Source of the DNA: Puniceicoccales bacterium
Lineage (GTDB): Bacteria > Verrucomicrobiota > Verrucomicrobiia > Opitutales > UBA9783
Assembly: GCA_031266455.1 (NCBI GenBank)
Contig: JAISBA010000005.1
Span: 91,819-155,818 of the forward strand
Length of the DNA stretch: 64,000 bases
Direction of reading: 5' to 3'
Positions 1 through 64,000 of this stretch are shown piece after piece. The translations under genes were made by a program, and so were the position numbers. The notes beneath the pieces were generated by a model. The model saw nothing but the letters and a program-made list of their open reading frames with translations, was not told the origin of the DNA and did not search any database. How positions within the stretch are numbered: the stretch's first letter is position 1; each line of letters begins with the position of its first letter.

Positions 1-101
1 ATTGTAAGAAACCTCTCTTGTATCAATCTTAAGAGGCTTGAGGTCAAGGCCTGTAAATCTTTCTTGCTAAAGGGTGTAAGGTTTCAGAGGGGTTATTGTC
101 C

Positions 102-2078
102 TTAACTCCAGGGGTGTGTTATAATTTTTTGATAACAAGCCTGCGGTGTGAGACCAAATTTTTCGAACAATTGCTCTTGGGGAGCACTTATGCCGAATTG
201 GTCAATACCTATCACAAGACCCTGCAAGCCCACAAATTGATGTGCCAAATAAGGACATCCCGCCTCAATAAAAATGCGATGCAGGCATTGTTTGGGTAAA
301 ATTTCAGACTGGTAGGCTTCACTTTGTTGCAGGAATTTTGTGCGCGATGGCATGGAGACAACACGTGCATTGGAGCCCAATAATTTTGCCACTTCCAAGG
401 CCAACGATACTTCGCTGCCACTCGAAATTAGGATATATTCCAACGTTTGTTGCTCTTTACGCAAAACATAAGCGCCTTTTAGGGTACCGGAACGTTTTTG
501 TTGCGAGTCCAATAGGGGTAATGGGGGTAAATCTTGTTTGGAAAGTATAAAAACGTTTGGACCGCTCGTGCATTGGGTAGCCATTTGGAAACAACCGACC
601 ATCTCGTCGTAATCTGCAGGTCGAAAAACCTGTACATTGGGGATGATTTGCAGGGAAGCCATGTGCTCGATGGGTTGGTGGGTAGGGCCATCCTCGCCCA
701 CGGCGATGGAATCGTGCGAGAAAAAATAATTTACGGGCAAATGAGCGAGAGCGGCTACGCGCAGAGCCGGTTTTAGGTAATCGGAAAATGCCAAAAAGGT
801 GGACCCACACGGCTTAAATATTTTATCGTAGGCGATCCCATTCAAAATAGCACCCATGGCATGCTCACGAATGCCAAACATTAGATTGCGTCCTGTTAAA
901 TGGTTCCGCTGAAAGATGGCGCCATCTTGAATAAAGCTCTTTGTGGATTCAAATAGATCTGCACTACCACTTACCCACAGAGAATCTTTTTGAGCCACTT
1001 GATTTAAAACCTCGCTCGCTAGGGATCGTGTTGCCTGAGGCTTTGTTGATGCCGTATGCAGGCCTTTAAAAAAAACATCGTCTAGGGGAGTCGGTTCGTA
1101 TAGTAATTTTGCTTTTTCCGGATTTTCTTGGCTCCAGGCTTGAAAAATATTGCTCCACTGGAGGTAAGTTTTTTGCAACACTTGCCTACGCTTTTGAAAG
1201 TACTGGTAGGTTTTTTGGGAAATAAAAAAATGCTCTTCGGGATTCAACCCTAAATTTAACTTTGCCTGTTTTGCAAACTTAATGCCCGCAAATCCATGCG
1301 CTTTGGAAGTTCCTTCAATGTCAGGCAATCCTTTTCCGATAAGCGTGTTTAAAATGATGAGATGCGGCTTACCTATTCGCGCCTTGGCCCATTGGTACGC
1401 ATTTTTAATTGCCTCACAATCGTGGCCATCAATGCTACGAACAGCCCAGCCAATGGCTTCAAATTTGTCTTGCACATTTTCTGTTTGCGAGGCGGATAGA
1501 GGAGCATCCAACGTTATTTGGTTTGCGTCGTAGAATAAAATTAAATTGTCGAGACCCCAGTGCCCTGCCAATGCAATACTTTCCTGACCTATACCTTCCT
1601 GTAAGCATCCATCGCCGCAAAGACAGACCACCGCGTTGTCGAAAATTGTATGTTCTTCGGAGTTGAAATAAGCGGCTGCCTTCTTCTGCGATAAAGCCAT
1701 ACCGACCGCATTCCCAATACCCTGACCTAAGGGCCCCGTGCTTGCCTCAACGCCAAGGGTATGGCCAAATTCCGGATGTCCCGGTGTTTTGCTCCCCAAT
1801 TGACGAAAATTTGTGAGATCCTCCAGTGAGATGGGATAGCCGCTTAAATGTAAAAATGTGTATAGGAAAATGCTACCGTGACCTGCGGACAGTACGAAAC
1901 GATCTCTGTTCAACCACCTTGGATTGCCGGGATTATAATTTAAGCATTGACCAAATAAAACGGTGCCCAATTCGGCACAGCCTAGCGGTAGCCCCAAATG
2001 GCCAGAGTTGGCTTTTTCGATTGCATCTATGGCAATGCCACGACTTTCATTGGCGATTGTTTGTAGTACCAAGTTCAT
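102..2078 (-). CDS. tkt: transketolase
   Basis: ORF 102..2159 has SGHLG near the N-terminus, the TPP motif GDGCLQEGI and EDGPTHQPIE. Start placed at the internal ATG at 2078 (MNLVLQTIANES...), because the upstream codons overlap the 3' end of the neighbouring gene. Confidence 0.93.
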   Translation of the reverse strand: MNLVLQTIANESRGIAIDAIEKANSGHLGLPLGCAELGTVLFGQCLNYNPGNPRWLNRDRFVLSAGHGSIFLYTFLHLSGYPISLEDLTNFRQLGSKTPGHPEFGHTLGVEASTGPLGQGIGNAVGMALSQKKAAAYFNSEEHTIFDNAVVCLCGDGCLQEGIGQESIALAGHWGLDNLILFYDANQITLDAPLSASQTENVQDKFEAIGWAVRSIDGHDCEAIKNAYQWAKARIGKPHLIILNTLIGKGLPDIEGTSKAHGFAGIKFAKQAKLNLGLNPEEHFFISQKTYQYFQKRRQVLQKTYLQWSNIFQAWSQENPEKAKLLYEPTPLDDVFFKGLHTASTKPQATRSLASEVLNQVAQKDSLWVSGSADLFESTKSFIQDGAIFQRNHLTGRNLMFGIREHAMGAILNGIAYDKIFKPCGSTFLAFSDYLKPALRVAALAHLPVNYFFSHDSIAVGEDGPTHQPIEHMASLQIIPNVQVFRPADYDEMVGCFQMATQCTSGPNVFILSKQDLPPLPLLDSQQKRSGTLKGAYVLRKEQQTLEYILISSGSEVSLALEVAKLLGSNARVVSMPSRTKFLQQSEAYQSEILPKQCLHRIFIEAGCPYLAHQFVGLQGLVIGIDQFGISAPQEQLFEKFGLTPQACYQKIITHPWS

Positions 2079-3666
2079 TTTTTGTGCCCGGTTGAGGATT
2101 TTCAAAGCTATCGATAATCCATTGGGATAAGGTCTTTTGCGGATTTTTAACAAATTCATCCGTTAGTATAAAATTTTCTTTTTGCTGATTACGCGCAATA
2201 ATTTTTAATGCGTAAGCAAGGTCTTTAAATAGCAATTCGCACAATGCATGAATCGTTTTATCTTGCTCTATACTTTGTTCCACAAGCAATTTTTCAGCTT
2301 CCGGAGAAAATTTGATTTTAAGTCCACTTGTTTTGAAAAAATTATCTTCGTACGTTTTTATAGATTTTTTGCACGTTTTTTCCAGGATCGGCTGATTGTT
2401 TAGAAGCAACTGCCTTAAATAGTTTTCTTTATCTTTGAGCGTATCCGTATTGATTTCAAAAAAATGGATACCCGAAGAAGGCAATTCGAATTTAAAATTT
2501 CGCAATATTCGTTCCAAAATTGTCATGAGGCCTCGGGCTCCTGTTTTTTCTTGTTCGGCGAGACATGCGACTTCCTCAATGGCTTCGCGCGTAATTTGCA
2601 TGTCGATACCGTACCCCTTAAAATCATTTTGATACTGATTTAAAATGGATCCTTCGGATTCCGTTAAAACGCGGATAAGATCCTTTTGTTTGAGGGCATC
2701 GCAGGCCATACGAATGGGAATACGTCCAATAAATTCAGGTTCAAACCCGTATTGAATAAAGTCTTGCGTGGTTGCTTTGTGCAAATAGGAAGTCATTTCC
2801 TCGCTATTGATTTCCAAATTGATACCGAACCCCATGGTTGACTGCTCAACACGTCGCTTTATAATTTCGGCCAATTTATCGAAAGCTCCGCTAAATATAA
2901 ACAAAATATGGCGGGTATTGATGGTACGCTTTTGCGATTTACCCTTGCCTTTTTGTAAATCTAAAACGGCCTGAAATTGTCCCATCATATCCGTTGGCGT
3001 CACCAAATTTACGTCACTTTCTTCCATAAGTTTCAGTAGGTTGATTTGCACCCCTCTGCCGGAGACATCGCGCCCTTGTACATTTTGTACGGACGCAATT
3101 TTGTCAACTTCGTCGACGTAGATAATACCATATTGTGCCAAATCAACATTGCCGTTGGCTGCTTTTACGAGATCACGCACCAAGTCTTCTACGTCACCCC
3201 CTGCGTATCCCGTTTCTGAAAATTTTGTCGCATCTGCTTTGACGAATGGGACTCCGATACGTCGCGCTATGGTACGGATCAAGTAAGTTTTACCAACACC
3301 CGTAGGTCCTAAAATAAGAATATTTTGTTTGTGATAATTTTGCTGCACGTATGCGGGATATTCTAGGCAACTTCTTACGTGATTGTAATGATCGCAGATA
3401 CCCACCGACAAAACCTTCTTTGCTTCATTTTGTTGGATGACGTACCTATCTAAAAAATCGCGTATTTCTCGGGGTTTTAGATTAAAATTTTCAATTTGTT
3501 TTAAAATTTCCAAGTTTGATGCTTCCTCTGTCATTGTATCTTTCGAAGAAGTATTTTCCGCTTCATTGGTCGAAAACCCCGTACTGTCAAAGTGCAAAGA
3601 TGCCTTACCAAAGATTTCTTGCAGTTTTTCTTTGATGTTTTCTAAATTATCTTCCTTTTCCCCCAT
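2047..3666 (-). CDS. ClpX-like AAA+ unfoldase paralog, without N-terminal zinc-binding domain and with a C-terminal extension
   Basis: ClpX-type blocks are present: DRYVIQQNEAKKVL, Walker A GPTGVGKT, ADATKFSETGYAGGDVE, Walker B IIYVDEVDKI and an MGFG loop at the IGF-loop position. The first ~60 aa contain no Cys. About 110 extra aa follow the usual ClpX end. Confidence 0.8.
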   Translation of the reverse strand: MGEKEDNLENIKEKLQEIFGKASLHFDSTGFSTNEAENTSSKDTMTEEASNLEILKQIENFNLKPREIRDFLDRYVIQQNEAKKVLSVGICDHYNHVRSCLEYPAYVQQNYHKQNILILGPTGVGKTYLIRTIARRIGVPFVKADATKFSETGYAGGDVEDLVRDLVKAANGNVDLAQYGIIYVDEVDKIASVQNVQGRDVSGRGVQINLLKLMEESDVNLVTPTDMMGQFQAVLDLQKGKGKSQKRTINTRHILFIFSGAFDKLAEIIKRRVEQSTMGFGINLEINSEEMTSYLHKATTQDFIQYGFEPEFIGRIPIRMACDALKQKDLIRVLTESEGSILNQYQNDFKGYGIDMQITREAIEEVACLAEQEKTGARGLMTILERILRNFKFELPSSGIHFFEINTDTLKDKENYLRQLLLNNQPILEKTCKKSIKTYEDNFFKTSGLKIKFSPEAEKLLVEQSIEQDKTIHALCELLFKDLAYALKIIARNQQKENFILTDEFVKNPQKTLSQWIIDSFENPQPGTKNELGTTNNRQ

Positions 3667-3742
3667 AAAGGATTGACTTTAATCGGTTATATAATTGATC
3701 ATTTAGGAAGGTTAGTAAATGTAAAATTTAACCAAAAATAGC

Positions 3743-4063
3743 ATGAGGCCTAATTTGACAAAAAAAGATCTTGTTTTGCGCATGTGCAAGTCAACGGGCA
3801 TTGACCCAAAGGAGGCAAGGAAAGCCTTGGAAACGGTTTTAACGAGTATTCAATTGGCATTGGTTAATGGGAAATATGTAGAATTAAGAAATTTTGGTAC
3901 TCTAGAAGTATGCATTCACAAGAGTCGTATAGGACGTAATCCGCAGCACCCCAATAAACCTATTGTCATTCCAGATCATGCAGTGATTAAGTTTAGGCCT
4001 GGCCAATCTTTGAAAAAACAGTTGAAAAATCTTAATGTAAAAGATTTGCAAAGATTGCTTTAA
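3743..4063 (+). CDS. HU/IHF-family DNA-binding protein
   Basis: 106 aa. The segment NFGTLEV...RIGRNPQHPNKPIVIPDHAVIKFRPG matches the HU/IHF beta-arm pattern (RNP..G....IP....V.F.PG). Confidence 0.85.
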   Translation: MRPNLTKKDLVLRMCKSTGIDPKEARKALETVLTSIQLALVNGKYVELRNFGTLEVCIHKSRIGRNPQHPNKPIVIPDHAVIKFRPGQSLKKQLKNLNVKDLQRLL

Positions 4064-4071
4064 ATGCGACA

Positions 4072-5421
4072 ATGGCCGTTGTGATGGAGACATTGCCAGG
4101 GTTTCGCGATTTTTATCCAACGGAATGTGCCGTACGTAATGTCTTATTTACGGCATGGAGGGAAGTGGCACACCGTTTTCATTTCCTAGAGTTTGATAGT
4201 CCAATTTTGGAACCTCTAGAGTTGTTTACGGAAAAATCGGGCGAAGAAATCAGAGAACAATTATTCGCCTTTGAGGATCGGGGTGGACGCAAAGTGGCCC
4301 TAAGACCCGAAACAACTCCTTCGTTAGTTCGACTCATTGGAACGCGTGCTGCAAGTCTAAAGAAACCCATTAAGTGGTTTAATATTACGGAAAATTTTCG
4401 TTACGAACGTCCCCAAAAAGGGCGATTGAGGTCGTTTTACCAGTTTAACGTTGACATTGTGGGAGAAGGTTCTTTTTCCGCAGAAGCGGAATTAATTGCG
4501 TTGGCCATTGAAAGCTTCAGCATATTGGGACTGGGGCGACAACATTTTTATATTCGTTTAAGTGATCGCCAAATTTGGATCCTCTGGTTACAAGCCTTGG
4601 GTATTGAAGAAAGCAGGCTCCAGGTAGGTTTATTGAACGTTCTTGATAAGTGGGAGCGGCGAGAAAGGGAAGACTTGGAAAAAGATGCGTTGCGCTATTT
4701 GTCTCCTACAGCAAGTGTGCAGGAATTTTTGATCCGCGCTGAACAGTTGCGTCAGTCCAATACATTGCAGGAAATTCGAGGCTGTTTTGATGCATTGAAT
4801 CCGAATAATACGCTCAAAGCAGCGGTTGATCAGCGGTTGTTGACCTGGGGACAATTACTGGAAGAGCTCGATGCGTTGCAATACGGTTCATTTGTGCGGG
4901 TAGATTTAGGTATTGTTCGTGGACTGGCCTACTATACGGGATTTGTTTTTGAAGTTTTTGAAGCGGATTTAAATGGGCGTGCACTTGCCGGCGGAGGTCG
5001 TTACGATTTACTATTTGAAAAACTTACGGGACATGCCTTACCGGCTGTTGGATTTGCAATGGGTGACGTTACTTTACTCGACGTATTGCAGAAGTATCAC
5101 CTATTACCTAAGATAACATTTCCTTTAGATTGCTTTGTTATCTTTGAAAATAGTACCCGTAGGCAAGCTTTGCAAGACGTTGGAAACTTAAGACAGAACG
5201 ACTTGTCGGTGACCTACATACTAGGAGAGGGGACTGTTTCCAAACAATTCAAGAAAGCTTTAGAATACAATCCAAACTTCATTTTATTTTACAGATCTGA
5301 CGAATTAAGGAATAATCAAGTGCAGGTCAAACATGTGTCAACCCACAGTGTTACCCTCATTGAAAGAGAGAAATTGGTAAATTTTGTTTGCAATTATACT
5401 GCGGGGTCTAAAAGAGAATAA
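4072..5421 (+). CDS. hisS: histidine--tRNA ligase
   Basis: Class II aaRS motifs of HisRS type: GFRDFYP, LRPETTPS, FRYERPQKGRLRSFYQFNVD and AGGGRYD. Confidence 0.92.
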   Translation: MAVVMETLPGFRDFYPTECAVRNVLFTAWREVAHRFHFLEFDSPILEPLELFTEKSGEEIREQLFAFEDRGGRKVALRPETTPSLVRLIGTRAASLKKPIKWFNITENFRYERPQKGRLRSFYQFNVDIVGEGSFSAEAELIALAIESFSILGLGRQHFYIRLSDRQIWILWLQALGIEESRLQVGLLNVLDKWERREREDLEKDALRYLSPTASVQEFLIRAEQLRQSNTLQEIRGCFDALNPNNTLKAAVDQRLLTWGQLLEELDALQYGSFVRVDLGIVRGLAYYTGFVFEVFEADLNGRALAGGGRYDLLFEKLTGHALPAVGFAMGDVTLLDVLQKYHLLPKITFPLDCFVIFENSTRRQALQDVGNLRQNDLSVTYILGEGTVSKQFKKALEYNPNFILFYRSDELRNNQVQVKHVSTHSVTLIEREKLVNFVCNYTAGSKRE

Positions 5422-5493
5422 CCATTAAACGCAGACGCTTTCATTTCAATTTTAGATTGAACTTATATCTTATTTCTTTTATTTTCTTCATGG

Positions 5494-6195
5494 ATGAAGA
5501 ATAAATCGAGAGGATTTACCTTAGTTGAAATCATGTTGGCAGGCGTCATGGCCGGTGTCTTTTTGACTTTTTGCACACAATTTTTTTTAACGCAACTGAA
5601 TCAGTATTATTTAATTTCAGGAAATAGCAAATTAAGTGAACAATTGAGAACATTTTCGAAATATATAGAAAAAGACGTGCATAATTCGCTCGAATTTTAC
5701 GTATTTGCCGATTTATCAAGCGCACTCAATTTTACTTATGCAGGTACGACATTTCCGAAAGTAGGTAATTGTTTACTCTTGATTCAGGAACGAGGTATGA
5801 TTGACGGGGGAAAGGGAGTCATTTATTACGTTGGTAGTGAGTGCAACAGTGGCACTAAGGTAGCCTATTATCCTTTATATAGGGCCTTGGTTACTTTCTC
5901 TGCTGCAAAAAAGATTAATGAAGCGGCCAGTGTTTTAAATCAACTGGTCGTTGGGCATTTAAAAAAATCAGCGACCAACTCACATGTTCAGCTTTATTCG
6001 ATAAGCTCTTCTGGCGGTATTTTTTATGAAACCGAAAGACGAAAGTTTGGCGGGAGCGTTGATTATTACCCGCACATTACGGGATGTAGGCATGGATTGT
6101 ACGTTGGTACTACCCTCATGCAGCCTGGGTTAAAATTGAAGGTAACCGAAACGCCATGCAATTTTTGCTTCTATTCGCGTAATCCTCGCTTCTGA
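5494..6195 (+). CDS. prepilin-type N-terminal cleavage/methylation domain protein (pseudopilin-like)
   Basis: N-terminus MKNKSRGFTLVEIMLAGVMAGVF is a class III signal (G|FTLVE) followed by a hydrophobic helix. The rest of the protein is not recognisable. Confidence 0.6.
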   Translation: MKNKSRGFTLVEIMLAGVMAGVFLTFCTQFFLTQLNQYYLISGNSKLSEQLRTFSKYIEKDVHNSLEFYVFADLSSALNFTYAGTTFPKVGNCLLLIQERGMIDGGKGVIYYVGSECNSGTKVAYYPLYRALVTFSAAKKINEAASVLNQLVVGHLKKSATNSHVQLYSISSSGGIFYETERRKFGGSVDYYPHITGCRHGLYVGTTLMQPGLKLKVTETPCNFCFYSRNPRF

Positions 6196-6365
6196 GGCGT
6201 CAAACTTGTTTAATGCATCCTGTGTGTAAAAAAATATCTTTTTAACTTTTGCCTTGTGGCTGCGAATAGCTTTATGTTTCAGACCTTGATGGCAGTATTT
6301 TTGAGTGAACAATACGTTTTAACGCAAGGATGTTACGCGGTTCGTAAATTGAAATTATTAAACGC

Positions 6366-7793
6366 TTAAGTCAATTGGCACAAGTAGGCGTCGACTTTAT
6401 TGGAGGTAATAACGCCGTAATTGATGGTTCCCAACCATCCCGACATAATGATACCAACGGAACCGGAGTGATATAATCCAGCCACATGTTTGGGTAAATC
6501 CATAGAAACCTTCAATCCTTCAAATTTGGTTCCAAAAGAAGCCCCTTGGACGTGCAATGTGTATCGGTTAAATGTTTTTGGTGTGGCCACTTCAATCCAA
6601 CCTAGTTTGTTTTCTATGCCCGGAACAATTTTATCCAAAGCTTGCAGTGTTCTCTGTTTTAGATTTTCCTTAGCAGACTTGTAATCTTCTTCCGACAAAT
6701 TTATCCAGTCTTCCCACAGTGCATTTGTGGAGGCAACAAGCGTGTAATGGGCAGGCTTATGATCGGGACGGATGCGCGGATAATAGATGGAAAAAGTGCG
6801 ACTTTGAGTATTCAATAGCTTCAATTCCGAACTGGAAAAATGCGGAGCTTCAGAAGTAAAGATTAAATCGCCTATGGGGGGTAACGTTTCCCCCGTTTTT
6901 AAGCCCATATAGACTTGGCAAGAGCTTGTATTAAGACGAACCGCTTTGACTTCTTCCAGGAAAGCCTCATCCAACATATGGGTGTCACACCATTGAAGTA
7001 GGGTTGTTTTTAAATTTGCATTTGAAACAATTGCTTTGCATGCAATGGTTTTACCATTGACCTGCAAGCCCTGTACAACCGATTGATCTCCTATTTTTTC
7101 CGTAAAAACTTTTTCCACAAGGGCGCTTTTGGCAACGTCGACACCATTTTTTTGCAATTCCAAACCCATCGCTTGAATGAGCCGATCGGTGCCTCCTTTA
7201 AACGTATATACCCCTTTGCTCATGAAGTTAGAAAACACAATTCCATAGGTGATTGCGGGATCTTGCAATGTTGAACCGTTTGCGTACGTAATAGGTTCCA
7301 TCAATAAACGATGGATATCAAGCCGATGGGGGAAAAATTCTTCAAAGAGTTCTTCGATCGTACGCGTATCGGCATCGTAAAAATTCATGGCCCTCAGATG
7401 ATTGAAAAATTGTTCAACAACGTTTAAAGGAACCTTGAAGGTATGCGTCAGTTTATCCGTGAAATCGTTTCGGTCAAAAGTTGTATAAAAGTTAAACTGC
7501 GGATTGATAAAGCGAACGTTTGGCAATTGGATAATGGAATCGGCAATTTCCTTATTCCAATAACGTCGGCAGGATTTGATCATGCCTATTGGAAATCCGT
7601 GCAAAGATACATCAAAAATATATCCTCCGGGACGCTTAAACCAAGCCGCAAGACCACCCAATTGAAAATGTTGCTCCAGCAATAAAACCGAATGGCCAAA
7701 TTTTGCTAAGCAGTTGGCTGCCGTCAAACCCGATAAACCACTTCCAATTACGCACACATCGTAGGATGTTTTAAATTGCCATTCTGTTTTCAT
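6366..7793 (-). CDS. NAD(P)/FAD-dependent oxidoreductase, phytoene desaturase (CrtI)-like superfamily
   Basis: N-terminal dinucleotide fold [35 protein letters not shown]. The 475-aa length fits amine-oxidase/CrtI-like enzymes. Confidence 0.75.
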
Positions 7794-7916
7794 TGTAGAG
7801 GCGATAAATTAAATTATAATAAAGATAAAGTTTACTTTTAAAGAAAGAGTTTTTACATGGAAACCGCAAAACTTTTTTGTTGTAATGTGTGGAAGCTTAA
7901 AATTGACTGATTAAAT

Positions 7917-8897
7917 ATGGTGCGCTGCGAAAACATAGCCATTGTTTTGACCTGTGATGATAATTATGTACGGCATGCATCGGCTACCATAGCTTCCACT
8001 GTCGAAAATTCACAACGAAAGTTTAATTTTTATATTTTTGATTGCGGCATATCCAACTCAAATCTCGATAGAATTCAATCAATGGATATTTTGCAAAAAG
8101 GGCAACATGCTTTGCACGTAGTAAAACCACCTAAGCAACGTTGTTTCGAGGAATTTCCGTTACCCGCTCACTTTTCTCCCGCAATCTTTTATCGTGTATG
8201 TATTCCAGAAATATTGCGTAATCAAGAAAAAGTTATCTATCTAGACAGTGACATCATTGTCGAAGGAGATTTGGGAGATTTGTGGGATCAACCGTTAGAA
8301 AATTATTGGTTTGGAGCCGTGTACCTGGATAATAATTTTATAAAAGATACTCAGTTAAAAAAATTTAAAGCAAATATAGGATTAGAGGAAAACAAACGTT
8401 ATTTTAATTCCGGTGTGATGCTGATGAACCTAGTTGTTATGAGGAATGAACGTGTATTATACCAAGTTTTAGACTTTTTACGCAAAAATCCTCATATAAA
8501 ACTTTCTTGCCCAGAACAGGATATCCTTAATCTTATCGTTGATCGGTCAAATATTTTTGAACTGGCACCTAAATACAATTTTACCCCCTTTTCTCCGTTA
8601 GCAAAGAAAACCGCAAAATTGGGCAAACCCGTTTGCATCCACTTTTCCGTGTATAAACCTTGGAATTTTCCACAACGTATCGTCAAATTGCTAAAGAAAA
8701 CCTATATATTTAAATTATTCCATTTGTATTACGTTTACGCTCAACTCACACCCTGGGCAAATATTCCTTGCGAAACGGCACGCTTTTCGAAAGTTATAAA
8801 ACTTGTTTGTAAGACTTTCACTCAACCCATGGAACGTTTTATTAGGTTTTCCGTACGCGACAGAATTAAAAGCCATATTTTTAACGCAAAAAATTAG
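7917..8897 (+). CDS. glycosyltransferase family 8 (LPS glycosyltransferase-like)
   Basis: GT8 signatures: YLDSDIIVEGDL (DxD), YFNSGVMLMNL and PEQDILN. Confidence 0.8.
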   Translation: MVRCENIAIVLTCDDNYVRHASATIASTVENSQRKFNFYIFDCGISNSNLDRIQSMDILQKGQHALHVVKPPKQRCFEEFPLPAHFSPAIFYRVCIPEILRNQEKVIYLDSDIIVEGDLGDLWDQPLENYWFGAVYLDNNFIKDTQLKKFKANIGLEENKRYFNSGVMLMNLVVMRNERVLYQVLDFLRKNPHIKLSCPEQDILNLIVDRSNIFELAPKYNFTPFSPLAKKTAKLGKPVCIHFSVYKPWNFPQRIVKLLKKTYIFKLFHLYYVYAQLTPWANIPCETARFSKVIKLVCKTFTQPMERFIRFSVRDRIKSHIFNAKN

Positions 8898-9193
8898 GCT
8901 ATTCCCATTATTGGTTTCCTGAATCCTACAACTTAGTCAATGGATTCATTTCAGGGATACCTAAAATTGATCGGCTCTGGCCATAATAAAAAAGCACCCA
9001 ATTAAATTCCAAACAACAAATCACAGATTGCATCAATCTATGCGGTTGATTGATTCGCTCGACGGTTGAAATGCGTGTTTTGGAAAGTAGGCATGGGAAT
9101 TGCTTTATATGCAATTGGTTTTATGAGTAATGCAAACTCTTAAAAGCGCAGTGACCGATGGTTAAAAAAATTTGAAGAAGGTAATAAAAGCCA

Positions 9194-9979
9194 ATGAATG
9201 TTTTATATAAAGATCCTCAAAAGCGTAAGCCGCTACAAAAAGTTTACACACAAACGGGATTAATGGAACCCGATTGGGATCTTGTAATACAATACTTGCC
9301 TTTATTGAAATCAATGGTTGGGAAGATACTGCTCCATTGTTCAACAACAACCGACAGAGAAAATATATACACCGTAGGGTTATTGGGATTAATTTCTGCT
9401 ACGCAAACTTTTAAAAGAGAGGCAAGGTGTTCCTTTGGTTCTTACGCTTCTATTCGCATTAAGGGAGCGCTGTTGGACGAATTGAGGCGATTGGACTGGT
9501 TGCCGAGAGGTTTAAGGTTAAAAGTAAAAAACTTTCAGCACAAAGTTGTACAATTGGAGCAAAAACTTGGACGCTCTTTGTCAAACGAAGAAATTTGCAA
9601 TTATTTACACGTAGATAGAACTTACGGTGAGCGTATTAGGCAGTACGCTAAACCTATAGTTTATGTTCCATTAGATATTGCTCACAGCACTGCGGGCAAA
9701 GAGGAGGATAATTACTCCCTGCAAGAAGTCCTGGCTGATTTTGAGCAAGACAATGGTCGAGAAATCTTTGAGAAAAAAGAAATGTGGCAAATATTAAGAA
9801 AATGCTTAAAAGAATTGCCAAAATTTTCGCAACAAGTGTTGAGTCTCTATTACGTCGAAAACTTACGTTTATCAGAAATTGCAAAGGTTTTCCAATTAAG
9901 CGAATCACGCATTTGCCAAATTCATTCTCAGGTGATTGCGAAATTGAGGAAAAAGTTATCTGAATTTTTAAAGCGTTAA
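9194..9979 (+). CDS. fliA: RNA polymerase sigma factor, FliA/WhiG (sigma-28) family
   Basis: 261 aa. Region 2 (GLLGLISATQTFK...YASIRIKGALLDELRRLDW) and region 4 HTH (LSLYYVENLRLSEIAKVFQLSESRICQIHSQVIAKLR) are typical of group 3 sigma factors. Confidence 0.85.
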   Translation: MNVLYKDPQKRKPLQKVYTQTGLMEPDWDLVIQYLPLLKSMVGKILLHCSTTTDRENIYTVGLLGLISATQTFKREARCSFGSYASIRIKGALLDELRRLDWLPRGLRLKVKNFQHKVVQLEQKLGRSLSNEEICNYLHVDRTYGERIRQYAKPIVYVPLDIAHSTAGKEEDNYSLQEVLADFEQDNGREIFEKKEMWQILRKCLKELPKFSQQVLSLYYVENLRLSEIAKVFQLSESRICQIHSQVIAKLRKKLSEFLKR

Positions 9980-9999
9980 TGAAAAAAACATTACACGCT

Positions 10000-11622
10000 T
10001 TAGTGGGAAACTTGTAGAGCTTCCAACAAAGTACGATCAAAGTTATCCATCAACGAGGAATCTTGCAATCGGGCTTTGCGCATGCGCGCGTACACGCATG
10101 CGTTGGCCTCGCAAAAGATTATTTTTACCGACTTTTTTTGCAGAGAACAGGTAACCGTATGCAATGAATCCAATCCGGTGGCATCAATGAATGAAACGTG
10201 TTTTAGGCGCAAAACGACCGTGTGAATTTTGTCGTTTATTTTTGCCAGTACATTCTGAAAGGTTTCAATAACGCCAAAAAAGAAAGGTCCTTCGATGGAA
10301 TATACGACGATACCATCGAGTATTTTCTCAGAAATGTTTTCGTGCTTTAATACTTGTTCGTTGTTGAGTTCAATTTGGACGCTTTTAGCCATACGGCGCA
10401 TGAAGCATAAAGTGGCCAATAGGGCTCCAACGTTGACGGCTATCACTAAATCGCCAAACACGGTTAGAAAAAAAGTAATCAGCAGCACAGCGCTATCCGA
10501 CCTTGGGGCTCTCAAAAGAAGGTGCGAGAAGCGTGTCATGTCGCTCATGTTGTAGGCAACCATAAACAAAATAGCCGATAGGGTGGCAAGTGGAATTTTT
10601 CCGGCTAGAGGTGCCAAGAAGATAATGAGTAAAATCAGTGTTATGGAATGTACGATCCCTGCTATGGGAGAATATCCGCCACTTCGAATGTTGGTTGCGG
10701 TACGAGCAATGGCTCCCGTGGCTGCAAAACCACCGCACAAGGGAGTCAAAATGTTTGCAATGCCCTGTCCGATGAGTTCTTGGTTAGAGGCATGACGGCT
10801 CCCCGTCATGCCGTCTGCCACAACAGCCGATAGCAAAGATTCAATGGCTCCCAATAAAGCAATGGTGAATGCGGGTCCCACAAGTTCTAATAATCGCGGG
10901 AAAGTGCACGCAGGGAAGTGGAATGAAGGAAGCTTTTGCGGGATGCCTCCAAAGGCAGATCCAATGGTTGCAATGGAGTCAAAATTAAAAATCCATTGAA
11001 TTAAGGTAGCCGTTATGAGAGCAATCAACGCGCCCGGAATGCGTTGTAGGTACTTTTTGAAGATAATCAGTATCCCTAAACTTAACAGGGCCATACCTGT
11101 TGTCGCAATGTCCAGCGTTGGGAAAGCTTCTAGGATGGCAATCAGTTTGTTATGAAAATGCAAGTCATGAAAATGTACGTCGAGGCCAAAGAAATCTTTC
11201 CATTGTCCAATCCAGATAACAATACCTATGCCCGAAGTAAATCCAACAATTACGGGTTCTGGGATATATTTTATGATGGATCCAAAGCGAATTAATCCCA
11301 TCAAAATGAGGATAACTCCAGCCATCAGTGTTGCAATTTGTAAACCTTCTATCCCGTAACGTTGCGTAATGGATGCCAAAATAACGATGAATGCTCCTGT
11401 AGGTCCGGCAATCTGCACGCGACTACCTCCAAAAATGGATACGCACAGACCTGCCACGATGGCCGTGTACAGTCCGTTCTCAGGATGTACTCCGGAAGCA
11501 ATTGCAAAAGCCATGGCTAAAGGCAGAGCCACAATACCCACAATACATCCCGGAATTATGTTTTCTCTAATGGCTTTTAAACCCAAAAGTCCTTCATGTT
11601 TGGCTTGTCTGATTATAAACAT
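10000..11622 (-). CDS. SulP-family anion transporter with C-terminal STAS domain
   Basis: 540 aa with a polytopic membrane core (AGPTGAFIVILA, GIANILTPLCGGFAATGAIARTATNIRSG). The C-terminal block VVLRLKHVSFIDATGLDSL is STAS-like. Confidence 0.9.
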   Translation of the reverse strand: MFIIRQAKHEGLLGLKAIRENIIPGCIVGIVALPLAMAFAIASGVHPENGLYTAIVAGLCVSIFGGSRVQIAGPTGAFIVILASITQRYGIEGLQIATLMAGVILILMGLIRFGSIIKYIPEPVIVGFTSGIGIVIWIGQWKDFFGLDVHFHDLHFHNKLIAILEAFPTLDIATTGMALLSLGILIIFKKYLQRIPGALIALITATLIQWIFNFDSIATIGSAFGGIPQKLPSFHFPACTFPRLLELVGPAFTIALLGAIESLLSAVVADGMTGSRHASNQELIGQGIANILTPLCGGFAATGAIARTATNIRSGGYSPIAGIVHSITLILLIIFLAPLAGKIPLATLSAILFMVAYNMSDMTRFSHLLLRAPRSDSAVLLITFFLTVFGDLVIAVNVGALLATLCFMRRMAKSVQIELNNEQVLKHENISEKILDGIVVYSIEGPFFFGVIETFQNVLAKINDKIHTVVLRLKHVSFIDATGLDSLHTVTCSLQKKSVKIIFCEANACVYARMRKARLQDSSLMDNFDRTLLEALQVSH

Positions 11623-11773
11623 GCAACAATTTTTTGAAAAAAGTAAAACTGTGCATAATTTTCATTGAGTCAAGTTAATTTTAAAGAAATAAACGATTTT
11701 TGAAATTTATTTTTAGACGGCCATGAAAATTTTCCTAAAGGTACCTTAAAAAAAGACGTTATACATTAGTACA

Positions 11774-12322
11774 ATGAAAAACTTTTATAAATCATTAATT
11801 TTAAGTTTGTTTGTAGGTGGCACAAGCTTTTTAAGAGCTTACCCTGAATTTTCAAGCAGTTATGTGTCCGACAATCATTATCACAACGTTGTATATGACA
11901 TACCGCAGGGAAGTTATTACAACCTATTGAAATCTATTTGGGACGGCAATGCCGATAGAAAAATATTTAGAACCCTAAGAGATATTCTTGTTCAGGAAGG
12001 GGATTCGGCATACTGGTTTGAATTTTCTCGTAAAATTAATGAAGTTCGAGTCAATTTTTTTAAAACTTCAATGCCTTTGAAACTGTTTATTCAGGATGAA
12101 ACAATCAGTTTACCGAATAAGATACAGGAAATGTTCAAATTAAATAACTTACGTGAAATCCCCAACATGTTAGGTCTAACTTTGTATCTTATAAGTTTTT
12201 TAACCGATGACGATTTGTCGGAAATAGAAAATGCCAATATCTCGCTTAGAGCAAGCATAAAGCACATTTTGGGTGTTCAATACGACCAAATGTTGGACAG
12301 TTTTTTTACACTGGAAGTGTAA
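11774..12322 (+). CDS. hypothetical exported protein
   Basis: 182-aa ORF with a signal-peptide-like N-terminus (MKNFYKSLILSLFVGGTSFLRA). No recognisable motif. Confidence 0.45.
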   Translation: MKNFYKSLILSLFVGGTSFLRAYPEFSSSYVSDNHYHNVVYDIPQGSYYNLLKSIWDGNADRKIFRTLRDILVQEGDSAYWFEFSRKINEVRVNFFKTSMPLKLFIQDETISLPNKIQEMFKLNNLREIPNMLGLTLYLISFLTDDDLSEIENANISLRASIKHILGVQYDQMLDSFFTLEV

Positions 12323-12397
12323 TAGAAAACCCCCCTAAAGATCCAATTGTTTTTCAAAAATTAACCTCATGCGTGCCTATCATTTGACGGATGAGGT

Positions 12398-13213
12398 TTA
12401 ATTGGGCGATTTGATAAAACCCCATCGTTTATGCAAAGTTTTCTCTAGATTAACGAAAATAATTTTTTCAGCGATGAAGCCTATGGCAATGATGACAAAA
12501 ATAATACCCACCACCTGATCCATGGCCTGCATTTCTCTTCCGTAATGGAGAAGTTGTCCAATACCGAGTCCACGGATAGTGCTCACGTAAATCTCTGCCG
12601 ACATGAGAGACCGCCAAGCGAACGCCCAACTTTGTTTCATGCCCGTAATAATTAAAGGTAGGGCAGCCGGGAAAATAACCGTTACCCACAGATCAATCCC
12701 TCGGGAACCCATAGTACGAGCTGCCTTGATATATAAATTCGGAATTTGACACACACTCGATTCCGTAGATGCAATCAAGGACCATAAGGAGCCCATGGTA
12801 ACAACAAATAAAATGGCACGATCTGTTTGCCCAAACCAAAGTAAGGTTAGAGGTACCCAGCAGATACTGGGCAATGTTTGAAGCCCCAGAACTAGTTTTC
12901 CAATGAAGGCGTTCAAAATATAAAATCGACTGCATAGCATACCCATCGGAATCCCTATGAATACGCTTATGCTGTACCCTAAAATAAGACGCTTAATCGT
13001 CATCCAAGTGGCCCCTACGAGCGTTCCATCGGCGCAAGCGTGCCACAAAAAACGGGCCACTTGAATGGGTGTTGGGAAAATTAAATCGGAACACCCTCCT
13101 AAAACATATGCACATTGCCATATGCATAAGATAGTAAATAGGTAAGCTACTTTTTTAAATAGAGATTTTACGATGTTTGAATTTAGCAATGGCAATCGAT
13201 GTTTCATGTGCAA
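12398..13213 (-). CDS. ABC transporter permease (nitrate/sulfonate/taurine NitT/TauT type)
   Basis: Multi-TM protein with an EAA-like loop (IKAARTMGSRGIDLWVTVIFPAALP). It overlaps the upstream ATPase gene by 10 nt, consistent with an operon. Confidence 0.85.
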   Translation of the reverse strand: MHMKHRLPLLNSNIVKSLFKKVAYLFTILCIWQCAYVLGGCSDLIFPTPIQVARFLWHACADGTLVGATWMTIKRLILGYSISVFIGIPMGMLCSRFYILNAFIGKLVLGLQTLPSICWVPLTLLWFGQTDRAILFVVTMGSLWSLIASTESSVCQIPNLYIKAARTMGSRGIDLWVTVIFPAALPLIITGMKQSWAFAWRSLMSAEIYVSTIRGLGIGQLLHYGREMQAMDQVVGIIFVIIAIGFIAEKIIFVNLEKTLHKRWGFIKSPN

Positions 13214-13995
13214 GAAGCGCAGTCTTCAGCGTTATCTTTTTCGTGTAATACATTGGTGAGTTCATTGGCAAGTTCGGATACCGATACATCATGTACAGAT
13301 CTTGGATAGGATAACTGAATGGGAAAATCTTTTAAAATTTTTCCTGGACGCCGAGAAAGCACGATAACGCGTTGTGTCAACACGATTGCTTCGCGCACAT
13401 TGTGAGTTACGAGAAGTATGGTTTTGTGCTGCATGTTCCAAATTTTTTGAACATCCCTATAGAGTTGTTCACAGGTGAGTGCATCGAGTGCGCTGAAAGG
13501 TTCGTCCATAAGAAGTATTTGCGGATTTGGAGCCAAGGCTCTTGCCAATGCGACGCGTTGCTTCATACCTCCGGAAAGTTCGTGAATATACGCTCGTTCA
13601 AAGTGATCAAGCCCAACTATATGGAGATAGTAGGATGCAATTGTCTTACGTTCAGCATTTGTGAGTCCTTTCTTGAAGCGTAACCCGTAAACCACGTTGC
13701 CGAGCACGTTATACCAAGGGAACAAGGCTGCTTCCTGAAACATCATCATACGGTGTCGTTCGGGTTGATTGGTATGGTATTCGTTGACGACAATACTTCC
13801 CTCTTCGCAAGATTCAAGACCGGCGACCATATTTAGTAGTGTGGATTTTCCGCACCCACTGGGGCCTAAAATCGCAACAAATTCTCCTGCTTGTATGGAA
13901 AAGGAGATATCGTCCAATACTTTGGTAAAACGATGGCCTCTCGTAAAAGTTTTACGGACGTGACTTACACAAATTTTAACATCTGTTTCTGTCAT
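13204..13995 (-). CDS. ABC transporter ATP-binding protein (NitT/TauT type)
   Basis: Walker A GPSGCGKST, signature LSGGMKQRVALARAL and Walker B ILLMDEPFSALD. Start set at ATG 13995 (MTETDVKI), not the GTG at 14010. Confidence 0.9.
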   Translation of the reverse strand: MTETDVKICVSHVRKTFTRGHRFTKVLDDISFSIQAGEFVAILGPSGCGKSTLLNMVAGLESCEEGSIVVNEYHTNQPERHRMMMFQEAALFPWYNVLGNVVYGLRFKKGLTNAERKTIASYYLHIVGLDHFERAYIHELSGGMKQRVALARALAPNPQILLMDEPFSALDALTCEQLYRDVQKIWNMQHKTILLVTHNVREAIVLTQRVIVLSRRPGKILKDFPIQLSYPRSVHDVSVSELANELTNVLHEKDNAEDCASCT

Positions 13996-14042
13996 ACAAC
14001 CACCCCACACCCTAAAAGGTTCTAGGGAATTTTCAAGCGAAA

Positions 14043-14082
14043 AAAACGGCCTGCTTTTTTACAAAACGGCCTGCTTTTTTAC
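14043..14082. repeat. perfect 2 x 20-nt tandem direct repeat (AAAACGGCCTGCTTTTTTAC)
   Basis: Read directly. Copy 1 is 14043..14062 and copy 2 is 14063..14082. It lies in the intergenic region upstream of the ABC operon and downstream of rpmG. Confidence 0.9.
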
Positions 14083-14152
14083 GAAACCAACCCCACTTAC
14101 TCTAGCGGTTGCCCCCCGACAATGAAAAGCCTCAAAAAGTCTTAAGAAAGAT

Positions 14153-14326
14153 CTATTTATCCTTTATTTCTCGATGTAAAGTATGACGTCTTAAAAACCT
14201 GTTGTATTTCATTTTTTCAACTTTTTCAACTTGAAGCTTTTTATTACGCGTTGTCATATAACGCGAAACAGGTTTTCCTTCTTTGCGTGCTTCGGTACAT
14301 TCAATAATAACGTGTTCTCTTGGCAT
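14153..14326 (-). CDS. rpmG: 50S ribosomal protein L33
   Basis: Hand translation of the minus strand gives [57 protein letters not shown] (57 aa, below the ORF-track cut-off). It follows the L33 pattern Y.T.KNK....K.E.KKY.P..R.HT.H.E.K. Confidence 0.85.
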
Positions 14327-14490
14327 AGATTTCTGTAAGCAGTGGAAGTGAATTTAAGATACAAAAAAATTTCTTCAATACAAAAGTATAAAAAACTACT
14401 TACACATGGGTTTAACCCTTAACATTTGGGTATTTGTAAAAAAAATGGTTAAAGCTTGCCGTTAGGATAAGAAAAATATAAACCTATATC

Positions 14491-15318
14491 ATGCAACATT
14501 CGTTTTTTCGCGCTGTTAATTACCAGCCTCGAGATGCTTTTATAAAAAGATTAATAGGGGTTTACGGCGGGGTGTTTGTGTGCATGCAAATCCTTAATGT
14601 TTGGTTCAACAGTCATTGGATTGAAAATCAATTTGCCCTTTCTTTGCCAGGCCTAATGGAAGGAAAATTTTGGATGCTATTCTCTTATTCTTTTTTACAT
14701 TTAGATTTTTTTCATTTTTTATTCAACGGCCTGATGCTTTATTTCCTGAGTCGTTTTTTGTTAATTTATGAACTGACCTTGAAATCTCTATTAATTTTAT
14801 ACTTTTGTGGGATTGGGGTCGGTGGCTTATGTTGGTTGTCTCTCCATGCACATCATACGCATTGTTTAATGGGCGCTTCGGCAGGTATTATGGCCTTGTT
14901 GACTTATTTTTGCCACATGTATCCCGAAAAATCCATGTCGTTGCTCGTTTTTTTTATTTTTCCAATACAAATAAAAGCCAAATGGCTGATCTACTTTACC
15001 TGGTGGTACGAGGTGATCAATGGTGTCTTATATGAGCTTCAAAATAATTCTTCCATTGCAAATTCTGCACATTTAGGAGGCATGCTGTGCGGTTTTGCCT
15101 ACTGCCTAGCACAGAGGCATTTCGAATTTTGCCGTGACAAAAAGGAGCAAAAAATTCCATTTAAAACAAATTATCAAGTGCACATAGAAGACGATTCCAT
15201 GGATAATGATCGCGTTCAACTTATTCCCTTTGATATTTTAAGAAAATTACGTGAAGAGGGGATGGGTTCGCTTTCTATGGAAGAAAAGAAGTGGCTTGAG
15301 CAGTGTAGAAAATTTTAA
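14491..15318 (+). CDS. rhomboid-family intramembrane serine protease
   Basis: Polytopic protein with the catalytic Ser motif GASAGIMALL and the His motif AHLGGMLCG. Confidence 0.8.
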   Translation: MQHSFFRAVNYQPRDAFIKRLIGVYGGVFVCMQILNVWFNSHWIENQFALSLPGLMEGKFWMLFSYSFLHLDFFHFLFNGLMLYFLSRFLLIYELTLKSLLILYFCGIGVGGLCWLSLHAHHTHCLMGASAGIMALLTYFCHMYPEKSMSLLVFFIFPIQIKAKWLIYFTWWYEVINGVLYELQNNSSIANSAHLGGMLCGFAYCLAQRHFEFCRDKKEQKIPFKTNYQVHIEDDSMDNDRVQLIPFDILRKLREEGMGSLSMEEKKWLEQCRKF

Positions 15319-15327
15319 CCTTATAGC

Positions 15328-17658
15328 ATGAATAAAAAATTTCGTTTGTTTTTTTTGACGGTCTTTAAATATGTTATTTTTTGCACAGCACTTGTTTATT
15401 ATTTGGGCGGCAAGCCACTTGTGCAGGCAAAGAAAACTCGTAATCCTGCAGCCGGCGATGAAAAGTCTCGAAAAATATTTGTTCAAACGGCGATTATGAG
15501 AACGGAAACCATTTTTTTGGTACGTTTTTTGGAGGAATTACATTTTTTAAAAAAACCCCTTGGCGAAGTCGATTGCCATAAACTAATAGAAGAGTTTTTA
15601 CTGACTTTGGATCCTCAGCGTATGTTTTTTACCCAAGCGGATAAGGATAATTTCATGCATCAGTACGCGCTTTCATTGGAATTACTACTGCGTGGAGGCA
15701 GTTTAACACCCGCATTTAATATATTTGAAGGGTACCGTACCATCGCTGAACAGAGAATTCGCTGGATTCACAAAAGATTACAAGGTGACTTTAATTTCAA
15801 TAAAAATTTATTTTACGATGCTAACCGAAAAGAATCACCGTGGGCAAAAACACGCATTGAATTGGATCTTTTATGGCATCAACGGCTTCAACACGAGCTG
15901 TTGAATGAGTCTTTAGCGGTACAATTGAAAGAAAATTCTTGGGTAGAAGACGATGTGGAAGGTTTGTCTAAATCTGCCAAAAATGAGCCGGAAGATGAGA
16001 CTTTAAGCGTTGAACAGTGCATGAAAAATTTAGCGGATGCGAAAACTAAATTGGCGGATCAATACAATAATCTATTGTCATGCATTGATAAGATCGACGC
16101 CGTGGATATTCAAGAAATTTTTCTCAATACGGTGGCACATTTTTACGATCCGCACACCACTTTCTTTTCGGCGGATTCCATGGAAGATTTTTCCATTAGT
16201 TTACACAATGCCTTGGTGGGTATTGGTGCTTATTTGAGCGAAGAAAATGGCCTATGCGTCATTAAAGAATTGTTGCCGGGAGGGCCTGCCGAACAAGATA
16301 AACGTTTACATCCGGGAGATAAAATTTTGGCTGTGGCTCAGGACAGTAAAGATTTTGTCAATATTCAAGGCATGAAGTTGAGGCAATCCGTTAAACTCAT
16401 TCGAGGGCCTCGGGATTCCAAAGTACGTTTACTGATTCAGCCGTTTGATGCAGAGCCTTCTGAACGTAGAATCATAGAACTTGTGAGAGAGGAAATTAAA
16501 CTAACGAACAATTTAGCTTCCGCAAAGTTATTTTATCTACCGGATTCTCAAGGGGGCCGTCGCGTTGTAGGTTTAATTGATTTGCCTGCTTTTTATGGTC
16601 CGGAAACTTCAGATAATAACGATTCGCACTGCATTTCAGAAGATGTAAAGGCGCTCATATTGCAGCTGGAAGCCTACGATGTAGAAGGGCTTATCTTAGA
16701 TTTAAGGCGTAATGGAGGTGGCTTACTGAATGAAGCCGTTAAATTGGCAGGATTATTTTTGGATCATTGTCCGGTTGTTCAAATCAAAGATACGATGGGG
16801 AAAATTACGCAACAATTTGCCGAGTCTCATACATGTGTTTGGAAAGGGCCTTTGCTTGTTTTGACATCCCGTTTCAGCGCATCCGCATCCGAAATTGTTG
16901 CCGGTGCGTTACAAACTTACCGCAGAGCTCTCGTGTTTGGTGACAAAACGACGCACGGAAAAGGAACAGTCCAAGCGGTTGTGGAAATGGACCGATTATC
17001 TTTGTTTCCCTGCGCAAAATCCATTCTGGGTGCTGCAAAAATTACGCTGCAAAAATGGTATTTACCGGATGGTAGATCTACCCAAAAAAGAGGTGTGGGT
17101 GCAGACTTGTTTTTACCCTCTCTTTACGACGTATTACCGGTTGGAGAGTCGGACTTGCCAAATGCCTTGGAATGGGATTCCATATTGCCCATACCCGCAA
17201 AAATCGATGATCCGGTTTGCGAATGGATACGTCCGGGGTTGATTCAGTATTTGCACCAACAACGGTCGGACAGACAATTGCAACAGCCTGCATTTGATTG
17301 GTATCAACGTCAAATCGACTATTTTAAAGGTAAATATGAGCAGAATCGTTTCACTTTAAATTTGACCGACCGGATTCATCAACTTTCCACGGATCGCGTG
17401 AAGCGCAAAGAATTGGATACGCAGGCAGATCAATTGTTAAAGTGGAAGAAGTATTACAAAAATTTCTACTTGTCGGATGTCCAAATGCCCCACAGGGATT
17501 TAACACGATTTGATATTTATGAGGACGAAGCCGTTCAAATGATGGTGGATTGGTTATGCTTCTTGCGTGCTTCAAAATGTTTATCGAAAATTCCATCCTA
17601 TTGCAGTAAAGAAGCCTTATGGAATCAATACATGGCCTACACATTGCAAGCAAATTAA
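15328..17658 (+). CDS. tail-specific (C-terminal processing) protease, S41 family
   Basis: 776 aa. It has a PDZ-like segment (GPAEQDKRLHPGDKILAV) and an S41 core with LILDLRRNGGG, TSRFSASASEIVAGALQ and THGKGTVQ. Confidence 0.9.
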   Translation: MNKKFRLFFLTVFKYVIFCTALVYYLGGKPLVQAKKTRNPAAGDEKSRKIFVQTAIMRTETIFLVRFLEELHFLKKPLGEVDCHKLIEEFLLTLDPQRMFFTQADKDNFMHQYALSLELLLRGGSLTPAFNIFEGYRTIAEQRIRWIHKRLQGDFNFNKNLFYDANRKESPWAKTRIELDLLWHQRLQHELLNESLAVQLKENSWVEDDVEGLSKSAKNEPEDETLSVEQCMKNLADAKTKLADQYNNLLSCIDKIDAVDIQEIFLNTVAHFYDPHTTFFSADSMEDFSISLHNALVGIGAYLSEENGLCVIKELLPGGPAEQDKRLHPGDKILAVAQDSKDFVNIQGMKLRQSVKLIRGPRDSKVRLLIQPFDAEPSERRIIELVREEIKLTNNLASAKLFYLPDSQGGRRVVGLIDLPAFYGPETSDNNDSHCISEDVKALILQLEAYDVEGLILDLRRNGGGLLNEAVKLAGLFLDHCPVVQIKDTMGKITQQFAESHTCVWKGPLLVLTSRFSASASEIVAGALQTYRRALVFGDKTTHGKGTVQAVVEMDRLSLFPCAKSILGAAKITLQKWYLPDGRSTQKRGVGADLFLPSLYDVLPVGESDLPNALEWDSILPIPAKIDDPVCEWIRPGLIQYLHQQRSDRQLQQPAFDWYQRQIDYFKGKYEQNRFTLNLTDRIHQLSTDRVKRKELDTQADQLLKWKKYYKNFYLSDVQMPHRDLTRFDIYEDEAVQMMVDWLCFLRASKCLSKIPSYCSKEALWNQYMAYTLQAN

Positions 17659-18440
17659 ATCCCAACTACAGGCAATGGCTTAAATTATTGCATGCGCGTG
17701 GTCGAAAACGAGAGAGATTATTTTTAATTGAGGGATTACGTGAATTAGATCGCGCTTTGCAAGCGAATGTTTACATACGCGCATTCATTTTTCAACAAAG
17801 TATATGGGTATCCCAAAATGAAAAAATTCAAACGCATTTTAGCCATTATCTGAAACGAGAAAATTGCTTCGTGTTGGCGGATAGCCTATTCAAAAAATTA
17901 AGCGTGCGAGAAAATTCAGACGGTATTATTGGCATTGCGGAGGTGTGGGAACCTTCTTTAGATAGTTTTCAAATTTGTGATGACGGCTTATATCTGTTGG
18001 TGGAGCACTTGGAAAAACCAGGAAATTTAGGGGCAATGATGCGTTCTGCGGAAGCAACGGCCGTCGACGGATTATTGATTGCAGACCCCTGCGTGGATAT
18101 TTTTAACCCAAATGTGATTAGGACTTCTCAGGGAGCTGTATTCGGATTAAACATTGTTTGGGATACTGCGGAACGTATTTATGATTTTCTCGGTGGCAAA
18201 AACATGAACCTGTTGGCGATGACCCCCTGTGCGGATTTACTTTATTGGGATACAGACATGACACGGGCGTGCGTCGTTTGTGTTGGTAATGAGGCGCATG
18301 GGTTAACTCCATTGTGGTTGGAGAAGGCGACAAAAGTCACCGTCCCTATGTTTGGAAAATCTGCCGATTCTCTGAATGCGGGTATTGCGGGGAGCTTATG
18401 CCTGTATGAAGCGCGTAGGCAGCGCCGATGTAAAAGCTAA
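17619..18440 (+). CDS. TrmH/SpoU-family RNA 2'-O-methyltransferase
   Basis: SpoU motifs are present: LVEHLEKPGNLGAMMRSAEA, VCVGNEAHGL and ADSLNAGIAGSLCLYE. It overlaps the protease gene end by 40 nt. Confidence 0.8.
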   Translation: MESIHGLHIASKLNPNYRQWLKLLHARGRKRERLFLIEGLRELDRALQANVYIRAFIFQQSIWVSQNEKIQTHFSHYLKRENCFVLADSLFKKLSVRENSDGIIGIAEVWEPSLDSFQICDDGLYLLVEHLEKPGNLGAMMRSAEATAVDGLLIADPCVDIFNPNVIRTSQGAVFGLNIVWDTAERIYDFLGGKNMNLLAMTPCADLLYWDTDMTRACVVCVGNEAHGLTPLWLEKATKVTVPMFGKSADSLNAGIAGSLCLYEARRQRRCKS

Positions 18441-18499
18441 CGTTTATCAAGAAGCCAATTGCTTTAATCTCCTGTTAAAATTATGGGGAAAGATTTTTC

Positions 18500-19396
18500 T
18501 TACAGAAAATTTATGGGATGCGAAAACAGTTCCAATTGTTTTGGGCATCGAGCCATGTGGGTCGTATTGGGTAAAGATGTGTTAAAGTTATATTTGCTTC
18601 GAAGGCCAGCGATTTTTTGATATAACGCTTTGGAATAAATTTTATCCGCATAACTTTCTCTGTACAACGAACGTACACGATTTATATGCTGAGGAAATAA
18701 TTTTTGCACATAACTCAAAAAATTTTGTCGCATATGACCCCTTAAATGCAAAATGTCGACAGCAATTTCTTTAACATCGCACGATTTTGCTTCCCTAAAT
18801 ATATTTTCCAGATTTTCAAAAGAATCATTGATGTAAGGGATAATGGGCATGAGAAGAATACCCGTATCGATCCCTGCCGCTGCAAATAGTTTCAATGCCT
18901 CAAAACGGTCTTGTATCCTGGAGGCATAGGGTTCTAATTTTTCTCGTAAGTTTTCGTCGGTCGTGGAAATAGACATGCGTAATACGACGTAGGCAACTTT
19001 GTTCAATTGGGTGAGTAATGGAAGATCGCGCACAACCAAATGAGATTTGGTTGTAATGGCTAATGGGTTTCGATGTTTGATAAAGCATTGAATGATGGAT
19101 GGCATCAATTGAAATTTTTGTTCAATCGGTTGATACCCATCGGTAACACCGCAAACATTGACGCAGGCTCCACACCAATTTTTTTTGGAAAAATCTTTTT
19201 CTAGGACTTGGGCAATGTTAGTTTTTACCCAAATATCATCAAAAAAATCTTTGAATTCTAAATATTTGTGTGAATATTGGGCAAAACAGTAAACGCAATG
19301 ATGTCCACACCCACGGTAACAATTGAGATCCCAGTGCGTAGCGAATGCTCTTTTATGGTAATGCAGTGCTGATTTTACTTGGATTTCATGAATCAT
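18500..19396 (-). CDS. radical SAM protein (SplB / DNA-photolyase-like COG1533 type)
   Basis: The N-terminal block NCYRGCGHHCVYCFA carries the CxxxCxxC radical-SAM cluster motif, in the context typical of the SPL-like family. Confidence 0.75.
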   Translation of the reverse strand: MIHEIQVKSALHYHKRAFATHWDLNCYRGCGHHCVYCFAQYSHKYLEFKDFFDDIWVKTNIAQVLEKDFSKKNWCGACVNVCGVTDGYQPIEQKFQLMPSIIQCFIKHRNPLAITTKSHLVVRDLPLLTQLNKVAYVVLRMSISTTDENLREKLEPYASRIQDRFEALKLFAAAGIDTGILLMPIIPYINDSFENLENIFREAKSCDVKEIAVDILHLRGHMRQNFLSYVQKLFPQHINRVRSLYRESYADKIYSKALYQKIAGLRSKYNFNTSLPNTTHMARCPKQLELFSHPINFL

Positions 19397-19507
19397 TACC
19401 TTACAAAAGCCACCTTATTTGAACTTGGAATGATAACACAGGTAACTCACTAATTTATATCTAACGACACAAAAATATGCTATTTTTATAAGGATTGTTA
19501 AAAAATT

Positions 19508-19771
19508 TTACTTCTTTTCTTGAAACTTAGGCATTAAGTAATCTACACAACTTTTCAGTGATTCTAAATGTCCGTAATCGTTTTCCGGAATCTCAATACC
19601 ATACTGCTTGCGCAATTCCATCACGATATCTAAAAAATCCATAGAATCCAATTCTAATTGATCGCGTAGGCGCACGTCATCCTTTAAATTACTCAGATCT
19701 TCATCGGGAGCAATTTCTGCAATAATATCAATCACTACTTTCCGTATGTTTTTTTTGTCCATGATAGTCAT
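19508..19771 (-). CDS. acyl carrier protein (stand-alone, paired with KAS)
   Basis: LELDSMDFLDIVMELRKQYGIEIP contains the phosphopantetheine Ser motif (DSM). Start set at ATG 19771, 8 nt after the KAS stop. Confidence 0.8.
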   Translation of the reverse strand: MTIMDKKNIRKVVIDIIAEIAPDEDLSNLKDDVRLRDQLELDSMDFLDIVMELRKQYGIEIPENDYGHLESLKSCVDYLMPKFQEKK

Positions 19772-19778
19772 AAAAACG

Positions 19779-21017
19779 TTAAGCGTCGTACCGTCGAACA
19801 ATCACCACAGAATTAATGCCTAACATACCGAATGAAGTATTCAATATCGTCCATATTTGAGGTAAATGCTTTGGGTGATTAATCACTAAATTGTTAAGCT
19901 TGCATGCAGGGTCTAATTCGTCAACATTAATTGTTGGATGAACGTAATAATCTTCGAATGCAGGTAAATTGCCGGCTAATTCTAAAGAGCCCGCTGCGCC
20001 CATTGCGTGCCCAATAAAACTTTTAGTATTGTTGAAGTGGGTATGGGGTGCTTGTTTAAATACACGGTTGAGGGCTTCGCATTCCCGAATATCGCCGGAA
20101 AGTGTAGCGGTTGCATGCGTATTTACGATATCGATGTCGGCGGCTTGCATCTTTGCTTTTTTCAAGGCAAGCTGCATGCAAATGGCCTGTTGCTCGCTGC
20201 AAGGAAGTACCGTATCTCGCGCATCGGAATTGATACCGTACCCTACAATTTCTCCAAAAATCTTTGCCTTTCTTGCCAAAGCTGCATCCAGGCGTTCTAG
20301 AATAAACATGCATCCACCTTCGCTGATAACGATGCCGTTGCGACGTTTATCAAAAGGTCGGCTCGCTTTGTTGGGATCTTCGTGAAAGGCTAGGGCGCCT
20401 TGAGCTTTAAATCCGGCAAATATGCCAAATGTGTGAATGCTTTCGCTCACACCACCGACAAGGGCTGTATCCACCTCACCCAAACGCAGCATTTGAACGC
20501 CTTGTATAAGTCCAATGTTGCCACCCGCACAGGCGCCTCCCAAAGTGTAATGAGGCCCTGTAATCCCCAAATTGATGGTGATTTCTCCGGCAGGATTGTT
20601 GGCAACGGTTCTTGGATTATGATGGTGGCTCCAATAGCGCGTATCGTATCCAAATTTAGAAATTTGGTATACTTCATTTTCCGTTTCCACATTGCCGTGC
20701 TCCGTGATACCTACGTAAACGCCAACGCGACTCTTATCCAAAAGATGCCAATTGAGACCGCTGGATTCGGTGGCTTTGTGGGCACAGTAAATACCTATAC
20801 TACCGGCCCGAGTTCCCACGCGCACTTCCTTCTTGGACTGATATTCTAGGGCATTAAACGTGCATACACCCGCCAGAACAATTCCCATGTAACGCATATC
20901 TATTTTCTGTATGCGTGCGTAACCTTCCAACAGATGTTTCCTAAACTCAGCCAATGAGTTTCCATTGGGGGCCGTAAGTCCAATGCCCGTAATGACAATG
21001 CGTTCTGACAATTTCAT
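19779..21017 (-). CDS. beta-ketoacyl-ACP synthase (FabF/FabB/NodE-like, Cys-His-His)
   Basis: IVITGIGLTAPNG at the N-terminus, active-site Cys in LGGACAGGNIG, and His motifs NTHATATLSGD and KSFIGHAMGAAG. Confidence 0.9.
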   Translation of the reverse strand: MKLSERIVITGIGLTAPNGNSLAEFRKHLLEGYARIQKIDMRYMGIVLAGVCTFNALEYQSKKEVRVGTRAGSIGIYCAHKATESSGLNWHLLDKSRVGVYVGITEHGNVETENEVYQISKFGYDTRYWSHHHNPRTVANNPAGEITINLGITGPHYTLGGACAGGNIGLIQGVQMLRLGEVDTALVGGVSESIHTFGIFAGFKAQGALAFHEDPNKASRPFDKRRNGIVISEGGCMFILERLDAALARKAKIFGEIVGYGINSDARDTVLPCSEQQAICMQLALKKAKMQAADIDIVNTHATATLSGDIRECEALNRVFKQAPHTHFNNTKSFIGHAMGAAGSLELAGNLPAFEDYYVHPTINVDELDPACKLNNLVINHPKHLPQIWTILNTSFGMLGINSVVIVRRYDA

Positions 21018-21146
21018 CCCTTAAAGGCTTATTAAATTAATATAAAAACAAAGTTTTTGAAGCCAAAAATATACTTTTTTCACGCATGAACGCAACCGGA
21101 GGGTTCCTATTGACAAACAAGCAAGTTCTATTAGTGTAAAACAAAA

Positions 21147-21938
21147 ATGTGCCCCTGCATGTTAGAAATAAAGGATCTGTGTGTTTATTACATAAACGCG
21201 ACAGGGTTTTTTAGAAAAGTTAAGCATGTTGTAAAAGCTGTTGATGGAATTTCATTGAGGGTAGAACAAGGCTGCACTTTAGGTTTGGTGGGAGAAAGCG
21301 GCAGTGGAAAGTCGACGGTAGGAAAAGCAATTGTTCGGCTAGTTACCGCGTGTTCGGGAGAAATTTTTTTCAATGGAACCTGCATTTCAAATAAAACAAA
21401 CCGTGAGTTTTTCCAATATCGTAAAAAAATTCAAATGATATTTCAAGATCCCTTCAATTCTCTAAATCCACGAATGCATGTGGAATCTATTCTAATGGAG
21501 CCTTTAGACATCCATTTTAAATCTTGGAGTCGTCAACAAAAGCATTCGAGGATTTTAGCCTTGCTGGACCAAGTTGGATTGCCTCATACAAGCTTAGATC
21601 GTTATCCACATGAATTCAGCGGTGGACAGCGTCAACGCATCGGAATTGCGAGAGCCTTAGCGGTGGAACCGGAATTGCTTATTTGCGATGAACCCGTAAG
21701 CGCATTAGATGTCTCTGTTCAAGCACAAATTGTTAATTTACTGATGGATTTGCAAAAAGCGTTTGGATTAACGTACCTTTTTATAGCGCACGATTTGGCT
21801 ATCGTGGAACACGTGAGTGATGTTGTTGCCGTTATGCAACAGGGACGTATTGTGGAACAAGCGCCTGCTCAGGATTTATACGTTTCGCCCCAACATCCCT
21901 ACACGCAGAAATTGTTGCAATCCATACCCACACTCTAG
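21147..21938 (+). CDS. ABC transporter ATP-binding protein, oligopeptide/dipeptide (OppF/DppF)-like, orphan
   Basis: Walker A GESGSGKST, signature FSGGQRQRIGIARAL, Walker B LICDEPVSALD and the Opp-type C-terminal PQHPYTQKLL. No permease or binding-protein gene is adjacent. Confidence 0.85.
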   Translation: MCPCMLEIKDLCVYYINATGFFRKVKHVVKAVDGISLRVEQGCTLGLVGESGSGKSTVGKAIVRLVTACSGEIFFNGTCISNKTNREFFQYRKKIQMIFQDPFNSLNPRMHVESILMEPLDIHFKSWSRQQKHSRILALLDQVGLPHTSLDRYPHEFSGGQRQRIGIARALAVEPELLICDEPVSALDVSVQAQIVNLLMDLQKAFGLTYLFIAHDLAIVEHVSDVVAVMQQGRIVEQAPAQDLYVSPQHPYTQKLLQSIPTL

Positions 21939-22054
21939 ATCAAAATAGCGATGCATGTAGCCCCCTTAAGCATTTACTTTGGTTGCCAAACAGGGGACAA
22001 ACTTATCAAAAGCCTAGCAATTATCCCTATCACAAACCCTGAAAATAAGTTTTG

Positions 22055-22178
22055 ATTTTAGGTCCGTTGTCCATTCGATGTGGCTTGAGGACGGATTCAT
22101 GAATATGTTTTACCTTTGGGATTTATAGAATTCCTTGAAGGCTTAATGCATTACATAACTTTAAATAAAGGAAATGCT
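22055..22178 (+). repeat. upstream cassette copy M1 (shared 5' module of the CCHC-knuckle family)
   Basis: Cores TTCGATGTGGCTTGAGGACGGATTCATG (22074..22101) and TTCCTTGAAGGCTTAATGC (22131..22149) recur at 23123, 45025 and 46088 (see other copies). Confidence 0.7.
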
Positions 22179-22922
22179 ATGAGCAAAACAATAAATACAA
22201 TTATAAAAACTGGTTTTGTAATGGTAGGTTTGATGGGTGAGGTCACCTTAAACGCCTGGTGGTGCGAGGATTGCCATGAGGAACATGAATTTGATTCGTG
22301 TGACAAGACTGGTAAGGTCAATTCTAGTCCCAGTCGTGTTGCTAATTTTCCGCTTGTAGGATATGTGGTGAATGGTGATGAAAAAATAGCGGTTCACGGT
22401 CCGATAACGCCAAGAGGAGATTATAGAACACTCTTTCACGTTCCGTGCCGAAAAATTGCAGGTCAATGGTTCTTGACGACTAATCTAGAAGATGTACTTG
22501 CAAAAAATAGCAATCTTTTCGATAATAAAGGCGAGCCCCTGCGACAGGCAGGCGCCTTGGCCAATGGTTGTCCTGTTTATGAAATGCCAGAGTCTTTAAG
22601 TTTAAAAAGATCTTGGTATAGGTATCTATTCGTTGCTTCCCGAGACAATAGAATACACGAAGGACGAGAGTCTCCAATCGGGGCACCGCCTTATTATCCA
22701 GTTGAAATGGTTCGATTAGTTCATAGCCGTTTTGGATATAATGAGTACAAGTATTGTAGTTTTCCACGGCAGGCTGGCGACCCAAAGAAAAATAGTGATG
22801 GAACTCTTTTCTTGAGAGGTGCTTGTTTCGATGGTCGCGTTTGGGTTGACATAAATACAGGTCAAATTTACAATAGTCTAGAGGAAATGCCGCAAGGATA
22901 TAAGCCCAATTGCGACTTTTAA
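22179..22922 (+). CDS. CCHC-knuckle family protein P1 (hydrophobic N-terminal anchor + CxxCxxxHxxxxC, long C-terminal module)
   Basis: The N-terminus MSKTINTIIKTGFVMVGLMGEVTLNAWWCEDCHEEHEFDSC aligns with four paralogs. Start at ATG 22179 follows the paralog alignment and an AAAGGA site upstream. No known family recognised. Confidence 0.7.
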   Translation: MSKTINTIIKTGFVMVGLMGEVTLNAWWCEDCHEEHEFDSCDKTGKVNSSPSRVANFPLVGYVVNGDEKIAVHGPITPRGDYRTLFHVPCRKIAGQWFLTTNLEDVLAKNSNLFDNKGEPLRQAGALANGCPVYEMPESLSLKRSWYRYLFVASRDNRIHEGRESPIGAPPYYPVEMVRLVHSRFGYNEYKYCSFPRQAGDPKKNSDGTLFLRGACFDGRVWVDINTGQIYNSLEEMPQGYKPNCDF

Positions 22923-23026
22923 GGGCTAGATTAAGTAAACTGTATAGTTAGAGCCCTAAAGGCAATAAAAGGGGGTTAAGCGATTGTATCGTATTACATA
23001 TTTTAATCTCTAATCTCTTCCTGTGG

Positions 23027-23053
23027 ATCCCTGCTTTCTGAGAAAGTAGGGAT
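23027..23053. other. 12-bp stem hairpin (ATCCCTGCTTTC-TGA-GAAAGTAGGGAT), no U-tract
   Basis: Read directly. It has one G.T pair and lies ~100 nt downstream of P1. Confidence 0.5.
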
Positions 23054-23070
23054 TGGGGTTCCTATGGCTT

Positions 23071-23301
23071 TTCTCAAGAATATCGTTCACACCAAGTCCT
23101 CAATCTTTAGGGTAACTGGCCATTTGATGTGGTTGAGGACGGGTTCATGGTTTTAAGCTTCTCTATCTTAAAATCTACAGACATCCTTGAAGGCTCAATG
23201 CTAAACTTTGGTTAAATATTTCCGATGTACTTGATACCTAATGCATTATGGGCTATTCTGAATGAGAGCATAGGTTTTACCAAAATAGAACAGGAGATAA
23301 T
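23071..23301 (+). repeat. upstream cassette copy M2 (full length)
   Basis: It aligns along its whole length with 44971..45215, sharing TTCTC(A/G)AGAATATC, TTTAGGG, TT(T/C)GATGT(G/T)G.TTGA(G/A)GACGGGTTC, TCCTT(G/A)AAGGCT, AAATA(T/C)TTC(C/T)GATG and TTTTACCAAAATAG. Confidence 0.75.
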
Positions 23302-23957
23302 ATGCAAAAAACAGTGTGTACAATTATAAAAACTGGTCTTATGGTAGTAGATTTGATAGGTGTAGTTACCTTAAATGCTGGATGGTATTGTTGCCATTGT
23401 TATGTGAAGCATGAATTTGATATATGTCCCAGTGATGGGTGTGCCAATCTTGGCCTCAGTCGTGTTGCCGATTTTCCGCATGTAGGATATGTGATACACT
23501 ACAAACACCACAACGGCAAAGAGGCAATTTATGGTCCGGTCCTACCAGATGGAACTTACAGAACACTCTCTCATACCGTAGTTCAAAAAATTGAAGATCA
23601 GTGGTTTTTGGCGACTAAGTGCGAAGGCTGACTGTCTTTTCGATCGTACGGGAAACCCCCTGCAACAGATAGGCTTCCTGGCCAATGGTTATCCCGTTTA
23701 TGAAGTACCAAAGTGCTTAAATCAATTCAGATGTTGGCATATTGCTCCTCGAGACCGAAGAAGGCACGAGATAGGAGAGAGTAAATTTGGGACACCGAAT
23801 TATTATCCAGTTGAAGAGGTTCAATTAGTTTATGGCCATTTTGTGTATAATGATTTTGAGCACTATTCCTCACGAGGGAGGTGTTTATTTCAATGGTTGT
23901 ATTTGGGTTGGTGAAAATACGGGTGAAATTTACGCTAGTCCAAAGGAAATGCCTTAA
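23302..23957 (+). pseudogene. CCHC-knuckle family member P2, disrupted by at least two frameshifts
   Basis: ORF 23302..23631 carries the N-terminal module. Homology to P1 and P3 continues in a second frame (23591..23914: NGYPVYEVP...YYPVEEVQLV) and then a third (GGVYFNGCIWVGENTGEIYASPKEMP*, stop at 23955..23957). Confidence 0.8.
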
Positions 23958-24027
23958 GGATATACAATAGATAATCGTACAAAACTCCAAAACGGCAGTA
24001 AAAGAGTTTTGGGTATTTAGTTTGTAT

Positions 24028-24215
24028 ATTTTAAAACATTTAGGTGTTTGGGGAACTTTGACATTTGCTACCATTGGATTCTTGAGCTAGATCGAAAAAA
24101 CTTTGGACAATGCTTGCTCATCATGTTTTTTACGATGACCTACAACGTTGTTTTATTAAAGTCGATTTGCCGCCCACTTGTCCCGTATGCGGCTTTGGAT
24201 TTCCGGGTGGATATG
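24028..24215 (+). pseudogene. decayed duplicate of the 5' end of the PAP2 gene (copy of 32848..33047)
   Basis: The nucleotide alignment is readable by eye (TTTTAAAACATTTAGG.GTTTGGGGAACTTTG...GGCTTTGGATTTCC). It has an in-frame TAG and a ~10-nt deletion. ORF 24048..24233 retains RKNFGQCLLIMFFTMTYNVV. Confidence 0.8.
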
Positions 24216-24264
24216 TGTAACCAAATATTTTAACCTTACACACCCCTACAAAGGATTACCGGCT

Positions 24265-24909
24265 TTATTTTTTAGAATCCAAAGACCGCGCTTGCTTCTT
24301 GGAAGCCTCTTTTTCCTTCAACGCTAAAAACTGTTGGTAAGTAATTGCGTTGCGTTGCGTAAAATGCCTATATAGGTAGCAAGAAATGGCACCGCAAATG
24401 TAACCTAAAATAATAGCACCAATTACAATCGCCAGCGTTATTTTTAAGAAACAGGCACCTTTGTGCCCTATAGATCCGTGACCCAGAATCTCTCTCGCCG
24501 TAACGTTTAATCCCAATTGATTGCTGGTATCCAGAAGCTTAAGAAATTTTTCTCCAACTTTATACTCAAAGGGCCACAATATGCCTACCGTCAAAGGATT
24601 TGAAATCATTTGTAGTGCGACCAAAATCATAATGTTTGCTTTGAAAATAATCGCAAGGATGCTTGCTATGAGCGTCTGAGCGCCCATAACGGGGAGAAGG
24701 GTTAAAATCCAGCCCGAGTAGAGGGCAGGTTTTACAGCTTGGTATTTAAATGACCATAGGTAACGCCGTTTTAGTAAGCTGTCGCCAAACCATCTTAAAA
24801 TTTTATACCGAGCAAAGGTAGAACGCCTCGGCAAATAACGTAGCCACTTTTTTGCTTGTTTGCGACGATTTTGTCTGAGGGCTTGCCAGTCTTTTTCGTA
24901 TGAGTTCAT
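24265..24909 (-). CDS. membrane protein, DUF2062-like
   Basis: Multi-TM protein with GAQTLIASILAIIFKANIMILVALQMISNPLTVG, which resembles the DUF2062 core. Start trimmed to ATG 24909 because the longer ORF runs into tRNA-Cys. Confidence 0.5.
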   Translation of the reverse strand: MNSYEKDWQALRQNRRKQAKKWLRYLPRRSTFARYKILRWFGDSLLKRRYLWSFKYQAVKPALYSGWILTLLPVMGAQTLIASILAIIFKANIMILVALQMISNPLTVGILWPFEYKVGEKFLKLLDTSNQLGLNVTAREILGHGSIGHKGACFLKITLAIVIGAIILGYICGAISCYLYRHFTQRNAITYQQFLALKEKEASKKQARSLDSKK

Positions 24910-24916
24910 AACATCA

Positions 24917-24991
24917 TGGAGGCACGGGTCGGAATTGAACCGACGCATAAGAGTTTTGCAGACTCCTGCCTTACCACTTGGCTACCGTGCC
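24917..24991 (-). tRNA. tRNA-Cys (GCA)
   Basis: The reverse complement folds by hand. Acceptor GGCACGG/CCGTGCC, anticodon stem GGAGT/ACTCT with loop CTGCAAA, T arm GTCGG-TTCAATT-CCGAC, discriminator U and an encoded CCA. Confidence 0.9.
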
Positions 24992-25058
24992 CTAGAAAGT
25001 TTTATTAGAGGATAAGGCTAAAATAAATCAAGCTTTTGTTACGACTTCTTGCTAAAAA

Positions 25059-25781
25059 TTATGCTTTCTTTTTGTGGGTACCGACAGTCGCATTATTTTC
25101 ATCGTCACCCTCCCAATGCATCGTCTCATCTTGTTCCAATACCTCTTCCTTTTCGTTGGTATCTTCTCCAACATCTACCTCTAAGTCTTTGTAGAGAAGA
25201 TCTTCGGCCTTATCGGCATTTTCTTGGATTTCTTCTCGATCCAATTCGAATCCTGCAGGGATATATTCTAATATATCCGATAATTCACGGTAACAGTGGA
25301 TGGCAGATCCTTCAAAAAATTCTTGTTGATATTGCTCATTTAAATCATCCGCAATTTCGTCGGGTGAAATATTTTGTTTAAAATCGATACTGTCATTGAG
25401 TAACCTCACACGTAGGCGAGTCACGTGATCAATGAGATCCGCGTAAGGACCTTTTTCTTCATCAACGGAATTGGGCAATGCAAAAAGAGGTTCATCCGAA
25501 TCGATCAAATTTCCTTCCACACGTGTCAAGCGAACCAAATTTTCTTTGAGACGCTTATCAATTCTGAACTTGAAGAATGCACGATCTAAAATGTCGGTAT
25601 TCAATCCATAGTCTTTCAATGCATCCATTAGATCAAGTATATAGATCATTTGCTTTGGATCTAAAATGCTAAGCCCATCCAAATCCCAATGAATGGGGTC
25701 GCTAATTTCTTTAACCCACCAGTTAAAATCATTCCCTAAACGTACGATACACCAGTTTAGTTTTGGAGCAATAACAGACAT
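25059..25781 (-). CDS. hypothetical protein with highly acidic C-terminal third
   Basis: ORF 25059..25931. Start placed at ATG 25781 (MSVIAPKLNW) to avoid overlap with the divergent gene. No recognisable motif. The tail is E/D-rich (EEIQENADKAEDLLYKDLEVDVGEDTNEKEEVLEQDE). Confidence 0.5.
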   Translation of the reverse strand: MSVIAPKLNWCIVRLGNDFNWWVKEISDPIHWDLDGLSILDPKQMIYILDLMDALKDYGLNTDILDRAFFKFRIDKRLKENLVRLTRVEGNLIDSDEPLFALPNSVDEEKGPYADLIDHVTRLRVRLLNDSIDFKQNISPDEIADDLNEQYQQEFFEGSAIHCYRELSDILEYIPAGFELDREEIQENADKAEDLLYKDLEVDVGEDTNEKEEVLEQDETMHWEGDDENNATVGTHKKKA

Positions 25782-25806
25782 GACAATGGTTTTGAAATAA
25801 AATTGA

Positions 25807-26919
25807 ATGGGAGTAAACCTTAAAAATAATTTTTTATGCATGCCCGCATGTTCTAAATGTAAAATTGACTTGCTCACGCCGGTAATACCGACTAAATTAC
25901 AGTCTGTGAAGCATAAGGCGGGGTTGGGCATATTAGTTATTTTGATCGTATTGGCAGGTGTGATCTATGGATGCATCCGATGGGTGCGATACGTCCCCAC
26001 AATACGTCTTGGATTGAATGCTTCTTCGGGGTTTGAATACTTTATTTTAGCAAAAAAGGCAAAGTTTTTTAAACGCGCCGGACTACGTGTTCAACTCATG
26101 GAATTTGGTTCATTCAGCGATGTACAACAAGCTTTTGAATGGGGACAAATTCACGGAATGATCTGCAATCTAATTGATGTTATGATGATTCAGCAAAAAA
26201 ATAAAGCGCTTGCACCCAAAATTATTCTTATTCCTTCTTATGCCACACCGGAAGCTGCATGCCACGTATTGGTTGATAAAAGCATAAAAAATATGAGCGA
26301 TATTCGAGGTCAATGCATCGGTGGGGAAATTAATTCCTTTGGTGGTTTTGTTTTGTTAAAAGCGTTAAAATCGGTAGCACTGTCTATGCATGACATAAAA
26401 CTACGTTTTGTAGATCCAACCGCCTTTGAAACGTTTATTCAAAAGCAAAAAATACAAGGTGTTATAGCTTATCCTCCTTACAATGTCCATTTAATGAAAA
26501 ATTCTACCCATTATCATTCCATTTATTCTACGGCGAATTGGCCTAAAGAGATGAAACTCAATGTTTTGGTAATGAATCAAAACACCCTACAAAGGCATGC
26601 GAAAGGTTTTCAGAAATTTATTGCAAATTGGGATAACTTATTGGATTTGTACAAAAGTAATCCGGGACTTGGAAATACGTACCTAAGTCATCATTTATCC
26701 GTTTCTAAAAACAGATCTGAAAAAATATTCAACGCCGTTGTTCCATTGAAATTAGGAGAACAAGTTCAATTATTTACATTTAATAAATACCTCACAGGTG
26801 TGATAGAAACGATTAATGCAGAATTTCTTGCCAATAATAACTTGTCGGCAAAAGACATAGACTTCGATGAAGTTTTTGACAAAACATTTCTGTATGAGGC
26901 ATTGCAACGCAAACAATGA
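25807..26919 (+). CDS. membrane-anchored periplasmic binding protein, NMT1/SsuA/TauA-like
   Basis: One N-terminal TM helix (GLGILVILIVLAGVIYG) is followed by IRLGLNASSGFEYFILAKKAKFFKRAGLRVQLMEFGSFSDVQQAFEWGQIHG, which is typical of sulfonate/nitrate-type SBPs. The exact start is uncertain. Its stop overlaps the start of the kinase gene. Confidence 0.65.
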   Translation: MGVNLKNNFLCMPACSKCKIDLLTPVIPTKLQSVKHKAGLGILVILIVLAGVIYGCIRWVRYVPTIRLGLNASSGFEYFILAKKAKFFKRAGLRVQLMEFGSFSDVQQAFEWGQIHGMICNLIDVMMIQQKNKALAPKIILIPSYATPEAACHVLVDKSIKNMSDIRGQCIGGEINSFGGFVLLKALKSVALSMHDIKLRFVDPTAFETFIQKQKIQGVIAYPPYNVHLMKNSTHYHSIYSTANWPKEMKLNVLVMNQNTLQRHAKGFQKFIANWDNLLDLYKSNPGLGNTYLSHHLSVSKNRSEKIFNAVVPLKLGEQVQLFTFNKYLTGVIETINAEFLANNNLSAKDIDFDEVFDKTFLYEALQRKQ

Positions 26920-35058: not shown

Positions 35059-36900
35059 ATGGTTCATTTCGACACATATCGATCTCATTTGGGTCGGTTA
35101 TATTTTTTACAATTTATTGTCATATTTTTATGTATTTTATTGGGTATTGCCATTGTTTGGCGGCAGTGGATAGAAAATGGTATGTATAGTCAACTGGGGC
35201 AAAAGCAGTGCCTAAGACGCATTTTGTATCCGGGGACACGGGGATGTATCTACGATAAAACGGGGGAATTATTGGCAACCAACAGGGACATTTATTGTCT
35301 TTACGTAGATTTAAACTATTTTCGCAAAGATATGACACAATTTAATAGGCAGTCCAAAGATGCAGAAACGCAATCGGAACAATTATGGGCAATTGTACAC
35401 GACGCGCTACTGCCGTATGCGAAAACCATAGGCCCAATTCCATTTTCCGTATCCAAAAAAACTTTATATCGGCATTATTTGCAAAATATTCTGTTACCTT
35501 TGTCGATTGCAAAAGATTTGCCAGAGGCCATGTATGCAAAATTTGTAGAACAATTGCCTACGCATGGGCCCTTTCAGGTTGGCATAGAAAAAGTCAGATA
35601 TTATCCCTATGGTAGCGTTGCATGCCACGTTATCGGACACGTTACGCAAACGTCTCAATTGACGCAAGATGCCTTACCAGGAAATGATTTGAGGACTTTC
35701 TTTTTACCTAAACAAAAGGGGGCTACGGGCATAGAGGCCTACTATGATGACCAACTAAGTGGTTTAAATGGGGGTGATATATGGAGAGTAACGCCATCGG
35801 GGCAGGAACAAGCTTGCTTAATATCGTTACCCAGTGTGGATGGTAACGACCTTCATTTGACTTTGGATATTCAGTTACAACAGATGTGCGAACAAGCTTT
35901 AGGAAATCGTCGCGGAGCTATCGTTATTTTGGCGGTAGATTCCGGAGAAGTATTGGCACTCGTCAGTAAACCCGATTTTGATTTAAATGCTTTGACGCCA
36001 CGCATATCTGAAAAATTATTTCAAAAAATTACGGCGCAAGGAGCTTGGTTAAATAGGGCCATTCAAGGACTATATCCGCCAGGATCAACATTTAAAATTA
36101 TTACGTTGGCTGCTTTATTGCAAGCGGGTGTCGTGAATGCTCAAAGTTCGGTAAATTGCACCGGAAGTTATACCATTGGTAACCATGTTTTTCATTGTCA
36201 TAATCGTCAGGGACATGGATATATTGCTTTAGATAAAGCCGTTCAAACGAGTTGTAACCCATTTTTTTATCACTACGCACTGCGTTGTGGCCCTTCATTA
36301 ATTTATAAAGAAGCTTGGAAATTGGGTCTTGGTGATAGGACGCATATCGATTTACCTTACGAAACGCGCAATATGTTAGTTCCGTCTCCAATATGGAAGA
36401 AAAAACGCTTGCGAGAAAGTTGGACGGATGGCGATACGGCTAATTTTTCCATAGGACAGGGATTTTTAAGGGTGACACCCCTGCAGATGGCATGCGCAGC
36501 AGCGTCTTTGGCTAAAAATAAAAGGTGTTTGACTCCCCATTTGTGCTCTAATTTCGTCTGCGCAGAACATTCCCAAGAAGCCATTATGGCTCACGACCAT
36601 TGGCGTTTATTGTTGGAATGCTTGGAAAAAGCGGTTGAATCGGGAACTTCTCGTTTTTCACGTGTTCAAGGCTTAAAATCGGCCGTCAAAACGGGGACTT
36701 CTCAGGTAAAGATTGCGGGGACAAACCGATACGCGCACGTTGGATGGTTAATAGGATTCGCACCCTCGCAACAACCCAAAATCGCGTTTAGTGTTGTGAT
36801 TGAGCAGGAAGATTTGATAGAAGAATTTTGGGGAAGTCGTGTGTGTGGCCCCATAGCGCAAAAATTTCTCCAATTTTGTTTGGATCAGGGTAAAATTTGA
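35059..36900 (+). CDS. class B penicillin-binding protein (PBP2/FtsI-type transpeptidase)
   Basis: N-terminal TM anchor and transpeptidase motifs STFK (PPGSTFKIITLAA), SxN (TSCNPFF) and KTG (VKTGTSQ). Confidence 0.9.
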   Translation: MVHFDTYRSHLGRLYFLQFIVIFLCILLGIAIVWRQWIENGMYSQLGQKQCLRRILYPGTRGCIYDKTGELLATNRDIYCLYVDLNYFRKDMTQFNRQSKDAETQSEQLWAIVHDALLPYAKTIGPIPFSVSKKTLYRHYLQNILLPLSIAKDLPEAMYAKFVEQLPTHGPFQVGIEKVRYYPYGSVACHVIGHVTQTSQLTQDALPGNDLRTFFLPKQKGATGIEAYYDDQLSGLNGGDIWRVTPSGQEQACLISLPSVDGNDLHLTLDIQLQQMCEQALGNRRGAIVILAVDSGEVLALVSKPDFDLNALTPRISEKLFQKITAQGAWLNRAIQGLYPPGSTFKIITLAALLQAGVVNAQSSVNCTGSYTIGNHVFHCHNRQGHGYIALDKAVQTSCNPFFYHYALRCGPSLIYKEAWKLGLGDRTHIDLPYETRNMLVPSPIWKKKRLRESWTDGDTANFSIGQGFLRVTPLQMACAAASLAKNKRCLTPHLCSNFVCAEHSQEAIMAHDHWRLLLECLEKAVESGTSRFSRVQGLKSAVKTGTSQVKIAGTNRYAHVGWLIGFAPSQQPKIAFSVVIEQEDLIEEFWGSRVCGPIAQKFLQFCLDQGKI

Positions 36901-36908
36901 TTTTTTAA

Positions 36909-37796
36909 ATGCTAGAAAAATTTGAACAATTTCTTAAGCAGAGGGCGTACTCAAAGTATACCTTAAGAAACTATTTATCCGTTATTACGCGATGGATGAC
37001 ATTCCTAAAATCGAAAAATATTACCCAACCCAATGTCGGAACCTTTTTGTCGGAGTACTTATACATGCGTCAAAACAAAGCGGGTAAACGAACGCTGAAT
37101 AACGATTTATCGGCCTTGAGAACATTTTTTTACTTTCTAGAAGAACGTTTTGAAATGCCAATACCGCAGGAAGTTAAGGCGTTACGCCCAAAATTTGAAT
37201 CCAGACTTCCCAACTTTTTTACGATGGAACAAATTCAAATCCTGTTGCAAGCGCCGGACAAAAAGTTTTCGGCGGGTCAATTGTCAGACTTTTTGTGGCG
37301 CCGCGATAAAGCTATTTTGGAAGTTTTGTACGGATGCGGCATACGTATTGGAGAATTGACGCATTTATGTGTCGAAAATGTTCAATGGTCGCAGGGACTC
37401 GTACGTGTGCTGGGTAAAGGCCACAAAGAACGTTTAATCCCCGTAGGAAAACCTGCTTTGCATGCACTACAAAGTTTATACACGATGTACCCACCGAAAT
37501 CTTTGCAAAGTCCCCTCATTTTTAATGAACATAGAGGAGCCATTTCTGAACGTTCCGTCCAATTAATTATAAAACGCTATTTAATTTATGCCCATTTACC
37601 ACTTGAAATGACACCCCATAGTTGTCGGCACAGTTACGCAACGCACTTATTGCAGAGAGGGGCTGATTTGAGAATTGTTCAGGAATTGTTGGGGCATGCA
37701 CATCTATCTACAACCCAAAAGTATACGCACGTTGACATTGCGCATTTGCAAAAAATTTACAGTCAATCGCACCCCCAAAGCAAAAGGATTCAATAG
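36909..37796 (+). CDS. tyrosine recombinase XerC/XerD family
   Basis: An N-terminal SAM-like domain is followed by the catalytic C-terminus GCGIRIGEL...HSCRHSYATHLLQRGADLRIVQELLGHAHLSTTQKYTHV. Confidence 0.88.
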   Translation: MLEKFEQFLKQRAYSKYTLRNYLSVITRWMTFLKSKNITQPNVGTFLSEYLYMRQNKAGKRTLNNDLSALRTFFYFLEERFEMPIPQEVKALRPKFESRLPNFFTMEQIQILLQAPDKKFSAGQLSDFLWRRDKAILEVLYGCGIRIGELTHLCVENVQWSQGLVRVLGKGHKERLIPVGKPALHALQSLYTMYPPKSLQSPLIFNEHRGAISERSVQLIIKRYLIYAHLPLEMTPHSCRHSYATHLLQRGADLRIVQELLGHAHLSTTQKYTHVDIAHLQKIYSQSHPQSKRIQ

Positions 37797-37860
37797 ACAT
37801 TAATACAACGAAGGCTTTAACATATTTGAGGAAGTTTTTACCATTTTCTGCGCTATTGTG

Positions 37861-37889
37861 TTGACGCCTTGTCAAAATTTCATTTTAAT
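37861..37889 (+). promoter_or_regulatory. sigma-70-like promoter candidate TTGACG-17-TTTAAT, ending 6 nt before the ATG
   Basis: TTGACG lies at 37861..37866 and TTTAAT at 37884..37889. The ATG is at 37896 and has no Shine-Dalgarno. Confidence 0.35.
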
Positions 37890-37895
37890 ACTTTT

Positions 37896-38249
37896 ATGTC
37901 ATCTCCTATTAATTTTCAGCCCAGAGTTCCTCAGCAAGGCGAGATGCCTGAAGCTAAGGGAGTTGAGCATCCTCGTGGAGGGCCTGAGGTGACCTCATCA
38001 GGAACATCTTCACTTTCACATTTAAATGACTTGTCATCTAGATCCGATACTCCATCTTTAACCCAGATTGCTTCTCAGCCCAGTGTTACTCAGCAAAAAT
38101 CTAATGCAGCTGAACGTTCTCTAAAGTCTAGGTTGTCCTCTTCTAAAACACTCCAGTTTCAAACTTTAAACAACTTGCTACCTACACGCGATATTCTCCC
38201 CCTAGAAACTCCAAAAACCTTAAATGAACGGCATGTAAGCCTTCCCTAA
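37896..38249 (+). CDS. hypothetical Ser/Thr/Pro/Gln-rich protein, low complexity
   Basis: ORF 37869..38249 begins at TTG, and the first ATG is at 37896. The composition is dominated by S, T, P and Q, with no hydrophobic core or recognisable motif. Confidence 0.35.
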   Translation: MSSPINFQPRVPQQGEMPEAKGVEHPRGGPEVTSSGTSSLSHLNDLSSRSDTPSLTQIASQPSVTQQKSNAAERSLKSRLSSSKTLQFQTLNNLLPTRDILPLETPKTLNERHVSLP

Positions 38250-38390
38250 GGTAATATTTAAGTAATGCAAAAGAGGAATGATAAATCTGGGGGATATTTA
38301 CAAGACAATCACAAATCTATAGTTCTACATATCACTGAAATAAACTTCAAGCGTGGACGATTCTAAATAGCATTAGCCGATTAACATGCA

Positions 38391-40667
38391 TTAGAAAATT
38401 GAGACTGTTTTTTGAATGACGGGCTCTAGAAGTTGACGGGCGTACTTAAGGACTCCACAAAGTTTACACTTCTCGTTAGGAGTGTAGATTTGCTGTAGGG
38501 TGCAAGTAAAAAGTGATGGGCCGTCATGGCCGTGGAGTATAATTTTTAAGGAGCTGTGTTGCCCATTATTTAAGGCATGACGACTAGACGGAAATGGACG
38601 CGACTTTAAACTTTCTTCGCGTAAATTATCCCAACTAAGGTAATGCACCCAATTTCTATTTTGTAGCCATCGTTTTTGTTGATCTGTAAAACCATCCCAA
38701 TGGTATGGCCAGTTAAACAAACGTGCATAGATGTACTTTGAAAACGTCCAACGATCATTGTTTTTTAAAGTTGGCTCCATTGTATTTTTAACGTAATCGT
38801 AATAGTCGAGACACTTTTTTTGAGCCAGCTTGTCTTGTATTAAAAATCTATTGAATGCCGGTTGTGATAATAGGTTAGGTTGAATGTATGCGGCTAATCC
38901 TAACCATTCACTGGCCAGACTGAACTGATGGCAATAAAGCAAAACAGCCACAAGTTGTATGTAAGCCAATGAATTGTAGGGAAATATTTGAATGGCTTCG
39001 CAGTAACATTGAAGAGCATGCCGATAATCACCCAATCGTGTGTATAAAGTTCCCAAATTTTCCAGTACATACGGCTGCCAGGGATTAATTTTTAAAGAGG
39101 ATTCAAAATAATAAATAGAATGTCGTATGAGCAGATTGGATTGAGGATACCCTTTTAAGGCAAAAATATTACCCGCCTGATTGTAATAGTAAAGGTTGGT
39201 AGGGTCCGCTTCAATGGCTTTTGAGAGTTCTTTCTCACTTTTTTCCAATTGTGTATAAGTTTGTTGAATAAACCTACGGAAGTGGTAACGGCCTTGGATA
39301 TCTCTATAACTGTAAAAAAAGACCGTACCCACCGTTGCAAGAATCAATAATTTTACTCCCAAGGTGGTTAGGGTGTTAAAATGCCGTTTTGCGGGAAAAT
39401 ATTTGAAATAAATCGTCCAAAGTAGTCCAACAATCAAGCAGAGGGTAGCCGATACGGCAAATACATCCCAAGACCATTCACTGATAAAACATACATAGGC
39501 GAACAAGGATAAACCGAGTCCTGCAACTAGAAATTTATCCGCAGCAGGGACTTCTTGCTTTTTTAATAGACGAAAGCTCATTTGAAAACTTGCAAATGCC
39601 AACGTGCACAGTCCTAAAAATCCAAATAACCCCCACTCAATTAAATATTGTACGGGAGCCACATGCAATTGCCAACAGTGATGCAAATCGGTTGGATAAG
39701 ATTTTAAATACAAAAGTGGGGTCGTTGTAATGCCGTGGCCTATCCAGGGACTATCTTTAAAAATTTTGAGACCATCTTGGGCTAAATGCCAACGCTGGTT
39801 TTGAAATAAAGATTTTGGATTAACAAACAAACTTCTAATTCTTGGGCTTCGATATCCCATCAACAGCAATAATGCTAGTAGACAGAGGCTTATCTTAATA
39901 GTTTTTGATTTTGAAGCATGCATATGGCTTTTTAGGTACAAACTTAATGCCGTTACCGTAGTTGCCATGACGCATAGGTAAGCCATTCTGCAACCAGATG
40001 CTTTTAAAAGTAAAATGGAGAGTAAAAATCCTATACCCCAAACGATTTTCCATCTGCGTAAGGACTCCCACATAAAAAGTCCTGCAAAAAATGAGTAGAT
40101 AAGTGTCGCAAACAATCCCGTATAATTCGCGTAATCAAAAGGATTTCGCATCTGATATTTATCCAAAATAGTGAGAAATTTTATGGGATTTATTAAAAAA
40201 TTCGAGGCTATATGTTGCCAAGGGTAAGTGGGGCCAATCTTGAGTTCATTGCAGGCGAGATAAAGGCAAATACTGAAGTATATAAAAAAAACAAACGTCA
40301 TCCCCAACAAACGAACGAAAGCTTTAAAGTTGTGTTTTAGGCAGGAGCAAAAAAGGAATGCCAAAGACATGGAGGCGAGCGGTATGTCGAGTTCGGAAGC
40401 GGATCGAACGGGATAGGGTCCCCAAAAGATAGAAGCCAGAAAGGCAATCAAGAGGAGACTAAAGCCAATGACAAGGGATTTAGGGAAAGAACCGGAAAAA
40501 AGGCATATCCAACAAGTTCCTAACGCAATAATAACGAAGTAAAATGCTTTAAATAAATAAGCGTATTCCAACGCAAATCTTCTTGCGGGATAGATGGCAG
40601 CGAGAATGAAAAATAATCCACAGAGAAGTACACCTAAATCAAATTTCGTTTTTCTCACCCACAACAT
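38391..40667 (-). CDS. polytopic membrane protein, O-antigen ligase (Wzy_C)-like domain fused to C-terminal TPR repeats
   Basis: About 450 aa of TM helices include a loop of the type seen in O-antigen ligases/polymerases (SPWIGHGITTTP). They are followed by TPR-like repeats (YYYNQAGNIFALKG, LGTLYTRLGDYRHALQCYCEAIQIFP). Confidence 0.65.
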   Translation of the reverse strand: MLWVRKTKFDLGVLLCGLFFILAAIYPARRFALEYAYLFKAFYFVIIALGTCWICLFSGSFPKSLVIGFSLLLIAFLASIFWGPYPVRSASELDIPLASMSLAFLFCSCLKHNFKAFVRLLGMTFVFFIYFSICLYLACNELKIGPTYPWQHIASNFLINPIKFLTILDKYQMRNPFDYANYTGLFATLIYSFFAGLFMWESLRRWKIVWGIGFLLSILLLKASGCRMAYLCVMATTVTALSLYLKSHMHASKSKTIKISLCLLALLLLMGYRSPRIRSLFVNPKSLFQNQRWHLAQDGLKIFKDSPWIGHGITTTPLLYLKSYPTDLHHCWQLHVAPVQYLIEWGLFGFLGLCTLAFASFQMSFRLLKKQEVPAADKFLVAGLGLSLFAYVCFISEWSWDVFAVSATLCLIVGLLWTIYFKYFPAKRHFNTLTTLGVKLLILATVGTVFFYSYRDIQGRYHFRRFIQQTYTQLEKSEKELSKAIEADPTNLYYYNQAGNIFALKGYPQSNLLIRHSIYYFESSLKINPWQPYVLENLGTLYTRLGDYRHALQCYCEAIQIFPYNSLAYIQLVAVLLYCHQFSLASEWLGLAAYIQPNLLSQPAFNRFLIQDKLAQKKCLDYYDYVKNTMEPTLKNNDRWTFSKYIYARLFNWPYHWDGFTDQQKRWLQNRNWVHYLSWDNLREESLKSRPFPSSRHALNNGQHSSLKIILHGHDGPSLFTCTLQQIYTPNEKCKLCGVLKYARQLLEPVIQKTVSIF

Positions 40668-40753
40668 ATAAGCCGTAGGATGATATTCCTTTGTTAGAAG
40701 TCAAGGAAGAATGCGAGGAACATCCCTAAAGTAAACATGATCGTTGCACAATT

Positions 40754-40781
40754 AAAAAACGCCTCTTAGCAAAGAGGCGTT
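40754..40781 (-). terminator. rho-independent terminator after the Cys-rich protein gene
   Basis: A perfect 10-bp stem AACGCCTCTT-AGCA-AAGAGGCGTT (40758..40781) is followed on the minus strand by a T-run (plus-strand A-run 40754..40759). Confidence 0.8.
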
Positions 40782-40828
40782 ACTTTTCGAATAACGATTA
40801 GGGTGAATCACTTTTCAATTTAGAATTA

Positions 40829-42202
40829 TTAAAATCTAAACTCTATATGTGTACCTCCTGGGTTCGGATTTCTGCAAGTATGGAGGGGAACTATCGAAGG
40901 TGAATAAGTTGTGGTGTATTGTATACCCCCAGGTACGCTTTGACTCGTCACATTGTAGACAGGCTTTTCGTTGTTGGCTATAGTCTGGGCTTTTTCAGAT
41001 ACCAAATTTATCAACGGACTGCTGCTAGGATTACTGTCTGTTAAATTAAATATTCCGAAGATGGCATCCCTTCCCGTTAACATGGGCAGTTCAATTTGAT
41101 AATATCCTATGGGTCGAATCTCAATTCCAGGGAGTGTTTCTCTATCCACAAAAGTATACACATTTCGATCGTAATTCGTTACGCTACTTTCAAAAAACTT
41201 ATATATGGGGTTGCTGGGGTCTATATGTCTGAAAATTTCGGCAATAAAACTGTGCACTTGCGGGCGTACATTAGCGTAATTTGTCTGTGAAAAACTAAAT
41301 TGAATCGTATTTCCAAAATCGGACTCAATGTAGCAGCGATACAACTCAAGCAACCATAAAATTTCGTTTAAAGATACCTCTCGTATTTGGCAAATGTGAG
41401 TGAGCAATTCGGAAACCGGTTGGCAAAAGTTGAGTTGCCAATACTCTCCCGCTTCCCTCAGCGATGCAACGCCCAAGGTGGCCCTAATATGCCTTCTGAT
41501 GGGTCTCCCAACGCATCTATCTACGTACTCGGAGAAAGTAATCACTTTTTCATTTACCATACATCTTGATAGGCCACAGCTGAGTACCTCACACATCGTA
41601 CGCAACCATCCCAAACCCGAACAACAACATACCTCGATGGCAGCTCCGTCGCAGGTACAGCAAGAATCAAGATACCTTGCCACATGTTCTTGCGAGTGTA
41701 CCCTATACGACACTGCCTGATAATAATAGGGCATTTGAGGTACTTCACAACAACAACCATAGCCTGCAAGAAATGTATTCAGCATTTCTGTGGGTAATCC
41801 CAACCAAGGGTCATAATTCCCGTACTGCCAGTCGTATGGACTACAACAATCGTAAGGGTGCTTACGGCAACAAAGCTGATTATCCAACCAACAACCTATG
41901 ACAATCGGTGAACCTGAGCGCACATTTCCACGCGGACCCCAACCTTCGCGAGGCGCAGCTTCCGTTCTTTGGCCATCTAACCCGATGACACCGCCGCCGC
42001 CACAATTCCTGTAAGCATCTTCCAGACTACTTCTGAAATTATGAAAGGCATTGATAAAAAGTCGGGCACTTTCTTGCCAAGCGGCGCCTTGGTTAATCGA
42101 ATCGTTTGCCTGCTGAACGTCACTTATTACGTCGCACCATATACATTTACTTTGTAGGCTAAGTGCAATTGCACTTAAAGCGGTTAATGTTTTTATTTTC
42201 AT
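40829..42202 (-). CDS. exported cysteine-rich protein
   Basis: Signal-like N-terminus MKIKTLTALSAIALSLQS. About two dozen Cys are present, many in CC/CCC runs (LCCRKHPYDCCSPYD, GYGCCCEV, DSCCTCDGAAIEVCCCSG). No known family recognised. Confidence 0.6.
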   Translation of the reverse strand: MKIKTLTALSAIALSLQSKCIWCDVISDVQQANDSINQGAAWQESARLFINAFHNFRSSLEDAYRNCGGGGVIGLDGQRTEAAPREGWGPRGNVRSGSPIVIGCWLDNQLCCRKHPYDCCSPYDWQYGNYDPWLGLPTEMLNTFLAGYGCCCEVPQMPYYYQAVSYRVHSQEHVARYLDSCCTCDGAAIEVCCCSGLGWLRTMCEVLSCGLSRCMVNEKVITFSEYVDRCVGRPIRRHIRATLGVASLREAGEYWQLNFCQPVSELLTHICQIREVSLNEILWLLELYRCYIESDFGNTIQFSFSQTNYANVRPQVHSFIAEIFRHIDPSNPIYKFFESSVTNYDRNVYTFVDRETLPGIEIRPIGYYQIELPMLTGRDAIFGIFNLTDSNPSSSPLINLVSEKAQTIANNEKPVYNVTSQSVPGGIQYTTTYSPSIVPLHTCRNPNPGGTHIEFRF

Positions 42203-42300
42203 AAGGTTTTATATTTAAAAATTTAAAATCCTAAATCTTTTCCGGCCTGATTTCGCACAATGTATATTATGTCTAGTTTTTGCTTCTTGCATGTACTCCT

Positions 42301-43614
42301 TCAATTCACCGGCCTCCGACATCTAAAAAAGTAAATGGGAATTCCACTTGCGATCATTATGCCTAAAGCCGAGAAGTTAAACCAGTCCGAATTGTACAAA
42401 ACAAAACAGCAAAAAATTAAAGCAAAAGCACTGACGGATACCTGTAGAACTGATTTTACCTTTGTCTGATACATAAATTTCATGTGTGCCAAAACGGTAG
42501 TCATGTAAAGAGCTATGTATACGACAATCGACATGTCAAGAAATGCATTTATTTTATCGGCGAACAAAGGTGATTTTTGCAAAACCAGTATTACAATTGT
42601 ACCCATTGCACTGATCCACAGCGCACATCCCGGAGCTCCGTGGCGATTAAGCTTTGCAAAAATCCCTGGAAATAGACCTTCCCTAGCCGCGGACTGTGCA
42701 ATCTGGCCGCTAAAAAACACCCAGGCATTCAGAGATCCTATACATATCAAAAAGGTTGTTATGCCTATTAGATTGTTGTAGGTTCCTCCGAACAATATCA
42801 ATAAAATTTTTGCAAAGGGAGCCGCTTCATTTTCCAATTGTGCTGGGTGAATCACACCGAATGCCGCAACCGTATTGAGTATACAAATCATCGCCACGAA
42901 TGCTGTTCCAAGGACAATGGCCAAGGGTATGGTTTTTCTGGGATTATTGACCACCAATGCCGGCGATGTCCCCTCTTCAAGCCCAACAAATCCCCAAAAT
43001 GATAGAATCGTCGCTTTTATGAGGGTATCTGCGACAGAAGCATTCGCAGGTGTAAGCTCTGCGAAATTTTCAAAATTTATTCTTGTGAGAGCAATAATCG
43101 GCACAACAATCAGTGGAATAATCTTGATGGCCGTTAATACGATCTCCACGTTGCTGGTCACTTTGATGCCCCTTGTGTTCAATAGCGTTAACAATACAAT
43201 AATCGTTATTTCCAACATCAATTTTTCCATGGGAGACAAAACACCCGTTATGGACATTAAATAATTGACCGCTATCGAGATGACGATCGGGTTGCATGCC
43301 CAGGCACCACACCAGTATACCCAGGTAACAAAAAAACCCACTTTTTCTCCAAAAAACATTCTGGCGTATATGTGAGGTCCCCCTACCCTTGTCGTCTTAA
43401 TGCAAAGAAATGAGAACACCAAAGTAATTAGAATGGCACCCAAACACCCCAAAAGCCACCCGCCCAGTCCCAGTGTCCTGAATTGTGCCATTTGCGCAGG
43501 CATTAAAAAAGCAGAGGCCCCCAATTGTGCCCCAATAATCATAGAAACCAATCCTAAAAATCCGATTTTAGATGTCGCATTACTTTGAGGTTTCATATAT
43601 CTTTTTCGTTCCAT
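42301..43614 (-). CDS. APC-superfamily amino acid permease/antiporter
   Basis: 12-TM-type protein with GFLGLVSMIIGAQLGASAFLMPAQ, an APC N-terminal signature region. Start placed at ATG 43614, with an alternative at 43596. The first 35 codons of the ORF look non-coding. Confidence 0.85.
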   Translation of the reverse strand: MERKRYMKPQSNATSKIGFLGLVSMIIGAQLGASAFLMPAQMAQFRTLGLGGWLLGCLGAILITLVFSFLCIKTTRVGGPHIYARMFFGEKVGFFVTWVYWCGAWACNPIVISIAVNYLMSITGVLSPMEKLMLEITIIVLLTLLNTRGIKVTSNVEIVLTAIKIIPLIVVPIIALTRINFENFAELTPANASVADTLIKATILSFWGFVGLEEGTSPALVVNNPRKTIPLAIVLGTAFVAMICILNTVAAFGVIHPAQLENEAAPFAKILLILFGGTYNNLIGITTFLICIGSLNAWVFFSGQIAQSAAREGLFPGIFAKLNRHGAPGCALWISAMGTIVILVLQKSPLFADKINAFLDMSIVVYIALYMTTVLAHMKFMYQTKVKSVLQVSVSAFALIFCCFVLYNSDWFNFSALGIMIASGIPIYFFRCRRPVN

Positions 43615-43944
43615 AACTTTTACACATCTCCCCCAAATCTGTGTCAAGGGAAAATTAAAACTACTTCCATCATTTTCAACGGAGATCCAACATACTACCT
43701 TTACTACGACTGAGACCAATGTCCGACAACGTTACAAGGCAATATCTAGTACTCTCCTCTATTGTCAAGAATAGCTCCGCTGCTTAATCTCAAAGGAAAA
43801 ACTGATAATTACGCTTAGCTGAATGTTCCCAAAGTGTGGTTTAGAACATGCAAAAGACGTTAATGGCATTATTGTTAATCACTTTACATGCAAGTGAGTT
43901 TGCCGTTCTCATCTAGAGAAATATAAGCGACGCTCTTTTTAATT

Positions 43945-44098
43945 GGAGCCTAACTTTAGGGGCATGCATGGATCGATTGGAAATGAGTTTATTACAACTT
44001 TAATTTAGAAAAATATTTCCGATATGCTTGATATATAATCCATTATATGCTACCATAGATAAGATTGTAAATTTTTCCAAAATAGAACAGGAGATAAT
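43945..44098 (+). repeat. upstream cassette copy M3 (internally deleted)
   Basis: The distal block (AACTTTAGGGGCA...TCGATTGG) and proximal block (AAATATTTCCGATATGCTTGATAT...TTTTTCCAAAATAGAACAGGAGATAATATG) match M2. The proximal ~25 nt and the first codons are identical to copy M2/P2. Confidence 0.7.
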
Positions 44099-44956
44099 AT
44101 GCAAAAAACAGTGTGCATAATTATAAAAGCGGGGTTTGTAGCAGCAGGTTTGATGGGCGTAGTTACCCTCAATGCTTGGCACTGCGAGCATTGTCAAATG
44201 GAACATGAAGGTCCAGTTTGTCCCATAAGCGGGAATTCTCCGGGTGGCTCTAAATACGATAGCTGGGAAGATGAGGTAAATCCTGAGGATGAGAAAAAGG
44301 TGTTGCAAGAGCTGAAACAACGTTTCAAAGCACGTTCACAAAAGCGAAGGAAAGGTTCCGTGCCACATTTACCGAGGGATGCGTCTCCCGATACTATTCC
44401 TTCTACATTGCCGCTGGTAGGATATATGCCCAAAGGCACTCCGGTTTATGATTCGTTAAAGTTCGAAAACGCATACGTAACTGCTGCGCGCAGAAGAGTC
44501 ATAAAAGTTGCAGGTTGTTGGGTATATTGTACGTCTATTCCTGGTATATTTGTAGGAGAAGGAGTGGATGAAGTTTTGGATGGCGACGGAAATCCAATAC
44601 AACCGGTAGATAACTTGGCCGATGATCGGCCTGTTTACGAAACTCCATGGCAATCAACACAATACTTTGCTTCTTCTGATTGTCAATATTTTACCCTAGA
44701 GAATCTCCCCGATTATTCTGAAATAGCGACCTATATTCCAGTTGTCGATGTTCTATTTTTTCATGGCCGTTTTGTATATAATAATTATGAATTCCGTGCT
44801 TTCCGACGCGAGGATCATGATGGAGTTTTTTTCATCAGAGGCGCTTATTTCGATGGCAAGCAATGGATTGACAAAAATACGGGTAAAATTTACATGAGTC
44901 CAGAAGAGATGCCTCCACTCAAGTTCGATTTAACTACTACTTCCTCTTTTTTTTAA
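44099..44956 (+). CDS. CCHC-knuckle family protein P3 (long form with charged linker)
   Basis: N-terminus MQKTVCIIIKAGFVAAGLMGVVTLNAWHCEHCQMEHEGPVCP. The C-terminal block FFIRGAYFDGKQWIDKNTGKIYMSPEEMPP matches P1. It also has an inserted K/E/R-rich linker (QELKQRFKARSQKRRKGS). Confidence 0.7.
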   Translation: MQKTVCIIIKAGFVAAGLMGVVTLNAWHCEHCQMEHEGPVCPISGNSPGGSKYDSWEDEVNPEDEKKVLQELKQRFKARSQKRRKGSVPHLPRDASPDTIPSTLPLVGYMPKGTPVYDSLKFENAYVTAARRRVIKVAGCWVYCTSIPGIFVGEGVDEVLDGDGNPIQPVDNLADDRPVYETPWQSTQYFASSDCQYFTLENLPDYSEIATYIPVVDVLFFHGRFVYNNYEFRAFRREDHDGVFFIRGAYFDGKQWIDKNTGKIYMSPEEMPPLKFDLTTTSSFF

Positions 44957-44970
44957 AATTCCTCATAACT

Positions 44971-45215
44971 TTCTCGAGAATATCATTTTCATATCAATTC
45001 CTCAATTTTTAGGGCAGCTATCAATTCGATGTTGCTTGAAGACGGGTTCGTGGGTATGCTTTCCCTCTGATCTTCTGCCCAAAAACCCCGCAGGATTCCT
45101 TAAAGGCTTGATGCTAAGACTTGAGGTAAATACTTCTGATGATCCTGACACATGGTACATTATATGCTATCATAAGTAAGGTTATAGATTTTACCAAAAT
45201 AGGATAGGACATGGT
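44971..45215 (+). repeat. upstream cassette copy M4 (full length)
   Basis: It aligns with 23071..23301. Cores are at 45025..45053 and 45096..45114. Confidence 0.75.
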
Positions 45216-45620
45216 ATGAACAAAATAATAAGTACATTTATAAAAGCGGGTTTTGTAACGGCAAGCTTGATGAGTGCAGTTGCTTTAAATGCTTGGTGGT
45301 GTGATCATTGTAAGAAAGTGCATCCTGAGTACAATTCAGTTTGTCCCATAACGAGACAACCACCACCCTGTTATGTAGCAAATAAGGCTGAGTACGAAAG
45401 CATCCAAAGCGGAATCGCTCAGCAGAAAGATATAACGAAACAAGACCTTACGGAAATACTAGAAGAACTTTCAAAAATTGATCCAGGGCAACTTGACCAA
45501 GGTCGACTTATGCCTGCCTCAATAACCATGACACGACGGACCCTCGCTTCAGAATTATTGACCAATTTTCAGCAAGATATTTCTATGAGCCTGAAGGATG
45601 TTATACAAAAAGTTAGATGA
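45216..45620 (+). CDS. CCHC-knuckle family protein P4 (short form, unrelated C-terminal module)
   Basis: N-terminus MNKIISTFIKAGFVTASLMSAVALNAWWCDHCKKVHPEYNSVCP. The remaining ~85 aa do not resemble P1 or P3. Confidence 0.6.
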   Translation: MNKIISTFIKAGFVTASLMSAVALNAWWCDHCKKVHPEYNSVCPITRQPPPCYVANKAEYESIQSGIAQQKDITKQDLTEILEELSKIDPGQLDQGRLMPASITMTRRTLASELLTNFQQDISMSLKDVIQKVR

Positions 45621-45760
45621 TCGTAAGACATAGCTTATCATCGGTGCTACAGCGCCATTGTACTCCTTTTCACTAAGAACAACATTGCATCTGCAAAATT
45701 CGAGATATTTTGAGAAGAAACCCCCAATCTTTACGGTATGGGTGCACGCGTAGGGTGACT

Positions 45761-46192
45761 TTATTCGTAAGGATTAGCCTCTAAAACTCCAAAATATACG
45801 GTGGATATTTTGTGCTTTGAATCATAGGATAGAAAGCTCGTAAATGATAGACCTTAGGGCAAAATAATGGCTCCATCATGGAAAAATAGCTTATTTTTAT
45901 TATTTTCCAAAACAAGTATGCCAAAGCCGTATCGTCCCAGGAATTCCGGTTCGTTGGCCTCAATGGCATAGGCCGTTAATCGCTTAAAGTGGTTGTTTTT
46001 GGAAAGGAAATCATTCCCTTCAATATTGGTTAGGGCAAGTTCACGGATATGCTTTACCTCTGAGTTTCTATCCCAAAACCCACAGGATTCCTTGAAGGCT
46101 TGATACTGAGACTTTCGATAGGATTCCTCCAGACCCTTACTCGATCCAATTAAAACTATTCTTAAACTGATAACCGTGAAACGAGGCCAAGA
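45761..46192 (-). pseudogene. start-less ORF relic containing an orphan copy (M5, about 46028..46125) of the cassette core; possibly a serine-hydrolase/beta-lactamase-family C-terminus
   Basis: Hand translation of the minus strand gives SWPRF...SQYQAFKESCGFWDRNSEVKHIRELALTNIEGNDFLSKNNHFKRLTAYAIEANEPEFLGRYGFGILVLENNKNKLFFHDGAIILP*GLSFTSFLSYDSKHKISTVYFGVLEANPYE*. It has no start codon and one in-frame TAA. The family assignment rests only on a YGFG...HDG pattern. Confidence 0.3.
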
Positions 46193-46346
46193 CTACTCTT
46201 CTTTTTGACACATTATCCAAAAAGAATAAAAATAGTATCCCTTTTATAATCTCGTGATGGGGAAACCCTTATAAAATTTTCACTCAGTAAGAATATATCT
46301 CTTTCTTGTTTTTTCTAATAAAATATGTCCGTAAGTCCATAAGATA

Positions 46347-47567
46347 TCACGGTTTTTGAAAATCGACCTTTCGTTTTTTAATGGATGAAACAATCTTAAA
46401 AAAAATATGCTTACCGACGCGTACTACGTAAGGAGTTGCATTTTCCAGTTTTGCCGTTGGATCCAAAATCTTCTGCCCATTGACTTCAACCCCACCTTGG
46501 ACTATCAGACGCTTTAAATCTTTCTTGCTTCCCGGATACACTTGAGCTGCTACAATGAGATCCATGAGATTGTCGTGCGGTAAAGCATCTCTTGAAAATT
46601 CGGGGATCTGATGGGGTGTACCCTTTTGGGAGAAGACGGCTTCAAAATCACGTTTGACTTCACTTATCTCCACCTCGGTAAAAAACTGCCCTAGCAATTT
46701 TACGGCCAAAGCTTTTTTCGCCATCATGGGATGTTCTGTTCTCAATACGGTAATAGGTTCTTCCGGTTCTAGTGCCAGTAATCGAAAGTACGTCCACATG
46801 GCTTCGTCCGGCAAGGACATGATTTTGCCAAACATATTTTTTGCGGATTCGTTCAACGCAATGTAATTGTTGTAACTTTTGGACATCTTGCGTACCCCAT
46901 CTAATCCCACCAACAACGGCATACACATGACCGTCTGTTCACTCTGCCCATACAGACGCTGAAACTGACGCCCCAAGCACATGTTAAACAATTGGTCTGT
47001 CCCTCCCAATTCAACGTCCGCCTGCAACATAACCGAATCGTACGCTTGTAATAACGGATACAAAAATTCAACGAGGGCTATGGGAGCATTTTGGGCGTAA
47101 CGTTTTGTAAAGTCGTCACGTTCCAAAAGCTGGGCAACCGTCACCTGTCGAGACAAATTTAACAGATCTCCAAAATCCATTTTGCAAAACCATTCGCTGT
47201 TGTAACGCACTTCCGTTTTTTTCACATCCAATACTTTAAATGCTTGGTCCAGGTAAGTTTTTGCATTTTGGGTAATCTGCTCCGGAGTTAACACAGGTCT
47301 TGTGCACGAACGTCCACTGGGATCTCCGATGCGTGTTGTGTAATCTCCAATTAAGAAAATAACCCTATGTCCAAAATTTTGGAATTGTTTCAATTTATTG
47401 AAGACAACCCAATGTCCGAACGTTAAATCGGGACGTGTGGGATCCACACCTAATTTTACGCGTAAACACTGACCTCGAGTGAGCTTTTCTTTCAGTATGG
47501 TTTCACCCACACAGTGCTCCAGATTTTGAGATAACGACTCCCATTGCGATACTAAATCAACATTCAT
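46347..47567 (-). CDS. tyrS: tyrosine--tRNA ligase
   Basis: Class I motifs are present (DLTFGHWVV in the HIGH region, and KMSKS). The C-terminal domain is S4-like (LIVQGGVEVNGQKI). Confidence 0.92.
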   Translation of the reverse strand: MNVDLVSQWESLSQNLEHCVGETILKEKLTRGQCLRVKLGVDPTRPDLTFGHWVVFNKLKQFQNFGHRVIFLIGDYTTRIGDPSGRSCTRPVLTPEQITQNAKTYLDQAFKVLDVKKTEVRYNSEWFCKMDFGDLLNLSRQVTVAQLLERDDFTKRYAQNAPIALVEFLYPLLQAYDSVMLQADVELGGTDQLFNMCLGRQFQRLYGQSEQTVMCMPLLVGLDGVRKMSKSYNNYIALNESAKNMFGKIMSLPDEAMWTYFRLLALEPEEPITVLRTEHPMMAKKALAVKLLGQFFTEVEISEVKRDFEAVFSQKGTPHQIPEFSRDALPHDNLMDLIVAAQVYPGSKKDLKRLIVQGGVEVNGQKILDPTAKLENATPYVVRVGKHIFFKIVSSIKKRKVDFQKP

Positions 47568-48823
47568 TTTTTTAAATTGTAATTTTTATTGCGCATACAC
47601 CATGCAATAACCGTGCCACCCATGACAACATTTAACAATATACCCAAAGCGAATTCGTAATCGCGGGCCAGATAAATTCTTAAGCCCTGCTCATTCGTAA
47701 TCCCCGACCAATGTTTATCCAGAGAAAATGCAACCAAGCCCTGCAGGCAAGATAAGCCCAACATATTAATCGTATTGACCCAACCTATGATGAGCGCCGA
47801 GGTTTTGGGTGTTGACAATTGGGCTGCCAACGAAAAACACAGGATGTCGGCGCAAGCCACAACGCCGGCCCCAAATAATGCGGTTTGTAATAAAAAAGGG
47901 GGTATGGATGCTGAGCCGTAGATTAAACATATAAAAATACCCCCCAATAGAAGGTAACAGGTACGGATGCCTTGCAAAATTCTTTTGCCTTCACTAAATA
48001 CGGTGGGTATCAAAAAGCTGCCCACCATCAATCCTGCAAAAATGCTTTGATTGTAATGGATTGCTTGCAGAGGAGACAGATGGTATTTTGCGCTTAAAAA
48101 AGCAGGTCCCCATAGGTCCGACACCGTATTCACAACGGCGCATGTTCCAATGGTTAATAGTGCGTACAAAAAAATTTTAGGATTCAACAACACGGAACAA
48201 AAGGATGGCCAAAAACGGGTGGATTCCCTAGAGGCATCCGCAGACCGATCTTCGTTTGAAGTCGCCAAGGAAAGTAACAGTATGACCCACAGGATACCCC
48301 CTATCCACGACAGATTATCAATGGCTTGCTGCCAACTTAAGCCAGTAGCCTCCAATTGCCGCAACCAATGGCTGCTCACCAGGGTAGTCATCAGGCCAAA
48401 AACACAGGTAATACCTATAAAAATACCGCAAAGCCTATTGGGAAAAGAATCCGAAATGACCTTTACAACACCTATAAATGCAGGTGCAGCTCCTATCCCA
48501 ATGAGAATACGCCCTCCCTGAGCAACCCACTGAGTGTGCGTATGTGTAAATAAGTGTTGGCCTATCAAGCACAGGCCTAAGGAAGCGATAATAATCCATC
48601 GCACGCCCATTTTATCCAACAAAATACCCAACGGAATTTGCAGGCAACTGTACACGCCAATGCAATAAGTACTCAAAGTTGAAAATTCATTGGCAGAAAA
48701 TTGGAACGTGGCCCTAATTTCATCCGTAAAAATGCTCGGATAAATACGTAATAAATATTGGTAGGCAACAAACGCAGACAGAAGTACCCAATTCCAGTAA
48801 GCTTGTTTACGCGAATGTTGCAT
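47564..48823 (-). CDS. MFS transporter
   Basis: 419 aa with a ~12-TM profile and an MFS loop motif (LLDKMGVRW). It overlaps the tyrS start by 4 nt. Confidence 0.8.
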   Translation of the reverse strand: MQHSRKQAYWNWVLLSAFVAYQYLLRIYPSIFTDEIRATFQFSANEFSTLSTYCIGVYSCLQIPLGILLDKMGVRWIIIASLGLCLIGQHLFTHTHTQWVAQGGRILIGIGAAPAFIGVVKVISDSFPNRLCGIFIGITCVFGLMTTLVSSHWLRQLEATGLSWQQAIDNLSWIGGILWVILLLSLATSNEDRSADASRESTRFWPSFCSVLLNPKIFLYALLTIGTCAVVNTVSDLWGPAFLSAKYHLSPLQAIHYNQSIFAGLMVGSFLIPTVFSEGKRILQGIRTCYLLLGGIFICLIYGSASIPPFLLQTALFGAGVVACADILCFSLAAQLSTPKTSALIIGWVNTINMLGLSCLQGLVAFSLDKHWSGITNEQGLRIYLARDYEFALGILLNVVMGGTVIAWCMRNKNYNLKK

Positions 48824-48937
48824 GACAATTTAACATCAAAAAACTGCTGCAACTTCAATCTTAAAATAAGGAGTTTTGAAATCACGTTTACCAAAAACGT
48901 GCATATTTTTTATTTATGTTACGCGTGATAAAATATT

Positions 48938-49417
48938 TCAAAAATCGCGAACATCATATGTCTTCTCTTGGGAACCCTCTTTGAGGGATAAAGCATTCTT
49001 GATGGGAACCAGCAAAACAGGTTCCTTCGTCTTCAACCAAAGCTTGTGCTCCTTAAAAATTTTAGCCGAAACGTTTTCACAGGTCTCGCCAACGGTTGTA
49101 ACGGGCGATTTCCTGCCTTTTTTACTTAAATTGAAAGCCTTCGCCACCTTCGTTAATTTTTCTCCCACCGATTGCATAGGCTCATCCTCTGGCGTCTGTA
49201 AAATCCACCCTACGCATTCCTTTTCGGATAAGATGCCTTCATTGTCCGCTACCAAAATAACAAATTGCCTCTTCGGTGGCACTAATTTTTGTAATTCATT
49301 TTTACCTTCCTCTTGGGCTGCCGATTGCAATTCGCTAATGATTTCATCCAAAAGGCAATTATCCAAAGAAGCGTTTAGAAGTACCCGTTTTACGAGATTG
49401 AGGTCAACTTTTATCAT
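48938..49417 (-). CDS. hypothetical protein
   Basis: 159 aa with a balanced, charged composition and no recognised motif. It is preferred over the fully overlapping plus-strand ORF 48876..49457, which has an S/F/L-rich shadow composition. Confidence 0.45.
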   Translation of the reverse strand: MIKVDLNLVKRVLLNASLDNCLLDEIISELQSAAQEEGKNELQKLVPPKRQFVILVADNEGILSEKECVGWILQTPEDEPMQSVGEKLTKVAKAFNLSKKGRKSPVTTVGETCENVSAKIFKEHKLWLKTKEPVLLVPIKNALSLKEGSQEKTYDVRDF

Positions 49418-49486
49418 AAATTTAATAGAAGATAGCCGAGTTTACGCGGTTTTGTAAATGTTTTTCATATACATTTTGCTTAAATC

Positions 49487-49515
49487 TTGACATTGGGTTG
49501 AAAGCACACGATAAT
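49487..49515 (+). promoter_or_regulatory. near-consensus sigma-70-like promoter TTGACA-17-GATAAT, ending 7 nt before the ATG
   Basis: TTGACA lies at 49487..49492, followed by a 17-nt spacer and GATAAT at 49510..49515. The family-aligned start ATG is at 49523 and has no Shine-Dalgarno. Confidence 0.45.
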
Positions 49516-49522
49516 GATGCAT

Positions 49523-50143
49523 ATGAGATGTGATGTACAAAGGATAATTAAAGTAGGTGGAATTGTGGCTATCATTATGGGAGCGATTAGCTTGCATGCT
49601 TGGGACTGCCCAGATTGCAAAGAGGTACACGATGATCCATTTTGTTCTGTAACAGGCAAAGATAAAAACGGTTTGACGCCAAGCGATTATGAATTTGCAG
49701 GAAGTCTTCCAGATGGTATTGTTGTCTATGGTACACCTCATGGACATAGAAGCCCAGATGGGCAAGCTGTTCACGAGGTTGGAACGGGCTATTTTTTGTA
49801 TAAGCTTCCAACAAGTTTTGGGTCCTTCGTTTATTGTGATGGTGTAAATAATAGTGCATACAATGAAAATGGGGAAGAATATTCTATAGTAGGATCTATC
49901 GCTGACGGCAATCTAGTTTTTTTGTACACACAAGCCCCCAAGGATCTATTATTTACTATATCTTTGAACAAATGTACGACAATCTTCAAAACCCAAGATA
50001 ATCGTTTTGTGTATGGAGAACCTTGTTATCAAGTTTTATCAAACTCAAAAGATGTTTACTTCGACGGTTTTGAATATACGGATTCGGAGGGCAATACTTA
50101 CGAAAGAAATGAGCTCAAAATATGCAAAGACACTTGTGACTAA
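49523..50143 (+). CDS. CCHC-knuckle family protein P5 (divergent member)
   Basis: MRCDVQRIIKVGGIVAIIMGAISLHAWDCPDCKEVHDDPFCSVTG aligns residue for residue with P1-P4 from this ATG. The C-terminal DVYFDGFEYTDSEGNTYERNEL echoes the YFDG..W.D.NTG.IY block. Confidence 0.65.
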   Translation: MRCDVQRIIKVGGIVAIIMGAISLHAWDCPDCKEVHDDPFCSVTGKDKNGLTPSDYEFAGSLPDGIVVYGTPHGHRSPDGQAVHEVGTGYFLYKLPTSFGSFVYCDGVNNSAYNENGEEYSIVGSIADGNLVFLYTQAPKDLLFTISLNKCTTIFKTQDNRFVYGEPCYQVLSNSKDVYFDGFEYTDSEGNTYERNELKICKDTCD

Positions 50144-50220
50144 CTTCGATTTTTATGGGAATATCTTTAGCTTGCCTCAGGTAAAAGGATCCTTCGCTTC
50201 TCTCTAACGAGAATAATTAC

Positions 50221-52080
50221 CTACCTTTGTTGCATTTTTTGAGGCAAGATGCGCTCTTTAATTTCCAATTGCAATAGCTGCAGCACACTTTCCAAAGTAT
50301 GTGTCCCTGCATGTTTGGGTTGGCATCGGGAACGTATGGTAATCGAACACGCTTCTTGCTCCTTTTCTCCGATAATGAAGACGTAAGGCACTTTTTCCAT
50401 TTCCGCTTTTCTAATTTTTGCTCCCAGTGTTTCGGACTTATCGTCTACAGAGCAGCGAATGTTAAGTTTTTTCAGTCGAGCATGGACCTCATCGGCGTAA
50501 GAAACCAGATTATCATTGATAGGCAAAATACGTACCTGTTCGGGAGAAAGCCATAGAGGAAAATCACCTGCAAAATGCTCGATGAGTAGGCCGCAAAACC
50601 GTTCCATTGATCCAAAAGGTGCCCTATGGATCATGATGGGAACATGCGCTTGATTATCTTTGCCTACATAGGTAATTTTGAATCTCTGGGGTAAATTGTA
50701 ATCAATCTGAATGGTCCCCAATTGCCATTCACGCCCAATGACATCGCGTACAATAAAATCTAATTTTGGGCCATAAAAAGCCGCTTCTCCAACGACTTCG
50801 GTGGCCGGTTTAGATAATTGTTGGGCCGCTTTTCTCAAACCCTCTTCTGCTTTTTCCCACAAATGATCCTCTCCGATGTATTTATCTAAATTCGGATCGC
50901 GCAACGAGATACGTACGCGATAATCGCTCATGCCAAGTGTGTTAAAGATGATATTAATCAATTTTAAACATCCGGAAAGCTCATCGGCCAGCTGCTCTTC
51001 CGTACAAAAAATATGCGCATCGTCCTGAGTAAACCCACGAACACGCGTTAGTCCCCCTAATTCTCCCGATTGTTCCCAACGATAGACCGTTCCAAACTCG
51101 GCCATACGTATGGGCAAATCACGGTAAGAATGCGGCTGCGACGCAAATAAACGCACGTGCATAGGGCAATTCATGGGTTTTAGTAAAAAGCCTTCTATAT
51201 TTTCCGCATCGTCCAGCTGCCGCTTAAGCGTTTCGCAAGATTGTGTCTCGCCCACTAGATGATTCCAATCATCCCTATTCCAAATGGGGGCAAATTGCGA
51301 ATCTTTATAGTAGGGATAGTGACCAGAAGTTCTGAATAAATCCAATTTTCCTATGTGGGGCGTTATGACTTGGACGTATCCCTGACGATCTAATTCTTCC
51401 GTTAAAAATGCCTGCAACGTTTGCCGAAGAATCGTTCCTTTTGGAGTCCACAAAATGAGTCCTTGCCCTACCAGGTCGTCGATGTAAAACAGATTGAGCT
51501 GAATACCCAACGTTCTGTGATCGTGTTTTTTAGCTAATTCCAATTGATTAAGATAACCCTGAAGCGCTTCTTCCGATTCAAAGGCGGTCCCATAAATTCG
51601 TTGCAACTGTTTATTTTTTTCATCCCCCCGATAGTAGCAACCTGCGACGCTCAATAATTTTATGGCTTTGATGCAGTTTGTGGACTTAACGTGAGGCCCA
51701 CGGCATAGATCCAGAAAATTTCCATTACGGTACAGAGAAACGGTTTCATCTTTTGGAATGTCGGCCAGCCGTTCTATTTTGTAAGGCTGAGATAACCGTC
51801 GAAATTGTTCTTCGGCTTCTTCACGAGAGACTTCAATGCGCTCAAAAGGTTCGTTTGCCTCAATAATGCATTTCATCTCCGCTTCAATTGCTTCCAAATC
51901 ACCGATCGTTAACGTGTGCGTCAAATCAAAGTCGTAATAAAACCCGTTATCAATCGAGGGCCCAATGTCATATTTCGCCGTTGGAAACAATCGTACGATG
52001 GCAGCGGCAAGCACGTGGGCTGCCGAGTGTCGTAATTGTTGCAAATAGTCCGACTTTTCATCCGTTAACTTCATGCCCAT
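50221..52080 (-). CDS. thrS: threonine--tRNA ligase (no recognisable N-terminal TGS domain)
   Basis: RHSAAHVLAAAI (N2/editing-domain His motif) lies within 20 aa of the start. HDHRTLG, the class II core (FRWEQSGELGGLTRVRGFTQDDAHIF) and a C-terminal anticodon-binding domain follow. Start set at ATG 52080, with an alternative at 52074. Confidence 0.9.
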   Translation of the reverse strand: MGMKLTDEKSDYLQQLRHSAAHVLAAAIVRLFPTAKYDIGPSIDNGFYYDFDLTHTLTIGDLEAIEAEMKCIIEANEPFERIEVSREEAEEQFRRLSQPYKIERLADIPKDETVSLYRNGNFLDLCRGPHVKSTNCIKAIKLLSVAGCYYRGDEKNKQLQRIYGTAFESEEALQGYLNQLELAKKHDHRTLGIQLNLFYIDDLVGQGLILWTPKGTILRQTLQAFLTEELDRQGYVQVITPHIGKLDLFRTSGHYPYYKDSQFAPIWNRDDWNHLVGETQSCETLKRQLDDAENIEGFLLKPMNCPMHVRLFASQPHSYRDLPIRMAEFGTVYRWEQSGELGGLTRVRGFTQDDAHIFCTEEQLADELSGCLKLINIIFNTLGMSDYRVRISLRDPNLDKYIGEDHLWEKAEEGLRKAAQQLSKPATEVVGEAAFYGPKLDFIVRDVIGREWQLGTIQIDYNLPQRFKITYVGKDNQAHVPIMIHRAPFGSMERFCGLLIEHFAGDFPLWLSPEQVRILPINDNLVSYADEVHARLKKLNIRCSVDDKSETLGAKIRKAEMEKVPYVFIIGEKEQEACSITIRSRCQPKHAGTHTLESVLQLLQLEIKERILPQKMQQR

Positions 52081-52631
52081 TAACCTAAGGAAGAACCAAA
52101 TAATCTTCAAGGATTTTTTATGAAAACAACGACTCGCATTTGGATAAATTTTCAAGGTAACGTCGGTGGAGAGAAAGAGATATATTTGCCCTGAACTAAA
52201 CGTATACCATGAACACAATTAGAAGAGGCATTGGGGAAAAACTCCTCAGATATATTCTGTTTGAAAACGTCCGAATGTACTTTTTCTAATACTTATATCG
52301 CATCGGTATCTCACGTTTTTATAAAAAATTAACTTGACTTCATCGATGGATTATGCTGCCATGTTTATAATAATAATGTGACAATATGAGAGCTGTTAAC
52401 TTACTGAAAGTTGGATCGCAAAAGTGCCATGGGGTATTTCTTTTCATGTTGTTGTCTTTTCATTATCTGCGAACTAGCATGGCATTCGTAATTGCCGAAT
52501 CGCAGCTTATTTTTGTTCGCTAGTTTTTCTCCAAGAATACCTGCGAAAATTCGGTATACGGGTGCTTTAGTCTAGCCGCCATCAATCTCTCTAACAACTA
52601 CGTTAACTTGTATTTTTTCAAACGGATAAAA

Positions 52632-53807
52632 ATGAAAAAGTTTATTATGCCCATTATTTTCCTATTTGCGCTAATCTTACCCGCGCTGTACGGCCACTTA
52701 TTACCCGACGCCATAACATCTTTTTTTTACGCCCTCAGCCTTACCATCAAGGAGTGCATCATTTTTGTTTTACCGTTGGTTATTTTTTCTTTGCTTTACA
52801 CATCTCTCGGGCGAATTGGTGTGGGTTCATTAAGATTTTTAATCTTTATTGCTCCCTTGATATGCTTTTCAAATTTTATAAACACGCTGCTATCCTATTT
52901 GCTCAGCAGTTGCTGCATAAAAATTGGCCTATTGTCTGTTATTCCCTTCGTGCAACAGAACCATTCTAGCGTTATTCCTCTTTTCTCATTTTCATTGCCG
53001 CCCATTGTTTCCAATGACCTGGCTTTGTTGGCGGGAATTTTGGGAGGTATTGCATCCAGTTTAATGAAATCTCATAAGCTACATGCAAAGGTGTCGATGA
53101 TCGCCGAAAAATTCATGAAATATTTTTTCAGGCTTTTAATTCCACTGATGCCCTTGTTTATATTTGGAACAGCGTTGAAACTTAACCATGACGAAATGAT
53201 AGGGCTCATTTTATCCAAATACCTTGTAGTCATGGAGATTTTTGTGTTTTCCGCTTACGGCTACGTGCTGTTGCAATTATTGGTCTTATCCGGATTTCGT
53301 TTTGGCCACTGGATCGATTATCTGAAAAATTTGCTGCCGGCCGTTGTCACTGGATTTGGTTCCATGTCGAGCGCAGCTGCTCTTCCACTCTCCATTAAGG
53401 CAGCGGCAGCAAATTTGCAAAATAAGGATAATGCGGCAATTATTGTTCCACTTTCGGTTAACGTACATCTGGTAGGCGACTGTTTCTTCATTCCCTTTGT
53501 AGCCGTAGCAATTCTAACTTCTTTTAGTCAAGAGCTTCCAAATATTTCAACGTATCTCGTATTTGCCGTTTACTTCGTTATGGCTAAATTTGCAGTTGCA
53601 GCCGTACCCGGAGGAGGTATTTTGGTCATGCTACCGATTCTGCAAAACCACCTCGGGTTTAACGCGGATATGCTTGGCTTAATTACGGCTCTGTATGTTT
53701 TATTTGATTCTTTTATCACCGCCTGTAATGTCATGGGCAACGGTTCCCTGGCAATTATTTTTGATAAAATTACAAAAATAGGGAAATTTGTACAAAAAAG
53801 GAATTAA
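52632..53807 (+). CDS. dicarboxylate/amino acid:cation symporter (DAACS) family transporter
   Basis: Polytopic protein with GFGSMSSAAALPLSIK and VPGGGILVMLPIL, which resemble DAACS re-entrant loop motifs. Start at ATG 52632; the ORF track starts at a TTG at 52608. Confidence 0.8.
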   Translation: MKKFIMPIIFLFALILPALYGHLLPDAITSFFYALSLTIKECIIFVLPLVIFSLLYTSLGRIGVGSLRFLIFIAPLICFSNFINTLLSYLLSSCCIKIGLLSVIPFVQQNHSSVIPLFSFSLPPIVSNDLALLAGILGGIASSLMKSHKLHAKVSMIAEKFMKYFFRLLIPLMPLFIFGTALKLNHDEMIGLILSKYLVVMEIFVFSAYGYVLLQLLVLSGFRFGHWIDYLKNLLPAVVTGFGSMSSAAALPLSIKAAAANLQNKDNAAIIVPLSVNVHLVGDCFFIPFVAVAILTSFSQELPNISTYLVFAVYFVMAKFAVAAVPGGGILVMLPILQNHLGFNADMLGLITALYVLFDSFITACNVMGNGSLAIIFDKITKIGKFVQKRN

Positions 53808-53983
53808 GGCCCTTGGTTTAAACATTAAAATGAAGTACAAGAGGCAAATATATTAAATGGCTAAAAGGCTTCTGAGGATATTTTGCAATTTATTCTTTTG
53901 GGGCAATAACAGGTTAGTTTACCTTTAATTTGCGGGCTTTGAGAGACATAGCGATCTTACCGGCACAAAAATCTACAAAGCCA

Positions 53984-54343
53984 TTAAAAGTGAATAGCTT
54001 GTTGTGCATTAGCCGCATCGGATTCCGGTGTCAAAAACCGTATAACGTATTCTTTCTCCTTTACAAAACCTAAATGCTCCCGAATTAATTTTTCCCTGAA
54101 ACTGGGTTGGGTTTCTACCTTGCGTACAAAATGCTGTTTTTGAGATAAATGCACACGAGATGCCTCCAGGTGTTGTACTAAAAGTGAGTTTTTATCGCGC
54201 AAAGCGCGGTATAAATGATAGGATTTAAAAAATTGCTTTCCCCAGATATTTAAAAAGATTAACGCAATCACCAGTACCCAAACAAGCCATTTGTGACGAC
54301 ATAGGTATCGGCATAGGGTGATAGGGATTGTATAAATTTTCAC
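53984..54343 (-). CDS. septum formation initiator (FtsB/DivIC-like)
   Basis: 119 aa. One N-terminal TM helix (WLVWVLVIALIFLNIW) is followed by a coiled-coil segment and REKLIREHLGFVKEKEYVIRF, the typical FtsB C-terminal block. Confidence 0.65.
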   Translation of the reverse strand: MKIYTIPITLCRYLCRHKWLVWVLVIALIFLNIWGKQFFKSYHLYRALRDKNSLLVQHLEASRVHLSQKQHFVRKVETQPSFREKLIREHLGFVKEKEYVIRFLTPESDAANAQQAIHF

Positions 54344-54411
54344 TAAAGACCTATATTTTCATTGCCAAAACGAAAAGTCAAAATTAAAGTAGAGAAAGGA
54401 AGAATTTCGTT

Positions 54412-55230
54412 ATGTATCAGCAGTTTTTTGGTTTTAGTGAACATCCGTTTAACATAACGCCGGATCCAAAATTTCTTTACCTAAGTCCAGCGCATAGGGA
54501 AGCACTATCGCATTTGCGCTATGGTATCGAGCAAAGGAAAGGTTTTTTGGTCATTACGGGCGAAGTGGGTTGCGGAAAAACGCTTCTGTGCAGAACACTG
54601 TTACAATCTTTGGACAACTCTATTTTTGAAAGCGCCTGGCTGTATTCGTGTCAAATGTCAACCGAGCAACTCATTCGTAGCGTGCTTAAAGAATTAGAGA
54701 TGCCGATAACAAAACTGCCAGAACACGATCATTTAGACGCCTTAAACGACTTTTTGCTTTCTAAAATTAAGAAAGGCAAAGAAATTTTACTCATCATTGA
54801 TGAAGCGCAAAACTTATCCTACGACTTACTTGAATCCATTCGACTTCTATCCAACCTAGAAACCGAACAGCGGAAATTGTTGCAGATTTTGTTATTGGGG
54901 CAGCCCGAATTCAAATTTAAACTCAATCAATCTCAATTGCGTCAACTAAAACAACGCATCTTAGTCTATTACGAACTTACAACGCTTTCATTGGAAGAAA
55001 CAAAAAATTACATCAATCACCGATTGAGCCTCGTATCCAAACAAGCCGGTTTCCCAAAATTTACCTACGGCGCTTTTAAACGCATCTACAAATATACGCG
55101 AGGTATTCCAAGAGTTATCAATCACCTGTGCGATAAAGCGCTCATATCCGCGTACGCACGCCTAACCAACAAAATTGAAAAAAAAGACATATGCAATGCC
55201 ATTGAAGACATAGAACGTTTGTCCACATAA
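54412..55230 (+). CDS. ExeA/GspA-type AAA ATPase (general secretion pathway protein A-like), ATPase domain only
   Basis: FFGFSEHPFNITPDPKFLYLSPAHREALSHLRYGI is followed by Walker A GEVGCGKT and Walker B LLIIDEAQNL, the ExeA-family architecture. No C-terminal peptidoglycan-binding domain is present. Confidence 0.85.
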   Translation: MYQQFFGFSEHPFNITPDPKFLYLSPAHREALSHLRYGIEQRKGFLVITGEVGCGKTLLCRTLLQSLDNSIFESAWLYSCQMSTEQLIRSVLKELEMPITKLPEHDHLDALNDFLLSKIKKGKEILLIIDEAQNLSYDLLESIRLLSNLETEQRKLLQILLLGQPEFKFKLNQSQLRQLKQRILVYYELTTLSLEETKNYINHRLSLVSKQAGFPKFTYGAFKRIYKYTRGIPRVINHLCDKALISAYARLTNKIEKKDICNAIEDIERLST

Positions 55231-55234
55231 TTCC

Positions 55235-56398
55235 ATGAGTAGGTTATTCAAAAATTTACAGGATACACAATACGAACAATCCTCATTCGGTAGGTACCAT
55301 CCCTACGTTTACCGAACGATACCTCTTAAATATTCGTCTCGAAAACGCTTTGGTATCTTCTTCTGCTTCGTCCTCTTTCTGGCATGCGTTCTCTTAAGTG
55401 GCTATTTCCTATGCAGTCATTACTTTCCAAAAACAGATTTGCCCACAGACGTAGAAAATACCAAACACACGATTTCTATCACAACGAAACCTATTGAATT
55501 AAACGCCACACATTTACAAATTCAGCCGCTACCCACGACAACTTCCGACGTTCCTCGCAAAGTACGCACCAAGATCCATACAAACCCCATACACAAACCT
55601 TCAATTCCAAATGTGCATAGATTTTTCAAATCCATTGAAATAGCCCAATCACCTCGGGCAATTCCATCGGTTAAAACTTCATCCATTAGACCTGTGGAAA
55701 TATCACCTCAACCCATAGAAATTCTTAAAGACCCATCTCAGTGGAATTTGTATAAAATAGAACAAATTCAAACAAAGCTTTCGCAATTTTTTACCTATTG
55801 TCAATCCGTACAACCCTTTGTGGCTCAAAGATTATCAACTTCATTGCGTGCATTAAAAACTTTCACGCGGCATGTGGCCCATCGGCATTCGCTAGAAAAA
55901 TTTTACCGCCAAGGTTCCTGGCTTTCATTAAATGCATATCCAATGGAAACATTAACATCCCTGTGGTATGACTTTTTAAATTATACAACATCCCTATTTG
56001 AAGGGACATCAAAAGTTATCGCCTTAGCCCAGCAACAGATCCTTAATGGATATCTCAATACACCTCTATCGCCCGCCCAAGAGGTCCAATCCAATGTTGG
56101 CATTGCTTCGAAGCCTACCTCTACCTTATCTCCAAGAAAAATGAATCCGCATATCAATGAGAAAATGAACAGCAAAGATCATCTGGATTCCATTTACACG
56201 TTATTGCATCAGATTAAAATTTACAGTGTACGTATCGATGGAGATGCGTCCAAAGTTAACCTCAATGGACATGTATACTATCCGCACACCTTTGTCTCAC
56301 AGTCCCCCAAACTACAATTTGTAGGTATCCAACAAAACGAACTTATTTTCTGCGATGAATACAATCAAGAATTCCGTAAAAAAATCTCAAACAACTAA
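55235..56398 (+). CDS. single-pass membrane protein, GspB-like C-terminus (paralog 1)
   Basis: TM helix FGIFFCFVLFLACVLLSGYFLC. The C-terminal block IKIYSVRIDGDASKVNLNGHVYYPHTFV...LQFVGIQQNELIFCDEYNQEF resembles the T2SS GspB C-terminal pattern. It starts 4 nt after the exeA-like stop. Confidence 0.5.
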   Translation: MSRLFKNLQDTQYEQSSFGRYHPYVYRTIPLKYSSRKRFGIFFCFVLFLACVLLSGYFLCSHYFPKTDLPTDVENTKHTISITTKPIELNATHLQIQPLPTTTSDVPRKVRTKIHTNPIHKPSIPNVHRFFKSIEIAQSPRAIPSVKTSSIRPVEISPQPIEILKDPSQWNLYKIEQIQTKLSQFFTYCQSVQPFVAQRLSTSLRALKTFTRHVAHRHSLEKFYRQGSWLSLNAYPMETLTSLWYDFLNYTTSLFEGTSKVIALAQQQILNGYLNTPLSPAQEVQSNVGIASKPTSTLSPRKMNPHINEKMNSKDHLDSIYTLLHQIKIYSVRIDGDASKVNLNGHVYYPHTFVSQSPKLQFVGIQQNELIFCDEYNQEFRKKISNN

Positions 56399-57269
56399 AG
56401 CTCCTAAAAAAGCCTCTAAAGCTACTGCCAGCTCAGAAGTTTTACCGCAATTGGAATCGATGGATGATTCCCATGATGACAATGCAACGTCTTTTGTGGA
56501 ACGTAGCGTGCTAAATCGAAAAAATATCTCATGGGTATTTTTAAGCATGCTTTCAATAACATGTCTTGGCTTGATTTTTGTCTACCTCTATAAAAATCGT
56601 AATTTGATTACCTCCAATGACTCATATGTTGCGGACGCTTCCGATCATCAGGTATTTCTATCGGATCCTGCCTCCAATAAAATTTTAGAAACCATATTCG
56701 AAGATCGTGAAGTGGGTGCTTGTGTGGCAACCGAATCCTCCAATAAGCGAAATACGCCTGAAGCAATACTCAATCCGCCGATTGAAAAAACAATCGCAGC
56801 CAACGAAGACCACGAACATATATTACCCACAGATTCATCCAAAAAACAATCTCAAGAACCAAAACCCAACCTCAATAATCTTCCTCTGGATTCGAATAAC
56901 CTGTTTGCTCGCCTAAATGAAGAATGGATACGAGACGGCTTTGATACCCAGGAAGAGAATTTTGTGGAATCGCAAACAGGACAAGAATTCTCGAAGCGCA
57001 TGGATGCTTTATTCAAAAATCAAAAAAAGGAGGCTCTCCAGGCGCATACGGGCAATAACGTTTCCATACGTGATTGGCTTTACCAACAACATATTCAAGG
57101 GATTGCCTATAAAGGCTTTGACAGTTGCCTGATCATTAATTCAAAAGTTTTTCACATAGGCGATGTGGTCAATGCACCCCTAAATGTTGTCTGGAGCGAT
57201 ATAGATCCCGTGGAAAAAAAGTTATATTTCGAAGATGCCCTGGGCAATTCCTACGTATCCAACTATTAA
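56355..57269 (+). CDS. single-pass membrane protein, GspB-like C-terminus (paralog 2)
   Basis: TM helix ISWVFLSMLSITCLGLIFVYLY. The C-terminal block IQGIAYKGFDSCLIINSKVFHIGDVVNAPLNVVWSDIDPVEKKLYFEDALGNSY has the same layout as the upstream gene. The start is uncertain, with an alternative ATG at 56460. Confidence 0.5.
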   Translation: MNTIKNSVKKSQTTKAPKKASKATASSEVLPQLESMDDSHDDNATSFVERSVLNRKNISWVFLSMLSITCLGLIFVYLYKNRNLITSNDSYVADASDHQVFLSDPASNKILETIFEDREVGACVATESSNKRNTPEAILNPPIEKTIAANEDHEHILPTDSSKKQSQEPKPNLNNLPLDSNNLFARLNEEWIRDGFDTQEENFVESQTGQEFSKRMDALFKNQKKEALQAHTGNNVSIRDWLYQQHIQGIAYKGFDSCLIINSKVFHIGDVVNAPLNVVWSDIDPVEKKLYFEDALGNSYVSNY

Positions 57270-57290
57270 CGTTCGATGTATTGCAGCCCA

Positions 57291-57365
57291 ACGCATGCAT
57301 TAAAAAGCATGTGGCCTACAGGTATTCACTAGAAAAATTTTACCGCCAAGGCTCTTGGGTTTCGT
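57291..57365 (+). repeat. intergenic duplicate of an internal fragment of gene 55235..56398 (copy of about 55846..55927)
   Basis: GCATGCATTAAAAAGCATGTGGCCTACAGGTATTCACTAGAAAAATTTTACCGCCAAGGCTCTTGGGTTTC matches GCGTGCATTAAAAAC(+9 nt)CATGTGGCCCATCGGCATTCGCTAGAAAAATTTTACCGCCAAGGTTCCTGGCTTTC. Confidence 0.75.
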
Positions 57366-57521
57366 GAATAGATTTTTAAGATCCCCAAATGTAAATCTAT
57401 CTGCCAAGCAAAGTCTGACAGCTCGGTCATCATTGCTTAAAACGGATTCCTAGGGCCGAGTATCACTTTTAGAAATACTCTAACCTCTACTTTATACCCA
57501 CATCATGCATGTTGAGTAGCT

Positions 57522-57857
57522 CTACTGAGTCATTAGGTTTTGCTTTCGTCTGATTTTTAATAAATGCGAACGACGTCTAATCTTTCGTTGTAGTTTTTCC
57601 ACCAAGGCATCGACCGCTTTGTACAAATTTTCTGAGTGAACGGCAACCACGAGATCGGGGCCTTGGATTTGAATATGCCCTTTGGCCATAAATTCTCCCT
57701 GATCTTTTTTGCTTGTATCCTGAATCAATTCAACACGTACACGAACGATGGAGGGTTCATGTTTAAATAATTTAGAAACCTTTTCGGTAACAATATTTTT
57801 CATTGCGTCTGTGAGCGTCAAATGCACACCCGTAATGATAATGGCTGATTCATTCAT
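57522..57857 (-). CDS. hpf: ribosome hibernation promoting factor / sigma-54 modulation protein family (short HPF)
   Basis: IIITGVHLTLTDAMKNIVTEKVSKLFKH...VRVEL...AKGHIQIQGPDLVVAVHSENLYKAVDALVEKLQRKI fits the S30AE/HPF pattern. Start at ATG 57857. Confidence 0.85.
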   Translation of the reverse strand: MNESAIIITGVHLTLTDAMKNIVTEKVSKLFKHEPSIVRVRVELIQDTSKKDQGEFMAKGHIQIQGPDLVVAVHSENLYKAVDALVEKLQRKIRRRSHLLKIRRKQNLMTQ

Positions 57858-58153
57858 GATGAAAAATTTTACGTTTCGTGCGGGAATAGGCAATGTTTTA
57901 TTGGGGGTAATTTTTAACGTATCCACCTACCGACAGGGCTAAAATTATGTAGACATAGGTAAAGCTTTTCAATGCTCCTCAACGAAATGAATTTAACGAT
58001 AGGCATTCCATTCTTTGTAACAATTATGTACATTTTATATCGCTCGGAATTGTGCATAAAATGTTGACCATTCGGTCGATGATGAAAAATATATCCATAT
58101 TTTTATGATGATTAGAGATTGATTTAAAAGCGTGTATCTGATTAGTTGACTCA

Positions 58154-60727
58154 ATGACCGTTCGATGTTCGCAGTATGATTTTCAAGCCATAGAACATTA
58201 TTGGCAAGATTTCTGGTTGAAACAGAAGACTTTTAAGGCACAAGACGGTGGTGTAGCTCCCAAGTATTACGTTTTGGATATGTTCCCTTATCCTTCGGGA
58301 GCAGGCTTGCATATTGGGCATCCGGAAGGTTATACGGCTTCAGATATTCTTGGAAGATATAAAAAAGCAAAGGGATTTAACGTGCTCCATCCGATGGGAT
58401 GGGATGCTTTTGGATTGCCTGCGGAGCAACACGCGATTACGACCGGTATACATCCCGCCGTGAATACGGAGAAAAATATCGAAAATTTTCGAAATCAGAT
58501 ACAAAGGTTAGGATTTGCCATCGACTGGGATCGTGAAATTAGCACCACGTGGCCTAGTTATTATCGTTGGACACAGTGGATATTTTTACAATTATTTAAG
58601 CATGGTTTAGCCTATGTGGATGAAAAACCCGTTTGGTGGTGTCCTATGTTGGAAACCGTATTGGCCAACGAAGAGGTGATAGGTGGCAAGTCGGAGCGCG
58701 GTAGTTTCCCCGTAGAGCGTCGACAATTACGTCAATGGGTACTTCGCATTACGCATTACGGAGATAAACTTTTGGATGGACTCAAAGATTTGGACTGGCC
58801 AGAAGCTACAAAGCGACAACAAAGCTTATGGATTGGGCGTTCCGAAGGTGGCCTCATTGAATTTCCCCTAGAAGGAAGTGACCGCAGTGTGGCAGTATTT
58901 ACAACGCGCCCTGATACGATTTGCGGCGTTTCATTTATTGCTTTGGCACCGGAGCATCCGGATGTGACTCTTTTAACCACAGACGATCGCCAAGCTGAAA
59001 TTCAAGCCTACTGTGCGTCGGTAACTTCCAAAAGTGATTTGGAACGCACCGATTTATCGGAAGGTAAATCGGGAATCTTTACGGGCAAATACGTTTTAAA
59101 TCCGTTAACGGGTACTCGTGTTCCCATTTGGATTTCGGATTACGTACTACCCTACCATGGTACAGGGTCTATCATGGGCGTACCGGCTCACGACAAAAGA
59201 GATTTCGAGTTCGCTCAAACGTATCTTTTGGAAATCAAGCCCGTATTACATTCGGAAAAAGAGACCGATACGTTGCCTTTTTGCGATGAAGGCATACTGA
59301 TTCATTCGGGTGACTTCAGTGGTTTAACCTCGCAGAAAGCCCAGAACAAAATTTTGGAATATCTAGAAAAAATCGGTCGCGGTAAAAAGATCGTACAATA
59401 TAAGCTGCACGACTGGTTGTTCTCTAGGCAGCGTTATTGGGGTGAACCTTTCCCCATTGTATGGGTCAAGCAAGTGGATTATCATCGCATCGTCAGTTGT
59501 AAAAATAGTCCGTTTAAAGAATTTTTACCCAAAGAAACGGTAAGTTATCGGAAGCAAGGAGAAACTTGGTGTGCGCTACCTCTAGCGACTGCCCACTTGC
59601 CGGTGCAATTACCCGATGTGTCTTCTTTTAAACCAACCCAAGAATCTCCAATCCCTTTGCAAAATGCGCATAAATCTTGGTTAAATGTGAAAATTAATGT
59701 TCAAACGGGCGAAGTAGCCGCTGCCGACGGTCAATTGGATGAGGCGTGGATTGAAGCCACAAGAGAAACCAACACAATGCCCCAGTGGGCGGGATCCTGT
59801 TGGTACTATTTGCGCTATTTATCGCCGCATGATGAAAATGCCCTCGTCAGCAAGCAGGCAGAAGCCTATTGGGGAGTCCCTGATTTTTACATAGGTGGAG
59901 CCGAACATGCGGTACTGCATTTGCTGTATGCACGTTTTTGGCATCTATTTTTATTTGATATAGGGGTATTGAATACAAAAGAGCCTTTCCCAAAATTGTT
60001 TCATCCGGGTATTATTCTTGGAACGGATGGCAGTAAGATGTCTAAAAGTAGAGGAAACGTCGTAAATCCAGATACCATTGTTGCGCAATACGGTGCGGAT
60101 ACCTTACGTTTATACGAAATGTTTTTGGGGCCTCTGGAAGCTTCAAAACCGTGGAGCGTACAAAATATCGAAGGGGTACACCGATTTCTAAAAAAAGTTT
60201 GGCGCATATACGTGGATACGGAAGGTCAGATTTCTAAGAAAATTTGTGATCAAGAAGACTTCCAAGAGATACAGCGTCTGTTAGATGAAACCATTGAAAA
60301 AACCAGCGAAGATATTGAGAATTTACGCTTTAACACGGCTATTTCACAACTCATGATCTTTCTTAACAGCGTACAGAAGGTAGCCTTTATTTCTCGGCAA
60401 ACGGCCAAAGTATTTTTGCAATTGTTGGCACCTTTCGCGCCGCATATAGCTGAGGAACTTTGGGCACGCTTGAGAGAAGATAAAAGTATTTCGGAAGCCC
60501 AATGGCCGTCTTTATCGACCCATAAATGGGTTCAAGCGCAAATAAAGATTGTTGTGCAGGTCAATGGTAAAGTACGCGATGAAATTTTGGTCCATACGAA
60601 CGATACCCAAGACCAAGTCATCCAAATGGCCAAAGTAGCACCGAAAGTTCTTCCTTATTTGGAACGAGGGACTTGCGTCAGAGAAATTTATGTGCCTCGT
60701 AAATTAATCAACCTAGTTGTGCGTTGA
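58154..60727 (+). CDS. leuS: leucine--tRNA ligase
   Basis: MFPYPSGAGLHIGHPEGY (HIGH), the CP1 editing domain and KMSKSRGN (KMSKS). Confidence 0.95.
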   Translation: MTVRCSQYDFQAIEHYWQDFWLKQKTFKAQDGGVAPKYYVLDMFPYPSGAGLHIGHPEGYTASDILGRYKKAKGFNVLHPMGWDAFGLPAEQHAITTGIHPAVNTEKNIENFRNQIQRLGFAIDWDREISTTWPSYYRWTQWIFLQLFKHGLAYVDEKPVWWCPMLETVLANEEVIGGKSERGSFPVERRQLRQWVLRITHYGDKLLDGLKDLDWPEATKRQQSLWIGRSEGGLIEFPLEGSDRSVAVFTTRPDTICGVSFIALAPEHPDVTLLTTDDRQAEIQAYCASVTSKSDLERTDLSEGKSGIFTGKYVLNPLTGTRVPIWISDYVLPYHGTGSIMGVPAHDKRDFEFAQTYLLEIKPVLHSEKETDTLPFCDEGILIHSGDFSGLTSQKAQNKILEYLEKIGRGKKIVQYKLHDWLFSRQRYWGEPFPIVWVKQVDYHRIVSCKNSPFKEFLPKETVSYRKQGETWCALPLATAHLPVQLPDVSSFKPTQESPIPLQNAHKSWLNVKINVQTGEVAAADGQLDEAWIEATRETNTMPQWAGSCWYYLRYLSPHDENALVSKQAEAYWGVPDFYIGGAEHAVLHLLYARFWHLFLFDIGVLNTKEPFPKLFHPGIILGTDGSKMSKSRGNVVNPDTIVAQYGADTLRLYEMFLGPLEASKPWSVQNIEGVHRFLKKVWRIYVDTEGQISKKICDQEDFQEIQRLLDETIEKTSEDIENLRFNTAISQLMIFLNSVQKVAFISRQTAKVFLQLLAPFAPHIAEELWARLREDKSISEAQWPSLSTHKWVQAQIKIVVQVNGKVRDEILVHTNDTQDQVIQMAKVAPKVLPYLERGTCVREIYVPRKLINLVVR

Positions 60728-61570
60728 ATGCATTTATCGAAATTTTTACCTGAAGATTTTGATCCCACCGACAAAGTGGTTTTATTGGCCGGAAAAGGAG
60801 ATTATCCAAAACTGGTTTGGCATCGTTTTCTGAGTTATCACTTAAACGCTTACATCATTGCATTCGAAGGAGATGCAGAGAATTGGATAAATGAAGTTCC
60901 GGAACCCCAAAAGACATCTCTCAACGTAGGCCAGATCGGTAAATTATTGAAGACACTTAAGCAGGTGGGGGCGCGCTACGTTTTCCTGGCAGGTCAGATT
61001 AACCCAAGTAAACTATTTCATGGATTGAAACTGGACTTAATGGCCGTTTGGTTGTTAGCCAGGCTGAAAGAAAAAAATGCATCCACCATTTTTGGGAGTA
61101 TTGTGTACGAAATTGAAAAATTAGGTATTACCGTATTGGATGCAAGAAGTTTTCTCGATGACCAATTAATTGACAAAGGGATTGTATTGGGCGATAGGGC
61201 CGTTGAAATTTCTGAACACGATTTACAACAAGGTATTTTGGTGGCAAAAACTTTATCTTCTCTAGATGTCGGCCAGGGGGTGGTCATATGCCAAGGAACT
61301 ATCGTTGCGGTAGAAGCTTTTGAAGGGACGAACGCCATGTTGGAGCGTGCGGGTACGCTTTGTCAAAAACCTATGGGGTTTATTAAATTGGCAAAAAATA
61401 AACAAGATTTTCGCTTTGACGTCCCCGTATTTGGATTAAGAACTTTAGAAAAAATGAAGCAGGCAGGCATTGCTTGGGTAGCTTTAGAAGGCGAAAAAAC
61501 GCTTATTTTAAATCAAACGCAAGTATTAGAACAGGCAAAGTCTTGGGGCATAAAATTAATAGGATTTTAA
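60728..61570 (+). CDS. lpxI: UDP-2,3-diacylglucosamine diphosphatase LpxI (DUF1009) family
   Basis: LDVGQGVVICQGTIVAVEAFEGTNAMLERAG and KQDFRFDVPVFGLRTLEKMKQAGIAWVALEGEKTLIL match the LpxI C-terminal domain pattern. The ATG directly abuts the leuS stop. Confidence 0.8.
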   Translation: MHLSKFLPEDFDPTDKVVLLAGKGDYPKLVWHRFLSYHLNAYIIAFEGDAENWINEVPEPQKTSLNVGQIGKLLKTLKQVGARYVFLAGQINPSKLFHGLKLDLMAVWLLARLKEKNASTIFGSIVYEIEKLGITVLDARSFLDDQLIDKGIVLGDRAVEISEHDLQQGILVAKTLSSLDVGQGVVICQGTIVAVEAFEGTNAMLERAGTLCQKPMGFIKLAKNKQDFRFDVPVFGLRTLEKMKQAGIAWVALEGEKTLILNQTQVLEQAKSWGIKLIGF

Positions 61571-62386
61571 ATGAAGTATACGATAATTCAGACAGCTTAT
61601 TGGTCTACGATTCGAAAATTAAGTGAAAATTTCGATGCACAAACTTTATTTGTTTGGGACGTGGACGGAACCTTAATATATTCAAACGATGTTGTTTTTT
61701 ATCCACAATGTTTAGTATTAGATGCGAAGGACTTTTGTACGGACCCCACAAAGAAAAATGGCGTCAATGATAGACAATTGAGTCAAAATCGCTGGTATCA
61801 TGTGTGGCGTTCTTTGCCGTTTACTTTGATGGATCCCAGCGTTTCCGAGACAATTCGAAATTTGCAGGCTCGCAACATTTGCAACATGGCCTTAACCTTT
61901 TTAATTGTACGCAGCCTGGAAGGTAAGGATTTTGTTCAATGGCGCCTAGACCAATTAAAAAAGTTAGGCATCGATTTTAGTTCGGCTTTTGGAAATTACG
62001 CGGAAGTCCACCTGGAAGAAATTTTGCAGGAAGACGGATTGGAAGTATCTAAAGAAAAATGGATATATGCGCCTACTTATAAAAATGGCGTTCTACTGAC
62101 GCATAATTTTAGTAAAGGTCGATGTCTAGGCACCCTGCTTAAACGTTTAAACTTCGTACCCGAGAGAATCTTTTTTGTGGATGATATGGAAGAAAATGTA
62201 TCGTCGGTAGGACAGCTGTGCAGAGAGTTAGGTATAGATTTTGTGGGCATTCACTACACCGGGTTTGACAATTTACCTTACGTAGACACTTGGTCGGGGA
62301 AAATGGCTAGGGACAAATGGGAAACATTTTCTAAAACCGGTAAATGGCCTCTACCGCCCCATACTGAAGGTGTTATTGTTGAGTAA
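61571..62386 (+). CDS. HAD-superfamily-like hydrolase (DUF2608-like)
   Basis: HAD motif I FVWDVDGTL and motif IV-like FFVDDMEENV. The ATG directly abuts the lpxI stop. Confidence 0.6.
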   Translation: MKYTIIQTAYWSTIRKLSENFDAQTLFVWDVDGTLIYSNDVVFYPQCLVLDAKDFCTDPTKKNGVNDRQLSQNRWYHVWRSLPFTLMDPSVSETIRNLQARNICNMALTFLIVRSLEGKDFVQWRLDQLKKLGIDFSSAFGNYAEVHLEEILQEDGLEVSKEKWIYAPTYKNGVLLTHNFSKGRCLGTLLKRLNFVPERIFFVDDMEENVSSVGQLCRELGIDFVGIHYTGFDNLPYVDTWSGKMARDKWETFSKTGKWPLPPHTEGVIVE

Positions 62387-62471
62387 ATGTATGGGATATC
62401 ATGTTAAAAAACAAAGATATGCCCAAAAAGCGCAAAGGCGTTTTTAGCTGTCTCAATGTTGCAGAGATACA

Positions 62472-63482
62472 CTACGCATGTAAACACAAGGATCTTAAAA
62501 CGGATTGAATGCGTTCCTGCACGTTTTGAATATCCTGCATGCTCGTGTTCTTTAAAATGTAAGCTAAGGATGCGTTGTTGGTACCATCTGCATTGTCTGT
62601 GATATAAAGGTGTGCATTTTCAATTTTTTCGTATTCGGATAAAAATTGACGTGCCTTAAGTAAAAAGCCATTGGATTGGTCGACGGACATAGAGATGTTG
62701 AGTCGAAAAGTCTGCTGAACGTGCAAATTTGAGAAGTCGGACCAATTGTCAATCCATTCGTTAACGAGTACATTATTGGGGATGGAAAGGCAGGTATCGG
62801 CCTTCGTTATCAGGCGTGTGGAACGTAGTCCAATGCTTTGAACCTGCCCCGAAGCTCTAGTGCCAACGACAATCCAATCGCCCACTTTAAAGGGCTGGTC
62901 GAATAAAATGGAAATGGTCCCCCAAAGGTTGGCAAATGTATCTCGCGAAGCAAGAGCAATGGCGGCTCCGCCTACACCCAAGGTGGTTAAAAGTCCACCC
63001 AGAGCGTAACCTAAATTATTGGCCGCTACGATAAGGCCAACTGCCACGCAGCACGTCCATAATAATTTTTGTGCCGTTGCGAAAAAATTGCCCCAAATTG
63101 AGAGATTTTTTGAAGAAAACTGCTTTAAAAACAGCAATATACCCAATCCACCACATTCTCCCAAAAATAAAAAGAAACAAAAGCTTGAGCCACTACGCAG
63201 TAGTTTTGAAAAGCAGTCCAGACCTAGGTGTTCACTCCATTGCAGCAAAGAAAAGAATAACCACAGTAAAAAACATCTGGATTTTATAAAATGTATGCGC
63301 TCTAAGCGGTCATTGGATGGAATAATTTGAAAAAAATTAATTTTCTCCAGGCGCCTAAAAGTATAAGCAATTAGGCAAAAACCTATAAGAAAAATGAATA
63401 CCCATGCAAGCATACTTTGTTGCATTTGCCATCCATGTAACCCTGAATTGAAGTAATCCTGTACAAATTGCCACGTCTGCAT
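62472..63482 (-). CDS. MscS-family mechanosensitive channel
   Basis: N-terminal TM helices are followed by NLWGTISILFDQPFKVGDWIVVG...GQVQSIGLRSTRLIT, the conserved MscS pore/beta-domain block. Confidence 0.85.
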   Translation of the reverse strand: MQTWQFVQDYFNSGLHGWQMQQSMLAWVFIFLIGFCLIAYTFRRLEKINFFQIIPSNDRLERIHFIKSRCFLLWLFFSLLQWSEHLGLDCFSKLLRSGSSFCFFLFLGECGGLGILLFLKQFSSKNLSIWGNFFATAQKLLWTCCVAVGLIVAANNLGYALGGLLTTLGVGGAAIALASRDTFANLWGTISILFDQPFKVGDWIVVGTRASGQVQSIGLRSTRLITKADTCLSIPNNVLVNEWIDNWSDFSNLHVQQTFRLNISMSVDQSNGFLLKARQFLSEYEKIENAHLYITDNADGTNNASLAYILKNTSMQDIQNVQERIQSVLRSLCLHA

Positions 63483-63646
63483 AAGTTAAAATAAAGGTTT
63501 TAGGCTTATTTTTTGCAACGTTTATCTGCGTTTTTATGGCTGCGAAAAACATTGGGTGGCATAATAAGTTATGGAACATTTCTGCTATGGATATGAATGA
63601 AGTAAGGCAAATTACAAGGGTGTAATTCGCCTCATTGTGCTTTTAA

Positions 63647-64000
63647 TTATTCTTCATCGTCGGAATCGTCATCAGTAGTATCGTAATCAGTAGTATCGTA
63701 ATCGGTATCATCTTCAGCATCAGCAGCGGCTTCATCTTCAGCCTCATCTTCATCATATTCATCATCGCTTGCGTAAGAGGGCCAATCTGGAAATAAATCT
63801 TCGACATCAAGGGGATCGTCTAAACCAACTTGTTCGAAGCCGTCAGTCATGAATGTAAATACTTGACCTGGATGACTATAAGGACGTATACCTAAACTCA
63901 AGGCCCTGTGGTTTGCACCTCTTGCCAAGCATGCATTCAAGTTACATTCGGGTAAACGCGGGTCAAAATAGTAGGAGTCCCTATCGGCATCATGGGTATC
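63647..64000 (-). CDS. hypothetical protein with poly-acidic C-terminal tail (5' end outside window)
   Basis: The ORF track starts at a TTG at 63940, but the frame stays open to the window edge (DTHDADRDSYYFDPRLPECN...). The C-terminus is E/D/Y/T-rich and includes a 15-nt tandem repeat encoding DYDTT twice. Confidence 0.5.
   Translation of the reverse strand, partial: DTHDADRDSYYFDPRLPECNLNACLARGANHRALSLGIRPYSHPGQVFTFMTDGFEQVGLDDPLDVEDLFPDWPSYASDDEYDEDEAEDEAAADAEDDTDYDTTDYDTTDDDSDDEE

Follow-up and report, generated by a model that had tools for sequence, protein, structure and literature searches.

Multi-copy families of variable exported proteins that share a conserved 5' cassette include the Vsp/Vlp lipoproteins of Mycoplasma and the paralogous families of Borrelia. 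On a far smaller scale, the zinc knuckle of retroviral type (zf-CCHC, PF00098) sets the ligands Cys, Cys, His and Cys at a spacing of C-x2-C-x4-H-x4-C in cytoplasmic nucleic-acid-binding proteins. Thioredoxin, PDI and Dsb proteins carry a W-C-x-x-C active site, and Dsb and TlpA proteins work outside the cytoplasm, whereas beta-hairpin or blade repeats are the building blocks of NHL and six-bladed propeller, MORN, Rhs/YD and CROP/choline-binding proteins.

Here we analyze a protein family that resembles each of these systems in some respect, encoded at five loci (P1 to P5) in a 64,000-nucleotide stretch of DNA (hereafter “the window”). Its Cys/His motif compares directly with the zf-CCHC module, with which it has in common the ligand order, a similar span (about 14 residues), aromatic residues adjoining the first Cys and the possibility of tandem occurrence. 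It departs from that module in having a middle spacer of three rather than four residues, in lacking the G-x-x-G-H pattern, and in a last spacer of 3–8 residues which is then followed by a conserved P-x-[TS]-G. Moreover, the module is bacterial and stands directly after a putative export leader, and the zf-CCHC profile gave no match at E ≤ 1 to the window members or to 25 family members.

Five loci in the window

A six-frame regular-expression scan of the window for C-x2-C-x3-H-x4-6-C returned exactly five instances in real ORFs, all on the plus strand (22263–22301, 23389–23427, 44183–44221, 45300–45344, and 49607–49645), besides one background match in a stop-ridden frame. When every stop-to-stop frame of the window was searched with the family HMM, the same five loci and no others were recovered at E-values of 5e-96 to 6e-30, which indicates homology and rules out chance. 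A sequence-only reading of this DNA had proposed a five-copy paralogue family on the strength of its N-termini; these match the translations, and the family is real. The five loci have in common a leader and a W-C-x2-C-x3-H-x4/6-C motif (“knuckle” below), with P1, P3, and P5 intact and P2 and P4 degraded.

P1 (22179..22922, plus strand, intact, 247 aa, HMM E-value 5e-96) has the coordinates first given for it: its ATG at 22179 has an AAGGA Shine-Dalgarno sequence in front of it and coincides in the alignment with the starts of all homologues, and a start at the upstream TTG (22116) is not supported. The P1 leader (22179–22256, M1–A26, plus strand) is followed immediately by the knuckle (22257–22301, W27–C41, plus strand), then by a linker and a beta-rich C-terminal domain. 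P3 (44099..44956, plus strand, intact, 285 aa, HMM E-value 2e-95) additionally has an insert between knuckle and beta domain (about residues 52–100), first acidic and then basic, of a type present also in the homologues P0003, P0009, and P0016. P5 (49523..50143, plus strand, intact, 206 aa, HMM E-value 7e-72) is the most divergent member.

Decay was initially suspected for a single copy. That copy, P2 (23302..23957, plus strand), is indeed a pseudogene with two frameshifts, its coding sequence now spread over three plus-strand frames: frame 0 encodes the leader, the knuckle and the rest of the first half (23302–23628, stop at 23629–23631), frame +1 the middle part (about 23624–23911) and frame +2 the end part (about 23877–23954). 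These appear as three HMM segments covering profile positions 1–101, 107–184, and 190–215, and compared with P1 the copy additionally carries a deletion. P2 is not alone, however, since P4 (45216..45620, plus strand, 134 aa) is a second degraded copy, reduced to a leader, an x6-spaced knuckle and a helical linker module, with the beta domain deleted. P4 is 70% identical to the N-terminus of P0024, and 38% identical to the first 149 aa of P0016 (339 aa; a 360-aa ORF in locus L003), in an alignment that takes in the helical segment IDPG.LDQ.RLM..TMTR..LAS.LLT. The DNA 3' of P4 is syntenic with L003, minus the beta-domain part. Judged from these alignments, P4 is a truncated counterpart of the 360-aa member in a related MAG, the beta domain having been lost. 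The gene after P4 is likewise a remnant, of 85 codons with an internal stop (45761–46015, minus strand).

The surroundings of these loci are those of an ordinary chromosome. The window (G+C content 40.4%) encodes a transketolase, a Clp-type AAA ATPase, a tail-specific protease, a hybrid histidine kinase, PBP2, an O-antigen-ligase-like protein and the Tyr-, Thr-, and Leu-tRNA synthetases. The genes adjoining the family loci are unrelated housekeeping genes, with no known partner genes among them. Because of a radical SAM gene and an ABC ATPase located on the upstream side of P1, a RiPP precursor was considered for this locus; it was rejected because the proteins are 200–285 aa long and the other loci have no such neighbors.

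Upstream regions

About 130 nt upstream of the ATG are common to P2, P3, and P4, including an AGGAG-type ribosome-binding site and a pair of promoter-like hexamers, all on the plus strand. These hexamers are sigma-70-like for P2 (TTGATA-17-TATTCT, 23231..23259) and are matched by TTGATA-17-TACCAT for P3 (44028..44056) and CTGACA-17-TATCAT for P4 (45145..45173), the latter two with a TG before the second hexamer. Such sites are no more numerous in these regions than expected by chance, and they are supported only by their occurrence at the same position in three paralogues. A second, shorter type of 5' region is common to P1, P0004, and P0003.

A 28-nt element, CCATTCGATGTGGCTTGAGGACGGATTC, lies upstream of P1 (22071..22098, plus strand) and recurs upstream of P2 (23120–23146, one base shorter) and P4 (45022–45049); two matches were counted vs. 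none expected in shuffles. It is absent upstream of P3. A scan of the conserved upstream elements against Rfam gave no RNA family. The family loci contain no tandem or simple-sequence repeats, and inverted repeats there are only short and weak. The simple-sequence repeats or invertible promoter elements that would mark a phase-variable surface family were thus looked for at these loci and not seen.

Distribution of the family

An exhaustive HMMER search of 1.84 billion representative proteins gave 41 matches at E ≤ 1e-3. The four with the lowest scores are giant repeat proteins, unrelated to the family, that align only at profile positions 95–177. All matches with a named source are hypothetical proteins of “Puniceicoccales bacterium” MAGs, and members carry the locus-tag prefixes LBJ78, LBE99, LBD69, and LBF43, or come from Cd354_bin116. 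Copy numbers are at least 10 in LBE99, at least three in LBD69, at least one in LBF43 and at least three in Cd354_bin116. The window is probably part of MAG LBJ78, whose eight further named members (several as tandem pairs) would bring that genome to at least 13 copies. A word-indexed search retrieved only three homologues outside the window, and nothing was found when genome contigs were searched with a single protein or in two scans of metagenome contigs.

Two observations place the window itself. The best matches to its TyrRS, at 91 and 89% identity, come from two “MAG: Puniceicoccales bacterium” genomes (next best 70%), and contigs L006 and L008 are collinear with window positions 46042–57280 at about 85% nucleotide identity. 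Lineage specificity, as proposed from the five copies alone, is thus well supported, and the family is best explained as restricted to a single genus-level clade of uncultured Puniceicoccales (Verrucomicrobiota, Opitutia).

Equally, no described family could be recognized. When the window members and 25 homologues were searched against Pfam, NCBIfam, PADLOC, and PHROGs, no family emerged that was significant or recurrent, and sequence searches of the PDB peaked at E-values of 0.29 (family profile), 0.77 (knuckle profile), and 0.012 (P4 C-terminus), none of them meaningful. Clade-specific orphan families are common in MAGs, and that this is an undescribed, lineage-specific one is well supported.

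N-terminal leader

Across 28 leaders, the N-terminus is 18–30 residues long and has an n-region charge of +1 to +3 (28/28), an uncharged core mostly of 16 residues (range 9–16), and, again in all 28, Leu at −3 and Ala at −1 directly before the conserved Trp. Evaluated with simple rules (n-region charge, core length and −1/−3 residues) rather than a predictor, these leaders have the layout of Sec (type I) signal peptides, with a Leu at −3 that signal peptidase I rules tolerate but do not typify; some members have an acidic residue inside the core (E21 in P1, D17 in P2). The sequence-only reading had taken this segment for a signal anchor or an uncleaved signal. Its hydrophobicity is confirmed, but a core mostly of 16 residues is short for a membrane span and L-x-A precedes the conserved Trp, which makes a cleavable Sec signal peptide a better fit for this segment than a membrane anchor. 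Two other leader types were considered and rejected: a lipoprotein signal (SPase II), since L-N-A-W-[WHY]-C puts two residues between Ala and Cys and leaves no lipobox, and a type IV prepilin leader, since position +5 is Gly, Ala, or Ser and never Glu, with Gly or Ser at the equivalent of −1.

A separate subfamily bears on the same question. In P0029 and an L005 gene (9776–10567), the same beta domain stands behind an unrelated, classical signal peptide, MNKLLATIALTALPIYASA, with (S)YHAP repeats before the domain. This provides an independent argument that the beta domain works outside the cytoplasm.

If the leader were instead an uncleaved signal anchor, the knuckle would lie at the periplasmic face and its W-C-x-x-C could serve as a redox-active dithiol of thioredoxin/Dsb type, which we regard as unlikely. 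Residues 3–19 form a single helix in AlphaFold2, W-C-x-x-C-[KHQ] locally resembles the active sites WCGHCK and WCGPCK, and an extracytoplasmic location as in Dsb and TlpA is also what is predicted for the family. In addition, thioredoxin/PDI profiles matched the stretch around this motif at E-values of 2e-4 to 2e-2, the only weak signal to recur in the searches, including sub-threshold matches of TIGR01126 to P4 (E-value 2e-4) and of PF00085 to P0024 (E-value 4.5e-4). These matches, however, extend over only 23–41 residues and score 15–21 bits vs. cut-offs of 23.5–107 bits, and the profile part upstream of the CxxC aligns to the leader itself. Furthermore, what follows the motif in the model is not a thioredoxin fold but a hairpin with a linker after it, the usual 16-residue core speaks against a membrane span here too, and a redox role would leave unexplained the invariant His and the third Cys, both foreign to thioredoxins.

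Cysteine–histidine knuckle

The knuckle consensus is L-N-A-W-W-C-x2-C-x3-H-x-G-x2-C-P-x-T-G, in which the residue before the first Cys is mostly Trp (H, Y, F, D, or R in a few members). The pattern had been described as invariant and as one residue off the retroviral spacing. The second point holds throughout, as the middle spacer is x3 instead of x4 in all 27 instances, and the first holds for three of the four positions: the first two Cys and the His are present in 27/27 instances, but the fourth position is Cys in only 25/27, with the last spacer varying from 3 to 8 residues. A loss of the C/C/H/C positions was looked for among orthologues, and all four are kept in the syntenic orthologues of P5.

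The knuckle also comes and goes as a unit. P0015 (LBJ78_01380), P0018, and P0027 consist of leader and beta domain without it, while P0024 carries two copies and P0035 three, with helical linkers between them and the full C-C-H-C set in each. Missing altogether from one group of members and multiplied in another, it thus behaves as an autonomous, portable module. In the AlphaFold2 model it folds as a short hairpin (strands 27–29 and 34–36, pLDDT 72–89).

With regard to its chemistry, three Cys and one His make an odd Cys count that suits a tetrahedral metal site, and we consider the knuckle a probable Cys3His metal-binding site. Exactly this shortened spacing, C-x2-C-x3-H-x4-C, is reported for the modified second zinc finger of HERV-W Gag (PMC5016936), which makes the spacing of the knuckle compatible with zinc binding.

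Alternatively, the Cys/His cluster could be a disulfide-stabilized knot, or a handle for intermolecular disulfides, rather than a metal site. Thiol-based Zn sites are unusual outside the cytoplasm, which counts against the metal reading, and the predicted extracytoplasmic location would suit disulfides, as would, weakly, the even total of Cys in the mature proteins of 14/20 members, a proportion that is not significant. Set against this are the composition of the knuckle itself (three Cys with an invariant His), the lack of conserved Cys positions outside it, and the tandem knuckles of P0024 and P0035, in which His and Cys are duplicated together as one complete set. We judge a purely disulfide-based role improbable, and retain a metal site as the more probable reading of the module.

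C-terminal modules and structure prediction

Most members continue after the knuckle into an all-beta C-terminal domain of about 170 aa, the commonest C-terminal module, built on hairpin motifs of the form G-x-x-[VL]-Y. D-x-x-G-x-P-L also recurs in it, and its repeated motifs include P.VG..P.G.PVYG, G.WLY, D..G.PLQ.VG.LADG..VY, G.FVY, and FDG..W.D..TG..Y. Within the window this module had been noted in P1, P2, and P3, and it is present in all three. The restriction to three copies was too narrow, though, as P5 carries it in a divergent form (ADG..VF, RFVY, YFDG.EY.D), so that four copies have the module. Elsewhere in the family, the leader–knuckle cassette is followed by alternative C-termini such as NRFVRKTQ..GFRMVVD modules with Gly/Cys/Tyr-rich tails, and overall no fewer than four kinds of module are found behind it (the beta domain, a helical module, NRFVRKTQ..GFRMVVD, and extra knuckles). 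The modularity and copy decay suggested by the first reading are thus both seen, the same cassette being joined to different C-termini, with P2 frameshifted and P4 truncated.

Such an arrangement recalls polymorphic toxins, and the proteins might be effectors or toxins directed at a eukaryotic host or at competing bacteria, with the N-terminal cassette as a trafficking domain and the C-termini as payloads. The rapid turnover of the family, its pseudogenes, and the other gene remnants in the window would be in keeping with this, as is the joining of one cassette to several module kinds. Nevertheless, no C-terminal module matches a known toxin, defense or effector family, there is neither a conserved adjacent immunity-like gene nor any secretion-system gene in the window, and most members end in one and the same beta domain, all of which makes us consider this explanation quite improbable. 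For the helical C-terminus of P4 in particular, a resemblance to a type III secretion needle protein was considered; it found no support, with no needle among the PDB matches at E ≤ 10 and no Pfam match (T3SS_needle_F).

We next consider the predicted structure. An AlphaFold2 model of P1, computed from a 25-sequence alignment, reached a pLDDT of 80.6 and a pTM of 0.74, with residues 31–140 at 84–96. No significant structural neighbor was found: Foldseek comparisons of two models with the PDB, and of the better one with BFVD, gave nothing at E < 0.3, the best E-values of the better model being 0.77 in the PDB (TM-scores of at most 0.18) and 0.31 in BFVD. It is possible, relative to the PDB and BFVD entries compared, that the beta domain represents a new fold.

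The likeness of this domain to beta-hairpin and blade repeat proteins lies in its all-beta character and recurring motifs. The weakest HMMER matches, weak and one-way, are giant proteins with NHL, propeller or MBG domains, and the top Foldseek matches, all non-significant, belong to the NHL, propeller, MORN, Rhs, and CROP classes. The family differs from these proteins in that none of 25 members matched a Pfam repeat family, and from propellers in particular by the low TM-scores (≤ 0.18).

Evolution

The evolutionary rate of the family could be estimated for P5, whose syntenic orthologues are found in L006 (206 aa) and L008 (197 aa) and whose ORF is intact in 3/3 genomes. By the Nei–Gojobori method, these orthologues show dN of 0.24–0.30 and dS of 0.63–0.69 (dN/dS 0.36–0.45), compared with dN of 0.009–0.069 and dS of 0.40–0.75 (dN/dS 0.02–0.15) for five flanking genes, so that the dN of P5 is ~5 times that of its neighbors. 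Invariant positions amount to 14/26 in the leader, 12/20 in the knuckle and 62/150 in the rest. An ORF kept intact in three genomes at a dN/dS well below 1 corresponds to a functional, fast-evolving gene; with a ratio below 1, diversifying selection is not demonstrated, and relaxed constraint would look the same. P0002 (56% identical to P1) was at first taken as a P1 orthologue and then dropped, as it appears to be a paralogue in the same MAG, and the rate argument thus rests only on the syntenic P5 orthologues.

These data also bear on whether the loci are anything more than decaying repeats without a function, or ORFs wrongly called in a genome that is breaking down, as two degraded copies out of five (P2 and P4) and a neighboring gene reduced to a remnant might suggest. 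Besides the constraint on P5, there is conservation of the Shine-Dalgarno and promoter-like sites, covariation among 25 sequences underlies the confident fold prediction, and at least five genomes retain the invariant residues. Decay or spurious gene calling, to which we attach very little probability, is largely refuted and is the only rival explanation that is essentially excluded.

Turnover of the copies is evident when related genomes are compared. At the locus adjoining TyrRS, the window has P4 and P3, L006 a 226-aa member and a 98-aa ORF, and L008 a single member of 216 aa with unrelated genes after it. The family loci are also where synteny with the Cd354_bin116 contigs is interrupted.

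Leaders and bodies, moreover, tell different histories. P0004 and P0003 have 25/26 leader residues the same and only 27% identity in the body, P3 and P0003 have 18/26 leader residues the same and 46% in the body, and P2 is nearest to P3 in its proximal 5' region (71–90% nucleotide identity) but nearest to P1 in its body. Over the 45 head codons, dS lies below that of the tail in most pairs (e.g., 0.17 vs. 3.1). These conflicting relationships and the low head dS point to an exchange of 5' cassettes or conversion between copies, which, given the short segments involved, we regard as suggestive.

Interpretation and comparison with known systems

On balance, we lean towards reading these genes as a family of exported, fast-diversifying proteins, secreted or of the envelope, whose knuckle probably binds a metal. 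Each gene would be monocistronic and have a promoter-like site and a Shine-Dalgarno sequence of its own. The 18–30-residue N-terminus would direct Sec-type export and be removed by signal peptidase I behind L-x-A, leaving W-[WHY]-C-x2-C-x3-H-x3-8-C-P-x-[TS]-G at the start of the mature protein. This self-contained knuckle of 15–20 residues would most likely bind one metal ion (Zn2+ or another thiophilic ion) through its three Cys and one His, and it is followed by interchangeable modules, mostly the beta-rich domain of ~170 aa. From their evolutionary behavior only, the proteins are best seen as putative binding or surface proteins of the envelope or extracellular space under diversifying or relaxed selection. 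The quick turnover of the family itself is seen in the raised dN, in the differing copy content at syntenic loci, in the frameshifts of P2 and the truncation of P4, and in the discordance of leaders and bodies that points to 5' cassette exchange. It is tempting to go further and to speculate that an extracytoplasmic, portable Cys3His mini-domain and a new beta fold together form a clade-specific, diversity-generating surface system of recombining proteins, a more elaborate proposal that we find rather doubtful.

Should an exported family with a metal knuckle prove to be the right reading, two undescribed modules would be at hand, namely an export-coupled CCHC knuckle and a beta domain without a structural neighbor. 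A thiol-based metal knuckle outside the cytoplasm would in itself be unusual, and a little-studied verrucomicrobial clade would be devoting at least 10–13 genes per genome to a fast-turnover envelope or secreted family. Gene sets of this type usually mark interaction with a host, with phages or with competitors, and the practical value of the finding will be modest until a function or a localization is shown.

Among described systems, it is the Vsp/Vlp and Borrelia families that the Puniceicoccales family resembles in its genomic behavior, with many dispersed and tandem copies, pseudogenes and truncated copies in both, a promoter, 5' UTR and leader better conserved than the fast-evolving body, and signs of recombination. 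It differs from them in lacking a lipobox, and neither switches made of homopolymers or tandem repeats nor invertible repeats at promoters lie near its genes; it bears no sequence relationship to them. Thus the protein family is new, as is the sequence context for a knuckle of CCHC type, whereas a clade-specific, fast-evolving family of exported paralogues is of a familiar kind.

Neighbouring genes and gene decay

Immediately adjoining the truncated family member P4 lies a gene remnant (45761-46015, minus strand) that comprises only the final 85 codons of its gene, is interrupted by an internal stop, and is 78% identical to a gene whose full-length version is an intact 320-aa ORF on a contig from a related MAG (L003, 11146-12108, minus strand). 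The remnant represents gene decay right beside P4. An MFS transporter is intact in the window (47564-48823, minus strand, 419 aa) and in the related contig L006 (421 aa); in the genome represented by contigs L008 and L009 it was called as two ORFs of 166 and 189 aa (L008 8736-10004), and this split version is probably a pseudogene.

Family member P1 adjoins an OppF/DppF-type ABC ATPase (21147-21938, plus strand), which has no adjacent permease gene and whose upstream neighbour is a beta-ketoacyl synthase on the opposite strand. On L008, a family member is followed by a BPD_transp permease and ABC ATPase pair; this ATPase is only 37% identical to the one in the window, and is therefore not its orthologue. 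A tRNA-Cys(GCA) gene (24917-24991, minus strand), located roughly 1 kb away from P1 and P2, overlaps the 5' end of a mechanically listed DUF2062 ORF (24265-24948, minus strand), so the real start of that ORF must be further downstream. A tRNA-His(GTG) gene was found at 33475-33551.

Other ORFs

In two related genomes, family members are adjoined by a conserved small ORF of ~98-115 aa (L004 9529-9876; L006 12412-12708, minus strand) with the shared sequence ..LEICLTQFETD.TLELWAYDKSEENPV.YD..DRLLQILGCERKSRNFG.., for which tblastn found no counterpart in the window. Several sizeable window ORFs had no Pfam match, namely 40829-42202, 25059-25931 and 48938-49417 (minus strand), and 29497-30714 and 30731-32545 (plus strand). 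A 36-bp tandem duplication (31006-31076; two copies, 85% matches) was observed inside an unannotated 604-aa ORF. The 159-aa ORF at 48938-49417 is strongly conserved, with 88-92% amino acid identity and a dN/dS of 0.06-0.09 among three related genomes.
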